In this document: positions 1-64,000 of the stretch, one piece after another
Position numbering within the stretch: the first letter of the stretch is position 1
Layout: every line of letters starts with the position of its first letter
NCBI GenBank assembly: GCA_030680695.1
Contig: JAUXUT010000149.1
Location: forward strand, 39,801-103,800
DNA from: a bacterium
Lineage (GTDB): Bacteria; Patescibacteriota; Minisyncoccia; Phycocordibacterales; UBA6065
DNA: 64,000 bases
Direction of reading: 5' to 3'
Program-made: the position numbers and the translations under genes
The notes under the pieces: model-generated
Databases searched by the model: none
The model's input: only the letters and a program-made list of their open reading frames with translations
What the model was told of the DNA's origin: nothing

Positions 1-2
1 GT

Positions 3-110
3 TCTGTTCGCAGCACCGAGATCACTAAGAAACTCACAGTTTCTGGTATCGAAGTTTCGGCTTCGGCCAAGGCGGCGATAGAAAAGGCCGGCGGCAAGGT
101 ACACGAATAA
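3..110 (+). CDS. rplO: Ribosomal protein L15, C-terminal fragment (5' partial at window edge)
   Basis: Frame-3 translation reads ...KKLTVSGIEVSASAKAAIEKAGGKVHE* with TAA at 108-110, matching an L15 C-terminus; sits immediately upstream of secY as in the spc operon. Confidence 0.8.
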   Translation, partial: SVRSTEITKKLTVSGIEVSASAKAAIEKAGGKVHE

Positions 111-114
111 AGTC

Positions 115-1386
115 ATGAACGTATTCATCGATAAGCTCGCACATGTATTCAGGGACAAAAGCCTTAGGAAAAGGGTCATGTTCGTGCTTTTCGTCCTCAT
201 TGGCTTCAGGCTTCTTACCACTGTGCCTGTTCCAGGCATCGATATCGCACGACTAGGACAGTTCTTGTCTTCGAGCGAGTTCTTCGGACTTCTCAACATC
301 TTCTCTGGAGGTGGTCTTGCAAACCTTTCTATCGTTATGCTCGGCGTGGGACCATACATCACCGCGTCGATCATCATGCAGCTTGTGACCATCATGTCGC
401 CTCGCATGAAGGCCATGTATCAGGAAGAAGGCGAGGCTGGTCGCGCGAAATTCGCACAGTATTCACGCCGTCTTTCGCTTCCTCTCGCTTTCATCCAGGC
501 ATTTTCTTTCATCATCATCCTTCAGAAACAGGCTATCATTCCTGAACTTTCTGCATTCGGCCTTCTCCTTAACGTGACTGTTATCGCCACGGGTTCTATG
601 CTCCTTATGTGGCTTGGCGAGCTCATTACCGAGTTCGGACTTGGTAACGGAACGTCGATTATCATCTTTGCCGGTATCGTAGCGACCCTTCCTCAGCAGC
701 TTCTTGGTCTTGTTGCGACATATGATCCTTCTCAGCTTCCTATGTACGCCGCTATCGCGGTCCTTGCACTGGCCGTAATATACGCGGTCGTATTCATTAC
801 CGAGGCAGAGAGGCCGATTCCTGTCACCTATGCCAAGCAGGTGCGCGGCCAGAAGGTTTACGGCGGCGTTTCTACTTATCTTCCTTTGCGCCTTAACCAG
901 GCCGGTGTGATTCCGATCATCTTCGCGCTCTCGATCCTCCTTATTCCTCAGATGGTCTTCAACTTCCTTTCGACGGCTACTAGCCCTATCCTTGCAAACA
1001 TATCTCGAATTGGACTCAACCTTGTAGACAACCATCTGCTCTATAACTCGATCTATTTCGCCCTTATCTTCGTCTTCACTTACTTCTACACAGCGATTAC
1101 CTTCGATCCTCAGCAGATTTCGCAGAACCTTCAGAAGTCTGGCGCCTTCGTTCCTGGCGTACGTCCTGGCCAGTCTACTTCGGACTATCTTTCAAAGATT
1201 GTCACCAGGATCACCCTTGTCGGCGCACTCTTCCTTGGTGTTATCGCGGTACTTCCGCTCGTCCTACGAACATATACAGGCAATGCAGCGCTTGCCATCG
1301 GCGGTACGGCCCTTCTCATCGTGGTGTCTGTAGTCCTCGATGTTACAAAGAAACTCGACGCGCAGGTATCGATGAGGGAATACTAG
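115..1386 (+). CDS. secY: Preprotein translocase subunit SecY
   Basis: 423-aa polytopic membrane protein with SecY-like sequence; canonical rplO-secY-adk-map order. Confidence 0.95.
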   Translation: MNVFIDKLAHVFRDKSLRKRVMFVLFVLIGFRLLTTVPVPGIDIARLGQFLSSSEFFGLLNIFSGGGLANLSIVMLGVGPYITASIIMQLVTIMSPRMKAMYQEEGEAGRAKFAQYSRRLSLPLAFIQAFSFIIILQKQAIIPELSAFGLLLNVTVIATGSMLLMWLGELITEFGLGNGTSIIIFAGIVATLPQQLLGLVATYDPSQLPMYAAIAVLALAVIYAVVFITEAERPIPVTYAKQVRGQKVYGGVSTYLPLRLNQAGVIPIIFALSILLIPQMVFNFLSTATSPILANISRIGLNLVDNHLLYNSIYFALIFVFTYFYTAITFDPQQISQNLQKSGAFVPGVRPGQSTSDYLSKIVTRITLVGALFLGVIAVLPLVLRTYTGNAALAIGGTALLIVVSVVLDVTKKLDAQVSMREY

Positions 1387-1396
1387 TTAATAAAAC

Positions 1397-1430
1397 GAAA
1401 AAATCCGCAGAAATGCGGATTTTTTCGTTT
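1397..1430 (+). terminator. Rho-independent terminator after secY
   Basis: aaaaaatccgcagaaatgcggattttttcgtttt: GC stem-loop followed by a T-run. Confidence 0.7.
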
Positions 1431-1448
1431 TACGCTACACTTAGCCGT

Positions 1449-2042
1449 ATGAAACAACTCACGGTCGTTTTCTTTGGAAGGACTGGTTCTGGAAAGGGAA
1501 CCCAGGCCACTTTGTTCATGGAGACTCTCAAAAAGGCTGATCCGTCGAGGAGGTCGATATATGTCGAAACCGGAGAACGATTACGTCAGTTTATGACGGG
1601 AGGCAGTTACAGCGCAGACATCGTCAAGAAAACTTTGGACGATGGCAAGCTTCTTGGTGCGTACTTGCCGATATGGATATGGACAGGACTTCTTATTGAT
1701 GAATATACAGGGAACGAGCACCTGGTGTTTGATGGCGTGGCAAGGAGGGTTGAGGAGGCTCATATACTCGACTCGGCGATGCAGCTTTATAGCCAAGGTG
1801 AGAAGCCGAAGATAATCGTTCTTGATGTGCCGGAACCGGAAGTTAAGACTCGCCTTTTGAAACGCGCTCGTCATGACGATGAAGAGGAAAAGATTGCCAA
1901 GAGGCTGGAATCTTACGATACGGACATTGTCCGCTCCATAGCTTATTTTGAGAAGAGCCCGACCGTGGATTTCTTTAAAATAGACGGTCATCAGAGCGTT
2001 GAAGCCGTGCATAAAGACGTGCTCAAGGCCCTTGGAATTTAG
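1449..2042 (+). CDS. adk: Adenylate kinase-like P-loop NMP kinase
   Basis: MKQLTVVFFGRTGSGKGTQA P-loop of the GxGKGTQ type; position after secY; start placed at ATG 1449 because the 1413 start would overlap the terminator. Confidence 0.75.
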   Translation: MKQLTVVFFGRTGSGKGTQATLFMETLKKADPSRRSIYVETGERLRQFMTGGSYSADIVKKTLDDGKLLGAYLPIWIWTGLLIDEYTGNEHLVFDGVARRVEEAHILDSAMQLYSQGEKPKIIVLDVPEPEVKTRLLKRARHDDEEEKIAKRLESYDTDIVRSIAYFEKSPTVDFFKIDGHQSVEAVHKDVLKALGI

Positions 2043-2050
2043 ATAATCAT

Positions 2051-2821
2051 ATGGCTATCAGACTTAAGCGACCGGCGGATATAGAGATATTGCGAGAGGG
2101 CGGCAAGAGGCATGCCGCGATATTGCGCGCCGTCGCGTCGGCGGTAAAGCCAGGTGTGCGAACCAAGGAATTAGATGATCTTGCGGCGGACCTCATCGCC
2201 CAGGGCAGTGATACTGCCGCGTTCCTTGGGTACACTCCATACGGCGCCAAGCGCCCATATCCGGCGAGCCTTTGCGTGTCGGTGAACGACGAGATTGTCC
2301 ATGGTATTCCAAACGAAAATGACCGTATCCTCGTCGAAGGTGATGTTGTTTCGCTCGACCTCGGCCTTGTACACAATGGCATGTATACCGACGCCGCGGT
2401 GACAGTTTCGGTGGGCAAGGCGAGCCGTGATGCCACCAAGCTTTTGAGGGCCGGCAAGGAGGCCTTGGAAAAAGCCATTAAGGCCGCACAGCCCGGCAAT
2501 ACCACTGGCCATATTGGTCAGGCGGTTGAAGAATATGTGAGGCCTTTGGGATTTGGGATAGTACGCGAGCTCGCAGGTCACGGGCTCGGATACAGCGTCC
2601 ACGAGGACCCGTATGTGCCGAATTATGGAAGGGCCGGAGAGGGCGATGAGCTCGTGCCAGGCATGGTTATCGCAATCGAACCAATGCTTAACGCTGGCAC
2701 TGAGGCCATCAAGCTCGATAAGGATGGATACACGTATCGAACCAAGGACGGCAGTCTATCAGTCCATTTTGAGCATACGATTCTCATAACAGAAAATGGT
2801 CCAGAGGTACTAACAAGATAA
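2051..2821 (+). CDS. map: Methionine aminopeptidase type I
   Basis: MAP-like sequence with the pita-bread fold metal-ligand pattern (HGIPN, D..D, HGLG, E..E); operon position after adk. Confidence 0.9.
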   Translation: MAIRLKRPADIEILREGGKRHAAILRAVASAVKPGVRTKELDDLAADLIAQGSDTAAFLGYTPYGAKRPYPASLCVSVNDEIVHGIPNENDRILVEGDVVSLDLGLVHNGMYTDAAVTVSVGKASRDATKLLRAGKEALEKAIKAAQPGNTTGHIGQAVEEYVRPLGFGIVRELAGHGLGYSVHEDPYVPNYGRAGEGDELVPGMVIAIEPMLNAGTEAIKLDKDGYTYRTKDGSLSVHFEHTILITENGPEVLTR

Positions 2822-2832
2822 AAACTAATACC

Positions 2833-3441
2833 ATGACACATCCAAGGCAAGAAAGGACTCTTATTATCATCAAGCCTGACGGAGTGCAACGGTCGCTTGT
2901 CGGCGAAATGATTGGCCGATTCGAACGCATTGGACTTAAGATTGTGGGAATGAAGATGATGCTTGCTGCGCCCGACCATGTTGAAGCGCATTACACCCTC
3001 GATCCACAGTGGCGTGTGAAGACTGGTGAGAAGTCCATCAAGTCATACAAGGACCGTGGCGAGAATCATCCACATGGCGATGACCCTGTTGTTGTGACTG
3101 GCATTATTTTGGACAAGTTGCGTGACTATATGGCTTCAGGACCTGTCATACCGATGGTGTTGGAAGGTGCGCATGCCGTATCCATTGTGAGGAAGCTTGT
3201 TGGTTCGACCGAGCCGTTGTCGTCTGACGTTGGCACCATACGCGGCGATTTCGTTCTCGACTCATATACAATGAGCAACGATGACGAGCGCGCGGTGCGA
3301 AATCTCATTCATGCATCCGGGTCTGTGGCCGAGGCAGAGCAGGAAATCAGGCATTGGTTCACGGAAGAGGAGGTTGCCGGGTATCGTCACATTCAAGAAG
3401 GAATAATTTACGACGATTTGGATCATATTTTGGGAAAGTAG
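2833..3441 (+). CDS. ndk: Nucleoside diphosphate kinase, long form with an internal insertion and C-terminal extension
   Basis: ERTLIIIKPDGVQRSLVGEMIGRFE, IRGDF and NLIHASGSVAEAEQEI motifs of NDK; 202 aa versus the usual ~140. Confidence 0.85.
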   Translation: MTHPRQERTLIIIKPDGVQRSLVGEMIGRFERIGLKIVGMKMMLAAPDHVEAHYTLDPQWRVKTGEKSIKSYKDRGENHPHGDDPVVVTGIILDKLRDYMASGPVIPMVLEGAHAVSIVRKLVGSTEPLSSDVGTIRGDFVLDSYTMSNDDERAVRNLIHASGSVAEAEQEIRHWFTEEEVAGYRHIQEGIIYDDLDHILGK

Positions 3442-3584
3442 GGATGTCTGGAGGGGAGGGCGTCGGCGACGGCGGCGGCGGACAGTCATATAACTTTTTC
3501 ACATACATGGCACATTTGATGAAAAAAGCATCAAATGCGCCACGTATACAAATTTGTATATAAATTTGTATATAACTCGGATAT

Positions 3585-3612
3585 AAAAAAGCCGCCCTGT
3601 GAGGGGCGGCTT
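3585..3612 (-). terminator. Intrinsic terminator serving the minus-strand gene 3653-4087
   Basis: gccgcccctcacagggcggc stem followed by TTTTTT when read on the minus strand. Confidence 0.65.
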
Positions 3613-3652
3613 GAGGTGACCAAAGAACTGGCGGGCAGGTCGGCCGGCGGCG

Positions 3653-4087
3653 TTAACTGCCGGGTGTGCCGGTGGCGCCGTCGGTAGTGACCGTTGCTTG
3701 TGAAGCGATTTTCGTTTTGGCGACGCCGTCGGTGTTTGCGATAATCAGACCGATGGATTGTTGGCTCGGCGTTCGCGGCATAACTTGCTGTTCGCCGAAG
3801 GCCTTGGCCATCTGCTCGGCCGTGGCGCGGACGTAGCCGGCCTGGACGATGCGCTGGTCGATGACGGTCTGGTCGGTGAGTTCGGTCCAGGCGAGGCGAA
3901 TCGTGAGATTCTCGATCGTGGCGACGTAGTCGGTGATCTCGATACCCTCGATGGCCGGCGTCTTGACGGTTTCGGTAGCGACGGACTTCTCGATGGATGG
4001 CGTGTCAACGGTGGTCTGAGCGGCGGCGGTGAGGCCGATACACAGGATTCCGGCGATGGCGATGAGCGGGCGGATGTGCTTTTTCAT
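3653..4087 (-). CDS. Secreted hypothetical protein with signal peptide
   Basis: ORF; start chosen at the internal MKKHIRPLIAIAGILCIGLTAAAQ signal-peptide Met (ATG at 4087) rather than the ORF-track start at 4162. Confidence 0.5.
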   Translation of the reverse strand: MKKHIRPLIAIAGILCIGLTAAAQTTVDTPSIEKSVATETVKTPAIEGIEITDYVATIENLTIRLAWTELTDQTVIDQRIVQAGYVRATAEQMAKAFGEQQVMPRTPSQQSIGLIIANTDGVAKTKIASQATVTTDGATGTPGS

Positions 4088-4509
4088 GGGTTTGTGTGGA
4101 TTTCCCCATAGCCTTTTTCCGACAGGGATAGGGCAGGGGTTCGAAGGCTCTGGTATGGCCATGTGGCCTAGTTAAGCGCTCGAATCCCTGTCCTATCTCT
4201 TTTGGGAACAAAAAATCACCTTTCGGTGTGCTTTACCCTCTACTCTCTATTATACACCCCAGGGGGTAATAAGTCAAGCGCCTCACACTGCAAATATCCA
4301 CATGTTAGACGCGGCGATTATTTCGTTTCATGGTCGGCTGTCCCCATTGCGGGCGCGTCTAACGGGTCTATAATATCAAATAGGGTTGTCTGAAAGATTA
4401 ACTCTATAACATTTTTTTCGGGAGGAACCCCTTTCGTTCGGCCTCGGCCGCCCGTCGGATCCACCCACCTAGTTAACACTAGGGACAATCTTTCGGATGA
4501 CCCCCAGAG

Positions 4510-4534
4510 AAACCGGCTTCGGCCGGTTTTTCTG
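4510..4534 (+). terminator. Intrinsic terminator or attenuator hairpin upstream of gene 4574
   Basis: aaaccggcttcggccggtttttctg. Confidence 0.6.
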
Positions 4535-4573
4535 TTGGTGAGTACATCGTACTCGTCATGATATACTTTCTTC

Positions 4574-4957
4574 ATGCATAAGAGCGCGTATTTTCTTCCA
4601 AACTTCATTCTCCTAATCGTGATTGCAGCGCTCCACTGGATAAGCTCGCTTTTTGGATTCTACGAAAGCACCGAATGGTTCGACATCATGATGCACTTCC
4701 TTGGCGGTGCATGGGTTTCGGGTACGGCTCTCTGGCTCGCGGCGGTTTACTTGCCTGATTCGCGTCTTTACCTAGTCACAGTAAGGAATCTTGTTCTGTG
4801 TGCCATTGTCGTCGGTATCGCATGGGAATTGTTTGAACTCGTCATGGGTTGGACATCATTTGCCATGGAAAATTATTGGGGTGATACGGTGCTCGACCTC
4901 GTCATGGATGTGATTGGAGGATGGACCATGGCTAGGATTCTCAAAAAAATATTTTAG
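4574..4957 (+). CDS. Small four-TM integral membrane protein (possibly VanZ-like; tentative)
   Basis: Four predicted TM helices; C-terminal E..F..D...D..GG pattern. Confidence 0.45.
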   Translation: MHKSAYFLPNFILLIVIAALHWISSLFGFYESTEWFDIMMHFLGGAWVSGTALWLAAVYLPDSRLYLVTVRNLVLCAIVVGIAWELFELVMGWTSFAMENYWGDTVLDLVMDVIGGWTMARILKKIF

Positions 4958-4962
4958 GAACC

Positions 4963-6354
4963 ATGAGCGGCTGCACACTTACATGTTGTGGCGGTGTGGA
5001 TAATGCGACGGGGGCGAATTTTCTCCTCAAGACCCCGAGAGGCAAGTTGCTTGTTGATTGTGGGCTCGTCCAGGGATCGCGTGTAGCCCAGGAAGAAAAC
5101 CGCGACGCCTTTTCATATGACCCAAAGGAAATTCCTGTTCTCCTTATTACCCATGCTCATATGGACCACATCGGTCGTATACCAAAATTGGTGCGAGAAG
5201 GGTTTGAAGGAGTTATATATTCGACCGAAGAGACACGAGACCTTGCGACCGTTATGCTCGCCGACGCCCAGAACCTGATTGCTCGCGAGGCGAGGGAATC
5301 GGGCCGTACGCCTATATACGAGAAGGAAGACGTGGCCAGGGCGCTTTCTCTGTGGAAAGTTGTCACATATCATCAGACGCTTGATGTCGTGCCCGGAATA
5401 TCGGCATTTTGGAAGGACGCGGGACATATTTTAGGCTCGGCTATTATTGAAATTGCCGTAGATCCTGGGACTGGTGCGGATGGCAAGGTTGGCAAGCCAT
5501 TCCGTATTGCCTTTACGGGTGATTTGGGAAATTCGCCGACGCCTTTGTTGCGAGACACTGAATATGTTAATGATGCGGATTATATGGTCATAGAAAGCGT
5601 CTATGGCGATAGGAACCATGAACCAAAGGCCGAACGCGACGAGAAGTTTGCCCGCATATTAAAGGAAAGTCTGCGCGCAGGTGGTACGGTACTCATTCCG
5701 GCCTTTTCGCTCGAACGTACTCAGGTTATGTTGTACAAGCTCAACAATCTGGTTGAAGCAGGGGAATTGCCGAAGGTCCCTGTTTACATGGATTCACCTC
5801 TTGGCAGTCGTGTGACCGAGATTTACCGCAGGCACGTGAAGGATTTCAATATCGAGACACAGAAAGTTATTGCAGGAGGCGACGACATATTTGATTTTGC
5901 GGGATTGCGCATCGTGGAAGACGCCCAGGCGTCGGCCCAGATTCATTCGGTACCGGGTGCAAAAATCATCATCGCCGGTTCGGGTATGTCAGTGGGCGGT
6001 AGGGTGCTCGCCCATGAACGAGTGTATCTTTCTGACCCAAAGGCTACCGTCGTGCTGGTCGGTTTTCAAGTCCCGGGATCAATCGGTCGCAGGATAGAGG
6101 AAAAATCATCCAACATCGTAATTGATGGCCAGAGGGTGAAGGTCCGATGCCGCATCGAGAAGGTCGGAGGCTATTCGTCACACAAGGATTCTAACGGGCT
6201 CGTGGACTTTGTGGCGCATGCCATGCCACGCCTCAAAAAAGTATTCGTTGCTATGGGTGAAAATAAATCCTCGACTTTTCTTGCCCAGAGGATGAATGGG
6301 GAATTGGGGGCGAATGCTGTGGTGCCGGAGAAGAACGTGGAATATCCACTGTAG
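4963..6354 (+). CDS. Metallo-beta-lactamase-fold beta-CASP ribonuclease (CPSF/Ysh1-like)
   Basis: LLVDCGLVQG...LLITHAHMDHIGRIP MBL motifs; ~460 aa as expected for a beta-CASP nuclease. Confidence 0.7.
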   Translation: MSGCTLTCCGGVDNATGANFLLKTPRGKLLVDCGLVQGSRVAQEENRDAFSYDPKEIPVLLITHAHMDHIGRIPKLVREGFEGVIYSTEETRDLATVMLADAQNLIAREARESGRTPIYEKEDVARALSLWKVVTYHQTLDVVPGISAFWKDAGHILGSAIIEIAVDPGTGADGKVGKPFRIAFTGDLGNSPTPLLRDTEYVNDADYMVIESVYGDRNHEPKAERDEKFARILKESLRAGGTVLIPAFSLERTQVMLYKLNNLVEAGELPKVPVYMDSPLGSRVTEIYRRHVKDFNIETQKVIAGGDDIFDFAGLRIVEDAQASAQIHSVPGAKIIIAGSGMSVGGRVLAHERVYLSDPKATVVLVGFQVPGSIGRRIEEKSSNIVIDGQRVKVRCRIEKVGGYSSHKDSNGLVDFVAHAMPRLKKVFVAMGENKSSTFLAQRMNGELGANAVVPEKNVEYPL

Positions 6355-6379
6355 TAATCATCGTGGTATAGTCGGATGC

Positions 6380-7363
6380 ATGGAGACTCTCAAGGACGAG
6401 CTTGCGCGAAAATATGGACTGACCAACGGTGTTAGTTTATGTCGGGCGGAGGGAGGTTTTATCAGTACCAATTACATTGTCGAAACAGCGGGGAAGAAGT
6501 ATTTCCTCAAGCAATATGCCACCAACAAGCTCTCTAAGGTTCAAGTTGTTCATAAAGCCAAGGCATTTTTTGCTTTAAAAGGCCTTCCTGTCATATTACC
6601 TATTGAAACGACTGATGGGGATACAGTGATGAGTATTGGCGACAAACATCATGCACTTTTTCCATTTATCGAAGGGGGTGTCCACTTTAAGCGCGGCGAG
6701 ATACCAGAGACGGCAATCAAGTCTTCGGCGAGACTCTTGGCCGATTTACATCGCACAGGTAAAGAGTGTCCGTTTGTGGCGACCGATGTGATGTCTTATA
6801 AAACAAAAGAGGAATTTATGGAGCGCGTAGACGAGCTCATCTCCATCATATCCAAGATTACGACTCCTTCCACATTCGACACGCTTGCCTTCGAATCTCT
6901 GATGCTCAAAAAATCTTTGGTCGAGCGCGATTATATGCCCCTTTCGGAACTCAAAGGCGAAGATCCGATCCTAATCCACGGCGACTTCCAGGATGGCAAT
7001 ATTTTCTTCGACCGGGAAGGACGCGTACTCAAAGTATTCGATTTTGATAAGGCTCGCATGGGCTTGCGCGCCGGAGAACTTTGGAGGGCAGTGAACTATA
7101 TGTTTCTGAACGGGTTCTTTGATGAACACCGCCTTGCTCAGGCACGTCTTTTTATCTATGAGTATCGGAAGGCGATAGATATAGATAGGGATGAACTGGT
7201 CAACGGACTAGAGGTGTTCTACCAGCGCATTATCAAGAGCCTTTGGATTGAGACTTTCCATTATCTGGACGGTAATACGCGCACCGACGTGCTCCTTGAG
7301 AATCGAACGACGGCATATCTCTCCGATCACAGGAAGCAATTGTTTCAAAGACTTGTCATGTAA
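6380..7363 (+). CDS. APH/choline-kinase family phosphotransferase
   Basis: ILIHGDFQDGNIFF (HGD..N) and VFDFDKAR (DFD) kinase motifs; start moved to the internal METLKDE Met to avoid overlap with the previous gene. Confidence 0.6.
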   Translation: METLKDELARKYGLTNGVSLCRAEGGFISTNYIVETAGKKYFLKQYATNKLSKVQVVHKAKAFFALKGLPVILPIETTDGDTVMSIGDKHHALFPFIEGGVHFKRGEIPETAIKSSARLLADLHRTGKECPFVATDVMSYKTKEEFMERVDELISIISKITTPSTFDTLAFESLMLKKSLVERDYMPLSELKGEDPILIHGDFQDGNIFFDREGRVLKVFDFDKARMGLRAGELWRAVNYMFLNGFFDEHRLAQARLFIYEYRKAIDIDRDELVNGLEVFYQRIIKSLWIETFHYLDGNTRTDVLLENRTTAYLSDHRKQLFQRLVM

Positions 7364-7393
7364 AGCAAAAACCGCCTTACGGCGGTTTTTGCC
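7363..7393 (+). terminator. Bidirectional intrinsic terminator, copy 1 (after the APH-family gene)
   Basis: aaagcaaaaaccgccttacggcggtttttgcc. Confidence 0.7.
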
Positions 7394-7621
7394 TCCAAGT
7401 CCCGTTTGGCGATTGCCTTGCGGCGGACCAGGTTCGTCAGTGATTCAAGGATAGCAGATGCGCTGTTCCTGTCAAATCTATCACGGCCTACGAAGCCGAC
7501 TAAGGGGATTGAACCCTTGGGACTTGGATGACGAACCTAATCCCGTCGCCAGACAGTCGGCTTAGGTATTAAGGTATCAACCATGTCTTGTTGCCGCGAG
7601 ATTTTGAGATAAATTATCGAT

Positions 7622-7652
7622 AAAGCAAAAACCGCCAGGGGCGGTTTTTGCG
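7622..7652 (-). terminator. Bidirectional intrinsic terminator, copy 2 (after rplT), near-identical to copy 1
   Basis: aaagcaaaaaccgccaggggcggtttttgcgg. Confidence 0.7.
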
Positions 7653-7677
7653 GGGTGGATGACTTTTATTTAATTTG

Positions 7678-8022
7678 CTATTTGACCTGCGCTACGACGC
7701 GGTCGAAAACCTCTGGTTGGAACTCGGCGAGGTCCGCGAGGATCTTGCGATCGACAATGAAACCTTGTTTTTTGAACGAGCCCATGAATTTGCTGTAAGA
7801 GATACCCTTGGCATCGAGAGCGGCGTTGATTTTGGTTATGAAGAGATTTCGCTTGTCGCCTTTCTTGTCGCGGCGGTGAGCGAAAGCATACGCACCAGCA
7901 TGAGAAATCGCCTCGTATGCTGCACGTTCGGTGGTTGAACGGCGGAATCGGTATCCTTTAACCTGCTTGAGGATGTTCCTTCGGGTTTTGAGAGCATTAA
8001 CGCCCTTTTTTACGCGTGCCAT
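7678..8022 (-). CDS. rplT: Ribosomal protein L20
   Basis: MARVKKGVNALKTRRNILKQVKGYRFRR... typical L20 sequence. Confidence 0.95.
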   Translation of the reverse strand: MARVKKGVNALKTRRNILKQVKGYRFRRSTTERAAYEAISHAGAYAFAHRRDKKGDKRNLFITKINAALDAKGISYSKFMGSFKKQGFIVDRKILADLAEFQPEVFDRVVAQVK

Positions 8023-8040
8023 GGCAGTTTAGGTTATTGG

Positions 8041-8229
8041 TTAGTTAAGGTTGGAAAGGAAACGAGCCTTTTCCTTGTTAGTCATATGGAAAGCCTGCAT
8101 ACCAGATTTCTTGATCTGGGAGCGGCCGCTTTCCTTGGCGTTGAAGTGGCCCTGGCCAGGTTTGCGCACGAGAACCTTCCCGTTACGGGTGACTTTGAGC
8201 CTCTTCGCGAATGACTTGTTGGTTTTCAT
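8041..8229 (-). CDS. rpmI: Ribosomal protein L35
   Basis: MKTNKSFAKRLKVTRNGKVLVRKPGQGHFNAK L35 signature. Confidence 0.9.
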   Translation of the reverse strand: MKTNKSFAKRLKVTRNGKVLVRKPGQGHFNAKESGRSQIKKSGMQAFHMTNKEKARFLSNLN

Positions 8230-8343
8230 CTCCTTTCTGCTAAATATAGGGAAAAAATAAGAGCCCCTATGACTTGCTGGGCTGTTATTGCGAGTATAGC
8301 AGACTTACGGGCTTTGTAAAGCCCGCGAATCGGGGTGGGGCCG

Positions 8344-8856
8344 TTAGGCGCGCTCGATTATGGTCGACATGCCTTTCGGGCTTTTCTGTGGCCTTTCAGC
8401 GAGCTTGTGGGGGACAGTGATGAGGACGAGCAGGCGATTCATGCGTTCCTCGAGGAACTTCGGGTCCATGTATTTGGATCGGCCGGGGAGGAAAAGGTCG
8501 AGCTTGATGCGCTGGCCGTCGACAAGCCATTCCGAGGCCTTTTTGGCTTTGAGGGCGAGGTCATGATCGCCGGTACCGATTTTCACCTGAAGGGTTTTAA
8601 TCTCGATAACATGAGCCTTGGCCTTGGCCGCCTTGGCTTTCTTGCTTTCGTCGTACGAGAACTTGCCATAGTCCTGGATTTTGCAGACTGGAGGGACTGC
8701 GTTCGGAGAAATCTCGATAAGGTCGAGGCCAAGCTCCTGCGACTTGAGAAGGGCGTCGCCCATGCGCATTACGCCGAAATTCTCGCCCTCAGGGCCGATT
8801 ACGCGCACTTCGGGCGACTTGATCTGGAGATTTATTCTAGTCCTTAGTTTACTCAA
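8344..8856 (-). CDS. infC: Translation initiation factor IF-3; start uncertain and probably non-AUG
   Basis: INLQIKSPEVRVIGPEGENFGVM aligns with the IF-3 N-domain; C-domain is typical; the ORF-track start at 9024 would overlap the upstream sortase gene; candidate starts are TTG at 8856 or ATA at 8835 (the latter 5 nt after AAGGA). Confidence 0.8.
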   Translation of the reverse strand: MSKLRTRINLQIKSPEVRVIGPEGENFGVMRMGDALLKSQELGLDLIEISPNAVPPVCKIQDYGKFSYDESKKAKAAKAKAHVIEIKTLQVKIGTGDHDLALKAKKASEWLVDGQRIKLDLFLPGRSKYMDPKFLEERMNRLLVLITVPHKLAERPQKSPKGMSTIIERA

Positions 8857-8918
8857 TTCTTTGATGTGTTTATTACTGTCGGTCGCTACATGAAAGCATA
8901 TTTCGAGACATACGGCAA

Positions 8919-9560
8919 TCAACTCCTCTCTTGTACGGGGCTGTCTGTAAGAGAGGATCGATCGACTAGCATGTCCGCCATCACCACCAATCGGTGAGAG
9001 TAGCTTTTCGTTTCCTTGTTCCATATCCCTTCGCAGGTGATGAGGTTAAGGTGCGCCTTGCCGTCTGTTGAATTGAATACCTCAGCAGTCGGGTCATGTT
9101 CGCCGTACATCGTGCTCGTGCGAACGATGAACGGTATTACATTTCCATCCTCATCCTCTACATAGATCATGTCTCCAGGCACGAGTTTGTCGAGATCGTC
9201 GAAGATAGCCGGTATCCCACCCTTGAATCCCGCGTGACCGTCGATGACCGCACTCCCTATTTCTCCGGGTCGGGGCCCCAGATAGAACCATCCTGCCGTC
9301 CGCGGCCCGTATGGCGCATCGAGGGCCCCTTGAGGGGTGATGCCGACTTGCTCGATTTTGGTATCGACTCCGATCTTTGGGATGCTCAAATGCACCGGTA
9401 TTCCTGCTGCACGGGCCGTCGTGTCTGTCGTTTGGACCGAGGCGACAGGGGGCGATGCCCTCATCTCATGGGGGACAAGTATCACGAGCGCGGCCAAGGC
9501 AATCCCGATGAGCAGAGCCTTGGTCGCAGAAAGCAGCCCCTCACAAGACAGGGCCCTCAT
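8919..9560 (-). CDS. Sortase-family transpeptidase (class E/F-like)
   Basis: N-terminal TM anchor, conserved His (GHAGF) and an LITCEG motif of the TLxTC catalytic-Cys type. Confidence 0.75.
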   Translation of the reverse strand: MRALSCEGLLSATKALLIGIALAALVILVPHEMRASPPVASVQTTDTTARAAGIPVHLSIPKIGVDTKIEQVGITPQGALDAPYGPRTAGWFYLGPRPGEIGSAVIDGHAGFKGGIPAIFDDLDKLVPGDMIYVEDEDGNVIPFIVRTSTMYGEHDPTAEVFNSTDGKAHLNLITCEGIWNKETKSYSHRLVVMADMLVDRSSLTDSPVQERS

Positions 9561-10708
9561 TAGCGCTTCGAGAACGCTCTCGTAGCCGAGAAGGCGAAGA
9601 TCGAACTCAGGCTAAGCATGATGATACTGAACACAATCATGTTTTTCGGGGAAGTCTCGCCCGAGAGGCCCGCATTCGGGAAAGAAGGCGCGTATGCTCC
9701 AGAGATATCTATCATGATATCTGCGCTCGTGGGCGAAACCGCGTTTACGACAGCCGCCGGGCTGGTGCTCGCTGACGTGGTTTCCACATCGCTTCGTGGG
9801 CCTCGCGTGCTTGAACCGCTTCCGCTCGATCCCGTACCGCTCGAATTCAATGCGAATCCTGGTACGCTCACAGGTGCGATGACGAGCGCTGGAGTGCTGA
9901 TCTGGTTTGCATCGAGAGTCACCTGAGTCTGAGCGAGAGCTCGTCCGTTAAGGACTGCACCGGTCTGGATGATGACCTGGGTTGCGCTTAGGATGGTTCC
10001 GTTGAAGGTGGAGAACGTTCCGAGAGTCGCTCCGGTCCCTCCTCCTACCTGCCAAAAGACATTGCCCGCCTGTGCCCCGCCGACTAGATTGACCTTTATG
10101 CCTGCAGGCACACTGGCTCCCGATGCTATACTGAGATTTCCGGCGATCTGGAATATCCAGACATCGTTTACACCTCCCGAAAGAGTGACGTCCGTCGGGA
10201 TAGAGACATTCGTGCTCCATTTATAGAGTCCTGGGGCGAAGGTTTGGCCTCCGAGGTTTCCGGCAAAAAGCTCTGTGCCGTCAGGAAGTGTCCTTCCTGC
10301 CGCATCGTTATAGGCGGTTACCATGTCGAGCACCGCGGTGTCTACAAAGGTCTTGTTCGAGAGGGGAGGATTGCCTGCGAAACATGTCTGCGATCCGCTG
10401 CCAACATACGCCGCGTTGACGCCGTATATGGTGCCGTTGATCTGAGAACAGAAGACGTCGTTCATCGCTGCCGCCGTTATCGGACTCGAGCCGATGTTGC
10501 CGGTTATAGCCGTAGTATGACCACCCGTCTCCGTTATTCCGGTTTGCGAGAGTATAGTGAAGTTGCTCGCCGACAAGAGATTAATCGCGGACGGTCCTGC
10601 TGCCAGGGCGATGCTCGGAATTGTTACGCCCATGAAGAAAAACACCGCTGTTGCAGCAAGGGCTGCGGTTCGATTCAACTTTTTCATATTCTTACTTTTA
10701 TTCGTCAT
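9560..10708 (-). CDS. DUF3494 (ice-binding-like) surface protein with a C-terminal sorting-signal-like tail
   Basis: Signal peptide; SAINLLSASNFTILSQTGITETGGHTTAITGNIGSSP resembles the DUF3494 N-terminal repeat; C-terminus has a hydrophobic stretch followed by RAFSKR. Confidence 0.7.
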   Translation of the reverse strand: MTNKSKNMKKLNRTAALAATAVFFFMGVTIPSIALAAGPSAINLLSASNFTILSQTGITETGGHTTAITGNIGSSPITAAAMNDVFCSQINGTIYGVNAAYVGSGSQTCFAGNPPLSNKTFVDTAVLDMVTAYNDAAGRTLPDGTELFAGNLGGQTFAPGLYKWSTNVSIPTDVTLSGGVNDVWIFQIAGNLSIASGASVPAGIKVNLVGGAQAGNVFWQVGGGTGATLGTFSTFNGTILSATQVIIQTGAVLNGRALAQTQVTLDANQISTPALVIAPVSVPGFALNSSGTGSSGSGSSTRGPRSDVETTSASTSPAAVVNAVSPTSADIMIDISGAYAPSFPNAGLSGETSPKNMIVFSIIMLSLSSIFAFSATRAFSKR

Positions 10709-10886
10709 TATATTGATGCATGTACAGCTTGGTAACGGTAGGGATCAGAGGTGTCGTTATTCGGTGCATTACATATGATAGCATTTTTACACAAAAATAG
10801 CTTATGATTGTCAATACTAGGACACGCTTTTTAAGAATGCGTTATCGACAGCATATTTAGGGCCTTGGGGCGATGAATCGCGGTCG

Positions 10887-11681
10887 CTAGAGGGCGTTGA
10901 ACGCGCGTTCCTTCATATGTCTTTCGGCCTCGTTGACGATTTTCTCCATCATGGCCACGGCCTCGACGGGGTATTTACCCACGGACGTTTCTTCGGAAAG
11001 CATGACAGCATCGGAACCCTGGAGTATGGCGTTTGCGACGTCGGTCACTTCAGCGCGAGTGGGGAAAGACTTTTCCTTCATAGACAACAGCATTTCGGTT
11101 GCAGTTATGACGGGTTTCCCGGCAGCGTTTGCGACCGCAATGATTTTAGCTTGTGCAAATGGCAGTGTTTCGATGGGAATGTTCGTGCCAAGGTCCCCGC
11201 GAGCAACCATGACGGCGTCTGCCGATTCGACGATTGAATCGATGTCGGCGAGGGCTTCGGCTCGCTCGATTTTGGCGATGAGTTTTTGCGTGCCGCCGAG
11301 CTTTGTAAGAGCCGCACGCGCATCATCGACATCCTGGGCTGATCCAATAAACGAGAGGGCGATATAATCGACGTTTTTCTCGACGCAGAATTTCATGCTT
11401 TCAATATCTTCATTGGTGAGCACCGACGCGCCTTTTTGGTATGTGTGACCGTTCTCGTTCTGGACTCGTGGGCCAGAGAGGTCCGCGATGATTGGTAGTT
11501 TCCTGCCAATCTTATTCTCGACCGACCGAACGGTGTCGATCTGGGCGGACTTTTCAGCGAAATCTCCCCATGCGAAGTTGAGACGTGCGATATCGGCCTG
11601 GCACGCAGTCATAGAAGTAAATACGGCCTCGTTCGATGATGCGGGTCCGATGGTGACGATTATCTGGGCTTTGGATGGCAT
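10887..11681 (-). CDS. pyk: Pyruvate kinase, short form (barrel domain only, 264 aa)
   Basis: IIVTIGPAS, MVARGDLG, KPVITATEMLLSM, PTRAEVTDVANA pyruvate kinase motifs. Confidence 0.85.
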   Translation of the reverse strand: MPSKAQIIVTIGPASSNEAVFTSMTACQADIARLNFAWGDFAEKSAQIDTVRSVENKIGRKLPIIADLSGPRVQNENGHTYQKGASVLTNEDIESMKFCVEKNVDYIALSFIGSAQDVDDARAALTKLGGTQKLIAKIERAEALADIDSIVESADAVMVARGDLGTNIPIETLPFAQAKIIAVANAAGKPVITATEMLLSMKEKSFPTRAEVTDVANAILQGSDAVMLSEETSVGKYPVEAVAMMEKIVNEAERHMKERAFNAL

Positions 11682-11706
11682 GACGTCAGTATATCACTGC
11701 GTGAGG

Positions 11707-12885
11707 CTAGCCGTGCGAATGACCGTGATGCGCACTCGCGTGTTCAAGAGCCCTTTTTTCTGCCTCGATTGTTTCTTCATCAGCTCTTTTTGGCTTCACG
11801 AGCATCAACACAGCAATCATGGTTGTCGCAGGCACAGTAAGGATAAGACCAATCGAACCGACCATGGTTCGGACTATTTCAGTTGCGAATATTTCGCGGT
11901 TCAAGATGAGCCCAGCCGATTCGGATGTATAAGAGAACATGAGAAGAAGGGGAAGAGATGCGCCGACATAGGCGATGGCGAGGGTATTCACGAGGGCGCC
12001 GATGTGTTCGCGACCGATACGAACAGCACGGGCGTATATCGTGCGGCGGGGCAGGTGCGGGGCAACGCGATGCAGTTCCTCTACGGATACAGCTTGGCCG
12101 ATGGCCGCGTCATACATAACACCAAGAAGACCGATCAGTATTCCGCCTAAGAGAAGTCCGGCGAGGTCTATGGTCCCGCCAGAACTGAAGTTGAGGTATA
12201 CCGCCTCGTCTGCGCCGAACCCTGTGAGGCTTGCCCATCCGATAGAAAGTTTTGCGAGTAGTCCCACGAGCGACACAGTGGCAATCATACCTACGACCGC
12301 GGCCGTTGTGGTCTTGTTGAAACCATGTGTCACATACGAACCAAGGACGATGATGAGCGACGATACACCGACAGCCACCAAGACAGGGGAATGGCCAGCC
12401 AGAATACCCGGTATGAGGACGAAGGCAATAACGGCAAATGATCCGGCGAGTGAAAGCAGACCACGCAGACCCTGCTTGCCTCCAAATACAACAGTGGCGA
12501 TTATGAACATAATCGTGAGCAACCAAAGAGCCGTGCCGCGATATGGATCGGCCACGCCGTATTGAATGATGTTACTGTCCCAATGGGTAACGCGTGAAAG
12601 GTAGAACTTGTTGCCTTTGTCGAGCATGACGAGGTCGTTTACAAGTTGAATAATCTGGCCCTTGCTCTCACCTTCGAGTATTTCCGCACGCAGTGTTTGG
12701 ATGTCGTGCTCGACTTCGGTTCCAGGGATGAACTCGACGCCTTCATTTACGACTTCTACGACCCGAGCCTTGAGTTTCTCGTATTTGTCTTGGACGAGTT
12801 CTTGCGCAACCGCCACCATTGGAAAGGTGAAGATGGCGAGGAAGACTATGAAAGCGAGCGCGGCTTTTATGCGCATGATTTGCAT
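11707..12885 (-). CDS. YibE/F-family membrane protein with His-rich C-terminus
   Basis: N-terminal signal plus periplasmic segment followed by polytopic TM region, like YibE/F. Confidence 0.7.
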   Translation of the reverse strand: MQIMRIKAALAFIVFLAIFTFPMVAVAQELVQDKYEKLKARVVEVVNEGVEFIPGTEVEHDIQTLRAEILEGESKGQIIQLVNDLVMLDKGNKFYLSRVTHWDSNIIQYGVADPYRGTALWLLTIMFIIATVVFGGKQGLRGLLSLAGSFAVIAFVLIPGILAGHSPVLVAVGVSSLIIVLGSYVTHGFNKTTTAAVVGMIATVSLVGLLAKLSIGWASLTGFGADEAVYLNFSSGGTIDLAGLLLGGILIGLLGVMYDAAIGQAVSVEELHRVAPHLPRRTIYARAVRIGREHIGALVNTLAIAYVGASLPLLLMFSYTSESAGLILNREIFATEIVRTMVGSIGLILTVPATTMIAVLMLVKPKRADEETIEAEKRALEHASAHHGHSHG

Positions 12886-13274
12886 ATACCAAAGAATTCT
12901 AGGGAATGGTCGGTGATGACGGAAAAGCGTTTGGATTTAATGCCGGCCACCGCGCCTTCGATGGCACATGTGTCGATGTCTTCGACTGTGCCGCACGATG
13001 TACACACGATGTGGTGATGATGGTGGCGTCCGACGGACATTTCATAGCGCACAGCGTCAGGGCCGAGATGCACCTCGCGCACGATACCCGCCTCGACGAG
13101 TGAACGGAGCGACCGGTACAGGGTGCTCTGGTTCGGGACTTTAACTTTTCTTGATATTTCCTTTATCGAGAGGGGATAGCGTTCGGCCACAAGGGCTGCA
13201 ACAAGGCCAATACGAGCCTTGGTGGCCTTCGTTCCCGTTTCGCGCAGCATGTCTGCTATGGCGTGGGTTTTCAT
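12867..13274 (-). CDS. zur: Fur-family metalloregulator, probably Zur
   Basis: HHHHHIVCTSCG...C..C Fur-family metal site; co-oriented directly downstream of a ZIP transporter. Confidence 0.8.
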   Translation of the reverse strand: MKTHAIADMLRETGTKATKARIGLVAALVAERYPLSIKEISRKVKVPNQSTLYRSLRSLVEAGIVREVHLGPDAVRYEMSVGRHHHHHIVCTSCGTVEDIDTCAIEGAVAGIKSKRFSVITDHSLEFFGICKSCA

Positions 13275-13295
13275 ATATGCATTATAGCCGTGCTC

Positions 13296-14099
13296 CTAGC
13301 GAAGCGCCAAGGTCTCTGTGGTTTCGTCGTGGCCGTCTTCCTCGCCTTCGTGTGCATGAGGGGCGACGATTGATACGGCGAGCATAAGGATTAGACCGAG
13401 AGCAGCCGCAGCGACGTGCTTGCCAGCCATGCCGTGGTCACGTATTGATTTGACCGTGTTCGGTACAAGGTCCCTTGCGATGAGATATATGAATCCTCCT
13501 GCTGATACTGAGATGAGGATTTCTTCAGCACCTTCAGTTGATACAAAGATTGCGGCTACTGCCACACCAACAAGGATGGACGATGCAGCGATAAAGCTTT
13601 TGGTCAGAGCTTCCTTGTTGGAATATCCCGCCTCTTTGAGGACGAAGAATTTTGCGGTCTCTTGGACGAGCTCATGAACAAAGATTGCTACGGTCGCGAT
13701 AAGGCCCGCAATCGGACTGGCGATGTAAGCAGGTACAAGTATGAAGCCGTCAGTGACGTTGTGCACCGCATCGCTTGCCAGAAGTCGGCGGGCATCAATA
13801 GGGGTGTGGGTATGAGCCGTGATTTCGTGGTGATGATGGTTGTTGGGGATGAGGCGCGCCGTGATAGCGATAACGGCGGCTCCGATGACGCCTGCAAGCG
13901 CGGCGCGCCAGAACCCGGCATGTTCTATGGCCTCGTATCCAAGCGTCCACACAAGGACGCCAAATACACCAATCGAAAATGAAGCAAGGTAATGGATGTT
14001 ACGAACCATCCATGAAGCAGGGCCGCGGCGAATAAACAGTACACCGACGAGCGAAGGGACCATGATAAGAAGGGCCGAGGCAAATGCAAAATATATCAT
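13296..14099 (-). CDS. zupT: ZIP-family zinc transporter (ZupT-like)
   Basis: HNVTDGF and HELVQE ZIP motifs, His-rich loops. Confidence 0.85.
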   Translation of the reverse strand: MIYFAFASALLIMVPSLVGVLFIRRGPASWMVRNIHYLASFSIGVFGVLVWTLGYEAIEHAGFWRAALAGVIGAAVIAITARLIPNNHHHHEITAHTHTPIDARRLLASDAVHNVTDGFILVPAYIASPIAGLIATVAIFVHELVQETAKFFVLKEAGYSNKEALTKSFIAASSILVGVAVAAIFVSTEGAEEILISVSAGGFIYLIARDLVPNTVKSIRDHGMAGKHVAAAALGLILMLAVSIVAPHAHEGEEDGHDETTETLALR

Positions 14100-14123
14100 C
14101 GCACTATGCTAACAGGGTCAAAA

Positions 14124-14150
14124 TCTAAATGCAAATCATTTGCATTTAGA
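14124..14150. promoter_or_regulatory. Perfect 13-1-13 palindrome upstream of zupT-zur: candidate Zur/Fur box
   Basis: tctaaatgcaaat-c-atttgcatttaga, 24 bp upstream of the zupT start. Confidence 0.6.
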
Positions 14151-14161
14151 TATGTTCTAAT

Positions 14162-14632
14162 TTAGATGGCGAGAAAGTATCCGTCGGCAGTTCGGTAGAT
14201 GCTGAGCGATGCGGGAATACCTCGCACCCAAAGGCCTTTGCGTGGGCCAGCCTGGGTCCATCCTGTATCACGCATATTGGAAGGTTTTACGCTGTACGAG
14301 ATGTCAGCCCAGATTTGGCGATCGGTAGATGTGGCGATTGCGAGTGAGTCGAGAGAATACGCGCTGATGTGAACCTGGCGGCAACCAGACATTTCCATAT
14401 ATCCGTTCATGAGGTTATCAAAGACCGCACGCGCGATGTCCTCGTCGTTCGAAAAATCAGTCGATGTGGCCCGGAGGAACAGGGCAGTGGCGTCGCCCGT
14501 GCATTGGCCGGCGGCTTGTTCCTCGGCGATGGACTGGCCTATGATGCCTTTATGATTCGCGAATCGATATCCTGCGAGAAGGACGATAATAATGGCCGTG
14601 ACGATTAGTATTTTCTTGTTCATAGTTTCCAT
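14162..14632 (-). CDS. Hypothetical membrane-anchored or secreted protein
   Basis: ORF with N-terminal hydrophobic anchor. Confidence 0.4.
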   Translation of the reverse strand: METMNKKILIVTAIIIVLLAGYRFANHKGIIGQSIAEEQAAGQCTGDATALFLRATSTDFSNDEDIARAVFDNLMNGYMEMSGCRQVHISAYSLDSLAIATSTDRQIWADISYSVKPSNMRDTGWTQAGPRKGLWVRGIPASLSIYRTADGYFLAI

Positions 14633-14650
14633 GCGGGGATTGTATCACGG

Positions 14651-15067
14651 CTAGGCGCGCTTTTCGTAGCTTTTTCGTTCAATAGCAATGACGAGAGCAA
14701 GCGCCAGAATAAGGATATTTTTGATGATGTATTGTCCTTCGAGGGAAGGCTGAAGAAAACCAGTCCATGACATAGCAGGCGCGAGGAGCAATGGCCCCGT
14801 CGTCATAGCGACGTGTGGCACCAACAGTATGAGCGCCGCCAATTGGACATGCGGGATAAGGAGAAGTACGCCAATGATGATCTCGAATATGCCCAGACCA
14901 ATGATGAATTGTTCGAATCCGATGAACGGTATGGTTCGAGCGAGAAGATCAGCGACGAGGGGATTTGCCGGGCTTGCATCAAATAGTTTGAGTGCACCGA
15001 ACCATATATAGACCATAGCGAGCGACCAGCGCGCGAAAAGATACATGAACCGTTCCTGTTTTGTCAT
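14651..15067 (-). CDS. DoxX-like small membrane protein
   Basis: Four-TM ORF; start set at MTKQERF. Confidence 0.45.
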   Translation of the reverse strand: MTKQERFMYLFARWSLAMVYIWFGALKLFDASPANPLVADLLARTIPFIGFEQFIIGLGIFEIIIGVLLLIPHVQLAALILLVPHVAMTTGPLLLAPAMSWTGFLQPSLEGQYIIKNILILALALVIAIERKSYEKRA

Positions 15068-15112
15068 GAGCACATTGTAGTACGTGGCTCGGCAATGAGG
15101 CAATGTTAGGAA

Positions 15113-15146
15113 AGAAAAAAGGCCCGCGACCGGAGGTCGCGGGCCG
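15113..15146 (-). terminator. Intrinsic terminator for gene 15151-15657
   Basis: ggcccgcgaccggaggtcgcgggcc stem followed by a T-run on the minus strand. Confidence 0.65.
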
Positions 15147-15150
15147 AAAA

Positions 15151-15657
15151 TCACGCCCCAAGGAACGTCGTCCTCCGGTGCAGGACATCAAAGTGCACAC
15201 CGTGTCCCCAAAGTGGGGAAGGCACAGTGACTACCATATCGAGAGCCTTGCCGATTCGGTAAGGGAGCTCTGTGGCGAGCCCCTTGTGGGTGAAAACGAC
15301 GAGCGTCCTCAACCCGACGAACCGTGAGACCACATCGAATGCGGCTTCAACGTCGCATCTTTCAAAGCTCGAGAAGAGCTCTTCGAATACGGCGTTGCGG
15401 GCAGATCTGTTGATGAGGAGGCCAATGGACTGGATGAAGAACCGAAGGCTCTCCACCGCAGAGATGTCGTGCGACGAGATTACTCCCGTGCCGTCCTGTT
15501 TGACGATGTCTCGTTCGACGAGGTTTCTTGCTCGATTACCGAGCCTCGTCTGCCCATTGGGCGTGATCGATGCCTTTGTACATTCTTCGTGCCGAAGCAC
15601 GATGATGTGCTCGAGCGCGCCTGGGAAGGCGTGCGCGGGCGGGGCAACTTTTTTCAT
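15151..15657 (-). CDS. Hypothetical protein
   Basis: ORF only; no motif recognised with confidence. Confidence 0.4.
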   Translation of the reverse strand: MKKVAPPAHAFPGALEHIIVLRHEECTKASITPNGQTRLGNRARNLVERDIVKQDGTGVISSHDISAVESLRFFIQSIGLLINRSARNAVFEELFSSFERCDVEAAFDVVSRFVGLRTLVVFTHKGLATELPYRIGKALDMVVTVPSPLWGHGVHFDVLHRRTTFLGA

Positions 15658-15717
15658 GAGGAACTATTTTGTGGGTTGAGGGGGTTTGCGTTAAATTGTG
15701 GGGTATATAATTAGGTT

Positions 15718-16011
15718 ATGCAAGAAACAACTGATGACACAAAGAAACCTTGGTTTAAAAGGAAGATATATGGTTGGGGCTGGTATCCTGCAACTTGGCA
15801 GGGATGGCTCGTCACGCTCGCCTATGTGGTGGTGATATTCGCGGCGGCTGCGACGGTGGACGATGGTTCGCCTGCACGTGAAGTTATTTTCACTTTTGTG
15901 CTTCCGTTGGTATTGGCCACAGGTGCGTTCATTCGCATTGCATACCGCACGGGTGAGAAGCCGAGGTGGCAGTGGGGACGGACGAAGAGTGATGAAGCGG
16001 AGCGGAAATAG
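15718..16011 (+). CDS. Small hypothetical membrane protein
   Basis: ORF with two TM helices. Confidence 0.45.
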   Translation: MQETTDDTKKPWFKRKIYGWGWYPATWQGWLVTLAYVVVIFAAAATVDDGSPAREVIFTFVLPLVLATGAFIRIAYRTGEKPRWQWGRTKSDEAERK

Positions 16012-16049
16012 TGTCCTGGGCATTGATTGCATAAACAGAAACAATATCC

Positions 16050-16322
16050 GTGATATCAGACGAAACTAAATCAATCCTTAACAGGATATATAAAAGCGAA
16101 AACAACTGGAAAGCTACGCATCTCGCTGTTTGGCATTTTGATGATTATTTACAAAAGGAATACCTCGAAGAACGAATCTTTCTTAGTGGGGTAGATTCTG
16201 GAACTGCCCATATCCAAAGGTATAAAAAAATAAGCGACGCTGATTTTGTTGTTGATTTTAAACTTCCCGCATCTAAAAGCGGCTTTAAAATATATAAGAC
16301 GAGTGAGTTGAGGAAGTTTTGA
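16050..16322 (+). CDS. Hypothetical small protein, possible partner of the HEPN-motif protein
   Basis: 90-aa ORF in an AT-rich islet; 4-bp overlap with the next gene. Confidence 0.4.
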   Translation: MISDETKSILNRIYKSENNWKATHLAVWHFDDYLQKEYLEERIFLSGVDSGTAHIQRYKKISDADFVVDFKLPASKSGFKIYKTSELRKF

Positions 16323-16735
16323 CATCCAGTGATAATCAACTTGTCTTCGGACATTTAGTGATTTTAATGTCATTGTTTGAGTCTCTTTTGATTTCTATAA
16401 AACCAGATTTTGAAAAGCCTAGTCCGAAAACTGGTTTCTCTCATCGTATTGACAACTTTTTCTCAAGTACTAATTATGGGACGCTTCTAGTTGATAAAGA
16501 AAAAGAAGAGCTTCATTTAGCTAGAGAGACCAGAAATTGCTATATACACAACAATGGAAATATAGACACTCGTTTCGTTACAGCCTATAAAAATGCGAGA
16601 GGGGATAGCCACAGCGATTTTTCAGGAAAAAGTTTGAGTACAGTATTTCCTGAATTATTCAAAGAAATAGAAACCTGGAATGAACTTATTTCGAGTATTT
16701 CAAAAAGGATAGAGGAAGTTTTGTTAGTAAAATGA
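16319..16735 (+). CDS. HEPN-motif (Rx4H) protein, putative toxin/Abi-like
   Basis: RNCYIHN matches the Rx4-6H HEPN motif; AT-rich (~33% GC). Confidence 0.4.
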   Translation: MTSSDNQLVFGHLVILMSLFESLLISIKPDFEKPSPKTGFSHRIDNFFSSTNYGTLLVDKEKEELHLARETRNCYIHNNGNIDTRFVTAYKNARGDSHSDFSGKSLSTVFPELFKEIETWNELISSISKRIEEVLLVK

Positions 16736-16877
16736 CGTAAAATTGTTTTTGTCGGTCACGGATAATTTCCTCGCCGACGCTCGGAAATTTCCGCGACCCC
16801 GGCTCGCGGCCGCGCCTACTGGCGCGGCATCCGCTCCGCCTTTCTACTCCCAGCATCTCTTCTCATTCAGACAATCA

Positions 16878-16910
16878 AAAAGACTGCCGAAGGGCAGTCT
16901 TTTTGATTGT
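16878..16910 (-). terminator. Terminator hairpin downstream of tmRNA
   Basis: aaaaagactgccgaagggcagtctttttgattg. Confidence 0.65.
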
Positions 16911-16912
16911 TG

Positions 16913-17305
16913 TGGAGATGCTGGGAGTCGAACCCAGGTGCACATGATCCTTCTCAACACTTCTACGCGATGTAGCTATTCTTTACCCCGATTAAGGGGT
17001 GTTAGGGCCGAGGGCTCGAGGAATAGCAGAACGCCCTTGACCCGATCCTCGTCGGCCGAAGCCGTTTACCGTGGGGAGAGGAGTCCCCGCGGCTATCCTG
17101 CATCTATGTCGCTGCTTGCCGGCGCGTCAGGAATGCACCGGGGCATCGTCGCTTAGGCTAGAGCGTAAGCGAATGAGAAATCCTTTGCCGCGAAAAACGG
17201 CGATTTGATGGATTTAGCATTTGTGGGTTCGGACAGATTAAAGAGTTATCCGGGCTCTATCGCGCATGAAGAGAAGGGAAGCATATGTCTATGCCTTTCA
17301 TCCCC
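16913..17305 (-). ncRNA. ssrA: tmRNA (ssrA)
   Basis: Minus strand: 5' GGGGATG... pairs with 3' ...CATCTCCA; T-arm CTGGGTTCGACTCCCAG; candidate tag ORF gca aag gat ttc tca ttc gct tac gct cta gcc TAA (AKDFSFAYALA); immediately downstream of smpB. Confidence 0.8.
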
Positions 17306-17341
17306 ATTGTTGTGCCGCCGCGTCGCGCGGCGGCTCGATCG

Positions 17342-17785
17342 CTATTGTTCTTTCAAGGTTCTCTGAATATGACGGTCGGTCTCGCGTTTCTTTATGGCGT
17401 GGCGCTTGTCGAATTGTTTCTTGCCGCGTGCCACTGCAATCTCCATTTTCAGCTTACTCCCCTTATTATACACCCTAACAGGGGTAATTGTCAAGCCAGC
17501 ACCGCCCTCGAGCGAAGCCATTTTGCGCAGTTCAGCCTTGGTAAGGAGGAGGCGAATAGGCCGGCCCTTTTCGGCATCGGCAGGTATATTGGTTGCCTGG
17601 TATGGGGGGATTTCCAGGTTGATGACGAAAGCCTCGCCGCCGCGCACGATGACATGCGAACCGTCGAGCGACGTCTTATGCTTGCGCATGGATTTAACCT
17701 CGTGCCCAGCAAGCTCCATGCCTGCCTCGAAGCGTTCGAGGATATCGTAGTTATATTCAGCTTTACGGCTTTCAGTTCGCGCCAT
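17342..17785 (-). CDS. smpB: SsrA-binding protein SmpB
   Basis: Typical SmpB sequence (GHEVKSMRKH..., ...NLEIPPY...). Confidence 0.9.
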   Translation of the reverse strand: MARTESRKAEYNYDILERFEAGMELAGHEVKSMRKHKTSLDGSHVIVRGGEAFVINLEIPPYQATNIPADAEKGRPIRLLLTKAELRKMASLEGGAGLTITPVRVYNKGSKLKMEIAVARGKKQFDKRHAIKKRETDRHIQRTLKEQ

Positions 17786-17833
17786 TCCGATATGCTATCA
17801 CATCCAGACGCACTGTTCTGATATACTGTTTTT

Positions 17834-19774
17834 ATGTCACCAAACAATTCCAGACACCCACGCACCCCACGACAGAAGAAAGGTTCAACCCCGCCGCTTT
17901 CACCCCTTACAAATATGAGGCGTTTCTTCGGGTCGTTTGGGACGGGCATTATAGTTTTTGTAGCGATCATTGCCTTGTATTCGCTCGTCGCGGATACAGG
18001 TGTGCAGAAACCGACGGTTTCTTTGTCAGAACTCGCAGGTGATGTAGCCACGGGAAATATTTCTTCTATCAGTGTTGATGGTGATTCTCTTACCGCGACT
18101 TATACAGACGGAGTGGAAAAGATTTCCAAGAAGGAAAGGGACTCATCTTTGACCGAGACACTGACAAATTATGGTGTGACACCGGCGCAAATTGCCGCGG
18201 TGTCGATTGATATATCTGATCCGTCTGGATTCGCATATTGGTTTGCGAGCCTTGCGCCGTTTCTCATACCGCTCGTATTTATACTCGTGCTTGTTTGGTT
18301 CTTGTCGCGCCAAATGCGCGGGGCAGGTGTTCAGGCCATGTCATTCGGCCAGTCTAAGGCTCGCATCATATTTCCTGACGACAAGAAACAGCGCGTGACA
18401 TTCAAAGACGTCGCAGGCGCCAAAGAAGCAAAACAGGAATTGTCGGAAATCGTGGACTTCCTCAAGAATCCAAAGAAGTTCCTCGATGTCGGTGCAGTGA
18501 TTCCTAAAGGCATTCTTCTTATGGGTGCGCCTGGAACAGGCAAGACGTTGCTTGCCCGTGCGGTTGCGGGCGAGGCTGGTGTGGCGTTCTTCTCGATATC
18601 GGGATCGGAGTTCGTTGAGATGTTCGTTGGTGTCGGGGCTTCGCGCGTGCGCGATTTGTTTAAGATGGCCAAGGCCGCGGCTCCGGCCATCATATTCGTG
18701 GATGAAATAGACGCCGTGGGCCGGAGCCGCGGCGTGGGAACAGGTGGCGGTAACGATGAACGTGAACAAACGTTGAACCAGATTCTCGTCGAGATGGACG
18801 GATTCGAGCCAAACGAGAAAGTTATAGTCATGGCTGCTACCAACAGGCCAGACGTACTCGATCCAGCTCTTTTGCGACCAGGACGATTCGACCGACGCGT
18901 CACCATCGACGTGCCAGACAGAAACGATCGCGAGGAAATATTGAAAATCCATTCTAAAAAGAAACCTTTCGCCGAGGATGTTAACTTGCGCGTCGTTGCG
19001 GAACGAACCCCTGGATTCTCGGGTGCTGATTTGTACTCTCTTATGAATGAGGCTGCGATATTGGCCGCGCGCGAGGATCGTACACAGGTGTCGCAGTACG
19101 ACCTAATCCGCGCTATCGAGAAAGTTATGCTTGGTCCAGAACGCCAGAGCCATCTTCTCTCGAAAAAGGAAAAGGAAATCACTGCATACCACGAGGCTGG
19201 CCATGCTGTCGTTTCGTCGGTCCTTGAATACGCTGACCCAGTGCACAAGATTTCGATTATATCGCGCGGACGCGCCGCTGGTTATGTTCTTCATTTGCCA
19301 CTCGAAGATAAAAAGCTCCAGTCCAAGAAGGAATTCCTAGACGATATTGCAGTGTCGCTTGGCGGTTACGTCACTGAACGGCTTATGTTTGACGATCTTA
19401 CCACCGGCCCATCGAACGACCTGCAGGTTTCGACGGCTCTTGCTCGCGACATGGTCACAAAATACGGTATGTCAGAAGTTATGGGCCCAATAGCCCTGGA
19501 AGGTGCTGGTGGTAGGACTCTTTTCGGCCGCGGAGTCGAAGAAGGCGAGTATTCAGAACGCGTGGCAGCCGAAATCGACGCTGAAGTGAAGTCAATCATG
19601 ACAACAGCCATGGAACGTGCAAGAAAGACGATTACCGAGCACAGGAAGGCCCTTGATGCCATCGCCGCGCGCCTTATGGAAGCAGAAACCATCGAAAGGG
19701 AGGAGTTCGAGAAGCTTTTGGTGGCTCATGGCATCATCCCTAAGAAGAAAAAGGATATAGAGCATCAGCCATAG
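17834..19774 (+). CDS. ftsH: ATP-dependent zinc metalloprotease FtsH
   Basis: N-terminal TM region, AAA+ [24 protein letters not shown] zinc motif; true start may be the internal Met. Confidence 0.95.
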
Positions 19775-19829
19775 GTGAAACTTTTTGCCCCACTATCACG
19801 TATAATCATAGTGCGGCAGTCATGAGGCC

Positions 19830-20129
19830 GTGCTAACTAAAATTGAACATCAGATGAAACAGTCAGTTTGGGCGAGTCTCGCCCTGGTTGCGGGGTTCGC
19901 TCTTATATCCGGTGCACAGTATGCGGAGGCACAGACGGTCAATACACGAATGGAGCTTCGAGTTCAAGCCAAAGAAATGGGGATTTATGCCTCGACCACA
20001 GGGCTCGAGCGATCCACCACTACTGCTTTGATTGCTCAACGAGTGGCCGAGAGGCCCACAATGGTTAAGCGGTTCGGACTTTTCCTGCGCGAATTCTTCG
20101 GATTCAAGACAGACGCGAGGATAGAATAG
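19830..20129 (+). CDS. Hypothetical secreted protein
   Basis: ORF with signal peptide. Confidence 0.4.
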   Translation: MLTKIEHQMKQSVWASLALVAGFALISGAQYAEAQTVNTRMELRVQAKEMGIYASTTGLERSTTTALIAQRVAERPTMVKRFGLFLREFFGFKTDARIE

Positions 20130-20156
20130 GCCATACAATTGAATATCGTTACACAA

Positions 20157-20190
20157 GGTCCCTGTGCTCTGGCACGGGGACTTTTTATAT
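20157..20190 (+). terminator. Intrinsic terminator
   Basis: ggtccctgtgctctggcacggggactttttatat. Confidence 0.65.
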
Positions 20191-20209
20191 TTATTTTATC
20201 TGCTGACCG

Positions 20210-20911
20210 TTGATATCGGTTGCCACCCGACCTAGCATATGGAACATGAAGCGTCTCACACTAGAAAAAGAAAAAGCCTTGGCCATGCGACGGACAGGCA
20301 TGAGCTATTCCCAGATACGCGCAGAGCTTCGTGTGAGCAAGAGCACGTTGAGCAAGTGGCTTTCCACGCACCCTTTATCACCTGAACGTATACGGGAGTT
20401 ACGCGCCAACAGCGAACAGAGGATAGAGCGATGTCGGAACGCAAAGGCTTTTAAACGAGCACAGAGGCATGAAGACGCGTATGCGGAAGCGAAAGCCGTG
20501 ATAGGTAATCTGTCGGAAAGAGAAATGCATATTGCAGGGTTGTTCTTGTATTGGGGAGAGGGCACAAAGGCATGGCGCGACAGTATTGCTTGCACCAATA
20601 CGGATCCGGCAATGATGAGATTTTTCCTTTTGTGGACTGATTTACTGGGTATACCTCGTTCAAAGCTGAAAGTTAAACTTCATTTATACGCAGATATGGA
20701 TATATCCAAGGAAACACTTTTTTGGTCCAGGGAGCTGAATATACCTCACCTAAGCTTTCGGAAGCCCTATATCAAGAAATCTTTGTTTTCCGGCTTGTCT
20801 TACAGAAATTCCTTTGGCCATGGTACGTGCTCTATTTCATATGGAAACGCACGTATGTATGAGAGGATTATGATGTCTTTGCGATACCTTCGTGAAGTTG
20901 CTTCGCGTTAA
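20210..20911 (+). CDS. HTH-domain hypothetical protein
   Basis: N-terminal HTH (MSYSQIRAELRVSKSTLSKWL); C-terminal GLFLYWGEG segment of unknown family. Confidence 0.4.
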   Translation: MISVATRPSIWNMKRLTLEKEKALAMRRTGMSYSQIRAELRVSKSTLSKWLSTHPLSPERIRELRANSEQRIERCRNAKAFKRAQRHEDAYAEAKAVIGNLSEREMHIAGLFLYWGEGTKAWRDSIACTNTDPAMMRFFLLWTDLLGIPRSKLKVKLHLYADMDISKETLFWSRELNIPHLSFRKPYIKKSLFSGLSYRNSFGHGTCSISYGNARMYERIMMSLRYLREVASR

Positions 20912-20935
20912 GTGTTGGCATAGTATTGAGCGCAT

Positions 20936-21008
20936 GCGCCCTTAGCTCAGTTGGTAGAGCGATCGACTTATACTCGATTGGTCGGGGGTTCGAGTCCCTC
21001 AGGGCGCA
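20936..21008 (+). tRNA. tRNA-Ile with anticodon TAT (UAU)
   Basis: Cloverleaf: acceptor GCGCCCT/AGGGCGC, D-arm GCTC..GAGC, anticodon stem ATCGA/TCGAT with loop CTTATAC, T-arm GGGGGTTCGAGTCCCTC; no encoded CCA. Confidence 0.8.
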
Positions 21009-21023
21009 CACGTTTCAGACCCA

Positions 21024-23240
21024 CTATTCAAAATGAATCCCTTGGCGTTCTCGGCGCTCGATTTCAGCTTTCATGAGAGGGAAGCTTGCCAATGATTCAT
21101 CGCCTTCAATGAGTGCGATTGCCTCTTTGCGCGCGGCTTCAACCATCTTTACGTTCTGAATGGCGTCCATACCAACGTCCGACACACCCCATTGTTTGCC
21201 GCCGTACAACTGACCCATGCCACGTTGTTTGAGGTCGAACTCGGCGAGCTCGAATCCGTTCTTTGCTGTGATAAGGGCCTTTAATCGTCCAACAGTTTTG
21301 TCGCCCTGGCTTTCAGCAAACAGGAAGCAGTATGCCTGGTGATTTGAACGAACGACGCGACCGCGTAATTGATGGAGCTGTGAAAGTCCGAATCGTTCTG
21401 CTCCTTCGATGAGTATTACTGTTGCGTTCGGTACGTTCACACCGACTTCGACGACAGATGTCGCCACAAGCACGTCGATCTTGCCGTTCTTGAATTCCTG
21501 CATGACGCGCTCCTTTTCGGAATCTTTCATCTTGCCGTGGAGAGGCGCAACGGAATATTCTTTGAATATCGATGACGCGAGGCGTTTGGCTTCTTCGATG
21601 ACGGATTTCGCTTGCACGGCCATTTCATTCGCTGGATCTGGCTCGTCTATGCGTGGGCAGATTACGTATGCCTGGCGGCCTTGGGCGAGCTCACGGCGCA
21701 TTTCTTCATACATGCCGTCGCGTTCGGTGTCAGACGATGCCGCCTCGGTGATAATGGTTTTCCTGCCCGCGGGCATCTCGTCTAGAAGTGATATGTCTAG
21801 GTCGCCATATATTGTGAGAGCCAATGTGCGCGGAATCGGTGTTGCTGTCATGGAAAGCAGATGCGGTGTCGTCCCGGGGACATTATTTCGTTCGACGAGC
21901 TTCTGCCTCTGCGAGGTACCGAATCGATGTTGTTCGTCCACGATTGCGTACGCAAGGTTTTTGAATTTCACAGATTTCTGGATAAGGGCGTGCGTGCCAA
22001 TGACGGCGGATATTTCTCCAGACGCCACCCATTTCAATAGTTGTGCGCGAGATATGTCAGTCCAATCCTGACGGACACCGTTTCTGAATGTCGGCACTTT
22101 GGCGGGGAACTTGCGACATCCCGATCCCGTGATGAGGGCGATGCTTACAGGCATGTGGCGGAAGTATTGAATGAATGATTCGAAATGCTGTGTCGCAAGG
22201 ATTTCCGTCGGGGCCATGTATGCGACTTGGAGCGTGCCGAAGTCTTGTCCGCGCGGCCGCGTCGATATGGCGGCATATGCGGTCGTGGCCGCCACGGCGG
22301 TCTTGCCAGATCCAACGTCGCCTTCAAGGAGTCTCGCCATGGCATGGCCTTTACGGAAGTCCGCGAGGATGTCGTCAATCGAGCCTTTTTGGGCTGCGGT
22401 GAGAGGAAAAGGGAATCGCGATATGAATCCGTTCAGAGATTCCTTTGGCGGATCGATGACGAAAGCGGGATCTTTCTGCCAGGCACGGCGCTCGCGCTGT
22501 CGTTCCAGTTGTATGAAGAACACTTCTTCAAATGCGAAACGCTTTCTCGCTGCCATTGCATCGGATTCTTTTATCGGAGCATGTATCCACACAAGGGCCG
22601 AGGCGAGAGTTGGCAAATGATACCGATCGAGCGTGTCTTTCGGTAAAGGGTCACGCATTGTATCTATGATTCCGCTCGCGAGAGCTTTCTTCACGGCGTG
22701 ATATATCCAATTAGAAGTGACGCCGCGCGATTCAGGATACACAGGATAAAGCGTGTGTGCCGGCCCGTCTGCACCGAACAGGGAATCACCGACGCCGTCA
22801 GGAATACGTTCAACCTTTTCAACTTGTGGGTTTGAAAGGTACAGTTCACCAGTTTTTTTACGAGCAGACACCTTGCCTTCGATGCGCACAGTGGTGCCAT
22901 CGGCAATCATTTTGGCGAGATACGGTTGGTTGAACCAGACTGCTTTGATCGAACCTGATCCGTCAGATATGACTCCCTCGCCCATAGGGATTTTGGTGCG
23001 GAAACCCTTTGACGTTTTAAGCTTGCCGATTAATCCGAAGACAACCGCCGTGTCGCCTTGGCGCAGGCTTGCAATCGAATGTGCTGTGGCTGTGTCACCG
23101 TACCGTGTCGGGAAGTGATACAACAGGTCCTCGATGGTCGAGATACCGAGGCGCTTCAAGGCGGCCTTCTGCGGAGCCTGAAGGCGGAAATGCTCTTCGA
23201 CTAGCGAATATGGGTTCATGGGTTCTTTGGCGGCATCCAT
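21024..23240 (-). CDS. recG: ATP-dependent DNA helicase RecG
   Basis: N-terminal wedge/OB region, DVGSGKT Walker A, DEQHRFG, helicase C motifs; 738 aa. Confidence 0.9.
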   Translation of the reverse strand: MDAAKEPMNPYSLVEEHFRLQAPQKAALKRLGISTIEDLLYHFPTRYGDTATAHSIASLRQGDTAVVFGLIGKLKTSKGFRTKIPMGEGVISDGSGSIKAVWFNQPYLAKMIADGTTVRIEGKVSARKKTGELYLSNPQVEKVERIPDGVGDSLFGADGPAHTLYPVYPESRGVTSNWIYHAVKKALASGIIDTMRDPLPKDTLDRYHLPTLASALVWIHAPIKESDAMAARKRFAFEEVFFIQLERQRERRAWQKDPAFVIDPPKESLNGFISRFPFPLTAAQKGSIDDILADFRKGHAMARLLEGDVGSGKTAVAATTAYAAISTRPRGQDFGTLQVAYMAPTEILATQHFESFIQYFRHMPVSIALITGSGCRKFPAKVPTFRNGVRQDWTDISRAQLLKWVASGEISAVIGTHALIQKSVKFKNLAYAIVDEQHRFGTSQRQKLVERNNVPGTTPHLLSMTATPIPRTLALTIYGDLDISLLDEMPAGRKTIITEAASSDTERDGMYEEMRRELAQGRQAYVICPRIDEPDPANEMAVQAKSVIEEAKRLASSIFKEYSVAPLHGKMKDSEKERVMQEFKNGKIDVLVATSVVEVGVNVPNATVILIEGAERFGLSQLHQLRGRVVRSNHQAYCFLFAESQGDKTVGRLKALITAKNGFELAEFDLKQRGMGQLYGGKQWGVSDVGMDAIQNVKMVEAARKEAIALIEGDESLASFPLMKAEIERRERQGIHFE

Positions 23241-23346
23241 AGGGCGTATTGTACCTCAATCATTGAGCCCCACATGTTAAACAAAAAAGAAACGCCCAAT
23301 CATGGACGTTTCTTTTTCTTTCAATGTTCCAATCAGGACAAACAGA

Positions 23347-23619
23347 CTACTTGAGGATGTCTGCAGGGTAGTACGTACCGCCATTTCCAGAAGTCGAGGT
23401 CGCAGAAGGGCACGCAGCGAACTGGCAGTTCGGAGCGACGCGGCCGACATACGATCCGTCCGGACACATTTTCGCATCCATGGTGCAAACCACCTGGTCT
23501 GACGAGTTTGCGTTTTCGTTATCGACATTGTCAGTATCGCGCATGAAATATGCAGATACAGCGATGATAATAACGAGAATTCCGATTATCCAGAGTGCTG
23601 ACTTGGTTGCTGGGGTCAT
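23347..23619 (-). CDS. Small Cys-rich membrane-anchored hypothetical protein
   Basis: ORF with TM anchor and 4 Cys. Confidence 0.35.
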   Translation of the reverse strand: MTPATKSALWIIGILVIIIAVSAYFMRDTDNVDNENANSSDQVVCTMDAKMCPDGSYVGRVAPNCQFAACPSATSTSGNGGTYYPADILK

Positions 23620-23806
23620 AATATTGGGTTAATTACTGCTAGGTTGCTGCTGACTATTATTACGCTACAGTGAACCAATTTCTTTTGCAAGCGATGTGGC
23701 CATTGTATTTGACGCATGTCAGCACCTTACTTTTCAAAAAGAACCCAGACAGCGCACATGCCTAGGTTTTTCAAGCGTCTGCCGATATGATATTGTCTGT
23801 CTTACT

Positions 23807-23895
23807 GGAGACGTGTCAGAGTGGTCTAACGTGCCTCTTTGCTAAAGAGGTGTACCCCTTAAAAGGTACCGAGGGTTCGAATCCCTCCGTCTCCG
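23807..23895 (+). tRNA. tRNA-Ser(GCT)
   Basis: Acceptor GGAGACG/CGTCTCC, anticodon loop TTGCTAA, long variable arm, T-arm GAGGGTTCGAATCCCTC. Confidence 0.9.
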
Positions 23896-24003
23896 CTACA
23901 AAAACTTTCTTTCGGAGTGACCCGAGTACCCCGGATTTCGGCTGAAAATAACGCTCGTATAGAACGTTCGAATCCCAGATAGGTGAGGGGACTAGATACA
24001 GGG
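23894..24003 (+). repeat. Direct repeat DR-A copy 1 (attL-like, abuts tRNA-Ser)
   Basis: About 110 bp repeated at 24859-24966 (~80% identity); first 36 bp also at 47921. Confidence 0.7.
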
Positions 24004-24037
24004 ACGGATAGGGTGTAAATGACCCGGAAACGTATAC

Positions 24038-24066
24038 TTGACTTATACGAGTATTGGGTGTATAAT
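24038..24066 (+). promoter_or_regulatory. Consensus sigma70-type promoter (TTGACT-17-TATAAT)
   Basis: ttgact tatacgagtattgggtg tataat, 120 nt upstream of the 24186 ORF. Confidence 0.6.
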
Positions 24067-24185
24067 ATATAAGTAAAAGTACTTTGAGAGACCGCGGTGT
24101 TTCGGTTGAGTTTGGAAGGAAATAAGCGATTGACTTGCTGGCACAAAGCCACGCGGATCGTAGGTTTCCTCACTAAACTCAACTC

Positions 24186-24680
24186 ATGAACACCATCACT
24201 CAAATCCCTGCTTGGGAAATCATCCGTCTTATCGCGAGAGCTCGTGCGAACTTCGTTCAGACTGTATGGAAAGAACTCAAACGCCAATCTGGCAAGCAAC
24301 CGTCTGAGAACGAAGAAAGCTATATTCGACAGGCTGCGGAAAACTTCGTCGGGCGCACTAGCGTCACGGGCGAGGCGATTGAAGCGGGCGAATACAGCCG
24401 GTCGTGCTCGATCGTTTTTCTGGGGGAGGCCCATAAGCAACTTGCCTACTTCGTGCCCTCCAAACTTCTGCTGCGCGATGTCGTCATTAACGATCAGGAA
24501 AAGGGTAATCTTCACGAGGGTTACTTGGTCACCGTGACCGTGCCCGAAGGCACGGACATCATCGAGTTCGATGGACGGAATGAGCCGCTCTGCCTGAAAG
24601 GAACGGTGTCGGCCGTGTTCGGGACATGCCTCCATGGCGAAGACGGATTCATTGTCTCGAGCTTCAAGCATACGACCTAA
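24186..24680 (+). CDS. Hypothetical protein (sole gene of mini-element E1)
   Basis: ORF with consensus promoter upstream and intrinsic terminator (24731-24758) downstream; the antisense 323-aa ORF is rejected. Confidence 0.5.
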   Translation: MNTITQIPAWEIIRLIARARANFVQTVWKELKRQSGKQPSENEESYIRQAAENFVGRTSVTGEAIEAGEYSRSCSIVFLGEAHKQLAYFVPSKLLLRDVVINDQEKGNLHEGYLVTVTVPEGTDIIEFDGRNEPLCLKGTVSAVFGTCLHGEDGFIVSSFKHTT

Positions 24681-24730
24681 TAGCGGTATCCCGCTCCAGT
24701 TCCTTGAGAGTCTGGCCAAACACTCTCTGC

Positions 24731-24758
24731 AACCCGCATTCGTGCGGGTTTTGTTTTG
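24731..24758 (+). terminator. Intrinsic terminator
   Basis: caacccgcattcgtgcgggttttgttttg. Confidence 0.65.
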
Positions 24759-24777
24759 TCTGGAAAGAAAAACTACG

Positions 24778-24860
24778 TGGGATTCGAACGAAATTTTTAA
24801 AGGGAAGGGGTCATATTTTAAGCCACGCAATTCGCGCCGTTCGAATCGCTTTTAACCCGC
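24778..24860 (+). repeat. Direct repeat DR2 copy 1 (degenerate tRNA 3'-like segment)
   Basis: tgggattcgaacg...tcatattttaagccac...ccgttcgaatcgcttttaacccgc; second copy at 33558-33639. Confidence 0.65.
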
Positions 24861-24966
24861 TACAAAAACTTTCTTTCGGAGTGACCCGAGTACTTCGATT
24901 TTCAGCTTGTTTATTAGTTAGAAAAGAACGTTCGAATCCCAGGTGGGTAGGGAACTAGATACAGGG
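24859..24966 (+). repeat. Direct repeat DR-A copy 2
   Basis: See copy 1. Confidence 0.7.
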
Positions 24967-25226
24967 TAGCTTTTGGTGATTTAGCAAATCTTTCAATTAT
25001 TGTGAAAACAATTCTCGTTGACGCAGTCGATTGTTTTTCTCAGACCTAGGAGAAAATCCACATTGTTATTGTCAACGAAAGTGGTGAGGGATACATAGCA
25101 TGACGCCAAGAAAAATATGCACTCTAAAATGATCTCCTTAGTTCTACTCTCCGGCTCAGAGAGAAGAGACTTGTATCAATAGATGACTCCGAAGTGCGTG
25201 GGAAGTCCAGAGCGGGGTGTTGGCAA

Positions 25227-26357
25227 CTAATCTTTAATGATCCTACTTAAAAAAGGATTAATATTAGTCGCAATGTCATCTGGTATCGTACCGCATTCTC
25301 TTGCAATATTCATAATAGAATTCTGGTCTCTCGCATCACTGCTAATGACTGTAACAGGGCTACCGAGTTTTACATCCTTGATTTCCGTCACATCAATTAT
25401 TGTCGTATTCATACTTACCAAACCGATTATTTTCGCAAAGTTATTGCCAATTTTTACCACGCCTTTATTTGATAGTCGTCTATCAACTCCCGTATCGTAG
25501 CCAACAGGTATTATGGCAATCTTTTTAGCTGAATCTGAAATATATGTCCCGCTGTAACCAACTTTTGAGTTTGGTTCAATATTTTTTAATCCTGATATAA
25601 CCGTTGTCAATTCCAGCACAGGCTTCAAATGAACTAACGAGTCAACTTTTCCATTGCCAGCAAAACCATATAGACCCATTCCAGGGCGAGTCACATTCGC
25701 ACTGATCTTTTCGTTATAGCCATGGCCAGCTGAATTACTTACATGAAAGTATCGGATGTTAGTAAAATTGGTTTTGAAAATATCGACAGCAGAATTCCAT
25801 GCTTCAATTTGGATATTTGTATAAGTCGAATCTGTATTACCTGCATCAGAAAAATGAGAATAAAGTCCTTCTAGTTTAAGAGTCGGTGATTTTTTTATGA
25901 GCTCAATCGATTGAGAGATTTGAGACAGAGAGATTCCTTGCCTATTCATTCCCGTATCAATTTTTATATGCACATTAGTTTTTTTACTTATTCTGCTTTG
26001 CCATTCGTAAAGCATGTCTAGACTCGTAACAGCGAATGATATATTTTTTTGGGTCGATTTGTTTACGGTTTCAGCTTGAATGTATCCAATTACGAGAATT
26101 GGGTTCGTTATTTTGTTCTGCCTGAGAGCTATGGCCTCCTCGTACGAATCAATAATAAAAAAAGGAATTTTTTCTTTACTTAATAATTTTGCAATATCGA
26201 TTAATCCATGGCCGTAGGCGTTGCTTTTTAATACTGGAGCTATGGCAGGTGAAAGTTTTTGAAATTCTTGGAAATTGTGGATAAGAGCCCGTCGAGAAAG
26301 TGATATGAGAGTGTACGGAGTTGATGGAGACTTTAACTTAAATGTGATTTTTATCAT
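25227..26357 (-). CDS. alr: Alanine racemase
   Basis: VLKSNAYGHG PLP-Lys motif, C-terminal VSMNTTIIDVT; low-GC context. Confidence 0.85.
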   Translation of the reverse strand: MIKITFKLKSPSTPYTLISLSRRALIHNFQEFQKLSPAIAPVLKSNAYGHGLIDIAKLLSKEKIPFFIIDSYEEAIALRQNKITNPILVIGYIQAETVNKSTQKNISFAVTSLDMLYEWQSRISKKTNVHIKIDTGMNRQGISLSQISQSIELIKKSPTLKLEGLYSHFSDAGNTDSTYTNIQIEAWNSAVDIFKTNFTNIRYFHVSNSAGHGYNEKISANVTRPGMGLYGFAGNGKVDSLVHLKPVLELTTVISGLKNIEPNSKVGYSGTYISDSAKKIAIIPVGYDTGVDRRLSNKGVVKIGNNFAKIIGLVSMNTTIIDVTEIKDVKLGSPVTVISSDARDQNSIMNIARECGTIPDDIATNINPFLSRIIKD

Positions 26358-26391
26358 TGAGATATTTTGATATTTATACTATTATACCCTT

Positions 26392-27846
26392 ATGTCAAGT
26401 GAACTAAAAAACAACAAGGTTGAAAAAAAGATTACCGGTAGGAATGAGGATTATTCCCAGTGGTATCTCGATATAGTTGCATCTGCCGATCTCGCAGAAT
26501 GGGGCCCTGTAAAGGGATGTATGGTCATCAAGCCTTATGGATATGCATTATGGGAAAAGACGCAGCAAATCCTCAATGAAAAATTCAAGGAGACTGGGGT
26601 ACAGAATGCATATTTCCCGATTTTTATTCCCGAAAAATTTCTCAATAAAGAGAAAGACCATATCGAGGGTTTTGCACCAGAGGTTGCGGTTGTCACTCAT
26701 GCCGGCGGCAAGAAGCTCGACGAGCCTTTGATTGTGAGGCCGACATCAGAGACTATAATGTACGAAACTTTTTCTCGTTGGATACATTCTTATCGAGATC
26801 TGCCATTGTTGATTAATCAATGGGCAAATGTGGTTAGGTGGGAGATGCGTCCCCGCATATTTTTACGTACGGTTGAATTTCTTTGGCAAGAAGGACATAC
26901 GGTTCACGAAACTGAAAGTGAGGCAGATGGACGGGCACGCCAGATGTTGGAAATTTATAAAGATATTGCCGAAAATATTATGGCCATTCCAGTTATTACT
27001 GGAACAAAATCTGATTCGGAAAAGTTTGCTGGTGCGTTTAAGACTTATTCGCTTGAAGCCATGATGCAAGACGGCAAAGCTTTGCAGTTTGCCACCTCAC
27101 ACAATTTGGGACAAAATTTTGCAAAAGCGTTTGATGTTAAATTTCTCGATAAAAACAACACCGTCCAATATGGATGGCAAACCAGCTGGGGGCTAAGCAC
27201 GCGAACCATAGGCGGTCTTATCATGACTCATAGTGATGATAAAGGATTAGTATTGCCACCAAAAATCGCCTCAATTCAAACGGTTATTACAACCATCGTT
27301 CCTTCCGAAAAAGACAGAGAAATGATAAATCAGAAAGCCCAAGAGCTTAACATACTCTTAAAGAAAGCAGGCGTTAGAACCCATGTTGATAGTCGCGATA
27401 TACGCCCTGGTGAAAAATATTATGAATGGGAAAAAAAAGGTGTTCCGATACGTATAGAGCTTGGGCCAAGAGATGTAGCCAGCGATTCCGCCATGCTTGT
27501 TAGACGCGATACTGGGGAAAAGACAAAGACAACCATGAGTTCTCTGGTCGGGGATATCAATTCTCTGTTAAATAACATACAGCAAAATTTGTACGTGCGA
27601 GCACTAGATTATCGCAAAGCAAAGACAAAAAAAGTTGATTCTTGGGATGAGTTTGTAAAAGCGATTGAGGAAGGCAATTTTGTTTTAGCTCATTGGTCTG
27701 GTGAGAAGAACGTCGAGGCTCAGATAAAAGAAGAAACGGGAGCCACTATTCGATGCATTCCGTTTGATCAGACAAATGAGTCTGGAAAATGTATAAAATC
27801 AGGCATGCCTTCTACGGGTCGGGTGATATTTGCGAAGTCTTATTAA
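26392..27846 (+). CDS. proS: Prolyl-tRNA synthetase, archaeal/eukaryotic-like class II type
   Basis: WYLDIV..ADLAEWGPVKGCMVIKPYGYALWE, VRPTSETIMY, NQWANVVRWEMR.R.FLRT.EFLWQEGHT and a C-terminal zinc-binding-like domain. Confidence 0.9.
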   Translation: MSSELKNNKVEKKITGRNEDYSQWYLDIVASADLAEWGPVKGCMVIKPYGYALWEKTQQILNEKFKETGVQNAYFPIFIPEKFLNKEKDHIEGFAPEVAVVTHAGGKKLDEPLIVRPTSETIMYETFSRWIHSYRDLPLLINQWANVVRWEMRPRIFLRTVEFLWQEGHTVHETESEADGRARQMLEIYKDIAENIMAIPVITGTKSDSEKFAGAFKTYSLEAMMQDGKALQFATSHNLGQNFAKAFDVKFLDKNNTVQYGWQTSWGLSTRTIGGLIMTHSDDKGLVLPPKIASIQTVITTIVPSEKDREMINQKAQELNILLKKAGVRTHVDSRDIRPGEKYYEWEKKGVPIRIELGPRDVASDSAMLVRRDTGEKTKTTMSSLVGDINSLLNNIQQNLYVRALDYRKAKTKKVDSWDEFVKAIEEGNFVLAHWSGEKNVEAQIKEETGATIRCIPFDQTNESGKCIKSGMPSTGRVIFAKSY

Positions 27847-27854
27847 CCCACTTT

Positions 27855-29021
27855 ATGCCCTTTAAGGTATCTATACATGATGATCTGTCTATAAAAGATC
27901 TGATAGATATTAAAGATAAGGGAGGGGTGGTGTTAAAAACACCGCATGTCGGCAATATCTACCCTAACAATCTTGCAATTGCGTCTTTAGGTATACCAAT
28001 GCTCTTTTACGATAGGACTTTGGGGGTCAAAGATATAAGTTTTCATCCAGATAAAATTATTATTGGTGGCAGGTCAACGTTAATAGCCGACCCAAACATT
28101 TTAACCACGCATTCAATAGTCAAAAAGCTTCCAGGTTTAGCGTTTAAAGATGCAGCTGTCGGTATGAAGCTGGTGGATTTTCATATGTCCTCATTTAAAC
28201 GTGCGTTACCTCAGGCGGACTGTTTTACCTACACGGAATATATTCAAAATAATAAAAGTCAGATTCTCCAGATTTTAGAAAAAATCACAGAATTTCATCC
28301 ATATTTGTGGAGCAGAGGTGTTGATGAAAGCGGAAAGACTTTTAAATCTCAAGCAAAAAATTGGGACGACATCATTAGGTCGGGAGTCCTGGGGCTTACC
28401 AGTATGAAAAGTGGTTGGATTATACCTAATCCGGTCAGCATCCTTTTTCATGGAACCGTTGATACGCTAAAGGCAAACGCAGAAGATGTGTATCTCTTAT
28501 CGGGTCCAGACATGTATCGATACATAGAGGGATACCAACTCGAACTTAACGAGGCGTACGACTATTTAAGAAAAAGCTTAAAGTGTGAACTTCCTGAAAT
28601 GGTTCGTTGTCATATTATTCCTGTCATTTGCATGAGATTTATCGTTGAGGTTGATTATAGGAAAGTGCTAGATAATTTGGTCGATGCATACTTGAGATAT
28701 GTATCTGTCGATGATGCTATCAGAAAAATACTAAAGAGTGGCGCTCAAAACATGAGCATCGATGGGCACATAAATAAAAAGGATAAAATAAAAGAGGAAA
28801 TCTATTCTTGTATCAAAGGTCAATTTGATGCATTCAAAACTACCATGTTTTATGATGTCGAGGAGGCGGGCAGTTTTAGTCAGTATGATCTCGCCAATAG
28901 TAAGGGACTATACGTTCATCCGTGGGCGGTCAATAGTAAACTAAGCGATGTATCCAAGGCTTATAGTTTTTTATTGAGGTGCTATTTGCTCGTAAGAGAT
29001 AGGCTACAGGAAGAGATGTAG
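27855..29021 (+). CDS. Hypothetical protein (389 aa), unknown family
   Basis: ORF; start moved to the MPFKVS Met to clear proS. Confidence 0.45.
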   Translation: MPFKVSIHDDLSIKDLIDIKDKGGVVLKTPHVGNIYPNNLAIASLGIPMLFYDRTLGVKDISFHPDKIIIGGRSTLIADPNILTTHSIVKKLPGLAFKDAAVGMKLVDFHMSSFKRALPQADCFTYTEYIQNNKSQILQILEKITEFHPYLWSRGVDESGKTFKSQAKNWDDIIRSGVLGLTSMKSGWIIPNPVSILFHGTVDTLKANAEDVYLLSGPDMYRYIEGYQLELNEAYDYLRKSLKCELPEMVRCHIIPVICMRFIVEVDYRKVLDNLVDAYLRYVSVDDAIRKILKSGAQNMSIDGHINKKDKIKEEIYSCIKGQFDAFKTTMFYDVEEAGSFSQYDLANSKGLYVHPWAVNSKLSDVSKAYSFLLRCYLLVRDRLQEEM

Positions 29022-29029
29022 CTACTGAT

Positions 29030-29782
29030 ATGTCAATGGAATATGATCCAATTTTATACGATTCCGATCCAAGGCCTTTTCTTAAAGATGAGATAGAATT
29101 TTACGTGAAACTAGTCAATAAATTAAAAGCTAAAACGATACTAGAGCTCGGTGTAGGAACAGGAAGAATTTTTTCAAAGTTACTTCCGTTGGTTAAATTT
29201 GCCGAGGGGCTTGATATTTCGGAATCAATGTTAACCGCATGCAGAAATAAGTGTTCTGGTAGCATGAACTACAAATTACATAAAGCGAGTTTTACGGATT
29301 TTAATTTGCAAACTACATTTGATTTGATATACCTGCCCTTTAATACTTTTCAACACCTGCTTACGCAGGAAGAGCAAATTGAGTGCTTGATAAATATTAA
29401 AAATCACATGCACGTGGGCAGTCGATTCATCCTTGATGTAATGAATGGCGATAATTTAATTTTTGATTTTGAAAACTGGAAACAGGACTATGTGGGCACT
29501 TTGGCTGAAGGTGGATCAGTTGAGCGCGAACAAAAAACGATTAAAGTAGATTCAAAGAATTTTATCATCCATAAAATATTCAGGTATAAAGAAATTGTCG
29601 CTGGTAAGATTGATAAAATTCTTGAATTTAATGCACAGATGAAAGTAACTCCAAATAAGAAGATGGGGGAAATTTTACAGATGACTGGCTTTAAGATAGA
29701 AGACGTATGGTCTGATTACGCTTTCAGTTATACGTGCGACGCGAAGAAAATAATTTATTGCTTAAAATTAAATGGAGTTTAA
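29030..29782 (+). CDS. Class I SAM-dependent methyltransferase
   Basis: ILELGVGTGR motif I and downstream acidic-loop motifs. Confidence 0.7.
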   Translation: MSMEYDPILYDSDPRPFLKDEIEFYVKLVNKLKAKTILELGVGTGRIFSKLLPLVKFAEGLDISESMLTACRNKCSGSMNYKLHKASFTDFNLQTTFDLIYLPFNTFQHLLTQEEQIECLINIKNHMHVGSRFILDVMNGDNLIFDFENWKQDYVGTLAEGGSVEREQKTIKVDSKNFIIHKIFRYKEIVAGKIDKILEFNAQMKVTPNKKMGEILQMTGFKIEDVWSDYAFSYTCDAKKIIYCLKLNGV

Positions 29783-31070
29783 ACCAACTACTATAAAGCT
29801 AGAAAAAGGACAGGTGGTCACATCAATTTACCATAGTCCATTTGACTACAATCTTCTGTACCTTATTTGTCTCGCAAAAACTGGGTTGAAGGTAAGAATC
29901 ATCCTGGACGATATAGATAATTTGGGAGTGGATAAAAGCTTTCCTGAGGGGCCATATTCTTTCAGTGAAAAGTTTTTTATGAGTAAAACAGAAAGAACAA
30001 ATATTCGAGCCCTGTCACTGATAACCCCAAAACATCTCTTTGCAAATTTGTCGCACCCAAACCTTAAGGAGTTTGACTCGAAAATCGGTATATCCACGTT
30101 CAAAGAAAACATCAGATATAGAGATACTGTTGAGCACTGGATCAGGGATGTTACGAAAGATTTCGGCACTTTTTCTCTTATTGGGCCAGATAGATCGTAC
30201 GCTTTTACCATAGTCGATCATTTTTTTGTTCAAGCAATTAGCGATGCTAAGCAGCAAATAATTGATATCTTGAAAAAATTCCCTGATCATAAAGATAACT
30301 CGATTGAATTTATTGAATGGCTTTTTGATGAAAAAGCCATTTCAATCGGCACGCCTGTCTCTGATTATTTTTTATCAGTGATGCAAAAGATCGTTGATAA
30401 ATTTGATTTGCGCGATACCGTATCAGTAGAAAGGATGTCGGACTCGGGTATTGAAGCGAATACAAAAAAACTTATGGATTCATTTACCAACAAAGATTCC
30501 CTGTGGGAGACGTATAATTATGCGGTGGTAATTGAAGGTAAAAAAAATACGGAGGATTTTCCATTTTACGCCATATCTAAGATGGACGGGAAAAGATTGC
30601 TACCTACTGATAAATACACAAATGATCCTACCAGTTATTTTCTTGCACCGAAGGTGTTGATGCTTAACAATTTTGAAAACCTCGTCTTGCCATATCATGC
30701 AATGGGTAGCATGAATGTCCGCGCCAGACAGGCAATGTATCAAAACAAAGAAATAAATTGCAATCAAATTTTCTGTGACGACGAATGGATGAAACACATA
30801 GGTTCTTTCAATATCAAGGCACAACTCGATACTGAGGAGCAAAAGATATATGATATGGATACAGTAAATTTATCTTCACTAGGAGATTTATTTGCGAAAG
30901 GGAAAAAATCATACGGAGACAGCGTAAATACAGAAGAGGCCTATAAGGGTTGGATAATTACCTCGACTTTCAATGCTATTGATCGCGTCAAATACCCACT
31001 AATTTTTATGGCACTCCTCCAAAAAGAAGTTTTTCCTACAAAAATTCCTATTTTTTACAAATTAGCATGA
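29772..31070 (+). CDS. Hypothetical protein (432 aa), unknown family
   Basis: ORF co-oriented and tightly packed with neighbours. Confidence 0.45.
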   Translation: MEFKPTTIKLEKGQVVTSIYHSPFDYNLLYLICLAKTGLKVRIILDDIDNLGVDKSFPEGPYSFSEKFFMSKTERTNIRALSLITPKHLFANLSHPNLKEFDSKIGISTFKENIRYRDTVEHWIRDVTKDFGTFSLIGPDRSYAFTIVDHFFVQAISDAKQQIIDILKKFPDHKDNSIEFIEWLFDEKAISIGTPVSDYFLSVMQKIVDKFDLRDTVSVERMSDSGIEANTKKLMDSFTNKDSLWETYNYAVVIEGKKNTEDFPFYAISKMDGKRLLPTDKYTNDPTSYFLAPKVLMLNNFENLVLPYHAMGSMNVRARQAMYQNKEINCNQIFCDDEWMKHIGSFNIKAQLDTEEQKIYDMDTVNLSSLGDLFAKGKKSYGDSVNTEEAYKGWIITSTFNAIDRVKYPLIFMALLQKEVFPTKIPIFYKLA

Positions 31071-32374
31071 TGTTGACTCTTCTCGAAAAAACGGCCGCGG
31101 CATTAATTTTAAAATTCAAACCCACGGTCGTGTGCATCACGGGTAGCGTGGGCAAGACTTCAACTAAGGAAGCAATAGCCTCTGCATTATCGACCTCCTA
31201 CACAGTCAGAAAGACTTCCCGAAATTATAATAATGATTACGGAGTACCGATAGCCGTTATCGGAGGATTTGAATCAGAAGAGGGCTATTTGGCATTACTT
31301 ACGATACTTGGCTACGGTTTATGGCAATTATACTTTCGATCAAGATTTCCACAGATTTTAGTCATAGAAGTCGGTGCCGGAAAATTTGGAGAAATCGAGA
31401 GAATCTCCCGATGGCTAAAACCTGATATGGTCGTAGTGACCAATCTCCCAGATGTTCCATCCCATCTTGGTGTTTTCGGGTCAAAAGAGATGATTATTAA
31501 GGAAAAGAAATTTCTTGTCAGTGCAATGGATAAAGAAGGAATTTTGATAATCGATAAAAACGAAAGAAATGCGAGGTATTTTTACGAGGATTTCTCCGGT
31601 AAAATTGTATTTTTTGATGCAGATAAATTTATTGAAGGCAGTAAATATACTATTGTGTATGAAGATCGAAACGATTTTAATTATCCGCTCGGTTTTAAAT
31701 TTGAGGTTGAATTAAACAACGCTGTAGACAGAAAATCCGTGACTTTTGAAGGATTTTTGGGTATTCAAAATATGAAGGCTGTTGGAATAGCGGTTTTGGT
31801 CGCTAAACAGTTAAATTGTCGAGTAGAAGATACTTTGCAAGGTATAAAAAAATATAAACCTGAGTGCGGACGCCTCAGAATAATCCCAGAGCTTAATGGA
31901 AAAATAATAGTGCTCGACGATACGTTTAATGCTTCGCCACGCGCGATTGAAAACTCATTAAGAACGCTTCTATCTTTGGAATTAAAAAAAAGCCAACGAC
32001 GGATCGCTGTTTTGGGAGATATGCTTAATTTTGGAAAAGAGGTAGAAAAGATTCACAGACAAACTGCCACGGAAGAATTACCACAGGTCGATATTCTTAT
32101 AACGGTAGGAAACATATCAGTTGTCTGGCAAGAATTTAATAGAAATAAATACCATTTGAACAAGCATTTTAAAAATGCGACTAACGCCGCTCGGTATATA
32201 GAGAAATTTCAAAAAGAAGGCAATATTATCCTTTTTAAAGGAGGTCATTTAACACGTCTTGAGAAAGCGGTTGCCATTCTAACTGGATGCCCCTCCGAGT
32301 ATCTTGTTCGACAAGAGAAGTACTACGAGATACACGAACTCGATCTTAATCCAATATCCGCCGACAATGAATAA
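31067..32374 (+). CDS. Mur ligase family protein, MurF-like (D-Ala-D-Ala-adding-enzyme-like)
   Basis: VVCITGSVGKTSTKEAIASAL P-loop, VTNLPDVPSHLGVFGSKE, GRLRII...IVLDDTFNASP and AVLGDMLNFG motifs of MurF or the CphA C-domain. Confidence 0.7.
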   Translation: MMLTLLEKTAAALILKFKPTVVCITGSVGKTSTKEAIASALSTSYTVRKTSRNYNNDYGVPIAVIGGFESEEGYLALLTILGYGLWQLYFRSRFPQILVIEVGAGKFGEIERISRWLKPDMVVVTNLPDVPSHLGVFGSKEMIIKEKKFLVSAMDKEGILIIDKNERNARYFYEDFSGKIVFFDADKFIEGSKYTIVYEDRNDFNYPLGFKFEVELNNAVDRKSVTFEGFLGIQNMKAVGIAVLVAKQLNCRVEDTLQGIKKYKPECGRLRIIPELNGKIIVLDDTFNASPRAIENSLRTLLSLELKKSQRRIAVLGDMLNFGKEVEKIHRQTATEELPQVDILITVGNISVVWQEFNRNKYHLNKHFKNATNAARYIEKFQKEGNIILFKGGHLTRLEKAVAILTGCPSEYLVRQEKYYEIHELDLNPISADNE

Positions 32375-33356
32375 ATACAAATCAAAAATTACTCCAATTT
32401 TGTTGAAGTTGGCCGAAAAATACAACGCTGAATTTCATGTAATGGATCACGATTCTGACGCTGGTTATATCGTAGGGCAAGATCACAGCAGACATTATTT
32501 TTCCTATGGAACACTGGATTTGAATAATGATGCCGCTACTGATTTTGCGAGAAGTAAGATTCTATCCTCTGAAGTCGTTTCGGCGATTAGGATCAGGGTT
32601 CCGAAGGAAAAGATGGTTAAATTCTCAATAAATTTAAAGGCCCCTATCATTAGTGTTTTGGAGGAAATCGGAACACCCGCGATAATAAAACCAGTACATG
32701 GAGCACAGGGAAAAAATATATTTAAGATAGATTCCTTAAATAATTTTGAGCTAGTTATTAAGAATAACGATTTGAGGGATGATTTAATCATTCAAGAATA
32801 TATTGACTCTCCAAATGAGATCAGGGTCGTTCTTTTAGACGGTGAAGTAATACAGGCATATAAGAGAGATTATGCGTGTGTTATCGGCGACGCGGTAAAA
32901 ACGATAAAAGAATTGATCGAAGAAAAGAATAAATATTTTCAGAACAGACAACGTAATACTGTTATCGATACAAATGACACCCAGATAGCTGTCATTCTTC
33001 AGCAACGTGGATACGATTTGAATTACATACTACAAAAAAATGAAAGACTAAATATTTCTTATGGGCGTAATTTATCGAGAGGCGGAGAGTATGAGTTTAT
33101 TACCAAGCTCAGTCCGATAATCATAGAAGTTTCTAAAAAGATTGCTGAGGCCTCCGCTCTGAGGCTGGTGGGCATTGATTTGTTTGTTGTGGGAGATCTT
33201 GACCATGTAGAGAGCGAGAATCAAATTATCTTCATAGAATATAATGCATCACCAGATATGGAGAATAATTTCTATTATGATGCTGGCTACGAACAACAAT
33301 TATTTTTGATATATGAAAAAATCTTTAGTGGAATGTGCAAATATTCCTTATTGTAA
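32367..33356 (+). CDS. ATP-grasp ligase, cyanophycin-synthetase-N-domain / RimK-like
   Basis: IIKPVHGAQGKNIF; VIGDAVKTIKELIEEKN...LNISYGRNLSRGGEYEF...LVGIDLFVV...IFIEYNASPDME; ATGA start-stop overlap with the MurF-like gene. Confidence 0.65.
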   Translation: MNKYKSKITPILLKLAEKYNAEFHVMDHDSDAGYIVGQDHSRHYFSYGTLDLNNDAATDFARSKILSSEVVSAIRIRVPKEKMVKFSINLKAPIISVLEEIGTPAIIKPVHGAQGKNIFKIDSLNNFELVIKNNDLRDDLIIQEYIDSPNEIRVVLLDGEVIQAYKRDYACVIGDAVKTIKELIEEKNKYFQNRQRNTVIDTNDTQIAVILQQRGYDLNYILQKNERLNISYGRNLSRGGEYEFITKLSPIIIEVSKKIAEASALRLVGIDLFVVGDLDHVESENQIIFIEYNASPDMENNFYYDAGYEQQLFLIYEKIFSGMCKYSLL

Positions 33357-33557
33357 GTAAGTGGTGACGGTCAGCGAATACATCGATCCGTATTCAGGAA
33401 ACTTGACGCAATCTATTTCGAGCACAGCCCTGAGGCGGTCGAGAGCGCACAAAAAGCTGGCGTTGCCTCATATCTTTATGGCCACATCAAAAAAAGACTT
33501 GATTGCGCTAAAGACTTTTTTGATTCGAGCTTGTAGAGCCTGTGGGCGAAGGTTATC

Positions 33558-33639
33558 TGGGATTCGAACGGAATCTCGGAGAGGCGTATTCATATTTTAA
33601 GCCACAAAATCCGCTCCGTTCGAATCGCTTTAAACCCGC
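33558..33639 (+). repeat. Direct repeat DR2 copy 2 (E2/E3 junction)
   Basis: See DR2 copy 1. Confidence 0.65.
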
Positions 33640-33762
33640 CTTGACAATTTAGTATCGGCGTGACCCTATTACTCGCGAGAGTAGTGCGACCCACGAACCT
33701 GCTAGATTGTACAAAACACCAAGAGAATTCTCTTGGTGTTTTGTTGTTTATATAATTATGAA

Positions 33763-34449
33763 ATGGATTTTGAGAAAGCTATTAAAATTATCACTAAACT
33801 CCTCAATAAAGAAAAGCCCAAAACATTTAGCAGTTCTTGGATTTCCTCTTGCTCTCCTAGGGTATATCACTACGTTCGTACTAACTTCAGGACTGAAAAC
33901 GATTACATAGACTGGGACAAGGTCACAGCAGCACTCGATCCCGAGTACGCAAAGCGCTGGGTGCGTTACAAACGCAAAGTTGCCAAGCCATACGAGAATC
34001 AGACTGAGGTGGATATCATACTTACGAAATACAAAGACAAACTCTACACCTTTGTCGCCTTAGTTAATGACGATGACAAAGAAAAAAGAAATCAGCTCAT
34101 CATCGCTCTCGTCAGAATCGCCCAGAAAGGAAATGTTCTCGCTCAACAAGAACTTACGAAGTGGTTGAAGTACGTCGTCGATGATTGGGTTGATAAATAC
34201 TACCCGCTATTTAAATGGAAAGGATACACGGACGACATCGAAGACAAGATCCATGGGTGTATTCGCTGTTACAAGTACACAGGATCGTTTCTTGGCTACC
34301 TATTCAAAACACTCGAGTACTCTGGTCGTGGCATACGACCACTTCAAGCATGGTCGCTTGATAAGAATGTCGGTGATGACGGAGCGACAATGATTGATTT
34401 TATAGCTCAAGATACAGAGACGGGAGAGGTGAAATTGTTCGGGAGGTAA
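33763..34449 (+). CDS. Hypothetical protein
   Basis: ORF with terminator-like hairpin and TTGACA-like element upstream; alternative start at 33733. Confidence 0.4.
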   Translation: MDFEKAIKIITKLLNKEKPKTFSSSWISSCSPRVYHYVRTNFRTENDYIDWDKVTAALDPEYAKRWVRYKRKVAKPYENQTEVDIILTKYKDKLYTFVALVNDDDKEKRNQLIIALVRIAQKGNVLAQQELTKWLKYVVDDWVDKYYPLFKWKGYTDDIEDKIHGCIRCYKYTGSFLGYLFKTLEYSGRGIRPLQAWSLDKNVGDDGATMIDFIAQDTETGEVKLFGR

Positions 34450-34468
34450 TTATTGGTACTAGTTCTGT

Positions 34469-35311
34469 CTAAATTATCCTCCCATCAATTTCGTGGAATA
34501 AATTGCTGACCATGATAAGGCGACCGAGTGCATCGTGATGCGGAAGCTGATCTTCATCGCCGTGACTAAGATTATTCCTCCACCAGTGCATGATGCCCAT
34601 AGTGGTAAGTTTGAAGCCGAGTTGCTTATTGATCTCCTGCGGTGTTGATAGAGCGTTGAACTTTATTTTCGGGTTCTGCTCACTGAAAACAGCCGCCATC
34701 AAATCAGACCCTTGCTTATCATGAGTGCTTGTAAGGTCTTGGATCGTCTTCTCGAACCTTTCAAGGGCTTTCCGCACTGACTCGTTGATATGACCCTCGA
34801 TGAACATTTTTTTGCAGTCAGGCAGAAGCGATGGATGAAGAACAAACGCATCAAGTATTTTTTGAATCGCTATCGGAGGTGGCACTGTCCTCGGTCTTTC
34901 CTTTGGAAGATTCATTGCTACAATTTCTGATTCAAGATCAATATTGAGAGCCTTAAGTCGGGTTGAAAGTTCGAGTGCTTCAGCTTCCAATACAGGATCG
35001 CCTTTCTCGTGTCGCTTTTCTATTGCCTTCGGTAGCATCTCCCGCACGAGGATTTTTATTGTTCTTGGCTTCTGGCAATAAAGATTTCGCAAGAACTCAT
35101 AGAAAGACTCCTTCTTGTTGGCTGCTTTCGTAGGAAGATATTTCGACAAACCCCTTTCTTTTGCAATTGTCGTCAAAGAAAAGGAACTTCGGAATCCTGA
35201 AAGAGCGATGAGCTTTCCGAGCTGTTCTGCCAGTGCACGGATCGCCTGCGCTTGCGGTGCTGTGACGGTCACTCTTTTCTTTGCAATCTTTTTCTTGGTC
35301 TTCTTTTTCAT
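34469..35311 (-). CDS. Abi_C/HEPN-like protein (TIGR02391-like)
   Basis: C-terminal MHWWRNNLSHGDEDQLPHHDA containing an Rx4H HEPN-type motif of the Abi_C kind; Lys-rich N-terminus. Confidence 0.5.
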   Translation of the reverse strand: MKKKTKKKIAKKRVTVTAPQAQAIRALAEQLGKLIALSGFRSSFSLTTIAKERGLSKYLPTKAANKKESFYEFLRNLYCQKPRTIKILVREMLPKAIEKRHEKGDPVLEAEALELSTRLKALNIDLESEIVAMNLPKERPRTVPPPIAIQKILDAFVLHPSLLPDCKKMFIEGHINESVRKALERFEKTIQDLTSTHDKQGSDLMAAVFSEQNPKIKFNALSTPQEINKQLGFKLTTMGIMHWWRNNLSHGDEDQLPHHDALGRLIMVSNLFHEIDGRII

Positions 35312-35314
35312 AAA

Positions 35315-35845
35315 TTATTTGGTTGTATGGACGTGGAATCCGCAGGCTCGGCAAATGCCGTTGATGTTCGCATCTCCATTTACATGGAATTCGAAATTTT
35401 CTTTGCCACAAACGGAACAGACCACTCGGCCACCAGTGCGTTTCGTTGCATCAATCGTATCCAGTATGTCTCTCACATTCAGAACATATTTGTTCACCTG
35501 TTCTCGATCATTCAAGTACCCCTGTACCCAGAGGTTCGTGGTGATCCGCCCCGCCGATGTTTCCTTGTAGTGAATCTTTCCCTCGTTCAGCAGCTTCTCC
35601 CAGTACTGCCGTGTCTTGCCATATTCTCTAGCCACATCGCCAGAAGACATGAGTGAGGCGTTGTGGGGAATATATCCTTGGCTTTCCATGTTTTCTACGC
35701 AGGCTCGGATACCTTCAGCGAGCGCATTCTCTTTTTCTTCTTTAGAAAACTCTCCTGTTAGATCAAGTCCAAGGCTCAAAGTGCCGCCACTGCTCGTGTT
35801 GGCGTGCCAATAGAATTTTCGTTTGTCGTCTTTGGGTGCAGACAT
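35315..35845 (-). CDS. HTH plus C-terminal zinc-ribbon protein (possible recombination directionality or regulatory factor)
   Basis: GDVAREYGKTRQYWEKLLNEGKI HTH-like segment; CSVCG...CRACG ribbon; lies just downstream of the serine recombinase. Confidence 0.4.
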   Translation of the reverse strand: MSAPKDDKRKFYWHANTSSGGTLSLGLDLTGEFSKEEKENALAEGIRACVENMESQGYIPHNASLMSSGDVAREYGKTRQYWEKLLNEGKIHYKETSAGRITTNLWVQGYLNDREQVNKYVLNVRDILDTIDATKRTGGRVVCSVCGKENFEFHVNGDANINGICRACGFHVHTTK

Positions 35846-35983
35846 GCCAGAAGTATACGCTTATAGGTTTCTAAATGCAACCAACTATCTGATACGCGTG
35901 GTATATCAGATCGTATTAGTTTGTATCAGATCAATACGGCTATAAGGTATGTAGCCGATTATGGCGGATTGTAGCTGAAAGGT

Positions 35984-37333
35984 TTATTCCGTCACCAAGG
36001 TCAGAGTCTTGTCCTTGTAGATGATTCTCGATCGCAGATTCGCTAACAGCTCCCGCTTCTCGCTCGTCATACCTTCCTTGAGAATGTACTTGGCATAGTT
36101 GCGGATATCGGTATCCTTGTCGGTCTTGATCTTTTCCGTTGCTCCAAGCACCGATCTCTGGAATATATTGTATCGGTTGATCTCTTCCTCAAGCTTCTGC
36201 CTCATGCCAAGCTCGTTGATGTTCACCTTGTCGAGAATTTTCAGAAGCTCCGTGATGAGTTCCTCCTCACGGATATATTTGTTCTTGCAATTTCTGTCTC
36301 TTGCTCGTGAACATGAGTAGTAGATGTAGCGGTTGGCACCACCATCTTTCAATTGCTTCCATTTCTCCTCCGCCGATATTCCACTCTGGCAATATCCGCA
36401 GGTAAATAATTTGGTGAAGGCAAACTCTTTCGTCTCTCGCACGATCTGATCACGCTTCAGTTGTGCTTTCACTTTTTCAAACAATTCCTGCGTGATGAGT
36501 GGCTGATGTTTTCCTTGATACCAGTTGCCACTCTCCCTCGGTCTCTCAAAGATTCCGTAGTAGAAGGGATTCTCAAGTATTCGATAGACTCCACTTAAGG
36601 TCAGTGGCTTGTTGCCTCTGGTGTAGAAGTTCAGCTCGAACCTCATCCAGTTGTAGACCTTCCGTCCACTCCATTGCTCGTATGCGACTTTCTCAAACAT
36701 CTTTTTGATGGTCGGCGCTCTTTGCGGATCGACAAGCACCTGTCCTTTCTTATCCATGTGCTTTTGGTTTAGATATCCAAGGGGCGCCGTTCCGACCCAT
36801 AGTCCCATCTCGCATCGCGTTCTAAGTCCTCGCTTCACGTTGATGCCTCGGTTGTCGTTTTCCAATTTCGCTTGAGAACAGAGAATCATCAGCATGAATT
36901 TGTCGTTCGGGCTGTTCGTGAATCTCTGTCCGTAGGTGCGGATGTCCTGCAAATAATTTCCATCCATGAGGTCGATGACTTTCCCGAGATCGCCTGCGTT
37001 TCTTGAAATACGGTCTGGTGCCCATGTTAGTATTCCGTTGAATTTTCCTTGCTTGATCTCATCCACGATCTCGTTGAAGACGGGGCGTTGCCCAGTCTCC
37101 TTGGCCGAGTGCGACTCTCGCTTCATGGTCACGATCTCCAACCCCTCACGCTCGGCAAGCTGAAGCATCTCATTGATTTGGCTATCTATGGAGAGGACTT
37201 GCCGTTCCTCCGATTCCGTCGACTTTCTTGCGTAAAGGCAGTATTTCACCTTTACGGGGCTTGCTACTTTGGCCGCAGTCCCTAATGGCTCTGGTCCTTG
37301 TATTCTTGTCATACAACACAAGGAATGACGCAA
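35984..37333 (-). CDS. Large serine recombinase (integrase)
   Basis: N-terminal resolvase catalytic domain YARKSTESEE...SIDSQ, recombinase domain, C-terminal Cys zinc ribbon and coiled coil. Confidence 0.85.
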   Translation of the reverse strand: MRHSLCCMTRIQGPEPLGTAAKVASPVKVKYCLYARKSTESEERQVLSIDSQINEMLQLAEREGLEIVTMKRESHSAKETGQRPVFNEIVDEIKQGKFNGILTWAPDRISRNAGDLGKVIDLMDGNYLQDIRTYGQRFTNSPNDKFMLMILCSQAKLENDNRGINVKRGLRTRCEMGLWVGTAPLGYLNQKHMDKKGQVLVDPQRAPTIKKMFEKVAYEQWSGRKVYNWMRFELNFYTRGNKPLTLSGVYRILENPFYYGIFERPRESGNWYQGKHQPLITQELFEKVKAQLKRDQIVRETKEFAFTKLFTCGYCQSGISAEEKWKQLKDGGANRYIYYSCSRARDRNCKNKYIREEELITELLKILDKVNINELGMRQKLEEEINRYNIFQRSVLGATEKIKTDKDTDIRNYAKYILKEGMTSEKRELLANLRSRIIYKDKTLTLVTE

Positions 37334-37426
37334 CTCGCCCCAGGAGTCCAGAGCGCCCCAAGAACCCAGAAGTTGGTAGCTTTTGCCTGTGGAAAACCCG
37401 AGAGGTGGTTAAGGAAGTTAACCGAT

Positions 37427-37667
37427 ATCGGTAAAGCTCGTTAACCAGAACTGGTTAACTTTGTTAACACACAAAAGAAAGAGAAAGATAGAGAAACTTA
37501 GTATTAGGCGGAGGGTGTGGATAAAGTGGTTTAGTAAGTAGACTAGTCTAAAATTCAGACCACTCTTGGTCTATTAAGTAGACCGCAAGTGGTCTACAAG
37601 GTAGACATACAAAATCTAGGAAACAAAGGGAAACCTAGTATTAGGGTTCAGGTGTGGATAAAGGGTC
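37427..37667. repeat. Cluster of inverted and direct repeats 5' of the serine recombinase gene (candidate att/regulatory region)
   Basis: Palindromes aaccgatatcggt and gttaaccag-aa-ctggttaac; inverted repeat gtagacc...ggtctac; ~30-bp direct repeats tagtattagg...gtgtggataaag at 37498 and 37635. Confidence 0.5.
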
Positions 37668-37976
37668 AAAAGCGACGATCTCTTTCCTCAACTTTTCAAA
37701 GTCCCTGAACACACGGTTGTATATTCTAATCACTTTTCTTTTGTGCTTCTTGGTATCAGAACTCTCAAGAAAATCGACGAGGTCATCGTCGATGAAGGAA
37801 GCTAAAGAAATGTACGAACCTACCAGTAGCCTGATCCGCTCCTTGATCGCCATTTTCAGATGCTGTTTGGATTCAGGCAACTTCGAGATACGGTTAAAGT
37901 GAGTAGGGCCTGTCGGCTCATGATATTTGAAATGCTTGCTCGTATTTATTATTGCTTCGATGTCATCATCTTTCAC
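37641..37976 (-). CDS. Hypothetical protein
   Basis: ORF only. Confidence 0.3.
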   Translation of the reverse strand: MKDDDIEAIINTSKHFKYHEPTGPTHFNRISKLPESKQHLKMAIKERIRLLVGSYISLASFIDDDLVDFLESSDTKKHKRKVIRIYNRVFRDFEKLRKEIVAFDPLSTPEP

Positions 37977-38192
37977 ATCCTAATGGATGACGCTGACGCT
38001 ATTAATTGTCTAGGTTGTATTAGATATAAAAAAGGAACCCTCAAGCTTGTGGCCTGAGGGTTCACGGAGAGGTAGGGTTCTTATTCTCTTAGACTTGTCT
38101 TTTGTGGATCAGCCGAAGCGGATCAACTACTAACAAATCGGAATTATCCCTTTATGAAAAGCGGATGCTTTTCAACCTTGTCCGTTGTGTGA

Positions 38193-38414
38193 CTACTTGA
38201 TCGAGTCGAGTTCGGCCATCGTTTTATCGAAGGCGTCCTTGATCATGATCTTCGCGAATTCAGCCAGTTCGGGAGCGGGAATGCCGAGGTTCTTGGCCTC
38301 GTTGGCGATCTCGCGCTTGATCTCTTTCGAGTTCAGGCGGATGCCATCTTGACCCATCTTCCTCTGCAATGCGAGCATTGCGATCTGACCGATTCTTTCT
38401 GTGCTGAGTGACAT
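38193..38414 (-). CDS. Small hypothetical protein
   Basis: ORF only. Confidence 0.3.
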   Translation of the reverse strand: MSLSTERIGQIAMLALQRKMGQDGIRLNSKEIKREIANEAKNLGIPAPELAEFAKIMIKDAFDKTMAELDSIK

Positions 38415-38720
38415 AATGTATGTCTCCTTTCAATGAACTAACATGCCTTTGCGTAAGGCAACCGGTTGATTACTAGGATTTCATCAACAGGTACAGTATA
38501 TCACCTCTTATCACTCTTGTCAAGAGCTAAAATTCGTGTTGTTGGTTACCGACTACACAAAAAATTGAATGTAAGCTAGGGTACAAAATGCCCCTCAAAA
38601 GGCTTCAAAAAGGTCGAAGAAACTGCTAAAATAGCAATAATTATGTAAATACCTCCTACTGGATTTTATTACCACTACAAACACGATCCGAATGGTCCAT
38701 TCAACGACTATTCTTATGAG

Positions 38721-38948
38721 GTGATTGGCACTGCTCGTCACACAGAGGAAAAGACGTTCACTGTGCTGTATCGACCTCTATACGAAAATGATTGGTTCAA
38801 ACCTGCTACCTACCAAGCAAGGCCGCTAGAAATGTTCAACGAAAGTGTCACGAAAGATGGCAAGGCGATTCCTCGTTTTCAGCAGATAACCGATCCAGAG
38901 TTAATTGCAAAACTCGAAAAGATGCGAGATCAAATTTATGGAAAATAA
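38721..38948 (+). CDS. DUF1653-family small protein; conserved N-terminus extends upstream without an ATG
   Basis: In-frame upstream read-through gives PPTGFYYHYKHDPNGPFNDYSYEVIGTARHTEEKTFTVLYRPLY...RPLEMF, the DUF1653 pattern; the open frame begins at 38649 (ATA) after a TAA. Confidence 0.5.
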   Translation: MIGTARHTEEKTFTVLYRPLYENDWFKPATYQARPLEMFNESVTKDGKAIPRFQQITDPELIAKLEKMRDQIYGK

Positions 38949-39489
38949 TAAAGAGCAAAATATAAAAATACTAAAAGCAATTCCAGAAGACGCTCTGGGT
39001 ATTACGACTGTTCTATATAAAACCTGGCTCGATACATATCCAAACGAAGAAATTGGCATCACCAAGGAAGATGTTGAGGAAAGTTATAAAGACCACTTCA
39101 TGGAGGAGCGAGTGAAAAAGCAACAGGAGAATATTGCAAATGCTCCAGCGAATCAACTGCGACTTGTTGCAAAATCTGGTGATCAGATTGTTGGAGTCTC
39201 AACGATGATTCGTAATGAAAATAATAATCAGCTAAGGACAATTTATGTTCTCCCTGAATTTCAAGGAAGGGGCATCGGTCAAATGTTGTGGAAAGAAGCG
39301 CAAAAGTTTTGTGATTCGACAAAAGATACTATTGTTCAAGTTGCTACCTACAACAAAAATGCCATATCTTTTTACGAAAAATTAGGTTTTACAGATACTG
39401 GTAAAAGATGGTCCGATGATAAATGGAAGATGAAGAGTGGTGCAACTATTCCAGAAATGGAGCTAATCATAAAAGTAAATAATTTATAA
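38938..39489 (+). CDS. GNAT-family N-acetyltransferase
   Basis: LRTIYVLPEFQGRGIGQMLW acetyl-CoA-binding motif A. Confidence 0.7.
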   Translation: MENNKEQNIKILKAIPEDALGITTVLYKTWLDTYPNEEIGITKEDVEESYKDHFMEERVKKQQENIANAPANQLRLVAKSGDQIVGVSTMIRNENNNQLRTIYVLPEFQGRGIGQMLWKEAQKFCDSTKDTIVQVATYNKNAISFYEKLGFTDTGKRWSDDKWKMKSGATIPEMELIIKVNNL

Positions 39490-39493
39490 ACGT

Positions 39494-40846
39494 ATGCCCT
39501 TAATGACTTATGACGAATATCAAAAGAATCGACACAAAACTCCCTATCTTCTTACGATAAGAGCGGGTTCAAATTTTCTCTATTATTTTGGAGAACGCCA
39601 CTCATTTAATCCAGAAGACACCCAATGGGTTGAAGAAAAAGAATTTTGGGACAAGTTTTTGTCTGACACAGAAAATCAGAAAAGAATCGTCTTTGTTGAA
39701 GGCGGTAAGCGACCAGATGAAGTAGACGAAAAACAATCGATTCTCAAACATGGTGGAATGGGTCTCACGACATATTTCGCACATCAAGCAGGCATAGAGA
39801 CATATTCACCTGAACCAGATGAAAAATGGGAACGCTCTGAACTGGAAAAAGAATTTACGAGAGAACAAATCCAGTGCTATTACTTCTCTCGTGTCGTTCA
39901 TCAATGGGGTCGCAAGCAAAATCCAAAACCAGTATTTGAAGAATATATAACACACTTTCTAGAGGGTGATAAAAAAGAAAGTGGGTGGAGTGATTTTGAT
40001 TTCTCACTTGAATCAATGAAGAAGATTTATGTCGATATTTTTCATACTGCTTTTAATGAGAATAATACTGATTTTTTCTATAGTGTAGTTAATCCTGTCG
40101 AGCTGAAGACGATTGTTAACAAAGTATCTCGCGCCTCAAGCGAAATACGCGATAAATATATCGTTGGAAAAATAGAGGAATATATCAAACAAGAATACTC
40201 AATCTTCGCTCAATACGGATGCAGCCACGTTGTAATGCAGGAACCTCTATTAAAGGAAATTTTTTCAGAGTCTCAAAAAGATTGGTCAGACTACTACAAG
40301 GCAACCAAAGCAAAACCTCCACGCCCCTTGTTGGTGAAGGCGTTTGAATATGTTGCCGAGAAAAATAAGGCAATCGATATTGGCGGTGGTGCACTCAACG
40401 ATACGAAGTATCTTCTTAAACAAGGCTTTGATGTTACCGTGATCGATAAAAGCCCTCTCATGGAACAAGAGGCTAAGAATATTCCGAGTGACAGGCTGCA
40501 TGCTTTCACTGTCGGGTTTGAAGATTTCGATTTTTTAGAGAATGAATATGATCTCGCGTCCGCAATGTATGCTTTGCCATTTATTGATCCCGCTCATTTC
40601 GATTCCATCTTTACCAAAATAAAAAGTTCTCTCAAGACAGGTGGCATATTCTGCGGTCAGTTTTTTGGAGAGCGTGATGAGTGGTCAACGAATCCAAAAA
40701 TGACTTTTCACACAAAAGAGCAAGCGGAAAATCTACTCAGCGATTTAGAGATCATTTCTTTCAAGGAAGAAGAAAAGGAAGATAAAACAGCCAAGGGCGA
40801 TATGAAGCATTGGCATATCTTTCACATAATCGCTCGGAAAAAATAA
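39494..40846 (+). CDS. Fusion protein: unknown N-domain plus C-terminal class I SAM methyltransferase (TehB-like)
   Basis: AIDIGGGALNDTKYLLKQGFDVTVIDKSP motif I; about 270-aa N-domain of unknown function. Confidence 0.55.
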   Translation: MPLMTYDEYQKNRHKTPYLLTIRAGSNFLYYFGERHSFNPEDTQWVEEKEFWDKFLSDTENQKRIVFVEGGKRPDEVDEKQSILKHGGMGLTTYFAHQAGIETYSPEPDEKWERSELEKEFTREQIQCYYFSRVVHQWGRKQNPKPVFEEYITHFLEGDKKESGWSDFDFSLESMKKIYVDIFHTAFNENNTDFFYSVVNPVELKTIVNKVSRASSEIRDKYIVGKIEEYIKQEYSIFAQYGCSHVVMQEPLLKEIFSESQKDWSDYYKATKAKPPRPLLVKAFEYVAEKNKAIDIGGGALNDTKYLLKQGFDVTVIDKSPLMEQEAKNIPSDRLHAFTVGFEDFDFLENEYDLASAMYALPFIDPAHFDSIFTKIKSSLKTGGIFCGQFFGERDEWSTNPKMTFHTKEQAENLLSDLEIISFKEEEKEDKTAKGDMKHWHIFHIIARKK

Positions 40847-40848
40847 TA

Positions 40849-41835
40849 TGGAAGCCATTTTACAAAAAATAACAGATCAATACGGACTTCGACTACAGCA
40901 TCTACAAAAAGTAGACCAAGGTTTTTTGACTGATAATCATATCCATCACGGATGGAGCGACCAAGTATTTTTTAAAGAAGTACAGGTTTAAAAATGTAGA
41001 GAAAATTAAGGAAATCCATTCCGTTAAGAAATATTTCTCAGACGGAGGGATTTCTGTCATCATGCCGATTAACACGAAAGACGGGAATAGCTTCTTCGAA
41101 CTAGAGGAAAGCTTTTATGCTCTATTTCCTTTTATCGATGATCGGCAAATGCAAGGCGAACAAATTACAAACAAAGCGGTTATCTCCTTGGCTGAAACCT
41201 TGGCAAGAATGCACCTCTTGGGTCGGGATGCCAAAATACCAGTAAGTGATTCTTTCAAGATGTGGGACAGGCAAAAGAGACTATCTGCCATTGAACAGAT
41301 TTTGGAGAAGATAAGCCAAATAAAAAATAAATCCGATTTTGATATTCGAGCCGAAAAGAACATTCTTTTCAAGAAAAATATTATTGAGTCGAAAAAAGAG
41401 GAGTATGAAAACTTGAAATTCAATAATGATCACTTGATACATGGTGATTATATGATCCAAAATGTGTTCTTTGATGGAAACGATAATGTTTCCTACGTTT
41501 TTGATTTTGAGAAAACGCAATACGCACCGCGATTTTTCGAACTATTCCGAGCAATGATTTATAGTTCATTTTTCGATAAGGAAATTACTGAAGCAATGGT
41601 GGCGCGCACAAAGCTCTTTTTGGATTCGTATCTCGAAATATATCCCGCAACTAAAGAAGATCTCGTAGAGAATTTTGAGATGTATTATTTGAGATCAGCC
41701 CATTCCGTATGGGTAGAAGAAGAGCACTATTTGAGGAATAATGACAGAGTTGATGAGCTCCTGAAAAGTGACATCGTACGAGTTAATTATCTGACGAATA
41801 ATTTAGAAAGCCTGAAGCTATTTTTGTTTAAATAA
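40849..41835 (+). pseudogene. APH/choline-kinase-family phosphotransferase, frameshifted paralog of gene 6380-7363
   Basis: N-terminal fragment MEAILQKITDQYGL...FFKEVQV stops at about 40990; the frame resumes (...SDGGISVIMPINTKDGNSFFELEESFYALFPFID) and aligns to the chromosomal YFLKQ...LFPFIEG paralog; C-part has HGDYMIQNVFFDGN and VFDFEKTQY. Confidence 0.5.
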
Positions 41836-41836
41836 T

Positions 41837-42178
41837 ATGAAAACCTGGACTCTGCGATTTCGAGTGATAGATAAAAAGAACTTTGATGAGGTTAAGAACG
41901 GATCAAAGCCTATTGAAACTCGTGCCGCAACTGTGAAGTATCAACCAATTGAAGTTGGCGACACACTTCTCTTTGTTTGCGGAAAGGAACGTCTAGAGAA
42001 AAAGATTACCAAGAAGCATCACTTTGGAAGTATTGATGCAATGATTAAGAAGATTCCTTACAAGGAAATTATGCCTTCTGTGGAATCTGTCGAGGAAATG
42101 AAGAAGGCTTATTCCTCATATTCTGGATACGATGAAAAGATAAAGGAGTTTGGCATTTTCGCCTTTGAACTTGAATAA
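41837..42178 (+). CDS. ASCH-domain protein
   Basis: Small PUA-like ASCH pattern (FDEVKNGSKPIETRAAT....IEVGDTLLF). Confidence 0.5.
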   Translation: MKTWTLRFRVIDKKNFDEVKNGSKPIETRAATVKYQPIEVGDTLLFVCGKERLEKKITKKHHFGSIDAMIKKIPYKEIMPSVESVEEMKKAYSSYSGYDEKIKEFGIFAFELE

Positions 42179-42182
42179 ACAT

Positions 42183-42842
42183 ATGAATGTTATTGAATCT
42201 GTAAAAAAGCTAAATTTTCCTTCAGATGAATATATTGTCGTCGGCACCGGCATCATGGCCGTACTCGGTTTGAAAGAGTCTCATGATATCGATATTGTCG
42301 TGTCACCTAGACTGTTTGAGCTGTCAAAATCTAATGGCTGGCTAGAAACGCCATATACCTATCCAGATAAAATCGGTCAGATCTATCTGAAAAAAGATGA
42401 TATGGAACTTTACCTCGATGTGAATTGTGGGCAGTTCAATCCAACGCTCAATGAACTTCTTTCAAGAAAGGAAGTATTCGACGATATAAACTTTATAAGT
42501 TTCGGTGACTTGTTGCGATTCAAAAAGGAATATAATCGACCAAAAGATGCCAAGGATATAGCTCTTATAGAAAAGCATCTTGCGGAACAGCTTAAGAAAG
42601 AAGGTTTTGCCAGTGTCTATGAATGGACAGATGTGCCTAACACAAAATATTCCGAACATGCTCACAAAGGTAAAGTCTCATTCTTCGTGATTCGCGGATC
42701 TGTGACATTTTCGGGAAATATAACCAAAACAGTAAGCACGGGAGAACGATTTGATGTTCCCGTCGGAGCAAATCACTTTGCTGTCGTTGGCCCTGAAGGT
42801 TGTGATTGGGTTGTTGGAGAAGAAGTTGAGGGAGATTCTTAG
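42183..42842 (+). CDS. Two-domain hypothetical protein: nucleotidyltransferase-like N-part plus cupin C-part
   Basis: C-terminal HAHKGKVSFFVIRGSVTF...GANHFAVVG cupin motifs; N-part has HDIDIV. Confidence 0.4.
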   Translation: MNVIESVKKLNFPSDEYIVVGTGIMAVLGLKESHDIDIVVSPRLFELSKSNGWLETPYTYPDKIGQIYLKKDDMELYLDVNCGQFNPTLNELLSRKEVFDDINFISFGDLLRFKKEYNRPKDAKDIALIEKHLAEQLKKEGFASVYEWTDVPNTKYSEHAHKGKVSFFVIRGSVTFSGNITKTVSTGERFDVPVGANHFAVVGPEGCDWVVGEEVEGDS

Positions 42843-42843
42843 C

Positions 42844-44940
42844 TCATATCCCAATATACGGAAACTGCGGTAAGTCATCCTCCCCAAAATCCTCCTGTTG
42901 CGTTGGCCTCTGAATAATTCTCTTGTCTTTGGCAATCGTCAGAGCAAGTGCGTCAGGAATGGATGAATCAATACCTTCTTCCATCAATGTCTCTCGGTCA
43001 GTCATCTTTCTCTTGCTGTTGGTATCGGTGTAAACCATGTAAAGCAAATCATCGAATAAATATCGCCCCACAAGCTTTCCGATTCGGAGCCATCCTGCCA
43101 ATTTTGAGTATGCTCTAGCCCAGTTGTCGGCAAACAAATTGTTCTCGAATTGAGGTTGCTCGTTCATCGTAATTCCATATCGCTGGCGGTTTCCATATTT
43201 GTTTACGTTGAAATGCCCGACCGCAAGCTGTCTCAACAAGTTACATAATTCCTGCCCTCGATCTACATTATCAATAAATATGTTCTCATCCGATATCGGC
43301 ACGTCATGTATCTTTGCGAGTTCGATAACTTTTAAAGCCATTGTTGTCGCATCTTGAATCGGCTCATGATACAAAACCTCGGCTGCATTCTCGCCTCTAA
43401 GCACGATAGTTGAGTGAGTCCTGTTCTTGTCAGCCAATACCACTCCCAATCTTTTGTCTCCAAAACACGAAACCCTTTCCTGATAGCTATCGTTCAATAG
43501 TCTTTCGTCAAAAAGTGCATGATAGCCTTTAGGTATATTCGATTCCTGATCCACGACACTTGATACGAGAATACAGAACGCATCCGAAAGGTCGTCGTGC
43601 TTTTCCGTACCGAATCCCACGAGTTGTTCAATCAGCTTCTCTGCACCATATCGGGGGAAGAGTACCGTGCCAGACTGAATATGGTGTGAGACGAGAGAAA
43701 GTCTTGCACGCTTGTCTGACCCTTGCGTTCTATACTCCTTCGCAGGAAAGTTCTCGGATTTCAGATGGTCGATGATTGATTTTTGGTATCCTACGTTCTC
43801 GATCCAAACATGGGCATTTCCGAGAGTTTTTGAAAGTGACTTAATCTTCTCGATCGTCTTCGGAAAATCCATTCTCTCGTTCACAAGATTAGGTAGAATA
43901 TAAATCTTCAACGCTTTCTTCCTGCCGTATATCTTTCCCGAAACCATCGCTGTGTAGTCCGCATTGTCCTTCTCGCTGATTGCAGGATCGATACCAGTCG
44001 CTGTAAATCTGCACGCATCACTTGGCAGAGAATCGTAATAGCGAATCCATTCAGGTCTGATCACCTGATCGTCATCGGCAATGATCTGAAGCATGTACTC
44101 TCGTTGCCATGCTTGGAGGCTTGGTACGGATTTTCGTAATGTCTCAACTTCGGCGTCCGTTCTATACTTGTCTTTCCATAATGGCTGATTGTTCTCGTCG
44201 AGGAAGGGGTACGCCTTTGCAATGCCGTCCATGCGACCTTCTAGAATAGCCTTCTTCAATCGCATGATAATCGAGTCATTGTGGAGCTTCGTACCAATAA
44301 CAATAAGTCTCGTGTCCTTGTCTCCCAATGGAATAATATCTCCCATGAGCCAGTTGAACATTTTGTCTCGGCTTTCCTGCGTTTTCACGATATCCAAATC
44401 TTCCAAGTCATCTGCGATGATAAGATCGGGTCTGTGAGCACCGTGCTTGATTCCACGAATCGAGTTGTCGATAGAGGCTACCGTTACTCTTGCTCCGTAC
44501 TTAGGAAGTACGATCGACACTGCACGCCATTCATCATTAGGTTCCTCGAATGGTCCGAGGTCTAATCTTAGAAGTCTGTTATGTTCAAGTTCCAGTTTAA
44601 TGTTCGCCAAGTACTGCCTTGCTTGGCTTTCGGTCTTTGCAATAATCAAAACAAATTTCCTTTGCTGCATTCCAAGAATAGACCAGATGGCGTAGGAAGT
44701 ACCCATGATAGTGGTCTTGCCCGATCCTCGAAAGGCTTCGATGACCATAGTCTTGTGAGTTGCCTCTGTCAGCTCAAATAATTCCTTATGAAATTGCGCT
44801 GTTTTGTATTTAACATAATGCGAGAAGTAGATATGGAAGAACCAGTAATGACATGCTCTGGTCGTCGCACGTCTTACTCGCTGATTCTTCACGATCTCAT
44901 CAATCTTCTCAGCCGATACTTCGGAGTCGTGGTTATGCAT
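42844..44940 (-). CDS. Terminase large subunit-like ATPase/nuclease
   Basis: Walker A FRGSGKTT, Walker B-like LIIADDLEDLD, C-terminal RNaseH-like TGIDPA...DYTAM; follows a terS-like gene. Confidence 0.6.
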   Translation of the reverse strand: MHNHDSEVSAEKIDEIVKNQRVRRATTRACHYWFFHIYFSHYVKYKTAQFHKELFELTEATHKTMVIEAFRGSGKTTIMGTSYAIWSILGMQQRKFVLIIAKTESQARQYLANIKLELEHNRLLRLDLGPFEEPNDEWRAVSIVLPKYGARVTVASIDNSIRGIKHGAHRPDLIIADDLEDLDIVKTQESRDKMFNWLMGDIIPLGDKDTRLIVIGTKLHNDSIIMRLKKAILEGRMDGIAKAYPFLDENNQPLWKDKYRTDAEVETLRKSVPSLQAWQREYMLQIIADDDQVIRPEWIRYYDSLPSDACRFTATGIDPAISEKDNADYTAMVSGKIYGRKKALKIYILPNLVNERMDFPKTIEKIKSLSKTLGNAHVWIENVGYQKSIIDHLKSENFPAKEYRTQGSDKRARLSLVSHHIQSGTVLFPRYGAEKLIEQLVGFGTEKHDDLSDAFCILVSSVVDQESNIPKGYHALFDERLLNDSYQERVSCFGDKRLGVVLADKNRTHSTIVLRGENAAEVLYHEPIQDATTMALKVIELAKIHDVPISDENIFIDNVDRGQELCNLLRQLAVGHFNVNKYGNRQRYGITMNEQPQFENNLFADNWARAYSKLAGWLRIGKLVGRYLFDDLLYMVYTDTNSKRKMTDRETLMEEGIDSSIPDALALTIAKDKRIIQRPTQQEDFGEDDLPQFPYIGI

Positions 44941-45370
44941 GTTCTGTGACGGTTAGACCGAGAGCTTCACGAACCATCTTTTCTTCCTGTGGTGTGAGTG
45001 CTTCTTCCTCTGCGGTCTTGGTGGTAAGTTCGACCTTGTTTCGATACTTAGGGTGATGCTGACGAAGCCAGAGTTGGATAGCTGGGAAGTTTTTCTCTTT
45101 AATCAGAGTGATCAATTGTGATTCGCTCAAATCATTGATCATCTCCTCGCCATCCTGCATTGCCTCGTCAGTCGCTTTCTTGAATTTCTCATCGTCTCGT
45201 CGCCATCGGTAGTATGTGCTTCGCCCGATGTTCGATCGCTCGCAGGCGATCTGCACGATCGGTATCTTTCTTAGTTGTTCCAAGACAACTTTCTGCTCTA
45301 CCTTGTTCCTTTTTAGAGTTGATTCTCTTTTCATAGTTTTATTGCTTTTAAATTTGTTAATTTTCCCCAT
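44933..45370 (-). CDS. Terminase small subunit-like HTH protein
   Basis: HTH (RSNIGRSTYYRWRRD); 8-bp overlap with the terL-like gene. Confidence 0.45.
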   Translation of the reverse strand: MGKINKFKSNKTMKRESTLKRNKVEQKVVLEQLRKIPIVQIACERSNIGRSTYYRWRRDDEKFKKATDEAMQDGEEMINDLSESQLITLIKEKNFPAIQLWLRQHHPKYRNKVELTTKTAEEEALTPQEEKMVREALGLTVTEHA

Positions 45371-46089
45371 CTAGTAATTGCTGTCTGCACATACTCTGGA
45401 TCAAGCTCAATAGCGATGCATACTCGCTTGGTCTGCTCGCATGCCAAGAGGCATGTCCCAGAGCCAAGGAAGGCATCGTAAACAACATCGCCAATGCGAG
45501 TGCTGTTCAGAATCAAATGCCGTATCAATGGCACAGGCTTGGTCGTCGGGTGGAACGGGCTTTTGTTAGGCTTTGGATGAACGATGACGCTCTTATCCTT
45601 CGATTTCAGGAACTCGTGCGTGCCGTACCAACCGTATGCGATAAGTTCGTGCATCGGTGCGTAATCCATTCTTCCGACGACTGCTTGGGTTTTCACCCAC
45701 ACGATGAGTTGAGCAAACTTGCATCCAATACTTTTCATTCCATCTCGCAAAGCAAATATCATCTTGTCCGAGTTGAAGATGTAGAGGGCGTTCTTCTTTT
45801 CGAGGAATGGTGTGACTGCTCCGAGCCAGTCCTCGGTGAATTTTTTGTATTCTTCGTCAGATTGTAGATGATCGTTCTCGATCTTCTTGTCTTTCAACAG
45901 TGCTTTGAAATTCTGCTTGCTTTCGGCAACGGCGACACCGTACGGAGGATCGGAAATAATGGCTTTGATTTTGTGTTTGCCTACAACTTTTGCAACAAAC
46001 TCCTTGTCTCTCGAATCGCCACAAGCAATCACATGTTCGCCTAACTGAAAAATGTCCCCAATCTTAATTGAGTTTAGTGACTTTTTCAT
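45331..46089 (-). CDS. DNA methyltransferase (N6-adenine/N4-cytosine, DPPY class)
   Basis: IISDPPYG motif IV, FLGSGT SAM motif; start set at MKKSLNS. Confidence 0.75.
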   Translation of the reverse strand: MKKSLNSIKIGDIFQLGEHVIACGDSRDKEFVAKVVGKHKIKAIISDPPYGVAVAESKQNFKALLKDKKIENDHLQSDEEYKKFTEDWLGAVTPFLEKKNALYIFNSDKMIFALRDGMKSIGCKFAQLIVWVKTQAVVGRMDYAPMHELIAYGWYGTHEFLKSKDKSVIVHPKPNKSPFHPTTKPVPLIRHLILNSTRIGDVVYDAFLGSGTCLLACEQTKRVCIAIELDPEYVQTAITRWGKLTNLKAIKL

Positions 46090-47350
46090 GTGGTGTGATT
46101 TGCTTAAAGCGGTTGATAATGAGCTGGCAGAATATCGGCTCCATCTCACAGAGATAAGCTGTGCGTTTCAGTTGTTCGCATGCAGACAGGATGCTTCCTG
46201 ATCCGCCTGTAACGTCGAGAACAATATCGCCAGGTCTTGAACACCTACGCAATGCCTTTTCGTGAAGTGTTGGTGGTTTCTGGGTAGGATGTGCGTACTC
46301 TTGAGAAGGTAGTCGCTTCACAAGCCAGATGTTAAGCATGTCCGAGATATCCTCAACTAATCTGTTGCCAGTCGTGGTTTCCTTGTTCAGGACTTCATTG
46401 AGATTCTTAACTTTGTCAGAGAGATATGGCTTGCCACGAGTTCCGTATACGCAGTATTCAGTGACTTTGTTGAAAGCAACTTGCGGTGTTGGGGAAGCGT
46501 TGTCTTTGACCCAGAGACACAGTCGTTTGGAATCAGTGCCGAGTTCTCTGTACAGTTCCTGAAAAAGCCAGACATATCGCTCGTCGCACCAGAAGAAAAC
46601 GTGAGCGTCTGGTTTGGTCACGCTCAATGCATTTTGGATAAGTGCCTTTGCGAATGTTTTGTATTCATCATCAGTCTTGCTGTCGTTTGTAGTTCCGCCA
46701 TACTTCGCCTTGTTGCCGACTCCTTTGTCGTATGAGAGTCCAATGTTATATGGTGGATCTGTATTAATCATGTCTGCAAGATTTCCGTCCATGAGGAACT
46801 TGATCATGCTCTGATCTGTCGAATTGCCGCAGAGCAATCGATGACGACCGAGCGCGAAGTAGTCGCCGAATTTAATATCAGTTTCCTTTATCTTCTCCAG
46901 TTCTTTTTCCTCGTCGAAGTTGTCATCTGTCACTTCGAGATTGTCATCGAATATATTTGTCAGATCGCCTGAATCAAATCCTGCCGTAAGCAAAGTGTCG
47001 ATATCGAAGTCGCTTGCGAGGATTTCCCAATCCCAAGAACCGCCAGAGCGATTGCTTGTAAGTAAGTACTGCTTGAACTCCATGACTGATAATTTTCTAT
47101 TGGGAATACGGACTTCGATTTCTTCCTCTCCTCGACCCATGAGTTGTAGTGCCTTAATGCGCTGATGACCTGCGACTATCTTTCCGTCTGTATTTATTGC
47201 AGGCAGCTCTGCAAGATTGAACTTCTTGAGGGATTCCTTTAAATCCTCCATCTGCTTGTCAGTGATCTTCCTCGGATTCTTCTCGTATGGAAGCAGATCA
47301 TTGACTCTGCGTTTTTCGGTGCGCCACACCAGTGGTTCTAATTTGGACAT
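46064..47350 (-). CDS. ParB-like nuclease domain fused to a DNA methyltransferase
   Basis: N-terminal ParB/Srx-like (LLPYEKNPRKI...GHQRIKA), INTDPPYN motif IV, VTGGSGS SAM motif. Confidence 0.75.
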   Translation of the reverse strand: MSKLEPLVWRTEKRRVNDLLPYEKNPRKITDKQMEDLKESLKKFNLAELPAINTDGKIVAGHQRIKALQLMGRGEEEIEVRIPNRKLSVMEFKQYLLTSNRSGGSWDWEILASDFDIDTLLTAGFDSGDLTNIFDDNLEVTDDNFDEEKELEKIKETDIKFGDYFALGRHRLLCGNSTDQSMIKFLMDGNLADMINTDPPYNIGLSYDKGVGNKAKYGGTTNDSKTDDEYKTFAKALIQNALSVTKPDAHVFFWCDERYVWLFQELYRELGTDSKRLCLWVKDNASPTPQVAFNKVTEYCVYGTRGKPYLSDKVKNLNEVLNKETTTGNRLVEDISDMLNIWLVKRLPSQEYAHPTQKPPTLHEKALRRCSRPGDIVLDVTGGSGSILSACEQLKRTAYLCEMEPIFCQLIINRFKQITPHEKVTKLN

Positions 47351-47920
47351 ATATTTTCTTCGTTATTAATAATGGGCACAGTATGCGTTCTTAATTCGAG
47401 CAGAAGTGTAGGAATTGCTTTTCTGCTCTTGGCACTATGGTAAATCCCAAAAAGTGACAAATCGTGGTGCATTACTTTTGCCTCCTACAATGCTACTCGT
47501 GAAAAAATGCAAAAAGGTGTGCATTACTTTCGCCACCCAGAATCGTATGCTGGCCAACGCATCCAATTAGTGGGTATTGAAATCGTATCGGGCCAAAAGC
47601 CTCCTGTCTGGGGGAATTACCTGGCAAGAAATAGATATAAAAATTAGTCCAGTGATCCTCTGAAAATATGCAAAATCAAAATGGCACACTGCTTTGGCAC
47701 AGTGTGCTGTTTCAATACCTCTAAAATACCCTTATGTGGCTTGGTGGATGATATCTAAACCGCCTTGCAAACACTCATTTGAAACACTGCCCCTGCGTGT
47801 GCCAAATTGTGCCAATTTGGAAAAACTAGACCCCGACCCACGAACTTCAAATTGGTCAGTCCGAATATGCTAAAATACCCTTACAAGGTCTTACTTGTGG
47901 GGTACTTAACCCACGATGCC

Positions 47921-47956
47921 CGCTACAAAAACTTTCTTTCGGAGTGTCCCAGGTAC
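47921..47956 (+). repeat. Direct repeat DR-A copy 3 (right boundary of the island)
   Basis: cgctacaaaaactttctttcggagtgtcccaggtac; GC content rises immediately after. Confidence 0.65.
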
Positions 47957-48063
47957 GTCGACTCTCACCTGAAAACAACATCCCAATCCAGCGTCACAAT
48001 CTCAGATGGCTTCGGAACCAGATGTGGACAGGTTTTACCACTACCACACGTTATACTTACCTT

Positions 48064-48447
48064 ATGAAAAACAAATACGTAGACGGATTCTTGCTTGTCA
48101 TCCCAAAAGACAAGGTCGCCGAATATAAGAATATGGCTGAGCTGGGAAGGTAAGTATGGATGAAGCACGGGGCGCTGGATTACAAGGAATGCATGGGAGA
48201 CGATGTGCACCCTAAAGGCATGGGCATGAAGCCTCGTTCATTCATGAGCGCCGCAGATGCGAAAGACGATGAAACGGTCTGGTTCTCGTTCATAGTATTC
48301 AAGTCGCGCGAACATCGTGACGAGGTCAACGCGAAGGTCATGAGTGACCCTGCCATGAACGATCCAGAGATGAAGAACATGGCGATGCCGTTCGACGCGA
48401 AACGCTTCTGCTACGGCGGCTTTCAAGTTGAAGTAGGTTCAGAATAA
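48064..48447 (+). pseudogene. DUF1428-family gene interrupted by an in-frame TAA (pseudogene or recoding candidate)
   Basis: MKNKYVDGFLLVIPKDKVAEYKNMAELGR*VWMKHGALDYKECMGDDV... is one continuous frame with a TAA at 48151-48153 where family members have Lys. Confidence 0.5.
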
Positions 48448-48483
48448 GCGGCCTATCACGGCCCAATCTGCTATTATCAATCG

Positions 48484-50331
48484 GTGAGCGACCAACCGAC
48501 ATATAGACACGCATTTTTCGAGATAACGCCTCTTCCTGACAAGGCTGTGTCAGTCATGTCGTCTCGCACAGGGAAGCAGGCGGTGCTTTCGCCGCGAGAA
48601 GCCGGCATACTCTTGTCCTGCAGCTCGTTCGACACCATCGACACCCACGCGCTGTCATATGCTGCCAAATTCGGGTTGCCTGAAGGATTCGTGCGCGAAT
48701 CGCTTTCCCTGTTCGTCGATCAGGGCTTCCTCGTGAGCAAATCGGAGTTCGTGGAGGCGATACGTCAGAACGTGGCGTCCGCAGGCATAGTCCCCGAAGA
48801 CGCAGCATCCGAAGCTATAGGCGTCATCGCTATCCCGACAACCGACCGGCCCGATGAACTATCTCGATGTATCGCGAGCATCCTGCGCAATCTTTCCGCG
48901 CATGGTCGGACACCCCTGATCGTCATCGCGGACGGCTCTGTGGGCGAATCTCTCGAGACGAATAAGCAAGAGGTCGCGAGGTTCAAAGGTATGTACGCGG
49001 GCGAGATCCTGCATCTCGACCTTGATACGCGAGAAAAGATGGCCGAACGCCTCGCTAAGGCGAGCGGCGTAGACAGTTCGCTCGTCAGATACGCGATCTG
49101 CGGCGAGGGCGACACATCGATCAGGACCGGGGCCCTGCGCAACGCCGCTCTTCTGTCTGCGGCCGGTAAGAAGATGATCTTCGTAGACGATGACGTCATA
49201 TGGGACCTCCATGTCGCCCCTGGATCAGAAGGCCTCGCACCGGTCGAACGCCTCGCCCTCACAAGCGCTCCTCCGCGGCAGACGTGGATATTCGATTCGT
49301 ACGACGAGGCGACGGCGACTTTCCCGAAGGTCGAGCTCGACTATCTCGCCGCGCACGAAGCATTGCTCGGCAAACGCGCCGCAGGCGCAATCGCCTCTGC
49401 GGTCGCCGAATCGTCGTTCATCGACGAGCCCGGCGCATGTTCCGATTCATTCGTCCGCAAGCTCGAAGCTTTGCCGCGCGATGACGGAATGGTAGTCACA
49501 ACTTATTCCGGCGCTGTCGGGCATTCATGGATGCGCGTCCATGCCCCGACCATGACATATGGGCCGAAAGGGGATCATCACATCTGGTCTTCTGACGAAG
49601 AGACGTACAAGAAAAGAAGGAAGAGCCCGTTCATCGGACGCGTGTCCGAAGGATACGCCCTGTATGACGGACCCAACTGCGTGTCGTTCAATATGGGCAT
49701 CGACGCGCGGGAAGAGGTCCCGCCCTTCACCCCGACCTATCGGAGCCAGGATGCTGTGTTCGGATATGCTCTCTACTGGGCGCGTCCGTGCGATTGGAAC
49801 GGCTTCGTCCCAGTCCTTGTCGAGCATCGACGGCACGAGGAACGCGCGCCGCGAACAGACCCTGTCGAGTCGTTCACAACCGTTGGTAAGATGGTCATCC
49901 ATGCACTATCCGCAGTGCGCAAATCCCTCATCGAGCAGGGCCGACCGGCCACTTTGGCACATATGGGCATGGAATTGTCGCGCATGGCGCGAGAAGATAG
50001 AAAGACTCTGATACAGGCAACAGAGAAAGAATGCGCCCGCAGACTCTATGGATTCGCGGAATATTGTCGGTCGATAGCCTCTCAGCACCCCGAAGGGCCA
50101 GCATATTGGCAGGCAGGGGTCGAGGCCGCAAAGCTCAAAGCGCAGGGTCTGGGTGACGATATAGGCAAAGCTCCGATCTTCTGGGATGTGCCAGAATGGG
50201 CGAAGCAGCAGAGAAGCGCCTGGAACAGCTTTGCGGATGTGTTTGGACGCTATGGCGAGCTTCTCGCGGCGTGGCCGGCGATATTTAGCTCAGCTCAGAG
50301 CACGAACCGGCATAGTTTCCCTGGGCGCTAG
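48484..50331 (+). CDS. Large hypothetical protein with a GT-A (family-2 glycosyltransferase)-like N-domain; high GC (~65%)
   Basis: GVIAIPTTDRPDELSRCIASIL...LIVIADGS and FVDDDV (DxD-like); composition unlike both the core and the island. Confidence 0.4.
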   Translation: MSDQPTYRHAFFEITPLPDKAVSVMSSRTGKQAVLSPREAGILLSCSSFDTIDTHALSYAAKFGLPEGFVRESLSLFVDQGFLVSKSEFVEAIRQNVASAGIVPEDAASEAIGVIAIPTTDRPDELSRCIASILRNLSAHGRTPLIVIADGSVGESLETNKQEVARFKGMYAGEILHLDLDTREKMAERLAKASGVDSSLVRYAICGEGDTSIRTGALRNAALLSAAGKKMIFVDDDVIWDLHVAPGSEGLAPVERLALTSAPPRQTWIFDSYDEATATFPKVELDYLAAHEALLGKRAAGAIASAVAESSFIDEPGACSDSFVRKLEALPRDDGMVVTTYSGAVGHSWMRVHAPTMTYGPKGDHHIWSSDEETYKKRRKSPFIGRVSEGYALYDGPNCVSFNMGIDAREEVPPFTPTYRSQDAVFGYALYWARPCDWNGFVPVLVEHRRHEERAPRTDPVESFTTVGKMVIHALSAVRKSLIEQGRPATLAHMGMELSRMAREDRKTLIQATEKECARRLYGFAEYCRSIASQHPEGPAYWQAGVEAAKLKAQGLGDDIGKAPIFWDVPEWAKQQRSAWNSFADVFGRYGELLAAWPAIFSSAQSTNRHSFPGR

Positions 50332-50791
50332 ATTGGACGCGGGCGACACCCTTGCTGTCGACGCACCAATATGTGCCGTTCGAGAGGCGAACGGACGCAG
50401 TGAAGTCCTTTCTGTCTACTGTGACGGTGCATCGTCCCGTGCCATTCGCGGTCGTAGGATAGTTGCTCGAGAGCATGAAAGAGCGGATCGAGGCGCTTGC
50501 GAACATATTCGTCGCGCATCCCATGCCTATGGTTGCGGTTGCGCCAGAACCAGATGATTCATTGCCAGCAACTGCCGGTCCGTAGGTCATCTGACCAGTG
50601 GTGTCGTAATATAGCGCTGCTGCCGCACGTAGGTTCGAGAGTTGCTGTTTGGATTTTGTGTCATTCGCCTTCTCGCGAGCGGAGCGTAGGGACGATAGGA
50701 CGACCGACGACAAGAGGCTTATAATCGATATGACCACAAGGAGCTCTATGAGGGTAAATCCGAGCACCAGCTTTCGCTTGTAGTCCTTCAT
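50285..50791 (-). CDS. Type IV pilin
   Basis: Prepilin leader ...KLVLGFTLIELLVVISII (G|FTLIE class III signal); C-terminal Cys pairs. Confidence 0.75.
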   Translation of the reverse strand: MKDYKRKLVLGFTLIELLVVISIISLLSSVVLSSLRSAREKANDTKSKQQLSNLRAAAALYYDTTGQMTYGPAVAGNESSGSGATATIGMGCATNMFASASIRSFMLSSNYPTTANGTGRCTVTVDRKDFTASVRLSNGTYWCVDSKGVARVQSSAQGNYAGSCSELS

Positions 50792-51187
50792 TATTCTGAC
50801 CATTGTCCTTATATACTATCACAAACCGTTGTGCGCGGTCTTCATAAGCCACTTCACCCCACCAAAACAACACGGCCGGCGCTTGCCTTTTGCGAGCATA
50901 TCAATACCTTTCTTGATGCGGCGTACGCGAGTCTCGGCGAGCTTGGCCGTGACGATCCAAAGAATCCATTCCTGTCGGGCGAGCGGCGTGATGTCGTCCC
51001 ATGTTGCGTGCGCGCGGGGAAGCGGCAAGGGCCTTTTGTAGGTCTATCGGCGTTTTAGTTGGCATCTTCATGTCGTCATGATAGCCCACATTGCCCGTCA
51101 GCGCATATATAAACTAACGATATATATTTATTGTTTTACGATAAGTGATGTGCTAGTATAAATTCGTTATTAATTAAGCAATCAGAT

Positions 51188-51655
51188 ATGAAACGAGGCT
51201 CAACCCTTTTCTTGAAAATAGTCGTCTGCGTTCTCGCACTTATCGCGCTTGCCGTGCTTACCTTTGCCATGTGGCTCACGTATAACGTTGAGGGCGGCGG
51301 CGCAGAGTATCGCCCGATCGTCATCGGAATGTTTGTTGGCGCGATTCCATTCTTAATTGCGCTCTGGCAGTCGATGAAGCTCCTTATTCTTATAGAGAAA
51401 GGTACAGCGTTTTCTGACCTTGCGGTCGATGCTTTGAAGAAGATTAAATATTGCGGCATCGCCATAAGTATTATTGTCGTGCTCGGCTCGCCATATATAA
51501 TCGGCGTAGCCCATGAAGATGATGCCCCAGGCGTGGTCTTGATCGGACTCATCATTGCCTTCACCTCAGCTGTAATTGCGACGTTTGCCGCGCTTTTGCA
51601 AAAGCTTCTCAAGAACGTCATTGATATCAAGTCCGAGAATGAGCTCACCGTCTAA
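51188..51655 (+). CDS. DUF2975-family membrane protein
   Basis: Four-TM ORF immediately upstream of a YozG-like XRE regulator (classic pair). Confidence 0.55.
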   Translation: MKRGSTLFLKIVVCVLALIALAVLTFAMWLTYNVEGGGAEYRPIVIGMFVGAIPFLIALWQSMKLLILIEKGTAFSDLAVDALKKIKYCGIAISIIVVLGSPYIIGVAHEDDAPGVVLIGLIIAFTSAVIATFAALLQKLLKNVIDIKSENELTV

Positions 51656-51665
51656 GCGAACCACT

Positions 51666-51869
51666 ATGCCCATCATCATCAACATAGACGTAATGCTCGC
51701 CAAACGAAAAATGAGTCTCACGGAACTCACAGACAAGGTCGGTATCACTATGGCTAATTTGTCGATACTCAAAAACGGCAAGGCCAAGGCGGTTAGGCTT
51801 TCGACTCTCGAGGCGATATGTAAGGCGTTGAATTGTCAGCCGGGAGATGTTCTGGAATATCGAAAGTAA
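51666..51869 (+). CDS. XRE-family HTH transcriptional regulator (YozG-like)
   Basis: MPIIINIDVMLAKRKMSLTELTDKVGITMANLSILKNGKAKAVRLSTLEAICKALNCQPGDVLEY. Confidence 0.7.
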   Translation: MPIIINIDVMLAKRKMSLTELTDKVGITMANLSILKNGKAKAVRLSTLEAICKALNCQPGDVLEYRK

Positions 51870-51882
51870 CGATTACCTAATA

Positions 51883-52419
51883 ATGGACACAAATATGTTT
51901 AATAAGAGAACTATCTTGATCACGCTCGCGCCGCTTTTGTTGCTCATCATTCCGCTCGTTGGTGTTTTCTCGAGCCAGGAGTGGCAGTGGGGTATCGAGG
52001 ACTTTGTTTTGATGGGAGTTATTCTTGTTGGTTGTGGGTTTGCGTATGCGTTCATATCAAGGTATGGAAATTTCACATATCGAGCCGCTGTTGGTATTGC
52101 GGTCGTGGCATCGTTCCTGATTGTCTGGGTGAACATGGCTGTCGGCATCATAGGCAGTGAAGACAACGCGGCGAACCTCATGTACTTTGCAGTTCCGTTT
52201 ATTGGGTTGATCGGCGCGGGCATATCGCGATTCGAGCCGCGTGGCATGTCTTGGTCTGCATTTGCCGCAGCCATAGCCGTTATCCTTATTCCAGTTATTG
52301 CCGCGTTCGGCATAGGCGTCACGTTTGAGCGGGATCTCGTGCAAATCGTTGGCCTTTCATCTTTTTTCGCGTTGCTTTATGCGGTGTCAGCATACCTGTT
52401 CAGGATGAAATTGGGTTAG
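51883..52419 (+). CDS. Hypothetical polytopic membrane protein
   Basis: ORF with 5-6 TM helices. Confidence 0.45.
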   Translation: MDTNMFNKRTILITLAPLLLLIIPLVGVFSSQEWQWGIEDFVLMGVILVGCGFAYAFISRYGNFTYRAAVGIAVVASFLIVWVNMAVGIIGSEDNAANLMYFAVPFIGLIGAGISRFEPRGMSWSAFAAAIAVILIPVIAAFGIGVTFERDLVQIVGLSSFFALLYAVSAYLFRMKLG

Positions 52420-52493
52420 GTAATGAGCGTCAGCAACAGCGAGGGCCCCCATTCGTGAGAACGGCCCGAGAAGTATTAACCCAACTAAACACC

Positions 52494-52646
52494 ATGCTCA
52501 GCACAATCGCCATCATCCTGCTCGTGCTCTGGTTACTCGGAGTCGTCAGCTCATACACTGTCGGCGGATTCATCCATATCCTTCTCGTCGCCGCGGTGAT
52601 TATGTTCCTGGTGCGCATCGTGCAGGGAAGGAATCCGGTCGCATAA
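52494..52646 (+). CDS. lmo0937-family small membrane protein
   Basis: MLSTIAIILLVLWLLGVVSSYTVGGFIHILLVAAVIMFLVRIVQGR. Confidence 0.5.
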   Translation: MLSTIAIILLVLWLLGVVSSYTVGGFIHILLVAAVIMFLVRIVQGRNPVA

Positions 52647-52698
52647 TACAGGCGGCAGATTTTTTCGGACGGGACCCCGCGCATGCGGGGCTTCGTCT

Positions 52699-53397
52699 TC
52701 AGTATCCGATTGATACCAGAAGCACGTTGCGCGCGCCGCCCGAAAGGGCGGCGCGCTCCGCTTCTCGCAATGTCGCACCAGTCGTCGCTACATCATCGAG
52801 GATTATTACGTCCCGTCCGCGTACAATTTCGCATCCTTTTTTATCAGCACTCATACTCGCCCCAAAAGATCCTTTCATGTTTGCCGCACGTTCTGTTTTG
52901 TCCATCCCGACTTGGTCTTCGGTCTCGCGCGTGCGACACAGAGCATTCTCTATATATATAAATGTTCTGCCACCAGTGTTTTTTCCGTCGATTTGATCCA
53001 ATTCTCTGCATATCAGTTCGCATTGATTCCAACCACGTTCACGTCGTCGCTTTTTTGTCATCGGCATTGGTGCAAGAATAGGCAGTGATCCGTCGGGCGA
53101 CGAGGCGGCGAATCTGGCGAGATGTTCACACACCTTTATATAAGTCGCTTCTGCTAGTGTGCGCACGACACGACGATTCATATTGGTTTTTATCTCGACG
53201 ATGGCTGCCTTGGCGAGCCGTGCGCGATAGGGAAAGGCAACAACCAGACCATCAACCGGCAGCGACCGAGGCTTGGCCGATTCCTTGTCCAGCGCAATTG
53301 CCTCAATGAGGCCCTTAGGAGTCATGGACTCAAGTTCGCGCACACCTTCATAGGGCGGCATTATGCAGTCGAGTATCATTTTGAGGATGCGCATCAC
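52699..53397 (-). CDS. comF: ComF/GntX-family phosphoribosyltransferase-domain competence protein
   Basis: C-terminal PRT motif VIILDDVATTGATL; adjacent to the pilus cluster. Confidence 0.7.
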   Translation of the reverse strand: MMRILKMILDCIMPPYEGVRELESMTPKGLIEAIALDKESAKPRSLPVDGLVVAFPYRARLAKAAIVEIKTNMNRRVVRTLAEATYIKVCEHLARFAASSPDGSLPILAPMPMTKKRRRERGWNQCELICRELDQIDGKNTGGRTFIYIENALCRTRETEDQVGMDKTERAANMKGSFGASMSADKKGCEIVRGRDVIILDDVATTGATLREAERAALSGGARNVLLVSIGY

Positions 53398-53429
53398 GAC
53401 ATGATATACTTCATATACGAGACATTGCC

Positions 53430-54545
53430 ATGGGATTCCTTCAAAATTTGTTCAAGAATCAAGAAGACAGCGTTATCGGCGTCGATATCGGTGCTTCTTC
53501 TATAAAAGTGGTTCAACTGCGCAAAAAAGGCGGCAAGGCCATACTTGAAACGTATGGCGAGCTCGCTCTTGGGCCTTATGCTGGCGTCGAAATTGGACGT
53601 GCCACAAATTTACCGGCCGAAAAAGTCGCAGCCGCGCTTGCCGACGTTATTAAGGAGGCCAATGTGACCGCCTCGACTGCAGTTATGTCCATTGCCGCGT
53701 CATCGAGTCTGCTCTCGTTCATTCGTATGCCGGATATGGATCGCAAGCGCCTCGACGATATGATTCCTATCGAAGCGAGAAAATACATACCGGTACCGAT
53801 TACAGAGGTCGCCATCGACTGGTTGCCAATTCCAAAGGAAGAAAATTCATTCTCGTCATTCGAGAAGCCTTCTATACCAGGATCAGGTCCAAAAGAAAAA
53901 ACCATAGAGATAATTCTCGTTGTTATACACAACGACGTTATTGCCCGCATGACACAGATAAGCGAGCTTGCAAGACTCGCAACACAATACTTCGAGGTTG
54001 AGGTGTTCAGCTCGATACGTTCTGTTGTCGATATCTCGACTGAAAGTCATCTGCTTTTCGACATGGGTGCAGGTTCGACTAAACTTTACATAATCGAACG
54101 AGGCATTCTTCGAAGTTCACACATGGTCAATCGTGGATCGCAAGACATAACACTCGCCATCTCGCGCTCGCTCGGTCTGCCCGTCGGCGATGCTGAAAGG
54201 GTGAAAAGGACTGTTGGTATATCTGCAGAGCCAGATAACAAGGCATTGGCAGAAGTAATATCCCTCAACCTCGACTATATATTTACTGAAACGAATCGGG
54301 TCATTGCTGCTTACCAACAGAAGCATCGCAAAAACATATCAAAAGTCATACTCACTGGCGGCGGATCGCTTCTCAAAGGCTTTCTTGATGTCGCACGTAA
54401 GCGATTAGAGACCGAAGTGGTGATGGGGGATCCGTTCTCGAAGACCGAGGCTCCGGCATTTCTTGAACCAGTCCTTCGAAACGCGGGTCCCGAGTTCGCG
54501 GTGGCCATCGGGGCGGCATTGCGCAAGCTTGAAGAGATGTCATAG
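53430..54545 (+). CDS. pilM: Type IV pilus assembly protein PilM
   Basis: Actin-like ATPase fold with VIGVDIGASSIKVVQL N-terminus; first gene of pilMNO. Confidence 0.85.
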   Translation: MGFLQNLFKNQEDSVIGVDIGASSIKVVQLRKKGGKAILETYGELALGPYAGVEIGRATNLPAEKVAAALADVIKEANVTASTAVMSIAASSSLLSFIRMPDMDRKRLDDMIPIEARKYIPVPITEVAIDWLPIPKEENSFSSFEKPSIPGSGPKEKTIEIILVVIHNDVIARMTQISELARLATQYFEVEVFSSIRSVVDISTESHLLFDMGAGSTKLYIIERGILRSSHMVNRGSQDITLAISRSLGLPVGDAERVKRTVGISAEPDNKALAEVISLNLDYIFTETNRVIAAYQQKHRKNISKVILTGGGSLLKGFLDVARKRLETEVVMGDPFSKTEAPAFLEPVLRNAGPEFAVAIGAALRKLEEMS

Positions 54546-54600
54546 ACATTTGGGGATAGCGTCCCTATGCGCATGGTAGTATAATCTTAAGGTACCGACC

Positions 54601-55227
54601 ATGGATCCTCGAATGCAAACATCGTTCATACCGAAGAAACCTATCGTCGCATCGCCGAGGATGGGCGATACTTCGGCCCCAATAAATCTCCTTTCGCTTT
54701 TGGCGACTGTGCTATTAATTGTTGCCGTCGCTCTTTCTGGTGGCGTCTATTTCTATAAGAATATTCTTATTAAACAGATTGAGGCTGACAAAGTATTTCT
54801 CGAGCAGGCCAGGGAAGCTTTTGAGCCTGAAGCCATAAACAGCATAGTTCGCCTCGATTCTCGCATTGAGACCGCAAAGAAGCTTTTTGCATCGCATGTT
54901 GCAGTGACGCCTCTCTTTGACTTCTTGTCTTCTATAACTCTGCCATCGGTTCGATTCAGGGACTTCAGTTTTTCATATGTGAGCCCAACCGAAATCACTG
55001 TGTCAATGCGCGGCCAGGCCCAAAGCTATGCGACCGTCGCACTCCAGTCCGATGTTTTTAATCGTCAGACAAAAGGCCTCTCAGGAACAATTGTCAGTGA
55101 CATGGCCCTTGATCCGTCAGGGCTTGTGAACTTCTCGGTTACAACCAAAGTGAATCCTTCTCTCGTATCGTACAAGACTTCTATTTCGGCCCCAGTGTCT
55201 GCTTCACCTAGCACCCAAACACAATGA
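54601..55227 (+). CDS. pilN: PilN-like pilus assembly protein
   Basis: Single N-terminal TM, coiled coil, position after pilM. Confidence 0.55.
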   Translation: MDPRMQTSFIPKKPIVASPRMGDTSAPINLLSLLATVLLIVAVALSGGVYFYKNILIKQIEADKVFLEQAREAFEPEAINSIVRLDSRIETAKKLFASHVAVTPLFDFLSSITLPSVRFRDFSFSYVSPTEITVSMRGQAQSYATVALQSDVFNRQTKGLSGTIVSDMALDPSGLVNFSVTTKVNPSLVSYKTSISAPVSASPSTQTQ

Positions 55228-55754
55228 ACATCGTATCAATAATCATGGTGTTGGCATCCTTCGGACTCTTCTTTGCCTATGTTGATCCAACTTACAGCGA
55301 GATAAAGACACTGTCAGCTGAAAGGACGGGTCTCCAGCTCATGCTCGATAACTCCAAAGAGCTCCAGGCTGAGCGAGATAAGTTTCTCGAGATATATAAC
55401 GGTGTTACCAGCACCAACCGTGAACGTCTTCTCAAGGCTTTGCCGGACAATATCGACAACGTTCGCCTTATCATAGATATCGACGAGGTCGCCAAGAAAT
55501 ATGGCATGCGCATAAGGAATTTCAGCGCGAATTCGTCTGAGGAAAGCAAGGTGGTGGGCGATAGTTCTAAGGCGCATGGCACTTTGACCTTGTCTTTCAC
55601 AACCACGGCCACTTACAACACTTTTCTGGCGTTCCTAAAATCTTTGGAACAGAGTCTCCGTGTGATAGATATATCGTCGATATCTTTCACGGCGAGCGAC
55701 ACCAATCCGCTCCATGATTACAGTGTTACGATAAAGACCTATTGGCTCAAATAA
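55224..55754 (+). CDS. pilO: PilO-like pilus assembly protein
   Basis: N-terminal TM plus coiled coil; 4-bp overlap with pilN. Confidence 0.55.
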   Translation: MNIVSIIMVLASFGLFFAYVDPTYSEIKTLSAERTGLQLMLDNSKELQAERDKFLEIYNGVTSTNRERLLKALPDNIDNVRLIIDIDEVAKKYGMRIRNFSANSSEESKVVGDSSKAHGTLTLSFTTTATYNTFLAFLKSLEQSLRVIDISSISFTASDTNPLHDYSVTIKTYWLK

Positions 55755-55755
55755 T

Positions 55756-56097
55756 ATGAAAGAGTCTACTTCAAACAAGAGTCTGGCCATCTTCCTCATC
55801 ATTCTCGTCGCCATCGGCGTGGCTGGATATTTCTATACCACCCGGGACCGGTCATCTGATCAACTTCTCGTTGGTGTGCCTGTAAACACGACCGCGATCG
55901 GAAGCGATCTTTTGAAGGCTCTTGGCCAACTCAACACCATTCGTCTCGATGTCAAGATTTTTGAAGACAAAGTTTTCATGAGTCTTAACGATATAGGAAC
56001 CAAACTCACGCCGCAGACCCCAGGCCGACCGAATCCGTTTGCCCCAATAAACACCTCCGCTATAGTATCTCCAGCCGCTACCACAACCTCCAACTAA
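55756..56097 (+). CDS. Small TM-anchored pilus assembly protein (PilP-like?)
   Basis: Position in the operon and N-terminal anchor only. Confidence 0.35.
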   Translation: MKESTSNKSLAIFLIILVAIGVAGYFYTTRDRSSDQLLVGVPVNTTAIGSDLLKALGQLNTIRLDVKIFEDKVFMSLNDIGTKLTPQTPGRPNPFAPINTSAIVSPAATTTSN

Positions 56098-56109
56098 GAG
56101 TAACAACAC

Positions 56110-57822
56110 ATGAGCATACTCGACTCACTCGTACAGAAGAAGCTCATAGATAAGAAGGAAGCCGCATCGGTGTCAGAAGAGGCGCGTCTGACGGGCGAGA
56201 CGCTCGAACAGGTCCTAAAGAAGAAAGGTGTTAAAGATATGGATGTGCTCGAAGCCAAGGGCGAATATTTAGGCATCCCAGTCAGGTCACTCAAGGACCA
56301 AAACATTCCGTTCGATATATTGAAATACATCCCGGAAGAATCAGCTCTTCATTATCGATTCATACCAATTGCGGTAAGAGATAATGTTCTTGAGGTTGGA
56401 GCTGTTGATCCGGATGATATCGAAGTCCGCGACGCTCTCAACTTCATTGCCGCCAAAGTCGGCATGCCTTTCAAGGCATTTCTTATATCAGAAGAAGATT
56501 TTTCAGAGGCCATTGGCTTGTACAAAGGTCTGTCTGGCGAGGTGACCCGTGCTCTCGACGAGCTCGAGACCGACATTGCTGGTGTCGAAATCGAGCCAAG
56601 TGCAGAGATACACAAAAGTGAGTCCAAGCAGGGAACCACTATCATCGAAGACGCGCCGGTAACAAAAATTGTGGCGACGATATTGCGCTATGCGGCCGAA
56701 GGCCAGGCATCTGATATTCACGTTGAACGCCTTGTAGACAAGGTTCGTGTGCGTTTCCGTGTCGATGGAGACCTTCATACTTCGCTCGTACTTCCAGTCA
56801 AGGTTCATGATGCTGTGGTCGCTCGTATAAAAATACTCTCGAACATGAAGCTCGACGAGAAACGCAAACCACAAGACGGGCGATTCTCTGCTCGCATTGA
56901 AGGGCGCAAGATAGATTTCCGTGTGTCCACATTCCCAGCTTATTACGGTGAGAAGGTGGTGATGCGAATTCTCGATTCCGAAAAAGGCGTTCGTTCGTTG
57001 GATGAGATTGGATTCTCGCCAAGGAACCTCGAGGCGATTCGCCGTGCAATGGCCCGTCCATACGGATTAATTCTCATATCTGGACCAACAGGATCCGGAA
57101 AATCTACGACACTTTACGCCATGCTAAAAGAAATTAACGATGAGTCCAAGAACATCTTATCTCTCGAAGACCCGATTGAATACAACATGGAGGGCGTTTC
57201 ACAGTCACAGGTAAGGCCAGAAATCGGATATACATTTGCATCTGGACTACGCACAACCCTTCGACAGGATCCAGATATCATCATGGTGGGAGAAATTCGT
57301 GATAAAGAGACGGCGGCACTGGCAATCCAGGCGGCCCTCACAGGACATCTCGTCCTTTCAACCATTCACACCAACAACGTCTTTGGTGTCGTGCCACGCC
57401 TTATTGACATGGGTGTAGATCCCTACCTTATCGCGCCGACACTTATTCTTTCTATGGCCCAGCGCCTTGCAGCTAAAATTTGCGAGGGTGGGGGAGAGAT
57501 TACGGTCGAAGGTGCTCTGGCTATGCAGGTCGAGAAACAGTTCGCTGACTTACCAGCTGAGTTCAAGAAAGACATTGTCATTCCGGAGGTCGTGTACGAG
57601 CCAAAACCATCAGGCGTCTGTCCTAACGGCGTTCGCGGTCGAATGGCAGTGGCGGAAGTACTCGAGAAGGATCGTGAGCTCGAGCGCCTTATCCTTTCTA
57701 ATGCAGGTGAGGAGGTTATATATAAGTATGCTCGAGGCAAGGGCATGTTATCAATGAAGGAAGATGCCATGCTGAAGGCGTTCAGGGGCGAGATACCGTG
57801 GGGAGAAGTGAACAAGCTCTAG
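56110..57822 (+). CDS. pilB: Type IV pilus assembly ATPase PilB (GspE family)
   Basis: N-terminal GSPII_E_N domain, Walker A ISGPTGSGKSTTL, Asp and His boxes, C-terminal Cys cluster. Confidence 0.9.
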   Translation: MSILDSLVQKKLIDKKEAASVSEEARLTGETLEQVLKKKGVKDMDVLEAKGEYLGIPVRSLKDQNIPFDILKYIPEESALHYRFIPIAVRDNVLEVGAVDPDDIEVRDALNFIAAKVGMPFKAFLISEEDFSEAIGLYKGLSGEVTRALDELETDIAGVEIEPSAEIHKSESKQGTTIIEDAPVTKIVATILRYAAEGQASDIHVERLVDKVRVRFRVDGDLHTSLVLPVKVHDAVVARIKILSNMKLDEKRKPQDGRFSARIEGRKIDFRVSTFPAYYGEKVVMRILDSEKGVRSLDEIGFSPRNLEAIRRAMARPYGLILISGPTGSGKSTTLYAMLKEINDESKNILSLEDPIEYNMEGVSQSQVRPEIGYTFASGLRTTLRQDPDIIMVGEIRDKETAALAIQAALTGHLVLSTIHTNNVFGVVPRLIDMGVDPYLIAPTLILSMAQRLAAKICEGGGEITVEGALAMQVEKQFADLPAEFKKDIVIPEVVYEPKPSGVCPNGVRGRMAVAEVLEKDRELERLILSNAGEEVIYKYARGKGMLSMKEDAMLKAFRGEIPWGEVNKL

Positions 57823-57852
57823 AATCGACGTGATATAATCATTGATACAAAT

Positions 57853-58245
57853 ATGGAAAATAAAGGAAAAGTTCTCATAGTTGACGACGACAAGTTCCTC
57901 CTCGGGATGTACTCGTTGAAGTTCTCGAATAATGGTTACGATGTCGACACTTCGGTTGGATCTGTTCCAGCTCTCGAGAAACTGCGAGATGGGGCAAAGC
58001 CAGATATCGTCTTGCTCGACATCATCATGCCGCACATGACCGGCCTTGAGCTTCTAAAGACTATGCGTGATGAAAACCTCGCCCCTGGAGCGATTATCGT
58101 GATGCTCACAAACCAGAGCGCGTCGTCTGATATCGAAACAGCAAAGGAATTGAAGGTAGATGGTTATATCGTTAAGGCTGCGACTATTCCATCCGAGGTT
58201 CTTCGCGAGGTAGAGAAAATCGCAGCGGCAAAGAACGGCAAGTAA
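57853..58245 (+). CDS. Response regulator, receiver domain only (CheY/PilH-like)
   Basis: KVLIVDDD...DIVLLDIIMP...K motifs. Confidence 0.8.
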   Translation: MENKGKVLIVDDDKFLLGMYSLKFSNNGYDVDTSVGSVPALEKLRDGAKPDIVLLDIIMPHMTGLELLKTMRDENLAPGAIIVMLTNQSASSDIETAKELKVDGYIVKAATIPSEVLREVEKIAAAKNGK

Positions 58246-58263
58246 GGGCTTTAAAATATCATC

Positions 58264-59328
58264 ATGGCAAACGATTATAAAAAAGAGTTCGAAGAGCTCG
58301 TGGGTGTGGTGGTTAAGGAGTCCGCATCGGACCTTCACATCTCGACAGGGCGCTATCCGACTATTCGTGTCGGCGGCTTCCTTATACCGCTCATGAACAA
58401 GAAGACCATCACCGAAGAGGATACCGAAGGCTTCATGTCCGTCGTTATTACTCCTGAGGATCGCGCGCTCTTTCTTAAGAACAAAGAAATAGACTTTTCA
58501 TACAGCACCAAGGAGGCACGTTTTCGTGGCAACGGATTCTTCCAGCAAGGAACGATTTCATTTGCTTTTCGTCTCATTCCAAAACAAATAAGGACCTTCG
58601 AGGAGCTCAACTTGCCGAAGGCAATCGAACAGTTCTGCGACATGCAACAGGGCTTCTTCCTTGTTGTGGGTCCAGTGGGACACGGCAAGACCACCACTTT
58701 GGCTGCTATGGTCGAACGCATCAACCAGACCCGCGCTGAACATATTGTCACCATCGAAGACCCAATCGAATATATATACGAGCAAAAGAAGTCTGTTATT
58801 GACCAACGTGAGGTGCGCATAGACACCCATGACTTTGCGGCCGCACTTCGATCAATATTCCGTCAGGACGTGGATGTGATACTCATCGGCGAGATGCGTG
58901 GCAATGACACCATGGCAACCGCGGTGACCGCAGCAGAGACCGGACATCTCGTTCTCTCGACTTTGCACACTAACAACGCGGCACAGACTATAAACCGCAT
59001 TATTGACTCGTTCCCTGGCTCGCAACAAGATCAGATCCGTATTCAACTATCGAGCACACTTTCAGGCATATTCTCACAACGCCTCGTGCCGCGTATATCC
59101 GGTGGGCTTGTTCCGGCATATGAGCTCCTCATCACGAACCCAGCTGTGCAGAATCTTATCCGTGAGAAGCGCGTACACGAGATAAATACCGTAATCGAAA
59201 CTGGCGCCGAGCTTGGTATGATTGACATGAACCGATCTCTCGCTGACCTTGTAAGAAGAGGGGAGATAACCGTCGAGAACGCCTACCTGTATTCGCCTAA
59301 TCCTAAGATTCTCGAACGCCTCATCTAG
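58264..59328 (+). CDS. pilT: Twitching-motility retraction ATPase PilT
   Basis: Walker A GPVGHGKTTTLAAM, ~350 aa, lacks the N1 domain. Confidence 0.9.
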   Translation: MANDYKKEFEELVGVVVKESASDLHISTGRYPTIRVGGFLIPLMNKKTITEEDTEGFMSVVITPEDRALFLKNKEIDFSYSTKEARFRGNGFFQQGTISFAFRLIPKQIRTFEELNLPKAIEQFCDMQQGFFLVVGPVGHGKTTTLAAMVERINQTRAEHIVTIEDPIEYIYEQKKSVIDQREVRIDTHDFAAALRSIFRQDVDVILIGEMRGNDTMATAVTAAETGHLVLSTLHTNNAAQTINRIIDSFPGSQQDQIRIQLSSTLSGIFSQRLVPRISGGLVPAYELLITNPAVQNLIREKRVHEINTVIETGAELGMIDMNRSLADLVRRGEITVENAYLYSPNPKILERLI

Positions 59329-59342
59329 TATTTCGAACAGCT

Positions 59343-60557
59343 ATGCCACTATTCAACTACAACGCAATAGATCAAGCAGGATCAGAATCGAAGGGATCAA
59401 TCGACACGATATCTCTCGATGTCGCGATTGCATCATTGCAACGACGCGGATTGGTTATTAAATCAATTGACCCTGCAGACGCGACCGGTTCCATTTTCTC
59501 GAAAGAGTTCGCCCTATTTTCTGGTGTATCGTCGAAAGACGTGGTCGTTTTGTCTCGTCAGCTCTCAACGCTATTCGAGGCACAGGTTTCCGCATTACGC
59601 ATTTTCCGTCTCCTTGCTTCCGAATCCGAAAATCCAACACTTGGAAAGGCGCTCACCCAGGTCGCTGACGATCTTCAGGCAGGATCATCTATATCAAAGG
59701 CACTTTCCAAACATCCAAAAATCTTCTCCGATTTCTATGTGAATATGGTGAAGTCTGGCGAGGAATCAGGAAAGCTCGATGAAATATTCGTGTTCCTTGC
59801 AGATCACCTCGATCGAACGTATGAAGTTAACTCAAAAGCAAGAAATGCTCTCATATATCCAGCTTTCGTTATATTCACTTTCGTGGTGGTGATGGCTCTG
59901 ATGCTCACTGTTGTTATTCCAAAAATCAGTACGATACTCACTGACTCTGGACAGGACATACCTCTTTATACCCAAGTGGTCATCGGTCTATCGCAGTTTT
60001 TGGTGAGCTACGGCTTGTTCATAGTAGTCGCCTTCATCGTTGGTGGATTCTTCCTGTGGCGATTCCTTGGTACAGAGGCGGGCAAGTTGTCGCTCGATTC
60101 CGCCAAGATCAATACTCCTTTCGTGAGGAATCTTTATCGCAAGCTCTACCTTTCGCGCATCGCCGATAACATGAATACCATGCTCTCATCTGGTATACCT
60201 ATGGTGCGCGCACTCGAACTTACTTCTGGTGTGGTCGGAAACAGCATATATAAACGCATTCTCGATGAAGGGACCGAGGCGGTAAAGGGAGGACGAACGG
60301 TTTCAGATGCTCTTGGTAACAGGAAAGAAATACCAGGCATCATGATTCAGATGATTAAAGTAGGTGAGGAATCCGGTGAGCTCGGAAAGATATTGAAAAC
60401 CTTGTCTGCGTTCTATCGCCGTGAAGTGGTGAACGCTGTCGACACACTCGTCGACCTCATTGAACCTGCTATGATCGTTCTCCTTGGCCTTGGTGTGGGA
60501 TTCCTGCTCGCATCTGTGCTCATTCCGATATACAACATCTCATCAAATATCTCGTAA
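59343..60557 (+). CDS. pilC: Type IV pilus platform protein PilC (GspF family)
   Basis: Duplicated GspF domain, three TM helices. Confidence 0.85.
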   Translation: MPLFNYNAIDQAGSESKGSIDTISLDVAIASLQRRGLVIKSIDPADATGSIFSKEFALFSGVSSKDVVVLSRQLSTLFEAQVSALRIFRLLASESENPTLGKALTQVADDLQAGSSISKALSKHPKIFSDFYVNMVKSGEESGKLDEIFVFLADHLDRTYEVNSKARNALIYPAFVIFTFVVVMALMLTVVIPKISTILTDSGQDIPLYTQVVIGLSQFLVSYGLFIVVAFIVGGFFLWRFLGTEAGKLSLDSAKINTPFVRNLYRKLYLSRIADNMNTMLSSGIPMVRALELTSGVVGNSIYKRILDEGTEAVKGGRTVSDALGNRKEIPGIMIQMIKVGEESGELGKILKTLSAFYRREVVNAVDTLVDLIEPAMIVLLGLGVGFLLASVLIPIYNISSNIS

Positions 60558-60563
60558 GTACAT

Positions 60564-60589
60564 GGGCCGCCCGGGAGGGCGGTTTTTTG
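60564..60589 (+). terminator. Intrinsic terminator after pilC
   Basis: gggccgcccgggagggcggttttttg. Confidence 0.7.
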
Positions 60590-60771
60590 TTATCCCCAGT
60601 ACTCTTAGGCATCAAAATAAGCATTTTGTATAATAGGGATACCGATTATACAGATTCGGTCGCTTCCCGGCCCGCCCAAGCGCTTGCAGTCCAGGTGCAA
60701 CAAGACGGGTTCGAGCATTTGAGCGGAGCGGGGAATCGGTTTAAAAGATTAATAACTTAATTCATATAATA

Positions 60772-61179
60772 ATGAATTCCAAGATAAAGGGTTTCACCCT
60801 CATCGAACTCCTTGTGGTCATCGCGATCATAGGAATCCTCTCGTCGGTCGTACTCGCGTCCCTTAACAGCGCACGATCGCGTGGTGCTGATGCTGCAGTC
60901 AAGTCTAATCTCGCCAACATTCGTGCGCAGGCTGAGATTTTCTATGATTCGACCAACAATAGCTACACCAACCTATGTTCGAATCCTACGGTCTTTAACA
61001 TGGTAACAGCAGCGGCAAGCGCTGGAGGATCGGCACATTGTGTTGCTTCAACCACGGGTCAGGGATGGGTTGTCAGCGCTAATCTAAAGAACCCTACTGT
61101 GACCAACGGAAAGTGGTGTGTTGACTACACTGGTGCTGCAAAGGAAGTCACCGCTACGACTAACGCGATGTGCATCTAG
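60772..61179 (+). CDS. pilA: Type IV major pilin candidate
   Basis: MNSKIKGFTLIELLVVIAIIGIL class III signal, C-terminal Cys pair; own terminator 61197-61230. Confidence 0.8.
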   Translation: MNSKIKGFTLIELLVVIAIIGILSSVVLASLNSARSRGADAAVKSNLANIRAQAEIFYDSTNNSYTNLCSNPTVFNMVTAAASAGGSAHCVASTTGQGWVVSANLKNPTVTNGKWCVDYTGAAKEVTATTNAMCI

Positions 61180-61196
61180 TCTCACACTAGAGCATC

Positions 61197-61230
61197 GAAA
61201 AAAGCCACCCGTTGCGGGTGGCTTTTTGTC
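61197..61230 (+). terminator. Intrinsic terminator after the pilin gene
   Basis: aaaaaagccacccgttgcgggtggctttttgtc. Confidence 0.7.
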
Positions 61231-61248
61231 TGTTAGAATAGATGGTAT

Positions 61249-61701
61249 ATGAAACAGAAAGGTTTTACCCTTATTGAACTCCTTGTAGTTATATCGATCA
61301 TCGCCCTACTTTCGTCTGTCGTTCTGTCAGCTCTCGGGTCGGCACGATCAAAGGCAGCCGACAATGCGGTCAAAGTCGCCATGAATCAGTTGCGTGTACA
61401 AGCCCAGGTTTATCGAGATCAGAATAACAATGCCTCTTTTGGCACGAGTGTGAATCAGGCCCCGGCTGCCGGTAGCATATGCACCTCTGGTGTTTTCGGT
61501 GACCAACGTTTCCAGCTCATACAGACGAACATTCTCGCGAACGCAGCTGCTGGTGCATCGATAACATGCACGACTGATTCGATTGGAAACCAATGGGCTT
61601 TATCTGTATCGGCTTTGAGAGGAGGTGGCACATGGTGTATCGATAACTCACAGGGCTGGTTTAAGGCTGGCACAACCAACACGAGTGGACGTTGTCAATA
61701 A
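61249..61701 (+). CDS. Type IV pilin (second)
   Basis: MKQKGFTLIELLVVISIIALL; Cys pairs. Confidence 0.8.
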   Translation: MKQKGFTLIELLVVISIIALLSSVVLSALGSARSKAADNAVKVAMNQLRVQAQVYRDQNNNASFGTSVNQAPAAGSICTSGVFGDQRFQLIQTNILANAAAGASITCTTDSIGNQWALSVSALRGGGTWCIDNSQGWFKAGTTNTSGRCQ

Positions 61702-61712
61702 ATCTAACGACC

Positions 61713-62135
61713 ATGCAAACTCCCAAGCGTTCCGGATTCACCCTCGTAGAACTCCTCATTGTTGCCGCCATCATCGGCATACTTGGGTCTATCGTCGTCG
61801 CGTCGATCAGTGGATCGAAGGAGAAGGCTCGTGATTCGCGCCGTGCCTCTGATATGCGCGAAATTCAAATCGCCCTCGCTTTGTATTACGACGTGAATAG
61901 GGTGTATCCAGATTCACTGGCGACTTTGGCAGAAGTTAACCAAAGATTCTTGCCTTCTGTGCCGAAAGATCCTTATACAGGTGCTGATTATGAGTATGTT
62001 GCTGCGGCAGGTTTCAAGAATTACTGCATCGGCGTTACATTTGAGGGATCGAAGCCTTCGGATTTACCCGACACTTCTGACTGTACGCTTTCCGGTGGTT
62101 CGACAGCAAATTATAAAGCAAGTCCACAACGATAA
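61713..62135 (+). CDS. Type IV pilin/pseudopilin (third)
   Basis: ...KRSGFTLVELLIVAAIIGIL; start may be 61692. Confidence 0.7.
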   Translation: MQTPKRSGFTLVELLIVAAIIGILGSIVVASISGSKEKARDSRRASDMREIQIALALYYDVNRVYPDSLATLAEVNQRFLPSVPKDPYTGADYEYVAAAGFKNYCIGVTFEGSKPSDLPDTSDCTLSGGSTANYKASPQR

Positions 62136-62140
62136 AATAT

Positions 62141-62959
62141 ATGCACGGAGACTATCTCGTATTCGCAATCCTTTTCATCTTCGGAGCCATCATCGGTAGT
62201 TTCCTCAATGTGGTGATATTGCGTTTTGGTACAGGTATGCCGATAGCAACTGGCCGTTCTAAATGTTTCTCGTGTGGAAAAACTTTGTCTTGGTACGAGC
62301 TCGTGCCGATTCTTAGTTTCGTTGTTCAGTGGGGAAAGTGTAGATCTTGTGGGGCGCGACTCTCGGTCCAGTATCCGATTGTTGAGCTTGCAGGGGCAGT
62401 GGCATTACCGCTCGCATATGTATCAACGACGGTTGTTTCTGGATTGACGCAGTCCCTTATACTTTTTGCGCTTCTCGCCGTTCTTCTTTTTATCTATATC
62501 GTTATTTTTGTCTACGATTTGCGCCACAAGCTCATTCCTGATGCCTTTTCTTATACTGCGGCTCTTGTTGCCCTTGCCATGATTGCGGTGAAGGGCTGGG
62601 CTTCTGGTTTCATTGATTTGTATGCAGTCATTGCGGGTCCAACATTCTTTCTTTTCTTCTTTGCTTTCTGGTATTTCTCGCAGGGAAGGTGGATGGGTCT
62701 CGGTGATGGCAAGTTGGCCTTGTCAGTTGGATGGGCGCTTGGTATTGGGGCGGGCACGGCGGCGCTTCTTTTTGCCTTTTGGATCGGGGCTATTGTCGCC
62801 TTGCTCATTATGGTTTTGCAGAGGACCGGTGTATTCAAAGGGCCAGCACTAGGATTAAGAAGCGAACTACCATTTGGGCCGTTCATTGTTATCGGATTCG
62901 TGCTTTCCCTCGCCGCACCAAGCCTTTTCCCATATCTTATGTCGCTTTTGGCGGTATAA
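62141..62959 (+). CDS. pilD: Prepilin peptidase PilD (A24 family)
   Basis: N-terminal CxxC...CxxC zinc motif (CFSCG...CRSCG) plus polytopic peptidase domain. Confidence 0.85.
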   Translation: MHGDYLVFAILFIFGAIIGSFLNVVILRFGTGMPIATGRSKCFSCGKTLSWYELVPILSFVVQWGKCRSCGARLSVQYPIVELAGAVALPLAYVSTTVVSGLTQSLILFALLAVLLFIYIVIFVYDLRHKLIPDAFSYTAALVALAMIAVKGWASGFIDLYAVIAGPTFFLFFFAFWYFSQGRWMGLGDGKLALSVGWALGIGAGTAALLFAFWIGAIVALLIMVLQRTGVFKGPALGLRSELPFGPFIVIGFVLSLAAPSLFPYLMSLLAV

Positions 62960-62969
62960 TGGATGGAGC

Positions 62970-63569
62970 ATGAAGAAAGTTACGAACATCAAAGGGTTCA
63001 CTCTCGTCGAACTTCTTGTATCAATATCTATATTCACGGTTATAACATCGGTCGCGGTGTTTAATCACGCCCAGTTCAACGGCAGCGTTCTCCTTACTAA
63101 CCTTGCTTATGAGATTGCGCTGTCAGTTCGCCAAGCACAGTTCTATGGCATTACTGTGCGTCAGAGCACAGTTATGCCAGGGGCGTTCGATTCGGGTTAT
63201 GGTATACGTTTCGATTTAGGCGAGTCCGTCACTCGATATAGTCTTTATGAGGATCGTTTGCCACAGAACCATGTTTATGACGGTGCTGGGGAGCTCTTGG
63301 AGTCTTTCCAAATCCAGAAAGGTAATCGTATATCGAAGATATTGGTGACATCTGGGTCGGGATCACCTGTGACGGCGAATATTGTCGACATTTCGTTCAT
63401 ACGACCAAATCCTGACACATACATTACGGTCGGGGGAAACACTTCCATTTTTTACTCGAAAGCAGAGATATGCGTTTCGTCACCACAGGGCTCGAGCCGC
63501 ATCATTGTGGTCGAAGCGACTGGTCAGATATCAGTTACGATAGATCAGACTGATAAATGCAGCAGCTAA
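62970..63569 (+). CDS. Pseudopilin (FimT/GspH-like minor pilin)
   Basis: MKKVTNIKGFTLVELLVSISIF class III signal; start is internal to the ORF-track ORF. Confidence 0.7.
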   Translation: MKKVTNIKGFTLVELLVSISIFTVITSVAVFNHAQFNGSVLLTNLAYEIALSVRQAQFYGITVRQSTVMPGAFDSGYGIRFDLGESVTRYSLYEDRLPQNHVYDGAGELLESFQIQKGNRISKILVTSGSGSPVTANIVDISFIRPNPDTYITVGGNTSIFYSKAEICVSSPQGSSRIIVVEATGQISVTIDQTDKCSS

Positions 63570-63571
63570 TC

Positions 63572-64000
63572 ATGACTAATTCAGATAAAAACAAAGGATT
63601 CACACTTGTCGAGGTACTCGTCGCTGTTTCGATATTCGCTATGGTGATGCTTGTTGCTACCGGGGCAGTGTTCAGCATCGTGGAGGCGAACAAGAAGACA
63701 CATTCGCTCAAGTCCGTTATGACCAACTTGAATTTCGCGCTTGAAAGCATGGCCCGTGATATGCGTGTTGGTAGTCAGTATTCATGCTCCGGCGAATGCG
63801 ACCCTGATTTCGGAACGGATGTATTTTCATACAAAGCTAATCGTAGTGTTGATGGAGATGGTGTTTACGATCCGGAAAGTTCGACCGATCGTATCGAATA
63901 CAGCTTGGATAACGGGAGGATCTTCAAGTACATTACGGGATTGTCAGCTTATCCAATAACAGCCGAAGAGATTCATATAGAGTCCCTTCGCTTTTACGCA
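63572..64000 (+). CDS. Pseudopilin (minor pilin), 3' partial at window end
   Basis: ATG at 63572; MTNSDKNKGFTLVEVLVAVSIFAMV class III signal; frame is open to the end of the window. Confidence 0.6.
   Translation, partial: MTNSDKNKGFTLVEVLVAVSIFAMVMLVATGAVFSIVEANKKTHSLKSVMTNLNFALESMARDMRVGSQYSCSGECDPDFGTDVFSYKANRSVDGDGVYDPESSTDRIEYSLDNGRIFKYITGLSAYPITAEEIHIESLRFYA

Follow-up and report, generated by a model that had tools for sequence, protein, structure and literature searches.

Gene content and anatomy of the locus

The window, i.e., the whole 64-kb stretch of contig analyzed here, contains a 24-kb low-GC island that extends from 23897 to ~47946, directly 3' of a tRNA-Ser(GCT) gene. Four att-like repeat copies split this island into three segments: a 1-kb mini-segment, an 8.8-kb cassette carrying alr and proS, and a decayed prophage. 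The framework of the island is as follows.

23807..23896, + strand: tRNA-Ser(GCT), the integration target (ARAGORN; Rfam RF00005, 48 bits)
23893..24003, + strand: att-like repeat copy 1, spanning the final tRNA bases, the core CCGCTACAAAAACTTTCTTTCGGAGTGACCCGAGTAC, and a right arm
24004..24810, + strand: segment E1, ~1 kb with host-like GC, between repeat copies 1 and 2
24811..24966, + strand: att-like repeat copy 2, comprising a left arm that is a pseudo-tRNA T-arm, the core, and a right arm
~24857-33673: cassette unit of ~8.8 kb, with a divergent alr and a six-gene operon
33590..33673, + strand: att-like repeat copy 3, with the variant core TTGACAATTTAGTATCGGCGTGACCC and a left arm 80% identical to that of copy 2
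33711..33744, + strand: terminator-like hairpin with a 15-bp stem, which closes the cassette
47900..48030, + strand: att-like repeat copy 4, at the island's right end, whose core equals that of copy 1 over 27 nt from 47920

The genes of the cassette are the following.

24993..25109, - strand: 38-aa gene remnant (ORF translation MASCYVSLTTFVDNNNVDFLL, compared with LASCYVSLATFVDDDDVDFLL in locus L002)
25227..26357, - strand: alr, predicted alanine racemase, intact, a variable cassette member (Pfam Ala_racemase_N, Ala_racemase_C)
26392..27846, + strand: proS, predicted family-I ("archaeal-type") prolyl-tRNA synthetase (ProRS), full-length and intact, the first gene of the operon
27855..29021, + strand: protein A, 388 aa, orphan family (80 clusters among 5.8 billion sequences)
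29030..29782, + strand: class I SAM-dependent methyltransferase, 250 aa (Pfam Methyltransf_25/31/11/12)
29772..31070, + strand: protein B, 432 aa, orphan family, the signature gene of the cassette
31067..32374, + strand: MurF-like Mur ligase (Pfam Mur_ligase_M, Mur_ligase_C)
32367..33356, + strand: ATP-grasp ligase of the RimK/cyanophycin-synthetase G-domain/GshAB type (Pfam RimK, GSH-S_ATP), with the start position taken from the gene call in Logan contig L001

The operon thus runs in the order proS, A, SAM methyltransferase, B, MurF-like ligase, and ATP-grasp ligase, with consecutive genes either overlapping or separated by at most 9 nt. The interval 25227-27846 described in the first-pass annotation covers just the first two genes of the ~24857-33673 unit. 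The full form of the 38-aa remnant is a 114-aa gene located between a serine recombinase gene and alr in L002, where positions 4949-5065 match window positions 25053-25169 (blastn).

Base composition sets the cassette apart from its surroundings. GC content is 0.35-0.41 across 25-34 kb, whereas most 1-kb windows on either side have ~0.48-0.57, and it returns to 0.53-0.60 from 48 kb onward. GC3 is 0.31-0.39 in the seven cassette genes compared to 0.49-0.66 in 22 host genes. Segment E1 (GC 0.54, GC3 0.64) contains one 164-aa ORF (24186-24680), which has no match in PADLOC, in PHROGs, or by tblastn over 88 loci.

Integration at tRNA-Ser

An exact 27-nt repeat occurs at 23893, 24857, and 47920, and its first copy overlaps the last 4 nt of tRNA-Ser. 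The exact bases common to these three repeat copies (1, 2, and 4, spaced 964 and 23063 nt from start to start) number 27-37; copies 1 and 2 are the same over 37 nt from 24857, and their right arms are 82% identical. The shorter motif TCGGNGTGWCC is found four times, always on the + strand (23912, 24876, 33655, and 47939), against 0.18 occurrences expected by chance, and four were reached in none of 100 shuffles. The variant core of copy 3 is similar to the sequence after tRNA-Ser(TGA), next to a related recombinase gene, in viral contig L103, which has the same att core motif. This motif was absent beside the cassettes in other loci, and cassettes elsewhere therefore use other sites. We infer that recombination took place at the att-like sites of the island. 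Long direct repeats at tRNA genes are more typical of tyrosine integrases; the sole recombinase of this island is of the serine type.

In three related genomes (loci L009, L011, and L014), tRNA-Ser(GCT) lies between recG and comF in the same orientation. Relatives with RecG identities of 70-73% keep the order FtsH, tRNA-Ile, recG, tRNA-Ser, and comF-pilM without the island, the distance from recG to comF being 5.4-8.5 kb versus 29.5 kb in the window. The cassette genes were absent from all 80 recG loci inspected, and since no proS lies within 10 kb of recG, relatives must carry this gene elsewhere. These data resolve the anatomy of the island and show that the insert is missing at the same site in relatives. 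It is a tRNA-adjacent genomic island, with a tRNA 3' end, direct repeats, a recombinase, deviating GC3, and absence from relatives. Its composition is not ameliorated, pointing to a recent import. The first-pass annotation had placed alr and proS in mobile low-GC DNA, an assignment that the att repeats, GC3 shift, recombinase, and insert-free relatives bear out.

We regard vertical inheritance with local compositional noise, and likewise a chimera arising from assembly or binning, as extremely improbable. The window does come from a MAG contig, and in an independent Logan assembly of this run the sequence stops at either end of the cassette, the 8.9-kb contig L001 starting at 24864 in repeat copy 2 and ending at 33740 in the hairpin. 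However, these breaks coincide with a repeat and a palindrome, at which short-k assemblers can be expected to halt, and the repeat arms, including the right arm of 82% identity, link the cassette to the tRNA-Ser flank. Vertical inheritance, which the first-pass annotation had itself set against its reading, was rejected: insertion is indicated by the att repeats at the tRNA, by the shift in GC3, by synteny in relatives, and by cassettes with unrelated flanks in other genomes.

The prophage remnant

The right-hand segment of the island contains phage-related and accessory genes.

34469..35311, - strand: Ymh/HEPN-like protein, defense-type cargo (Pfam Hypoth_Ymh; PADLOC Aga_HEPN and PD-Lambda-3_B, E about 1e-9)
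35984..37333, - strand: large serine recombinase (integrase; Pfam Resolvase, Recombinase, Zn_ribbon_recom)
38905..42842, + strand: second low-GC insert within the prophage remnant, missing between recombinase and TerL in phage contig L105
42844..47350, - strand: phage module, with its order colinear with IMG/VR contig L105
42844-44940, - strand: terminase large subunit, TerL (PHROGs phrog_38, E 6.5e-80)
44933-45370, - strand: terminase small subunit, TerS (PHROGs phrog_4044, E 1e-10)
45331-46149 and 46064-47350, - strand: two DNA methylases (Pfam N6_N4_Mtase)

The TerL, TerS, methylase, and recombinase genes are together colinear with viral contig L105, and the recombinase is 75-80% identical to those on IMG/VR viral contigs. 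Related recombinase genes in viral contigs L103 and L104 adjoin tRNA-Ser genes. The recombinases that adjoin the cassette in L002 and L092 are more distant (57-58% identity). The second low-GC insert encodes a GNAT protein, a 450-aa methyltransferase-domain protein, an APH-family kinase, and two small proteins. We consider the prophage a remnant because its recognizable phage genes are limited to those for TerL, TerS, the methylases, and the integrase; a complete prophage was rejected, as neither Pfam nor PHROGs recognized capsid or tail genes in the island. IMG/VR yielded no close relative of TerL and no relative of protein B.

The cassette in other genomes

Both genes that drew attention to this locus proved to be of the housekeeping type, as the first-pass annotation had stated. 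Family scores and motifs identify the alr product as an alanine racemase (NCBIfam TIGR00492, 276 bits, cut-off 168) that retains the PLP-lysine motif VLKSNAYGHG and the catalytic tyrosine motif VGYSGTY and scores under the cut-offs of the VanT models. By domain content and family score, proS encodes a canonical family-I ProRS with tRNA-synt_2b, HGTP_anticodon, and ProRS-C_1 domains (TIGR00408, 604 bits, cut-off 437). A promoter-like site lies upstream of proS (26357-26385), and Rfam revealed no leader or riboswitch near this gene.

The same gene order recurs in 11 other loci (L002, L089, L091, L092/L093, L108, L109, L110, L111, L112, L116, and L117). proS leads the operon in all 10 of these with a visible upstream end, and the earlier suggestion of a synthetase gene inside a cluster thus holds in the form of a conserved operon rich in putative ligases. 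alr adjoins proS in 4 of the 11 loci with a visible upstream end (the window, L002, L091, and L108). More than half of the cassettes have no alr, so the core pathway cannot require D-Ala. Between the window and L002, dS is 1.3-2.0 and dN/dS is 0.03-0.11 across the seven genes (0.033 for proS and 0.11 for alr), values that place all seven coding sequences under purifying selection.

Several features of these loci speak of movement. The operon is low in GC at every locus measured, and in four of the five its GC is 0.33-0.36 versus 0.39-0.45 in the flanks. The L091 cassette lies directly 3' of tRNA-Gln, that of L092 follows tRNA-Arg and a serine recombinase gene, and those of L089 and L002 have transposase genes alongside; a quick search revealed no flanking repeats around the L092 element. 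In locus L110, the similarity to L092 (81% nucleotide identity) is confined to a stretch that starts 43 bp upstream of proS and ends within the 5' end of A; from there to the stop codon of the ATP-grasp gene, L110 matches L111 (87%). Its flanks are unrelated to those of either locus. Read from these alignments, L110 carries a swapped proS allele. The proS slot holds two ProRS types whose mutual identity is just 55-58%. On this comparative evidence, the operon is conserved, mosaic, and mobile. The cassette has so far been seen only in CPR/Patescibacteria, and our literature search found nothing on its gene combination or on serine-recombinase prophages in CPR.

Relationships and status of the cassette ProRS

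The window ProRS is 93% identical to its L002 counterpart and 70-77% identical to ProRSs encoded in core contexts. It has the consensus residue at all 116 columns that are invariant among 124 ProRSs. From this conservation and the dN/dS of 0.033 we infer that it aminoacylates tRNA(Pro), i.e., that it is a working and ordinary prolyl-tRNA synthetase.

The closest ProRSs all have the same architecture, and those with a named source all come from the Patescibacteria group or from MAGs labeled as unclassified "bacterium"; two of them sit in core chromosomal contexts. Matches in IMG/VR are just 54-61% identical. The label "archaeal-type" used in the first-pass annotation is correct as a family-I assignment (TIGR00408), but the foreignness it seemed to convey is not, given that the closest Patescibacteria-group enzymes share this architecture. 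As a sign of a foreign phylum it was rejected, family-I ProRS being normal in this phylum. The most likely donor of the cassette is another Paceibacteria-type bacterium (the class of the host) with lower GC.

One alternative is that proS is a captured essential gene. In such a scenario, the genome would today have no proS, and perhaps no alr, outside the island, the native gene having been replaced and the element having become indispensable. CPR genomes are tiny and readily lose duplicates, which counts in favor of capture. The very strong purifying selection on ProRS points the same way, as do the lack of a second proS or alr within the 64-kb window and the reported enrichment of translation genes in Patescibacteria genomic islands (PMC12455944). 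However, the unameliorated composition signals a recent import into a lineage whose relatives must carry proS elsewhere, and capture leaves unexplained why proS is constantly linked to the same five downstream genes. We therefore hold capture to be doubtful and the island proS to be probably a second copy (xenolog) rather than the sole one.

A second copy could alternatively serve self-resistance, the operon making a ProRS inhibitor such as a prolyl-adenylate mimic and the cassette ProRS being the insensitive protective copy. A synthetase gene that heads a cluster of ligases and a methyltransferase, is co-inherited with them, and evolves under purifying selection speaks for this idea, and there are precedents in the extra AlaRS AcmD of the ascamycin cluster and the extra IleRS SbzA (PMC12945691). 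Nevertheless, no alignment column separates the 12 cassette ProRSs from 22 ProRSs treated as non-cassette, cassette ProRSs are interspersed among the others in a neighbor-joining tree, and the 70-77% identity of the cassette ProRS to core-context enzymes leaves a resistant variant, as envisaged in the first-pass annotation, unsupported. Two ProRS types occupy the same slot, one having been swapped between cassettes, and no known antibiotic-biosynthesis family was detected. We judge self-resistance distinctly unlikely.

Downstream genes of the operon

Protein A yielded no significant match in PHROGs or in profile searches of Pfam and PDB sequences. Its AF2 model is confident (pLDDT 93.7) and gave weak but consistent Foldseek matches to ArgRS, PanC, GluRS, and TyrRS (E 0.01-0.9). 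H31 and G33 are invariant within a PHVGN stretch. Protein A may be an ATP-using enzyme of the HUP kind, similar to class-I aaRSs or to PanC, and its family has so far been seen only in CPR bacteria. For protein B, a set of 5.8 billion sequences yielded 31 clusters and a set of 1.84 billion yielded 11 representatives. Its AF2 model (pLDDT 94.1) has no Foldseek match in PDB or BFVD, and its sequence has no significant match in PHROGs or in profile searches of Pfam and PDB sequences, PF16581 (HIGH_NTase1_ass) matching weakly in 2 of 29 family members. A and B are unrelated according to hhalign (probability 0.4%), a short GPD motif being all they share.

The remaining three genes belong to recognizable families. 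The best NCBIfam match of the methyltransferase is weak (daptide_MTase, 58 bits, cut-off 175). The MurF-like ligase has its best PDB matches all in MurF, and its residue 3 aligns with approximately residue 84 of that enzyme. A bona fide MurF was rejected, as the MurF N-terminal domain is absent and the TIGR01143 score of 207 bits lies under the cut-off of 289. The nearest PDB sequences of the ATP-grasp ligase are 8fxh, GshAB, and CphA1, and its NCBIfam match to cya_phycin_syn (110 bits) is far under cut-off. Cyanophycin synthetase (TIGR02068) was likewise rejected: M and G are separate genes, in that order, and their scores, 110 bits for the ATP-grasp protein and 22 for the other, fall short of the cut-off of 850. 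Known folds that use aminoacyl-tRNA (Fem/GNAT type, CDPS, and LanB type) were not detected.

These ligases raise the possibility of cell wall remodeling, in which Alr, a Ddl-like ATP-grasp enzyme, and the MurF-like protein would form an alternative D-Ala-D-X branch of peptidoglycan precursors that could, for example, confer tolerance to D-cycloserine or glycopeptide-like compounds, with proS a merely cotranscribed passenger. The three enzymes mirror the Alr-Ddl-MurF steps, the L092 ATP-grasp protein has a weak Dala_Dala_lig_C match, and distant A homologs sit with an M19 dipeptidase and an Asp/Glu racemase near murA. Against this, the MurF-like protein departs from MurF in the domain and score just noted, the ATP-grasp enzyme is nearer to CphA, RimK, and GshAB than to Ddl, most cassettes lack alr, and the presence of proS at every locus with a visible upstream end goes unexplained. 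Such a branch appears quite improbable to us.

Discussion

We propose that alr and proS travel in a horizontally mobile cassette as part of its cargo, alr being its optional seventh gene, and that this cassette is one att-bounded segment of a composite island built up 3' of tRNA-Ser(GCT), beside a decayed prophage whose large serine recombinase would belong to a phage family targeting tRNA-Ser genes. An ordinary ProRS would be retained as a requirement of the downstream enzymes; its most likely role is to provide Pro-tRNA(Pro) or to keep proline charging in step with a pathway for a small amide-linked product. This product may be a D-Ala-containing peptide resembling a cell wall precursor, assembled by the two recognizable ATP-dependent ligases plus A and B and methylated by the methyltransferase, with D-Ala provided by Alr in those cassettes that have alr. 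Taken as a whole, i.e., a mobile CPR cassette in a composite island, with an ordinary ProRS tied to a ligase pathway and a probable second proS copy, this is the explanation to which we give slightly better than even credence. The absence of special residues in the cassette ProRS fits a pure passenger equally well.

The architecture of the island recalls staphylococcal composite SCC islands, in which SCCmec and ccr-less pseudo-SCC elements are moved by the large serine recombinases CcrAB. As in SCC, a single chromosomal site holds several consecutive cargo segments, direct repeats of the integration sequence flank each of them, and just one segment has a large serine recombinase; the other segments would therefore have to move in trans. 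Unlike SCC, which targets rlmH, the island targets the sequence just 3' of tRNA-Ser, and its recombinase is of the phage integrase type, near TerL and TerS. With tRNA-adjacent prophages and Patescibacteria islands it has in common a position next to a tRNA gene, direct repeats, an integrase, an atypical composition, and absence from relatives. Genes related to translation are reportedly over-represented in Patescibacteria islands, with ribosomal proteins, tuf, and groS listed, but no operon cargo led by an aminoacyl-tRNA synthetase is described there, and the words "aminoacyl" and "synthetase" do not occur (PMC12455944).

Extra aminoacyl-tRNA synthetases in biosynthetic clusters supply aminoacyl-tRNA, confer self-resistance, or do both; AcmD, an AlaRS found with AcmF in the ascamycin cluster, and SbzA, an IleRS, are reported resistance copies (PMC12945691). 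The cassette resembles them in keeping a synthetase gene within a cluster of tailoring or ligating enzymes. The AcmD and SbzA systems have an actinomycete producer, a known product, and an extra synthetase measurably unlike the housekeeping enzyme, whereas the cassette ProRS is indistinguishable from the core ProRSs of its class. Its PLP racemase, ATP-grasp ligase, and Mur-family ligase likewise recall Alr-Ddl-MurF and split pairs of the cyanophycin-synthetase kind. They differ from the former in the truncated, low-scoring MurF-like protein and in an ATP-grasp enzyme that is not Ddl by family score, and from cyanophycin synthetase in lacking the CphA N domain and in being two unfused enzymes.

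A bolder reading is that the cassette encodes an undescribed, CPR-confined pathway, either prolyl-tRNA dependent or coupled to ProRS, that yields a methylated, possibly D-Ala-containing peptide conjugate through new A and B enzyme families and is spread by serine-recombinase elements and prophage-associated islands. A would then be a relative of class-I aminoacyl-tRNA synthetases or PanC, and B a fold without detectable relative, as their models suggest. We offer this version tentatively and think it rather unlikely in its entirety.

To conclude, this locus is a clear example, resolved in its anatomy, of the horizontal movement of an essential-type translation gene within a defined cassette in the streamlined CPR, where each retained gene is thought to count. 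The link of a canonical ProRS to the same five genes across deep divergence, together with an allele swap, argues strongly, on comparative grounds, that tRNA charging and a ligase pathway are functionally tied. The two orphan families with confident models may serve as a handle for new aminoacyl-tRNA-linked or peptide-ligase chemistry, and the four att-like sites with a phage-type serine recombinase that targets tRNA-Ser represent an integration system in a phylum without genetic tools.

An insertion at tRNA-Ser carries alr and proS

Host genes in the window include SecY-adk-map, FtsH, RecG, a type IV pilus operon and tmRNA, and its RecG is 70-73% identical to proteins from Taylorbacteria and Paceibacterota metagenome-assembled genomes (MAGs), which makes the host a Paceibacteria-type CPR bacterium (Patescibacteria). 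Downstream of a tRNA-Ser gene, att-like repeats bound an insert of 24,027 bp and divide it into three segments, E1, E2 and E3.

Features of the island, in window coordinates
23807-23896: tRNA-Ser(GCT), whose last four bases open repeat copy 1
24004-24810: E1, ~1 kb of host-like GC, with a single orphan ORF of 164 aa (24186-24680)
24857: recurrence of the repeat (copy 2), 37 exact bases
~24857-33673: E2, the alr/proS cassette
25227-26357, minus strand: alr, alanine racemase, with both Pfam domains (TIGR00492, 276 bits; cut-off 168)
26392-27846, plus strand: proS, full-length family-I prolyl-tRNA synthetase (ProRS; TIGR00408, 604 bits; cut-off 437)
33636-33673: variant repeat (copy 3), followed by E3, ~14 kb
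47920: recurrence of the repeat, 27 exact bases

Within the 64 kb there are four copies of the motif TCGGNGTGWCC, always on the plus strand and at the repeat sites, against a chance expectation of 0.18; none of 100 shuffles attained four. Copies 1 and 2 share 82% identity in their right arms, and copies 2 and 3 share 80% in their left arms, which resemble a decayed tRNA T-arm. GC in 1-kb windows is ~0.48-0.57 in most of the flanks and 0.35-0.47 across 25-48 kb. In relatives L009, L011 and L014, the order FtsH, tRNA-Ile(UAU), recG, tRNA-Ser(GCT), comF-pilM is preserved, recG and comF lie 5.4-8.5 kb apart (29.5 kb in the window), and cassette genes were found in none of 80 recG loci; the 24-kb block is therefore an insertion. 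The first-pass annotation placed alr and proS in mobile low-GC DNA, a view borne out by the tRNA-Ser repeats, the insertion relative to related genomes and the GC3 of the seven cassette genes (0.31-0.39, versus 0.49-0.66 in 22 host genes).

Run SRR13727517 was also assembled independently in Logan, and that assembly holds exactly window positions 24864-33740. Its contig ends, inside repeat copy 2 and inside a palindrome with a 15-bp stem, are the expected behavior of a short-k assembler and do not point to a chimera. Both vertical descent and assembly artefact were excluded.

The E1 ORF matched nothing in PADLOC or PHROGs and, by tblastn, nothing in 88 fetched loci. The repeat arms of E1 are the same as those of the cassette, yet its GC is host-like; E1 may be what is left of a cassette, or one whose composition has ameliorated. 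Elsewhere in the window, a tRNA-Ile(UAU) gene (20936-21009) lies near recG, as it does in L009, L010, L012, L013 and L014. This anticodon is uncommon in bacterial tRNA-Ile, and its presence in the window and relatives suggests that the lineage may decode AUA without lysidine.

A prophage remnant shares the island

E3 encodes a large serine recombinase, large (phrog_38, E 6.5e-80) and small terminase subunits and two DNA methylases, together with two further features.

Other features of E3, in window coordinates
34469-35311: Ymh/HEPN-like gene beside the serine recombinase (PADLOC Aga_HEPN and PD-Lambda-3_B, ~E 1e-9)
38905-42842: second low-GC insert (GC 0.36-0.40) between the recombinase and the large terminase gene

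The IMG/VR phage contig L105 shows the E3 order of methylase, methylase, small terminase, large terminase and recombinase at 39-75% protein identity (70-75% for methylases and recombinase, 39-48% for the terminase subunits). Recombinases 77-80% identical to that of the window adjoin tRNA-Ser(TGA) genes in loci L103 and L104, and the sequence 3' of the L103 tRNA resembles repeat copy 3. This colinearity and these tRNA neighbors identify E3 as what remains of a prophage with an integrase from a family that targets tRNA-Ser genes, and the Ymh/HEPN-type protein is likely its defence or abortive-infection cargo. The second low-GC insert, which has no counterpart in L105, contains a GNAT gene, a 450-aa methyltransferase-domain protein with a weak PADLOC mad2 match, an APH-family kinase, an RNA-binding-like protein and one unknown; this GNAT shares 44% identity with one encoded close to the recombinase of cassette locus L002. 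Two APH-family kinases, one in host DNA (6296-7363) and one in the island (41062-41835), share 32% identity.

Conservation and mobility of the cassette

The start codons of the divergent alr and proS are separated by 34 bp. Downstream of proS, the operon encodes orphan protein A (388 aa), a SAM methyltransferase, orphan protein B (432 aa), a MurF-like ligase and an ATP-grasp ligase, with neighbors that overlap or leave no more than 9 nt between them. Family A comprises 80 clusters and family B 31 clusters among 5.8 billion sequences, with 11 representatives of B among 1.84 billion; all source-named members of both come from CPR bacteria or unclassified "bacterium" MAGs. The operon order is repeated in further loci (L002, L089, L091, L092/L093, L108, L109, L110, L111, L112, L116 and L117). 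proS leads the operon in 10/10 of these with a visible upstream end, and alr adjoins it in 4 of 11 such loci, the window counted.

Several of these contexts are mobile. In L002 the cassette lies between flanking genes for a serine recombinase and an IS481 transposase, in L089 (GCA_964592585.1) proS directly adjoins an IS200-type transposase, and the operon follows tRNA-Arg, a serine recombinase and a small HTH gene in L092, or tRNA-Gln and alr in L091. The L002 and L092 recombinases are 57-58% identical to the window recombinase, and in the window 38 aa survive of the small gene found between recombinase and alr in L002. Operon GC is 0.33-0.36 in the five loci measured, with flanks of 0.39-0.45 in four of them.

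The L110 cassette is a mosaic (6581-13575; breakpoint ~8048-8290). Its DNA is 81% identical to L092 and L112 over a stretch that opens 43 bp before proS and reaches into the 5' part of A, and thereafter, up to the ATP-grasp stop codon, 87% identical to L111; its flanks match none of the three. L110 is thus a recombinant of two lineages: the unit has sharp edges and includes proS, and exchange takes place between cassettes. Comparison of the window with L002 gives similar dS for the seven genes (1.3-2.0) and dN/dS of 0.03-0.11, with proS lowest; the seven have travelled together, and each has been kept functional.

The cassette ProRS is ordinary for the phylum

The cassette ProRS has a class II core, an HGTP anticodon domain and a ProRS-C_1 domain. 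Its 120 best homologs (69-100% identical) share the family-I architecture, and every source-named one belongs to the Patescibacteria group or an unclassified "bacterium" MAG. Two homologs ~77% identical occupy core neighborhoods: that of L096 has infA and the S13-S11-S4-rpoA ribosomal genes ~3 kb downstream, and that of L097 adjoins other aaRS genes, mraY and ftsW. The archaeal-type enzyme is therefore normal for the phylum. The cassette most likely came from a bacterium of the host's own class with lower GC.

In the cassette-free genomes L006 and L097, closely related ProRSs (77% identical) cluster with other aaRS genes: two class Ib enzymes and a class I LysRS in L006 (2610-13989), and a class Ib enzyme with AspRS/AsnRS in L097 (9001-14038). 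The GC of L006 is strongly mosaic, and its genes include some atypical for CPR (Toluene_X, histidine kinase).

Cassette ProRSs are mixed among the others in a neighbor-joining tree, and no alignment column separates 12 of them from 22 treated as non-cassette, 3 of which have verified context, the rest being classed from contig size. Nothing thus marks the enzyme as an inhibitor-resistant variant, which the first-pass annotation had raised as one option. Self-resistance, with the cassette ProRS as a protective, insensitive copy, is further weakened by the presence in cassettes of two ProRS types just 55-58% identical, and we consider it quite improbable.

The window contains no alr or proS paralog elsewhere in its 64 kb, and its exact ProRS is protein MDP1624855 on a 649-kb contig of an NCBI MAG, in which MDP1624854 and MDP1624855 have locus tags of the series Q8L64_037xx. 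Capture of proS as the sole copy of the genome is an unlikely reading; the island proS is probably additional to a native one. Enrichment in translation genes (those for ribosomal proteins, tuf and groS) is reported for Patescibacteria islands (PMC12455944), and extra aaRS copies within gene clusters are known from actinomycete pathways (PMC12945691). Literature searches for the gene combination of the cassette found no match.

A proposed pathway linked to ProRS

The MurF-like protein best matches solved MurF structures and scores below the murF cut-off; its alignment begins at about residue 84 of MurF, and it therefore lacks the MurF N-terminal domain. The nearest relatives of the ATP-grasp enzyme are the cyanophycin synthetase G domain, GshAB and RimK. 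The predicted model of protein A (pLDDT 93.7) has weak Foldseek matches (E 0.01-0.9), nearly all to ArgRS, PanC, GluRS and TyrRS, and its PHVGN stretch has invariant His and Gly; it is possibly a HUP-type ATP-using enzyme. Protein B (29772-31070; pLDDT 94.1) found no Foldseek match in PDB or BFVD, and its model may represent a new fold.

Distant A homologs (34-36% identical) occur in the Uhrbacteria-type genomes L094 (8001-10940) and L095 (8001-11112 and 11442-12572), the second of which has two A paralogs. Their neighbors are genes for an Asp/Glu racemase and a Peptidase_M19 dipeptidase, with murA close by, a setting that hints at the chemistry of D-amino acids or cell-wall peptides. A cell-wall module with proS as passenger is very doubtful, since it leaves the constant proS linkage unexplained.

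Together, a mobile cassette, so far found only in CPR bacteria, carries alr and proS in a composite island at tRNA-Ser; the cassette is a recent import, remains intact and evolves under selection. We propose that its ProRS acts as a normal synthetase and would be kept owing to its coupling to the downstream pathway, through either Pro-tRNA supply or charging matched to the pathway, which would assemble a small amide-linked, methylated product, possibly with D-Ala.

Follow-up and report, generated by a model that had tools for sequence, protein, structure and literature searches.

The window examined here, a 64,000-nucleotide stretch of a patescibacterial contig, contains a block of 34 to 42% GC between flanks of about 50 to 58% GC, and this block carries a compact operon of six co-directional genes (Table 1). 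An earlier sequence-only reading had proposed the block as an element, E2, and it is indeed a real unit, lying between 84-nt direct repeats (24811-24894 and 33590-33673). From 5' to 3', the operon encodes a prolyl-tRNA synthetase (ProRS), the orphan protein unkA, a SAM methyltransferase of 250 aa, the orphan protein unkB, a MurF-like ligase without the N-terminal domain, and an ATP-grasp ligase; some copies add a divergent alanine racemase gene (alr, with 36% GC and 31% GC3 in the window), and the whole spans ~7 to 8 kb. Gaps of 8 nt each separate ProRS from unkA and unkA from the methyltransferase, and the following genes overlap by 11 nt (methyltransferase/unkB), 4 nt (unkB/MurF-like), and 8 nt (MurF-like/ATP-grasp). 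This bears out the tight packing described for the two orphans, the methyltransferase that they flank, and the adjoining ligase pair. The earlier reading missed that these ligases are a MurF derivative without domain 1 and an ATP-grasp enzyme of the CphA/GshB/RimK type, and that ProRS and, in some copies, Alr are members of the unit. The promoter-like site in Table 1 has a weak basis, as such sites are rarer in this region than in shuffled sequence. We found no transporter, precursor peptide, or regulator in the cassette, and nothing convincing as a RiPP precursor or small ORF in its intergenic ends.

Table 1. Features of the E2 block and of the surrounding island array (window positions)
Feature	Position	Strand	Basis or remark
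tRNA-Ser(GCU), integration target of the island array	23807..23896	+	ARAGORN, Rfam
Left att-like repeat of E2, pseudo-tRNA 3' half and CCCGCTACAAAAACTTTCTTTCGGAGTGACCCGAGTAC core	24811..24944	+	Repeat search, alignment
Alanine racemase (alr)	25227..26357	-	Divergent from the operon, inside the low-GC block; TIGR00492 275.7 bits, cutoff 168
Promoter-like site TTGAGA-17-TATTAT	26357..26385	+	Directly 5' of proS; consensus scan
Prolyl-tRNA synthetase (proS), archaeal/eukaryote-like type, first cassette gene	26392..27846	+	TIGR00408 604 bits, cutoff 437
unkA, 388-aa orphan family	27855..29021	+	Homolog alignments, AF2 model
Class I SAM methyltransferase	29030..29782	+	Pfam Methyltransf_25/31/12/11
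unkB, 432-aa orphan family	29772..31070	+	Homolog alignments, AF2 model
MurF-derived Mur ligase without N-terminal domain	31067..32374	+	Mur_ligase_M, Mur_ligase_C
ATP-grasp ligase, CphA G-domain/GshB/RimK type	32367..33356	+	Start from gene call in L007
Right att-like repeat of E2	33590..33673	+	80% identical to 24811-24894
Terminator-like hairpin, 15-bp stem and T run	33711..33744	+	3' of the operon
Large serine recombinase of adjoining element E3	35984..37333	-	Resolvase, Recombinase, Zn_ribbon_recom domains
Distal att-like repeat closing the tRNA-Ser island array	47900..48007	+	Repeat search, alignment

Both orphan genes are real. The length claimed for unkB is exact, and that of unkA had been given as 389 aa because the stop codon was counted (1167 nt, i.e., 388 aa and a stop). 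A longer reading of unkA from 27789 would yield 410 aa, yet the start at 27855 is favored because homologs begin at a conserved MPFxIxI. Neither gene is a chance ORF, since homologs exist for both: 80 to 105 for unkA, with identity down to 21%, and about 30 close and 5 distant ones for unkB. Searches of Pfam and NCBIfam at E<=0.1 returned no match to either protein beyond sub-threshold noise, PADLOC and PHROGs gave none, and neither did PDB sequence-profile searches with three alignments, one of them deep (57 sequences). The AF2 models of both are confident (pLDDT 94 each), and no PDB fold match of significance was obtained for them. The claim that neither protein shows an assignable motif has thus withstood remote homology search and structure prediction, and no housekeeping family emerged that would have spoken against it. 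With no family assigned and with packing and gene order conserved, unkA and unkB are still the likeliest carriers of a new activity in the cassette. The two are unrelated to each other by BLASTP and hhalign. A cyclodipeptide synthase was rejected, as none of the 77 scanned unkA and unkB homologs gave a corresponding Pfam match at E<=10, and proteins of 388 to 432 aa, modeled with at least two domains, differ from a synthase domain of about 200 to 300 aa. A defense system was likewise rejected, PADLOC reporting only a generic methyltransferase domain. Our literature search found no paper linking Patescibacteria, ProRS, and ATP-grasp.

In unkA, the conserved set comprises HVGN (31-34), D53, D60, H110, SGPDM (216-220), Q343, and D345. 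Within the motif T/S-P/A-H-V-G-N, H31 and G33 never vary and N34 is kept in at least 90% of 57 sequences that reach down to 21% identity. In the model, an alpha/beta domain precedes a helical one, and the HVGN loop comes after a strand (25-28) and before a helix (37-44), with Asn at the last His of the HIGH-type H-x-G-H; the signature of TrpRS is TIGN. Approximately 25 of the top 35 Foldseek matches are HUP enzymes (ArgRS, PanC, GluRS, TyrRS), all of them weak, with the best (E 0.035, probability 0.35, TM about 0.2) below significance and creatininase at rank 40. No significant profile match to class I aaRS or HUP enzymes was found in Pfam, NCBIfam, or PDB profiles, a per-member Pfam scan at E<=10 gave only noise, and no KMSKS-like motif is seen, the invariant loop being SGPDM. 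Kinship with PanC was not supported by hhalign, which against E. coli PanC returned a probability of 0.9% and aligned a segment other than the HIGH loop. Judged by its residues, the His/Asp set (H31, D53, D60, H110, D219, D345) would fit a metal-dependent hydrolase equally well. We observe unkA beside a racemase in three independent contexts, namely, with Alr in the cassette, with an M19 dipeptidase and an Asp/Glu racemase, and with an Asp/Glu racemase and an alpha/beta-hydrolase. The unkA-dipeptidase-racemase trios occur in Uhrbacteria, where the racemase is MurI-sized and MurA lies nearby. Orphan status was rightly assigned to unkA, but this wider family with its different racemase-linked context had been overlooked. 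The predicted peptidase partners outside the cassette fit peptide catabolism as well as ligation.

The unkB family is tiny, with 11 clusters among 1.84 billion proteins, and displays the invariants D46-D47-x-D49-x-x-G52, R79, G138, R275, R319, and Y408-P409. Foldseek comparison of its model with PDB and BFVD gave no match with E<0.3, and N-terminal fragments had no match in Pfam. Membership of the HIGH_NTase1 (TmcAL-like) group was not supported, with no PF05636 or PF16581 match above the gathering score; of 29 homologs, 2 matched PF16581 within residues 194-279, scoring 21 and 16 bits where the cutoff is 26.7. An overlapping methyltransferase gene lies 5' of unkB both in the cassette and in one of three distant contexts, and the pair persists at 25% identity. 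A second distant homolog (in L109) is located between an MFS transporter and a truncated SerRS-like gene with a sub-threshold match (23 bits, cutoff 28), and a third, in DNA of 70% GC, borders a region that resembles a BGC. In L014, an IS110 transposase gene separates the unkB homolog from the cluster. The 478-aa and 443-aa neighbors of distant unkB homologs showed no relationship with unkA or unkB, or with one another.

The remaining members of the operon are better defined. The cassette methyltransferase is probably an amine N-methyltransferase, as judged from its nearest PDB relatives: CorZ (9SOT, E 1.3e-16), CcbJ, CypM, and sugar N,N-dimethyltransferases, matched over about 140 residues with E from 1e-16 to 1e-5. 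By sequence, CorZ/BytZ, CcbJ, and CypM are its nearest solved counterparts as N-terminal or secondary-amine N-methyltransferases, and the solved relatives act on free amines of small peptides or on a prolyl nitrogen. Because they are ordinary amine N-methyltransferases, the idea of an AZE synthase was dropped. CorZ itself methylates a free peptide N terminus, the free amine of a tripeptide (PMC12951456). The MurF-like protein scores 207.5 bits against the murF model TIGR01143 (cutoff, 288.6), and its residues 3-6 align to MurF residues 69-84; it is not a three-domain MurF and, with domain 1 missing, is unlikely to be the housekeeping enzyme. The best matches of the ATP-grasp protein are the CphA G domain, Ngg, RimK, and GshAB, and it falls outside Ddl/Van enzymes, with Ddl models giving 13 to 27 bits against cutoffs of 243 to 495. 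ATP-grasp enzymes of the CphA-G/GshB/RimK type extend peptide C termini. Compared with 76 relatives, the cassette ProRS has no cassette-specific substitutions and hence is not marked as specialized; the sole candidate, T154P, also occurs in 4 of 12 non-cassette CPR enzymes, and no signature of a resistant ProRS was detected in this set.

The order ProRS-unkA-methyltransferase-unkB-MurF-like-ATP-grasp recurs in every related contig with enough flank, and the orphans co-occur there with the ligase pair. Six-gene synteny is observed in the window and in L001, L008/9, L010, L100, L102, L103, L104, and L106, all with unrelated flanks, and proS lies 5' of unkA in 9/9 informative loci. Homology between loci begins at proS, with none 5' of it; alr is present also in L001 and L100 and absent in L008, L010, and L102-104. 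L102 and L103 share 80 to 88% identity from unkA to ATP-grasp, versus 55% in ProRS, whereas the L102 ProRS is 87 to 89% identical to those of L008 and L104, versus 43 to 58% for the other genes. The ProRS has been swapped between cassette lineages with its position kept, which suggests that it is selected as part of the unit.

The tRNA-Ser 3' end and its downstream sequence recur at 24837-24944 and 47900-48007, and the tRNA-Ser-derived repeats as a whole occupy 23873-23980, 24811-24944, 33590-33673, and 47900-48007; across the last of these, GC climbs from 0.44 to 0.57. In the window, both proS and alr match the block in their foreign GC content and fall between the att-like repeats. A prophage remnant lies beside the block, and a terminase gene is found in the adjoining element E3. 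The serine recombinase of E3 is 59% identical to the recombinase adjoining the cassette in L008 (tblastn). Depending on the locus, the cassette is adjoined by a serine recombinase or a Y1 transposase. With its tRNA 3'-end repeats, foreign composition, and associated recombinase, the region is a tRNA-integrated genomic island, and the operon travels between Patescibacteria (CPR) as the cargo of islands that integrate at tRNA genes and are associated with serine recombinases. We did not find unkB in IMG/VR, nor unkA or unkB among INPHARED phages and PLSDB plasmids.

We tentatively read the operon, at slightly below an even chance, as a mobile, NRPS-independent, ligase-based route to a small modified peptide or peptide conjugate, with unkA and unkB as core enzymes. 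The catalytic roles that we infer for these two would lead to a small N-methylated peptide with D-Ala and Pro. Alr would supply D-Ala, and a C-terminal carboxylate would be lengthened by the ATP-grasp enzyme together with the MurF derivative that lacks domain 1, comparable to the cooperation of Ddl and MurF. With a presumed Rossmann/HUP-like fold and its HVGN signature, unkA may be a third, adenylate-forming amide ligase that acts on a D-amino acid. Proline would be activated by ProRS, and unkB, as a new enzyme with an acidic DDxD motif and several invariant Arg/Lys residues, may acylate an amine with this proline, taken as Pro-tRNA or Pro-AMP. Finally, the methyltransferase, presumably coupled to unkB in translation, would N-methylate the resulting free amine. 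A bolder version, which we consider rather improbable, holds that unkB founds a new structural class of enzymes moving an aminoacyl group (from Pro-tRNAPro, or from Ser-tRNA in a distant relative) to an amine, that unkA is a HUP-type D-amino-acid ligase, and that together they make a horizontally traded patescibacterial peptide, possibly a ProRS-directed antibiotic.

Several known systems resemble this cassette in part. Like the Ddl-MurF pair and VanC-type operons, the cassette brings ligases of the ATP-grasp and MurF types together with a racemase, and the Uhrbacteria trios mirror the VanC-type layout (ligase, dipeptidase, racemase), in parallel to vanC-vanXY-vanT. However, the cassette ATP-grasp is not Ddl-like, unkA is not an ATP-grasp enzyme, and the methyltransferase, unkB, and ProRS lack counterparts there. 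CphA1 unites the same two ligase superfamilies, as an ATP-grasp G domain and a Mur-ligase-like M domain, whereas in the cassette they are two separate genes in reversed order, without an N domain, and the Mur-type partner is MurF derived (207 bits to murF versus 22 bits to CphA). In the aaRS-containing ligase clusters of ascamycin (acmD/acmF), SB-203208 (sbzA), and valanimycin (vlmL/vlmA), an aaRS is likewise fixed among tailoring and ligating enzymes (ascamycin and SB-203208, PMC12945691; valanimycin, PMC2922099). An amine methyltransferase, ATP-dependent amide ligases, and an accessory, horizontally mobile distribution are further shared traits. In contrast, those clusters have actinomycete hosts, while the putative aaRS-using enzyme of the patescibacterial cassette is no recognizable Fem/GNAT, CDPS, or aaRS paralog, and the ligases of the cassette are a truncated MurF and a CphA/RimK-type ATP-grasp. 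Such aaRS genes act in biosynthetic clusters as aminoacyl-tRNA suppliers and/or immunity genes (PMC12945691, PMC2922099). In its modeled strand, H-x-G-N loop, and helix, unkA may resemble HUP amide ligases and class I aaRS-like enzymes (PanC, MshC, the MetRS paralogs of Aravind et al. 2010, CDPS), for which aaRS-like peptide ligases provide the concept (PMC2922099), but it differs from them: neither its sequence nor its fold scores significantly, KMSKS is absent, and the CDPS and tRNA-synt Pfam models do not match.

An alternative is a cassette that remodels cell wall precursors, comparable in function to a Van operon, in which Alr and a substitute MurF, along with unkA or the ATP-grasp as a dipeptide-forming ligase, alter the terminus or side chain of the stem peptide, and ProRS and unkB add a tRNA-delivered residue as Fem/MurM do. 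The MurF-derived neighbor (207 bits to TIGR01143), a genuine Alr, and the Uhrbacteria trios with a dipeptidase, a MurI-sized racemase, and MurA nearby all speak for it, and such a cassette would be useful accessory cargo for episymbionts facing wall-targeting agents. We nonetheless consider it unlikely: the MurF-like protein falls short of the murF cutoff and has no domain 1, the ATP-grasp is far closer to CphA, GshB, and RimK than to Ddl, and no MraY, MurG, or Fem-type genes are linked. In addition, we know of no role for an amine N-methyltransferase in stem-peptide synthesis, which also counts against this explanation.

The fixed ProRS could instead be the self-resistance copy of an antibiotic-and-immunity cassette whose product, a prolyl-adenylate mimic or a Trojan-horse peptide with a proline analogue, inhibits ProRS in competitors or hosts. 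An aaRS gene held at the head of a mobile, biosynthetic-looking operon even when the ProRS lineage is replaced would suit this, natural ProRS inhibitors such as phosmidosine and cispentacin exist, and the DDxD and Arg/Lys invariants of unkB would suit nucleotide chemistry. Extra aaRS copies confer resistance in the ascamycin, SB-203208, agrocin 84, and mupirocin clusters (PMC12945691; PMC11229370). Still, ProRS shows no cassette-specific substitutions, two lineages that share only about 55% identity do equally well, an oddity for a specialized resistant allele, and the cassette has no exporter, so that we rate this explanation as rather unlikely. A further possibility is that there is no joint pathway, with a housekeeping proS (and alr) placed by chance beside hypothetical genes and unkA acting as a metal-dependent peptidase or amidase that scavenges D-amino-acid peptides. 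The entirely ordinary look of ProRS, the peptidases and racemases around the wider unkA family, its invariant His/Asp residues, suited to a metallohydrolase, and creatininase among the weak fold matches agree with this. This reading is nevertheless quite improbable, as six genes joined by overlaps or 8-nt gaps are inherited as a block with unrelated flanks in at least nine loci, proS and alr share the foreign GC within the att-like repeats, and recombination has exchanged ProRS while preserving its position.

Patescibacteria are regarded as minimal and largely degradative in metabolism, almost without secondary metabolism. The operon takes a large share of a genome of roughly 0.65 Mb and commits four or five ATP-dependent activating enzymes, which suggests a dedicated small peptide for dealing with hosts or competitors. 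As conserved, confidently folded proteins without detectable relatives, unkA and unkB are promising places to look for new chemistry of amide-bond formation or aminoacyl transfer. ProRS, encoded by the fixed yet exchangeable first gene of the operon, offers a direct experimental handle on whether it serves as a Pro-tRNA supplier or an immunity gene. If the bolder version given above is true, it would represent secondary metabolism of an undescribed kind in ultra-small episymbionts.

The cassette lies in a Patescibacteria (CPR) MAG, and its 100% database matches are entered as “MAG: bacterium” with locus tags Q8L64_03720 and Q8L64_03730. Six plus-strand ORFs are packed tightly between 26392 and 33356, in keeping with the sequence-only reading of two large proteins co-directional with, and flanking, a SAM methyltransferase; the intervening enzyme is a class-I SAM methyltransferase. 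The 432 aa claimed for unkB stands, while the 389 aa claimed for unkA had counted the stop codon, the true length being 388 aa. An alternative unkA start at 27789 would give 410 aa; the conserved MPFxIxI motif, which forms the N terminus of unkA homologs, matches the start at 27855. Both are real genes, since many homologs exist at 21-79% identity. A promoter-like site immediately 5' of proS and a strong terminator-like hairpin past the ATP-grasp gene are predicted signals that would fit one transcript, and no precursor-peptide ORF is evident.

Features of the cassette, the island array and neighbouring loci (window coordinates)
Feature	Position	Strand	Description
tmRNA	16910-17305	-	
tRNA-Ile	20936-21009	+	anticodon UAU
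tRNA-Ser	23807-23896		
E1	23897-24836 (about 23.9-24.8 kb)		0.9 kb
E1 ORF	24186-24680		164 aa
E2			cassette element, between the 84-nt direct repeats
Direct repeats	24811-24894; 33590-33673		84 nt
Alr	25227-26357	-	divergent from operon
ProRS	26392-27846	+	packed ORF
unkA	27855-29021	+	packed ORF, 388 aa
Methyltransferase	29030-29782	+	packed ORF, class-I SAM
unkB	29772-31070	+	packed ORF, 432 aa
Mur-type ligase	31067-32374	+	packed ORF
ATP-grasp enzyme	32367-33356	+	packed ORF
E3	33.7-48.0 kb		serine recombinase, terminase, two DNA methylases
Hypoth_Ymh/TIGR02391 protein	34469-35311	-	directly outside the cassette
Second low-GC block	38905-41835	+	within E3
Terminase large subunit	42844-44940	-	698 aa
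Two N6/N4 DNA methylases, large serine recombinase	45331-47350; 35984-37333	-	next to terminase
Further repeat core	about 47920		

The order ProRS-unkA-methyltransferase-unkB-Mur ligase-ATP-grasp recurs in every unkB-homolog contig with sufficient flank (the window, L001, L008/L009, L010, L100, L102, L103, L104 and, partially, L106); this order places both orphans with the ligase pair, the co-occurrence suggested earlier as a check. The alanine racemase gene (Alr) lies divergently 5' of the operon only in the window, L001 and L100. In L102, a metagenomic copy, unkA (8075-9248) is broken into ORFs of 159 and 169 aa with the remaining five genes intact, owing either to pseudogenization or to misassembly.

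The six-gene unit is mobile. Nucleotide homology between loci starts at proS and ends with the ATP-grasp gene, the flanks being unrelated, and the block from Alr to ATP-grasp has a GC content of 34-42% (GC3, 31-39%) in a genome of about 50-58% GC, with 33-40% in the other cassette contigs. Direct repeats of 80% identity, with a pseudo-tRNA 3' half inside, flank the block; their core, CCCGCTACAAAAACTTTCTTTCGGAGTGACCCGAGTAC, recurs directly 3' of tRNA-Ser and again near the far end of E3, and we therefore recognize a tandem array of three elements (E1, E2 and E3) at tRNA-Ser. Immediately upstream of the cassette, L008/L009 carry an HTH_17 gene and a recombinase 59% identical to that of E3, and L010 carries an IS200-type Y1 transposase in the corresponding position. 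We did not find unkB in IMG/VR viral contigs, nor either orphan in INPHARED phages or PLSDB plasmids.

A terminase large subunit (phrog_38, E 6.5e-80) with two DNA methylases and a large serine recombinase next to it gives E3 the appearance of a degraded CPR prophage or phage-like island that inserted in tandem with the cassette. Genes for a GNAT acetyltransferase, an APH-family phosphotransferase and a 450-aa protein ending in a methyltransferase domain lie in a second low-GC block (36-39%) of E3, possibly a small module for resistance or modification. E1, between two tRNA-Ser-derived repeat copies, holds a single GC-rich (54%) ORF without a family match and could be the remnant of a third integration event. 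The Hypoth_Ymh/TIGR02391 protein matches the HEPN-type defence components Aga_HEPN and PD-Lambda-3_B in PADLOC (E about 1e-9). Elsewhere in the window, the tRNA-Ile has an anticodon unusual in bacteria, most of which read AUA with a lysidine-modified CAU tRNA, and the tmRNA has a predicted tag peptide, AKSIKSPFFAAKDFSFAYALA, that exceeds typical tags in length and in aromatic content.

As the sequence-only reading held, neither orphan can be assigned to a family: Pfam and NCBIfam (no meaningful match), PADLOC, PHROGs, individual scans of aligned homologs at E<=10 (48 and 29 sequences), scans of N-terminal fragments and profile searches against all PDB sequences (for unkA including a 57-sequence deep alignment) returned nothing, and comparing the two proteins revealed no relationship to each other.

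The unkA family, 105 proteins by profile search, extends well past the cassette. Uhrbacteria homologs (33-38% identity) form a trio with an M19 dipeptidase and a MurI-sized Asp/Glu-type racemase (L002/L004 10001-13112), with MurA a few genes off, and homologs at 21-26% identity form translationally coupled operons of overlapping genes with an Asp/Glu-type racemase (220-249 aa) and an alpha/beta-hydrolase (about 306 aa) on four independent contigs, one of 1.7 Mb (as in L096/L098 8001-10829). These trios look like an uncharacterized D-amino-acid or peptide module in their own right. Since an amino-acid racemase adjoins unkA in all contexts examined, Alr in the window included, we tie unkA to D-amino-acid chemistry. 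Across 57 sequences H31, G33, N39, D53, D60, P65, H110, P191, S216-G-P-D-M220, Y223, L246-P247, Q343 and D345 are invariant, and the structural model places H31-V-G-N34 in a loop between strand 25-28 and helix 37-44 of an alpha/beta region (1-265) that precedes a helical domain (266-388). About 25 of the 35 top Foldseek matches, each individually insignificant, are HUP-class enzymes (ArgRS from five species, PanC from seven, GluRS, TyrRS); a relationship to PanC was not borne out by hhalign against the E. coli protein. Our best hypothesis is tentatively a HUP-like, adenylate-forming amide ligase for a D-amino acid, the main alternative being a His/Asp metal-dependent hydrolase, which suits the peptidase partners.

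The unkB family is very small: searching 1.84 billion representative proteins exhaustively with the profile yielded 11 clusters, five of them (P0112 and P0115-P0118) full-length and distant, at 20-35% identity. Family-wide invariants include D46-D47-x-D49-x-x-G52 at the end of the second strand, R79, G138, Y248, G273, R275, R319 and Y408-P409, with K72, N77 and K294 nearly invariant, a pattern that suggests binding of Mg2+ and phosphate or a nucleotide. In P0115 an overlapping methyltransferase gene again precedes the unkB homolog. P0116 (L109 237-3067) is flanked on one side by the overlapping gene of an MFS transporter and on the other by a gene cut by the contig end, whose 101 visible residues resemble a real CPR SerRS N terminus and match the SerRS N-terminal domain PF02403 below the cutoff (E 9e-5, 23 bits against 28); L109 would thus be a second, independent association with a putative aminoacyl-tRNA synthetase. 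P0117 (L014 1-11389, 70% GC) lies at a contig end, on the edge of a biosynthetic-looking region and separated from it by an IS110 transposase; the genes there (M20 peptidase, HMGL-like, haem-oxygenase-like oxidase, class-IV aminotransferase, RraA-like, MR/MLE, MFS) are typical for non-proteinogenic amino-acid biosynthesis. From these contexts, the recurrent partners of unkB are a methyltransferase and, in two contexts, an aminoacyl-tRNA synthetase (aaRS). Sub-threshold matches of 2 of 29 homologs to PF16581, a companion domain of HIGH-type nucleotidyltransferases, offer only a lead.

The methyltransferase is best read as a probable amine N-methyltransferase because its closest solved relatives are CorZ (9SOT, E 1.3e-16), CcbJ, CypM, ToxA and sugar N,N-dimethyltransferases and its top NCBIfam match, below the cutoff, is a daptide N-methyltransferase. 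CcbJ N-methylates the proline-derived nitrogen of celesticetin. The ATP-grasp enzyme is closer to the cyanophycin synthetase G domain, GshAB, Ngg and RimK, whose types extend the C-terminal carboxylate of a peptide, than to Ddl. The Mur-type ligase is MurF-derived but falls short of the MurF cutoff and has no domain 1, with its residues 3-6 aligning to MurF 69-84; Alr scores above its equivalog cutoff. CorZ acts on a tripeptide natural product, whose free N-terminal amine it methylates (PMC12951456).

The cassette ProRS belongs to the unit yet looks ordinary, being a bona fide archaeal/eukaryote-type enzyme (604 bits against a cutoff of 437). From unkA through ATP-grasp, the L102 and L103 proteins are 80-88% identical in amino-acid sequence, yet their ProRSs reach only 55%. 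The ProRS of L102 matches those of L008 and L104 at 87-89% identity, although the other genes of these two cassettes show only 43-58%. The cassettes are thus mosaic, with the breakpoint at the ProRS/unkA junction and no DNA in common upstream of proS; that ProRS has stayed before unkA through gene replacement argues for a functional link. Counting against specialization, the closest non-cassette ProRSs are other CPR enzymes (59-71% identity), none with an adjacent cassette, and column-by-column comparison with 76 relatives gave no cassette-specific substitution, the only candidate, T154P, also occurring in 4 of the 12 CPR enzymes from outside the cassette.

The evidence best supports a mobile, NRPS-independent pathway to a small modified peptide. 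Alr would supply D-Ala, the ATP-grasp and truncated-MurF ligases, taken as analogous to the Ddl-MurF pair, would build a chain or extend its carboxyl end, and unkA would form one more ATP-dependent amide bond involving a D-amino acid. ProRS would activate proline, which unkB may transfer or use otherwise, and the coupled methyltransferase would N-methylate the new amine. Such clusters have precedents for aaRS genes, which act there as aa-tRNA suppliers, immunity genes or both (PMC12945691, PMC2922099), and natural ProRS inhibitors have been listed (PMC11229370). One rival reading is a Van-like cassette for cell-wall remodelling. A second, a ProRS-directed antibiotic with ProRS as immunity gene, would be a special case of the peptide pathway. 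A third, in which a housekeeping proS simply adjoins a hydrolase that scavenges peptides, is countered by the mobility, the operon structure and the mosaic but retained ProRS.

We found no literature on the six-gene cassette and no curated family for unkA or unkB. The cassette is akin to the known ligase-based peptide clusters in which an aaRS is embedded but differs from them in its Patescibacteria host, its use of a MurF without domain 1 and its two orphan, confidently folded core proteins, and the chance that unkB stands for a genuinely new enzyme class is modest.

Follow-up and report, generated by a model that had tools for sequence, protein, structure and literature searches.

A predicted MurF-paralogue ligase and an ATP-grasp enzyme at the 3′ end of a six-gene operon on a foreign genomic island

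Are two adjacent amide-ligase genes, one of Mur type and one of ATP-grasp type, the halves of a cyanophycin synthetase, the ordinary D-Ala-D-Ala branch of cell-wall synthesis, or part of another pathway? The question is raised by a stretch of bacterial DNA of 64,000 nt (the window), in which an earlier note had described a split, order-reversed cyanophycin-synthetase-like pair acting as a two-component amino-acid ligase. The two same-strand open reading frames, as separate genes with the ligase preceding the ATP-grasp enzyme, are borne out:

31067..32374, plus strand: MurF-paralogue ligase of 435 aa, limited to the central and C-terminal Mur domains
32367..33356, plus strand: ATP-grasp ligase of the CphA-G/GshAB/NAGGN/RimK group, overlapping the ligase gene by 8 nt

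The junction was described as a 4-nt ATGA overlap. The actual overlap is 8 nt (ATGAATAA), because the ATP-grasp gene starts at the ATG at 32367 (MNKYKSK, an N-terminus common to 20 of 20 aligned homologues) and the ligase ends at the TAA at 32372-32374 (...GAC AAT GAA TAA); the TGA within the 'ATGA' at this junction does not terminate the ligase. Stop and start codons do overlap as ATGA at 31067-31070, where the upstream gene Y meets the ligase gene. The pair is kept in at least eight independent loci.

Family assignment of the two ligases

The ligase matches Pfam Mur_ligase_M (2e-19) and Mur_ligase_C (9e-11) far beyond chance and scores 207.5 bits (3e-61) against the murF model TIGR01143, whose curated cut-off of 288.6 is not reached, as compared with 21.6 bits (5e-5) against the cyanophycin synthetase (CphA) model TIGR02068. 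With 266.6 bits, a MurF from a CPR dcw cluster (P0106) also fails to reach this cut-off. The motifs GSVGKTSTKE (aa 26-35, nt 31142-31171), DDTFNASP (aa 284-291, nt 31916-31939) and LGDM (aa 316-319, nt 32012-32023) are all present as reported, but the 'full MurF motif set' holds for the central and C-terminal domains only. The N-terminal domain is missing, since the P-loop is already reached at residue 26, versus about residues 89-120 in solved MurF structures; residue 6 of the ligase aligns with residue 69 of 3zl8, and residue 15 with residue 98 of 4cvk. The protein does not have the three-domain architecture of MurF, which includes the N-terminal UDP-MurNAc-peptide-binding domain (PMC10214165, PMC6085368).

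Residues K30, N55, E101, H133, D284-D285-N288, G317-D318-M319, R397 and E399 are kept both in the clade of the cassette ligase (the cassette being the conserved gene set described below) and in the CPR MurF clade. The catalytic residues expected of a MurF are thus in place, with K30 in the P-loop, Asn55 as the acceptor-carboxylate residue and a Mg-binding His; roles of the conserved Asn and His in Mur ligases are described in PMC6085368. The nearest relatives outside the ligase's own clade are short MurFs of CPR dcw clusters, which share its architecture at 33-36% identity; members of the clade are at least 52% identical to one another, and the value drops to at most 36% against these MurFs. 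Two C-domain loops that are conserved in canonical and CPR MurFs alike are altered in the cassette clade (GDMxELG to GDMLN(F/L)G, and K(G/A)S(R/Q) to KGGH); in Mur ligases the incoming amino acid is bound by the C-terminal domain (PMC10214165). Whereas CPR MurFs stand in the order mraZ-rsmH-ftsL-ftsI-murF, the cassette ligase lies outside any dcw or housekeeping location, in an operon running from proS to the ATP-grasp gene on a low-GC island. From these comparisons, the ligase is predicted to be a divergent paralogue of the short CPR MurF that lacks the N-terminal domain, and to be unrelated to the M domain of cyanophycin synthetase.

For the ATP-grasp enzyme, the profile-level resemblance is, as the earlier note had it, strongest to the G (ATP-grasp) domain of CphA. 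A RimK-type ATP-grasp domain is matched at 6e-15 and TIGR02068 at 6e-32, both far beyond chance, although the latter match (110.5 bits) covers model positions 185-448 only and lies far below the cut-off of 850. NAGGN synthetase (79.5 bits), RimK (71) and GshAB (66) follow, and in the PDB it comes closest, at about 1e-14, to chains of CphA2 type, of GshAB and of CphA1. Of the signature given before, NLSRGG (nt 33069-33086) and GID (nt 33171-33179) are found, but the GDG is the family consensus and reads GDA here (GDAVKTIKELIEEKN, nt 32886-32930). The family-invariant residues include K108, Q143-E144, R153, N235-L236-S237, G239-G240, D271, E291 and N293, and at least 90% of family sequences also have R234 of the 'RNLSxGG' motif. 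The Pfam RimK domain passes its own cut-off (55.8 versus 21 bits), whereas the RimK family model TIGR00768 gives 71.4 bits against a cut-off of 143.4, and in the N-terminal half only; the protein is a member of the RimK superfamily outside the RimK family proper. Its relatives number 36 among 5.8 billion proteins and form a small clade of their own, the next relatives being just 27-29% identical.

The pair is also not the ordinary D-Ala-D-Ala branch, in agreement with the earlier note. Ddl models are matched by the ATP-grasp enzyme at E values of 1e-6 to 5e-3 and well under their cut-offs, the best being NF002378 (27.7 bits versus 243), with 16.8 bits for TIGR01205 (cut-off 245.65) and 16.9 for PF07478 (cut-off 24); no Dala_Dala_lig_N domain was found in it by Pfam and NCBIfam profile searches, and the ligase remains below the murF threshold. 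Profile evidence thus places the ATP-grasp enzyme in the CphA-G/GshAB/NAGGN/RimK group and not with Ddl, and the pair in neither the housekeeping Ddl nor the MurF family, nor among cyanophycin-type polymerases. Both enzymes retain the catalytic residues typical of their families.

The operon and the island that carries it

Instead of standing alone as two components, the pair forms the 3′ end of a six-gene operon, proS-X-MTase-Y-ligase-ATP-grasp, which is strictly conserved in all eight recovered loci. The surrounding features are:

23807..23896, plus strand: tRNA-Ser(GCU) (ARAGORN, Rfam), whose 3′ part with the downstream sequence forms the first att-like repeat copy
24778..24944, no strand: left att-like direct repeat bounding the alr-to-ATP-grasp module (repeat families D1, D2, D12)
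25227..26357, minus strand: canonical alanine racemase gene alr (Pfam Ala_racemase_N and _C), divergent from proS across a 34-nt gap
26357..26385, plus strand: promoter-like site TTGAGA-17-TATTAT just 5′ of proS (consensus scan, 10 of 12 matches; a pattern only)
26392..27846, plus strand: proS, full-length prolyl-tRNA synthetase of the T. thermophilus or archaeal-eukaryotic type, first gene of the operon
27855..29021, plus strand: X, orphan protein of 388 aa with TPHVGN and LLSGPDMY motifs
29030..29782, plus strand: class I SAM-dependent methyltransferase, MTase (Pfam Methyltransf_25 and _31)
29772..31070, plus strand: Y, orphan protein of 432 aa with a class I aaRS-like (BshC/LysRS-I-like) Rossmann fold
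33558..33673, no strand: right copy of the inner direct repeat (repeat search and alignment)
33711..33744, plus strand: strong intrinsic-terminator-like hairpin with a 15-bp stem, downstream of the operon
35984..37333, minus strand: large serine recombinase (Pfam Resolvase, Recombinase, Zn_ribbon_recom)
47900..48007, no strand: outer att-like repeat closing the low-GC mosaic island (D1, alignment, GC rise at about 48 kb)

Successive operon genes are separated by 8, 8, -11, -4 and -8 nt. They are collinear in the eight loci with varying flanks, always travel together and are translationally coupled. At the head, ProRS aligns with PDB 1h4q at 567 bits across residues 11-484, and proS occupies this place in seven of the seven loci whose sequence reaches that far, even though its allele has been swapped between cassette lineages and is incongruent with the other genes. 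The racemase scores above the TIGR00492 cut-off (275.7 versus 168 bits) and below that of the VanT-G catalytic model (249 versus 460); copies 56-67% identical occupy the same position in three other loci (L003, L009, L011), and alr is found in four loci overall.

Orphan X, 45-65% identical across six loci, has no match in Pfam, NCBIfam, PDB or PADLOC, and its single-sequence AF2 model (pLDDT 34) gives no assignable fold. The best, weak, NCBIfam matches of the MTase are N-methyltransferases, namely the daptide MTase (58 bits) and glycine/sarcosine N-MTase. The fold of Y is class I aaRS/BshC-like, an assignment open to direct test; sequence similarity to BshC, MshC or class I LysRS is not detectable, Y falls outside the BshC family, and a Foldseek search with it returned no match. 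Only 10 relatives of Y occur among 1.84 billion representatives. The remote ones retain the MTase-Y pairing, their adjoining MTases being homologous to the cassette's (in L024, 29%, E 4e-24, and in L026), and lie in natural-product-like clusters that include MFS exporters, HMGL-like enzymes, aminotransferases and a FemAB-like enzyme. One remote variant, L021, combines Y-like and racemase-like genes with a canonical Ddl (284.2 bits, above the cut-off of 245.65) whose gene overlaps a short MurF-like gene. Within the CPR cassette no FemAB-type or cyclodipeptide-synthase-type user of aminoacyl-tRNA was recognised by sequence, and PADLOC anti-phage defence models gave only a generic MTase match to mad2, which does not make the cassette a defence system. 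No exporter is encoded in it; a natural product that is secreted would normally come with one.

The cassette is foreign to the host genome. Its GC content is 0.379, against about 0.50-0.51 in the host, and GC3 is atypical in all seven genes (alr and the six of the operon), at 0.31-0.39 versus 0.50-0.57, with alr at 0.31; GC is likewise below that of the flanks in seven of the seven other loci. The inner repeats match at 80% over 84 nt (24811-24894 versus 33590-33673) and at 94% between 24778-24794 and 33558-33574, and the copy at tRNA-Ser is supported by repeat families D1 and D2 and by alignment. The serine recombinase is 81% identical to one lying directly downstream of the L003 cassette, also beside a tRNA-Ser, and is likely the integrase of the island. 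Since composition is foreign, repeats are present and the cassette was found at only one locus among 185,579 species genomes, we regard it as accessory.

Possible products and competing readings

The reading that we favour, to which we would give about an even chance, is that of a mobile, NRPS-independent operon making a short peptide or pseudopeptide, probably with Pro and D-Ala, in which the pair acts in the manner of Ddl and MurF. The ATP-grasp enzyme would work through an acyl-phosphate intermediate, either in Ddl-like dipeptide synthesis or, alternatively, in extending a peptide C-terminus by one residue like GshB, NAGGN synthetase and CphA-G. The MurF paralogue would phosphorylate a carboxylate of an intermediate and join this to an amino acid or dipeptide. 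Further residues might be added by Y, and possibly by X, through adenylate or aminoacyl-tRNA chemistry, and the MTase may methylate an amine. ProRS could supply Pro-AMP or Pro-tRNA, or protect the host from the product. A bolder version, possible though clearly less probable, is a self-contained, horizontally mobile pathway in ultra-small bacteria of CPR/Saccharibacteria type, with four to five amide-forming folds (class II ProRS, Y, perhaps X, the MurF paralogue and the ATP-grasp enzyme) and a new N-methylated Pro/D-Ala peptide as its product. Such a product could for example be a peptidoglycan-stem mimic ending in D-Ala-D-Ala, or a prolyl-adenylate-like inhibitor, in which case the linked ProRS would be an immunity copy.

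Given the peptidoglycan-enzyme kin of the ligase, the adjacent alr and the canonical Ddl of L021, a role in the cell wall would fit equally well. The specific form of this idea, a van-like cassette for remodelling peptidoglycan precursors, is in our view rather unlikely. Alr would provide D-Ala, the ATP-grasp enzyme would replace Ddl to make D-Ala-D-Ala or an altered D-Ala-X, the MurF paralogue would add the dipeptide to a UDP-MurNAc (or lipid-linked) tripeptide, and ProRS, X, MTase and Y would decorate the stem or cross-bridge. The ligase as a paralogue with the short CPR dcw architecture and both the acceptor-carboxylate Asn and the Mg-binding His, the canonical alr adjoining in four loci and the gene set of L021 all speak for it; an intracellular precursor would require no exporter, and van clusters are known mobile target-replacement cassettes and so offer a precedent. 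However, the ATP-grasp enzyme is neither Ddl- nor Van-like, no VanX-, VanY- or VanH-like gene was found by profile searches among the cassette proteins or their neighbours, and nothing in known precursor synthesis corresponds to ProRS, MTase, X and Y, which are strictly linked here. The change in the cassette clade of two C-domain loops that canonical and CPR MurFs share, and the natural-product-like setting of the remote Y relatives with their MFS exporters, also argue against it.

A split, order-reversed cyanophycin-synthetase-like polymerase, in which the ATP-grasp enzyme would extend a poly-amino-acid backbone and the Mur-like enzyme add side-chain residues to give a storage or capsule polymer, is very improbable. 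The pair does cover the two kinds of catalytic domain that CphA has, and cyanophycin synthetase is the top NCBIfam match of the ATP-grasp enzyme, in the G-domain region, with CphA2-type and CphA1 chains among the top PDB matches; yet GshAB, NAGGN synthetase and RimK score similarly, and in place of a single N-G-M polypeptide reaching at least 850 bits there are two genes with about 110 and 21.6. The Mur-like part shares derived features with CPR MurFs, its nearest kin, and its murF score is far above its CphA score; it descends from that lineage and not from the M domain of CphA. A CphA N domain is absent, no cyanophycinase-like gene occurs in the window or the eight loci, and four further conserved genes would be left unexplained. 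Ordinary housekeeping, with the lineage's sole MurF, a non-orthologous Ddl replacement and sole ProRS and Alr in a conserved syntenic block, is just as hard to credit: in the small CPR genomes core genes are often divergent and present only once, ProRS and Alr are both full-length, canonical enzymes, and CPR dcw MurFs also score below the cut-off, but the foreign composition of all seven genes, the att-like repeats, recombinase and tRNA-Ser, the single occurrence among species representatives, the sharp drop in identity between the ligase clade and thousands of dcw MurFs and the incongruent proS alleles stand against it.

CPR/Patescibacteria are regarded as having very small biosynthetic capacity. 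A mobile operon with its own aaRS and racemase and several peptide ligases would indicate that they exchange dedicated small-molecule or cell-wall-modifying chemistry. On the bolder version of the peptide reading, Y would be the first of a new class I aaRS-like ligase family, common to natural-product-like clusters in other bacteria. The locus yields a predicted MurF paralogue that has been recruited away from the dcw pathway, an ATP-grasp enzyme from the CphA/GshB group that takes a Ddl-like place, and two orphan families, one with a testable fold assignment. The cassette is about 7-8 kb and therefore small enough for synthesis and expression.

Comparison with known systems

In contrast to BshC, MshC and class I LysRS, Y has degenerate HIGH and KMSKS positions (YHSPFD and ERMSD), which are unconserved in its remote relatives. 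GshAB (in its C-terminal domain), NAGGN synthetase and RimK are ATP-grasp enzymes that extend a C-terminal carboxylate. The cassette enzyme resembles them in profile scores (66-80 bits) and in the same invariant residues, and differs in falling under every family cut-off and in its small separate clade. With CphA1 and CphA2 the cassette shares an ATP-grasp of the same subgroup (lid G-D-G/A-x-x-T-I-x-E-L-I) paired with a Mur-type ligase, but here the genes are separate and in reverse order, there is no N domain, and the Mur partner derives from MurF, not from the M domain of CphA.

As in the Ddl, MurF and Alr branch and in van clusters, genes for an ATP-grasp enzyme and a MurF-type ligase adjoin an alanine racemase gene, and the remote variant L021 even has a canonical Ddl in a similar module; the cassette differs in an ATP-grasp enzyme outside the Ddl/Van family and in four obligatory extra genes, and, lacking VanH, VanX and VanY, it does not group with van-type resistance clusters. 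It is also known that aaRS genes occur inside biosynthetic clusters, as aminoacyl-tRNA donors or self-resistance copies. The cassette is like such clusters (for the general theme, see PMC2922099) in strictly linking a complete aaRS to peptide-ligase genes on an accessory element, and its ProRS may have either role.

The closest likeness is to the short CPR MurF, with which the ligase shares the central ATP-binding and C-terminal domains, the P-loop, Asn, His, DDxxNxSP and LGDM, the missing N-terminal domain, an insertion after the P-loop helix and the C-terminal LVRQE..W tail. It is set apart from MurF by its 33-36% identity to the CPR form, its score below the cut-off, its place outside the dcw cluster and the ELG to N(F/L)G and GS(R/Q) to GGH loops, and its gene shares an operon with proS, X, MTase, Y and the ATP-grasp gene, carried by a mobile island.

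The ligase and ATP-grasp gene pair

The two ORFs of the ligase and ATP-grasp pair described in an earlier note were both found in the window:

31067-32374, + strand: ligase ORF, 435 aa
32367-33356, + strand: ATP-grasp ORF, start ATG at 32367, N-terminus MNKYKSK

The ligase contains GSVGKTSTKE (aa 26-35), DDTFNASP (aa 284-291) and LGDM (aa 316-319), and the ATP-grasp contains GDAVKTIKELIEEKN, NLSRGG and GID. The MNKYKSK start is common to 20/20 aligned homologues, and since the ligase 3′ end reads ...GAC AAT GAA TAA, with the stop codon at 32372-32374, the ORFs overlap by 8 nt. The coupling of the pair through ATGA does not hold, as the TGA on which it was based is out of frame; the true ATGA start/stop overlap (31067-31070) is one junction upstream.

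The ligase, with Pfam domains Mur_ligase_M and Mur_ligase_C, scores 207.5 bits against TIGR01143 murF (cut-off 288.6), ~40 against MurD and MurE, and 21.6 against cyanophycin synthetase. Its best PDB matches are MurF structures, and since the alignments begin at MurF residues 69-121, it is without the N-terminal domain, the site at which Mur ligases bind the uridine/UDP-MurNAc-peptide portion of their substrate (PMC10214165, PMC6085368). The clade is tight (~30 proteins, 52-79% identity; next matches ≤36%). Matches beyond it are thousands of ~430-aa proteins of the candidate phyla radiation (CPR), annotated as MurF in some sources, which have the P-loop at ~residue 33 and, like the ligase, an insertion after the P-loop helix and a C-terminal ..RQE..W tail; two CPR MurFs are located in mraZ-rsmH-ftsL-ftsI-murF clusters. 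From these common features, the cassette ligase is a paralogue that diverged from the housekeeping MurF lineage of the CPR, and N-domain loss, as judged from the alignments, is not peculiar to it and is common to CPR MurF-like proteins. The widespread CPR MurF (~430 aa; for example at 10001-11299 of locus L007 and 10001-11296 of locus L008, and proteins P0068, P0098, P0106, P0141 and P0144) was itself observed to be without the entire N-terminal UDP-binding domain. Its P-loop is at ~residue 33, a hydrophobic insertion of ~25 aa is present, the C-terminal tail reads LLxRQEKEW, and the score falls below the TIGR01143 cut-off (266.6 vs 288.6). Our literature search found no description of MurF paralogues of this kind or of an N-domain-less CPR MurF.

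Retained in the cassette ligase are K30, E101, R397/E399, the acceptor-carboxylate Asn (N55), the Mg-binding His (H133) and the motifs DDxxNxSP and LGDM. Two C-terminal loops are altered relative to both canonical and CPR MurF, from GDMxELG to GDMLN(F/L)G and from K(G/A)S(R/Q) to KGGH. Since the C-terminal domain is where Mur ligases bind their incoming amino acid(s) (PMC10214165), we infer from these loops a changed incoming substrate relative to MurF.

The ATP-grasp scores 110.5 bits against cyanophycin synthetase (cut-off 850), in a match confined to the G-domain region, 79.5 against NAGGN synthetase, 71 against RimK and 66 against GshAB, and its best PDB matches are CphA2-type 8fxh, GshAB 3ln6 and CphA1 7lg5, all at ~1e-14. 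Ddl models reach 17-28 bits at most; with this and the sub-threshold murF score of its partner, the pair is not the ordinary D-Ala-D-Ala branch, in agreement with the earlier note. Residues K108, Q143-E144, R153, N235-L236-S237, G239-G240, D271, E291 and N293 are invariant in the family, the 'RNLSxGG' motif holding G239-G240 and a near-invariant R234. Relatives are few (36 among 5.8 billion proteins). The nearest outgroup, P0033 (29% identical), was observed in an operon on a 1.03-Mb gut-metagenome contig (locus L015, 5583-10461) made up of a gene for a flippase of MurJ/MatE type, two ATP-grasp genes and an uncharacterised 439-aa gene, which may be another cell-envelope peptide system.

Composition and rarity of the cassette

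The ligase and ATP-grasp do not form a stand-alone pair, as first supposed; they belong to a set of six genes. Eight independent loci (L001, L003, L005, L009-L012 and L014) came out of neighbourhood look-ups and collection scans, and in every locus of sufficient reach the set proS, X, MTase, Y, ligase and ATP-grasp is collinear, X and Y being orphan proteins. Besides the pair, the cassette comprises:

proS: 484-494 aa
X: ~390 aa
MTase: SAM-dependent methyltransferase, 250 aa
Y: ~430 aa
26357-26385: promoter-like site
33711-33744: terminator, 15-bp stem

Junctions in the window cassette are +8, +8, -11, -4 and -8 nt. The cassette ProRS is a complete T. thermophilus-type enzyme (567 bits to PDB 1h4q), and the window, L003, L009 and L011 each have a canonical alanine racemase gene, alr (275.7 bits vs cut-off 168), upstream in divergent orientation. 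A RiPP precursor was considered and rejected, because a conserved small ORF would not fit into an operon with junctions of 8 nt or overlapping and with proS 34 nt from alr; a T-box or attenuator before proS was rejected on the same ground, and Rfam models gave neither riboswitch nor T-box near the operon.

Among 185,579 species genomes a single cassette locus was found, in a Saccharibacteria MAG, and five were found in the metagenome collection. The IMG/VR scan gave no phage-borne copy, PADLOC no defence system in the cassette, and the literature searched no description of this gene combination. In L012, a cassette otherwise intact and 84-88% identical to L001, X is split into two ORFs (5471-5950 and 6135-6644) with residues ~154-219 missing, the cause being pseudogene formation or else an error in the assembly.

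Neither X nor Y has a match in Pfam, NCBIfam, PDB sequences (profile searches returned noise only) or PADLOC. By hhalign X was related neither to Y nor to the uncharacterised ORFs of remote Y clusters, and X and Y joined as one query gave no matches in a large protein database. Only 10 relatives of Y occur among 1.84 billion representatives. An AlphaFold2 model of Y from a 9-sequence alignment (pLDDT 85, pTM 0.87) had no significant Foldseek match in the PDB, so that the fold similarity of Y is remote and rests on one method, a shallow-alignment model. The single-sequence model of X has pLDDT 34; the 'KTPHVGN' motif of X may be akin to HxGN, the form that the HIGH motif takes in class I LysRS. 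The remote Y relatives are found in the following settings:

L024: uncharacterised 478-aa ORF, MTase (29% identity with that of the cassette, E 4e-24), Y-like gene
L026, 703-11398: aminotransferase, HMGL-like, two uncharacterised ORFs, MTase, MFS transporter, FemAB-like, Y-like
L019, 1-9389: HMGL-like, haem-oxygenase-like, aminotransferase IV, RraA-like, MR_MLE, MFS, IS110-type transposase, Y-like
L018: MFS, Y-like gene
L021, 39-4472: Y-like (36% identical), weakly ornithine-racemase-like PLP enzyme (reverse strand), canonical Ddl (284 bits vs cut-off 245.65), short MurF-like gene overlapping Ddl by 8 nt

The next ORF in L021 starts, by eye, like a PhyH-type oxygenase, and the L026 and L019 clusters, which are from other bacteria, resemble natural-product clusters. 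Two themes recur around Y relatives: the MTase-Y pairing, and a module in which a racemase is joined by a dipeptide ligase and a MurF-like ligase.

Signs of mobility

Host genes of the window have a GC content of ~0.50 (recG 0.53, ftsH 0.52) vs 0.379 for the cassette, and GC3 is 0.50-0.57 in the window's own genes vs 0.31-0.39 in the cassette, whose GC is also below that of its flanks in 7/7 other loci. The surrounding features are:

9560-10708, -: host-part gene for a protein with an ice-binding-like domain (PF11999, E 7e-59)
20936-21009: tRNA-Ile, anticodon UAU, unusual for bacteria
23807-23896: tRNA-Ser, source of the att-like repeats
23847-23980, 24778-24944, 33558-33673, 47900-48007: four related att-like repeats, derived from the tRNA-Ser 3′ end and downstream sequence
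34469-35311, -: Hypoth_Ymh (PF09509) protein, matching PADLOC models Aga_HEPN and PD-Lambda-3_B
35984-37333: large serine recombinase
38905-41835: second low-GC block (~0.38) with a GNAT acetyltransferase, an APH-type phosphotransferase and a 450-aa protein that ends in a methyltransferase domain
44933-47350, -: island genes for an HTH protein resembling a terminase small subunit and for two N6/N4 DNA methylases

AUA is read in most bacteria by a lysidine-modified CAU tRNA. The repeat copies at 24778-24944 and 33558-33673 bracket the alr-to-grasp module, and the outer pair, which includes 47900-48007, brackets the entire 24.9-47.9 kb low-GC mosaic. The four repeats imply nested or tandem integrations, of which the products are a remnant of ~1 kb, the alr-to-grasp module (8.7 kb) and a recombinase/methylase element (~14 kb). 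The serine recombinase is 81% identical to the one directly downstream of the L003 cassette, a locus likewise adjoined by a tRNA-Ser. The Hypoth_Ymh gene, located between cassette and recombinase, may be a HEPN-type defence gene, the genes of the second low-GC block may be resistance or modification cargo, and the terminase-methylase segment suggests a phage origin.

Pairwise identities are incongruent: between L001 and L012 the MTase, Y, ligase and ATP-grasp are 84-88% identical and ProRS only 57%, whereas between L012 and L014 ProRS is 89% identical and the other genes only 46-58%. This indicates recombination at the operon head, with the proS allele exchanged between cassettes. Since the allele has been exchanged and yet some proS is always at the operon head, a functional link is favored over hitch-hiking.

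Possible function of the cassette

The best explanation, to which we would give about an even chance, is a mobile NRPS-free route by which ligases make a short peptide. On a non-canonical acceptor, the ATP-grasp would have a Ddl-like role and the MurF paralogue a MurF-like one, Y (perhaps also X) could add residues via adenylate or aa-tRNA chemistry, the MTase would methylate an amine, and ProRS may either supply activated proline or act as an immunity copy. The main rival, a van-like peptidoglycan-remodelling cassette, is distinctly less probable; it is favored by the MurF ancestry of the ligase, the alr gene alongside the cassette, the canonical Ddl in L021 and the fact that the cassette is without an exporter. 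Other readings, such as protein modification or a cofactor, are together somewhat less probable again. That these are plain housekeeping genes is very improbable.

Equally improbable is a cyanophycin-like polymerase. The earlier note took the pair for a split cyanophycin synthetase, and cyanophycin synthetases are indeed among the best matches of the ATP-grasp. However, its similarity to CphA is no stronger than that to GshAB, NAGGN synthetase and RimK, the Mur-type partner is of MurF descent, and the pair sits inside a six-gene pathway.
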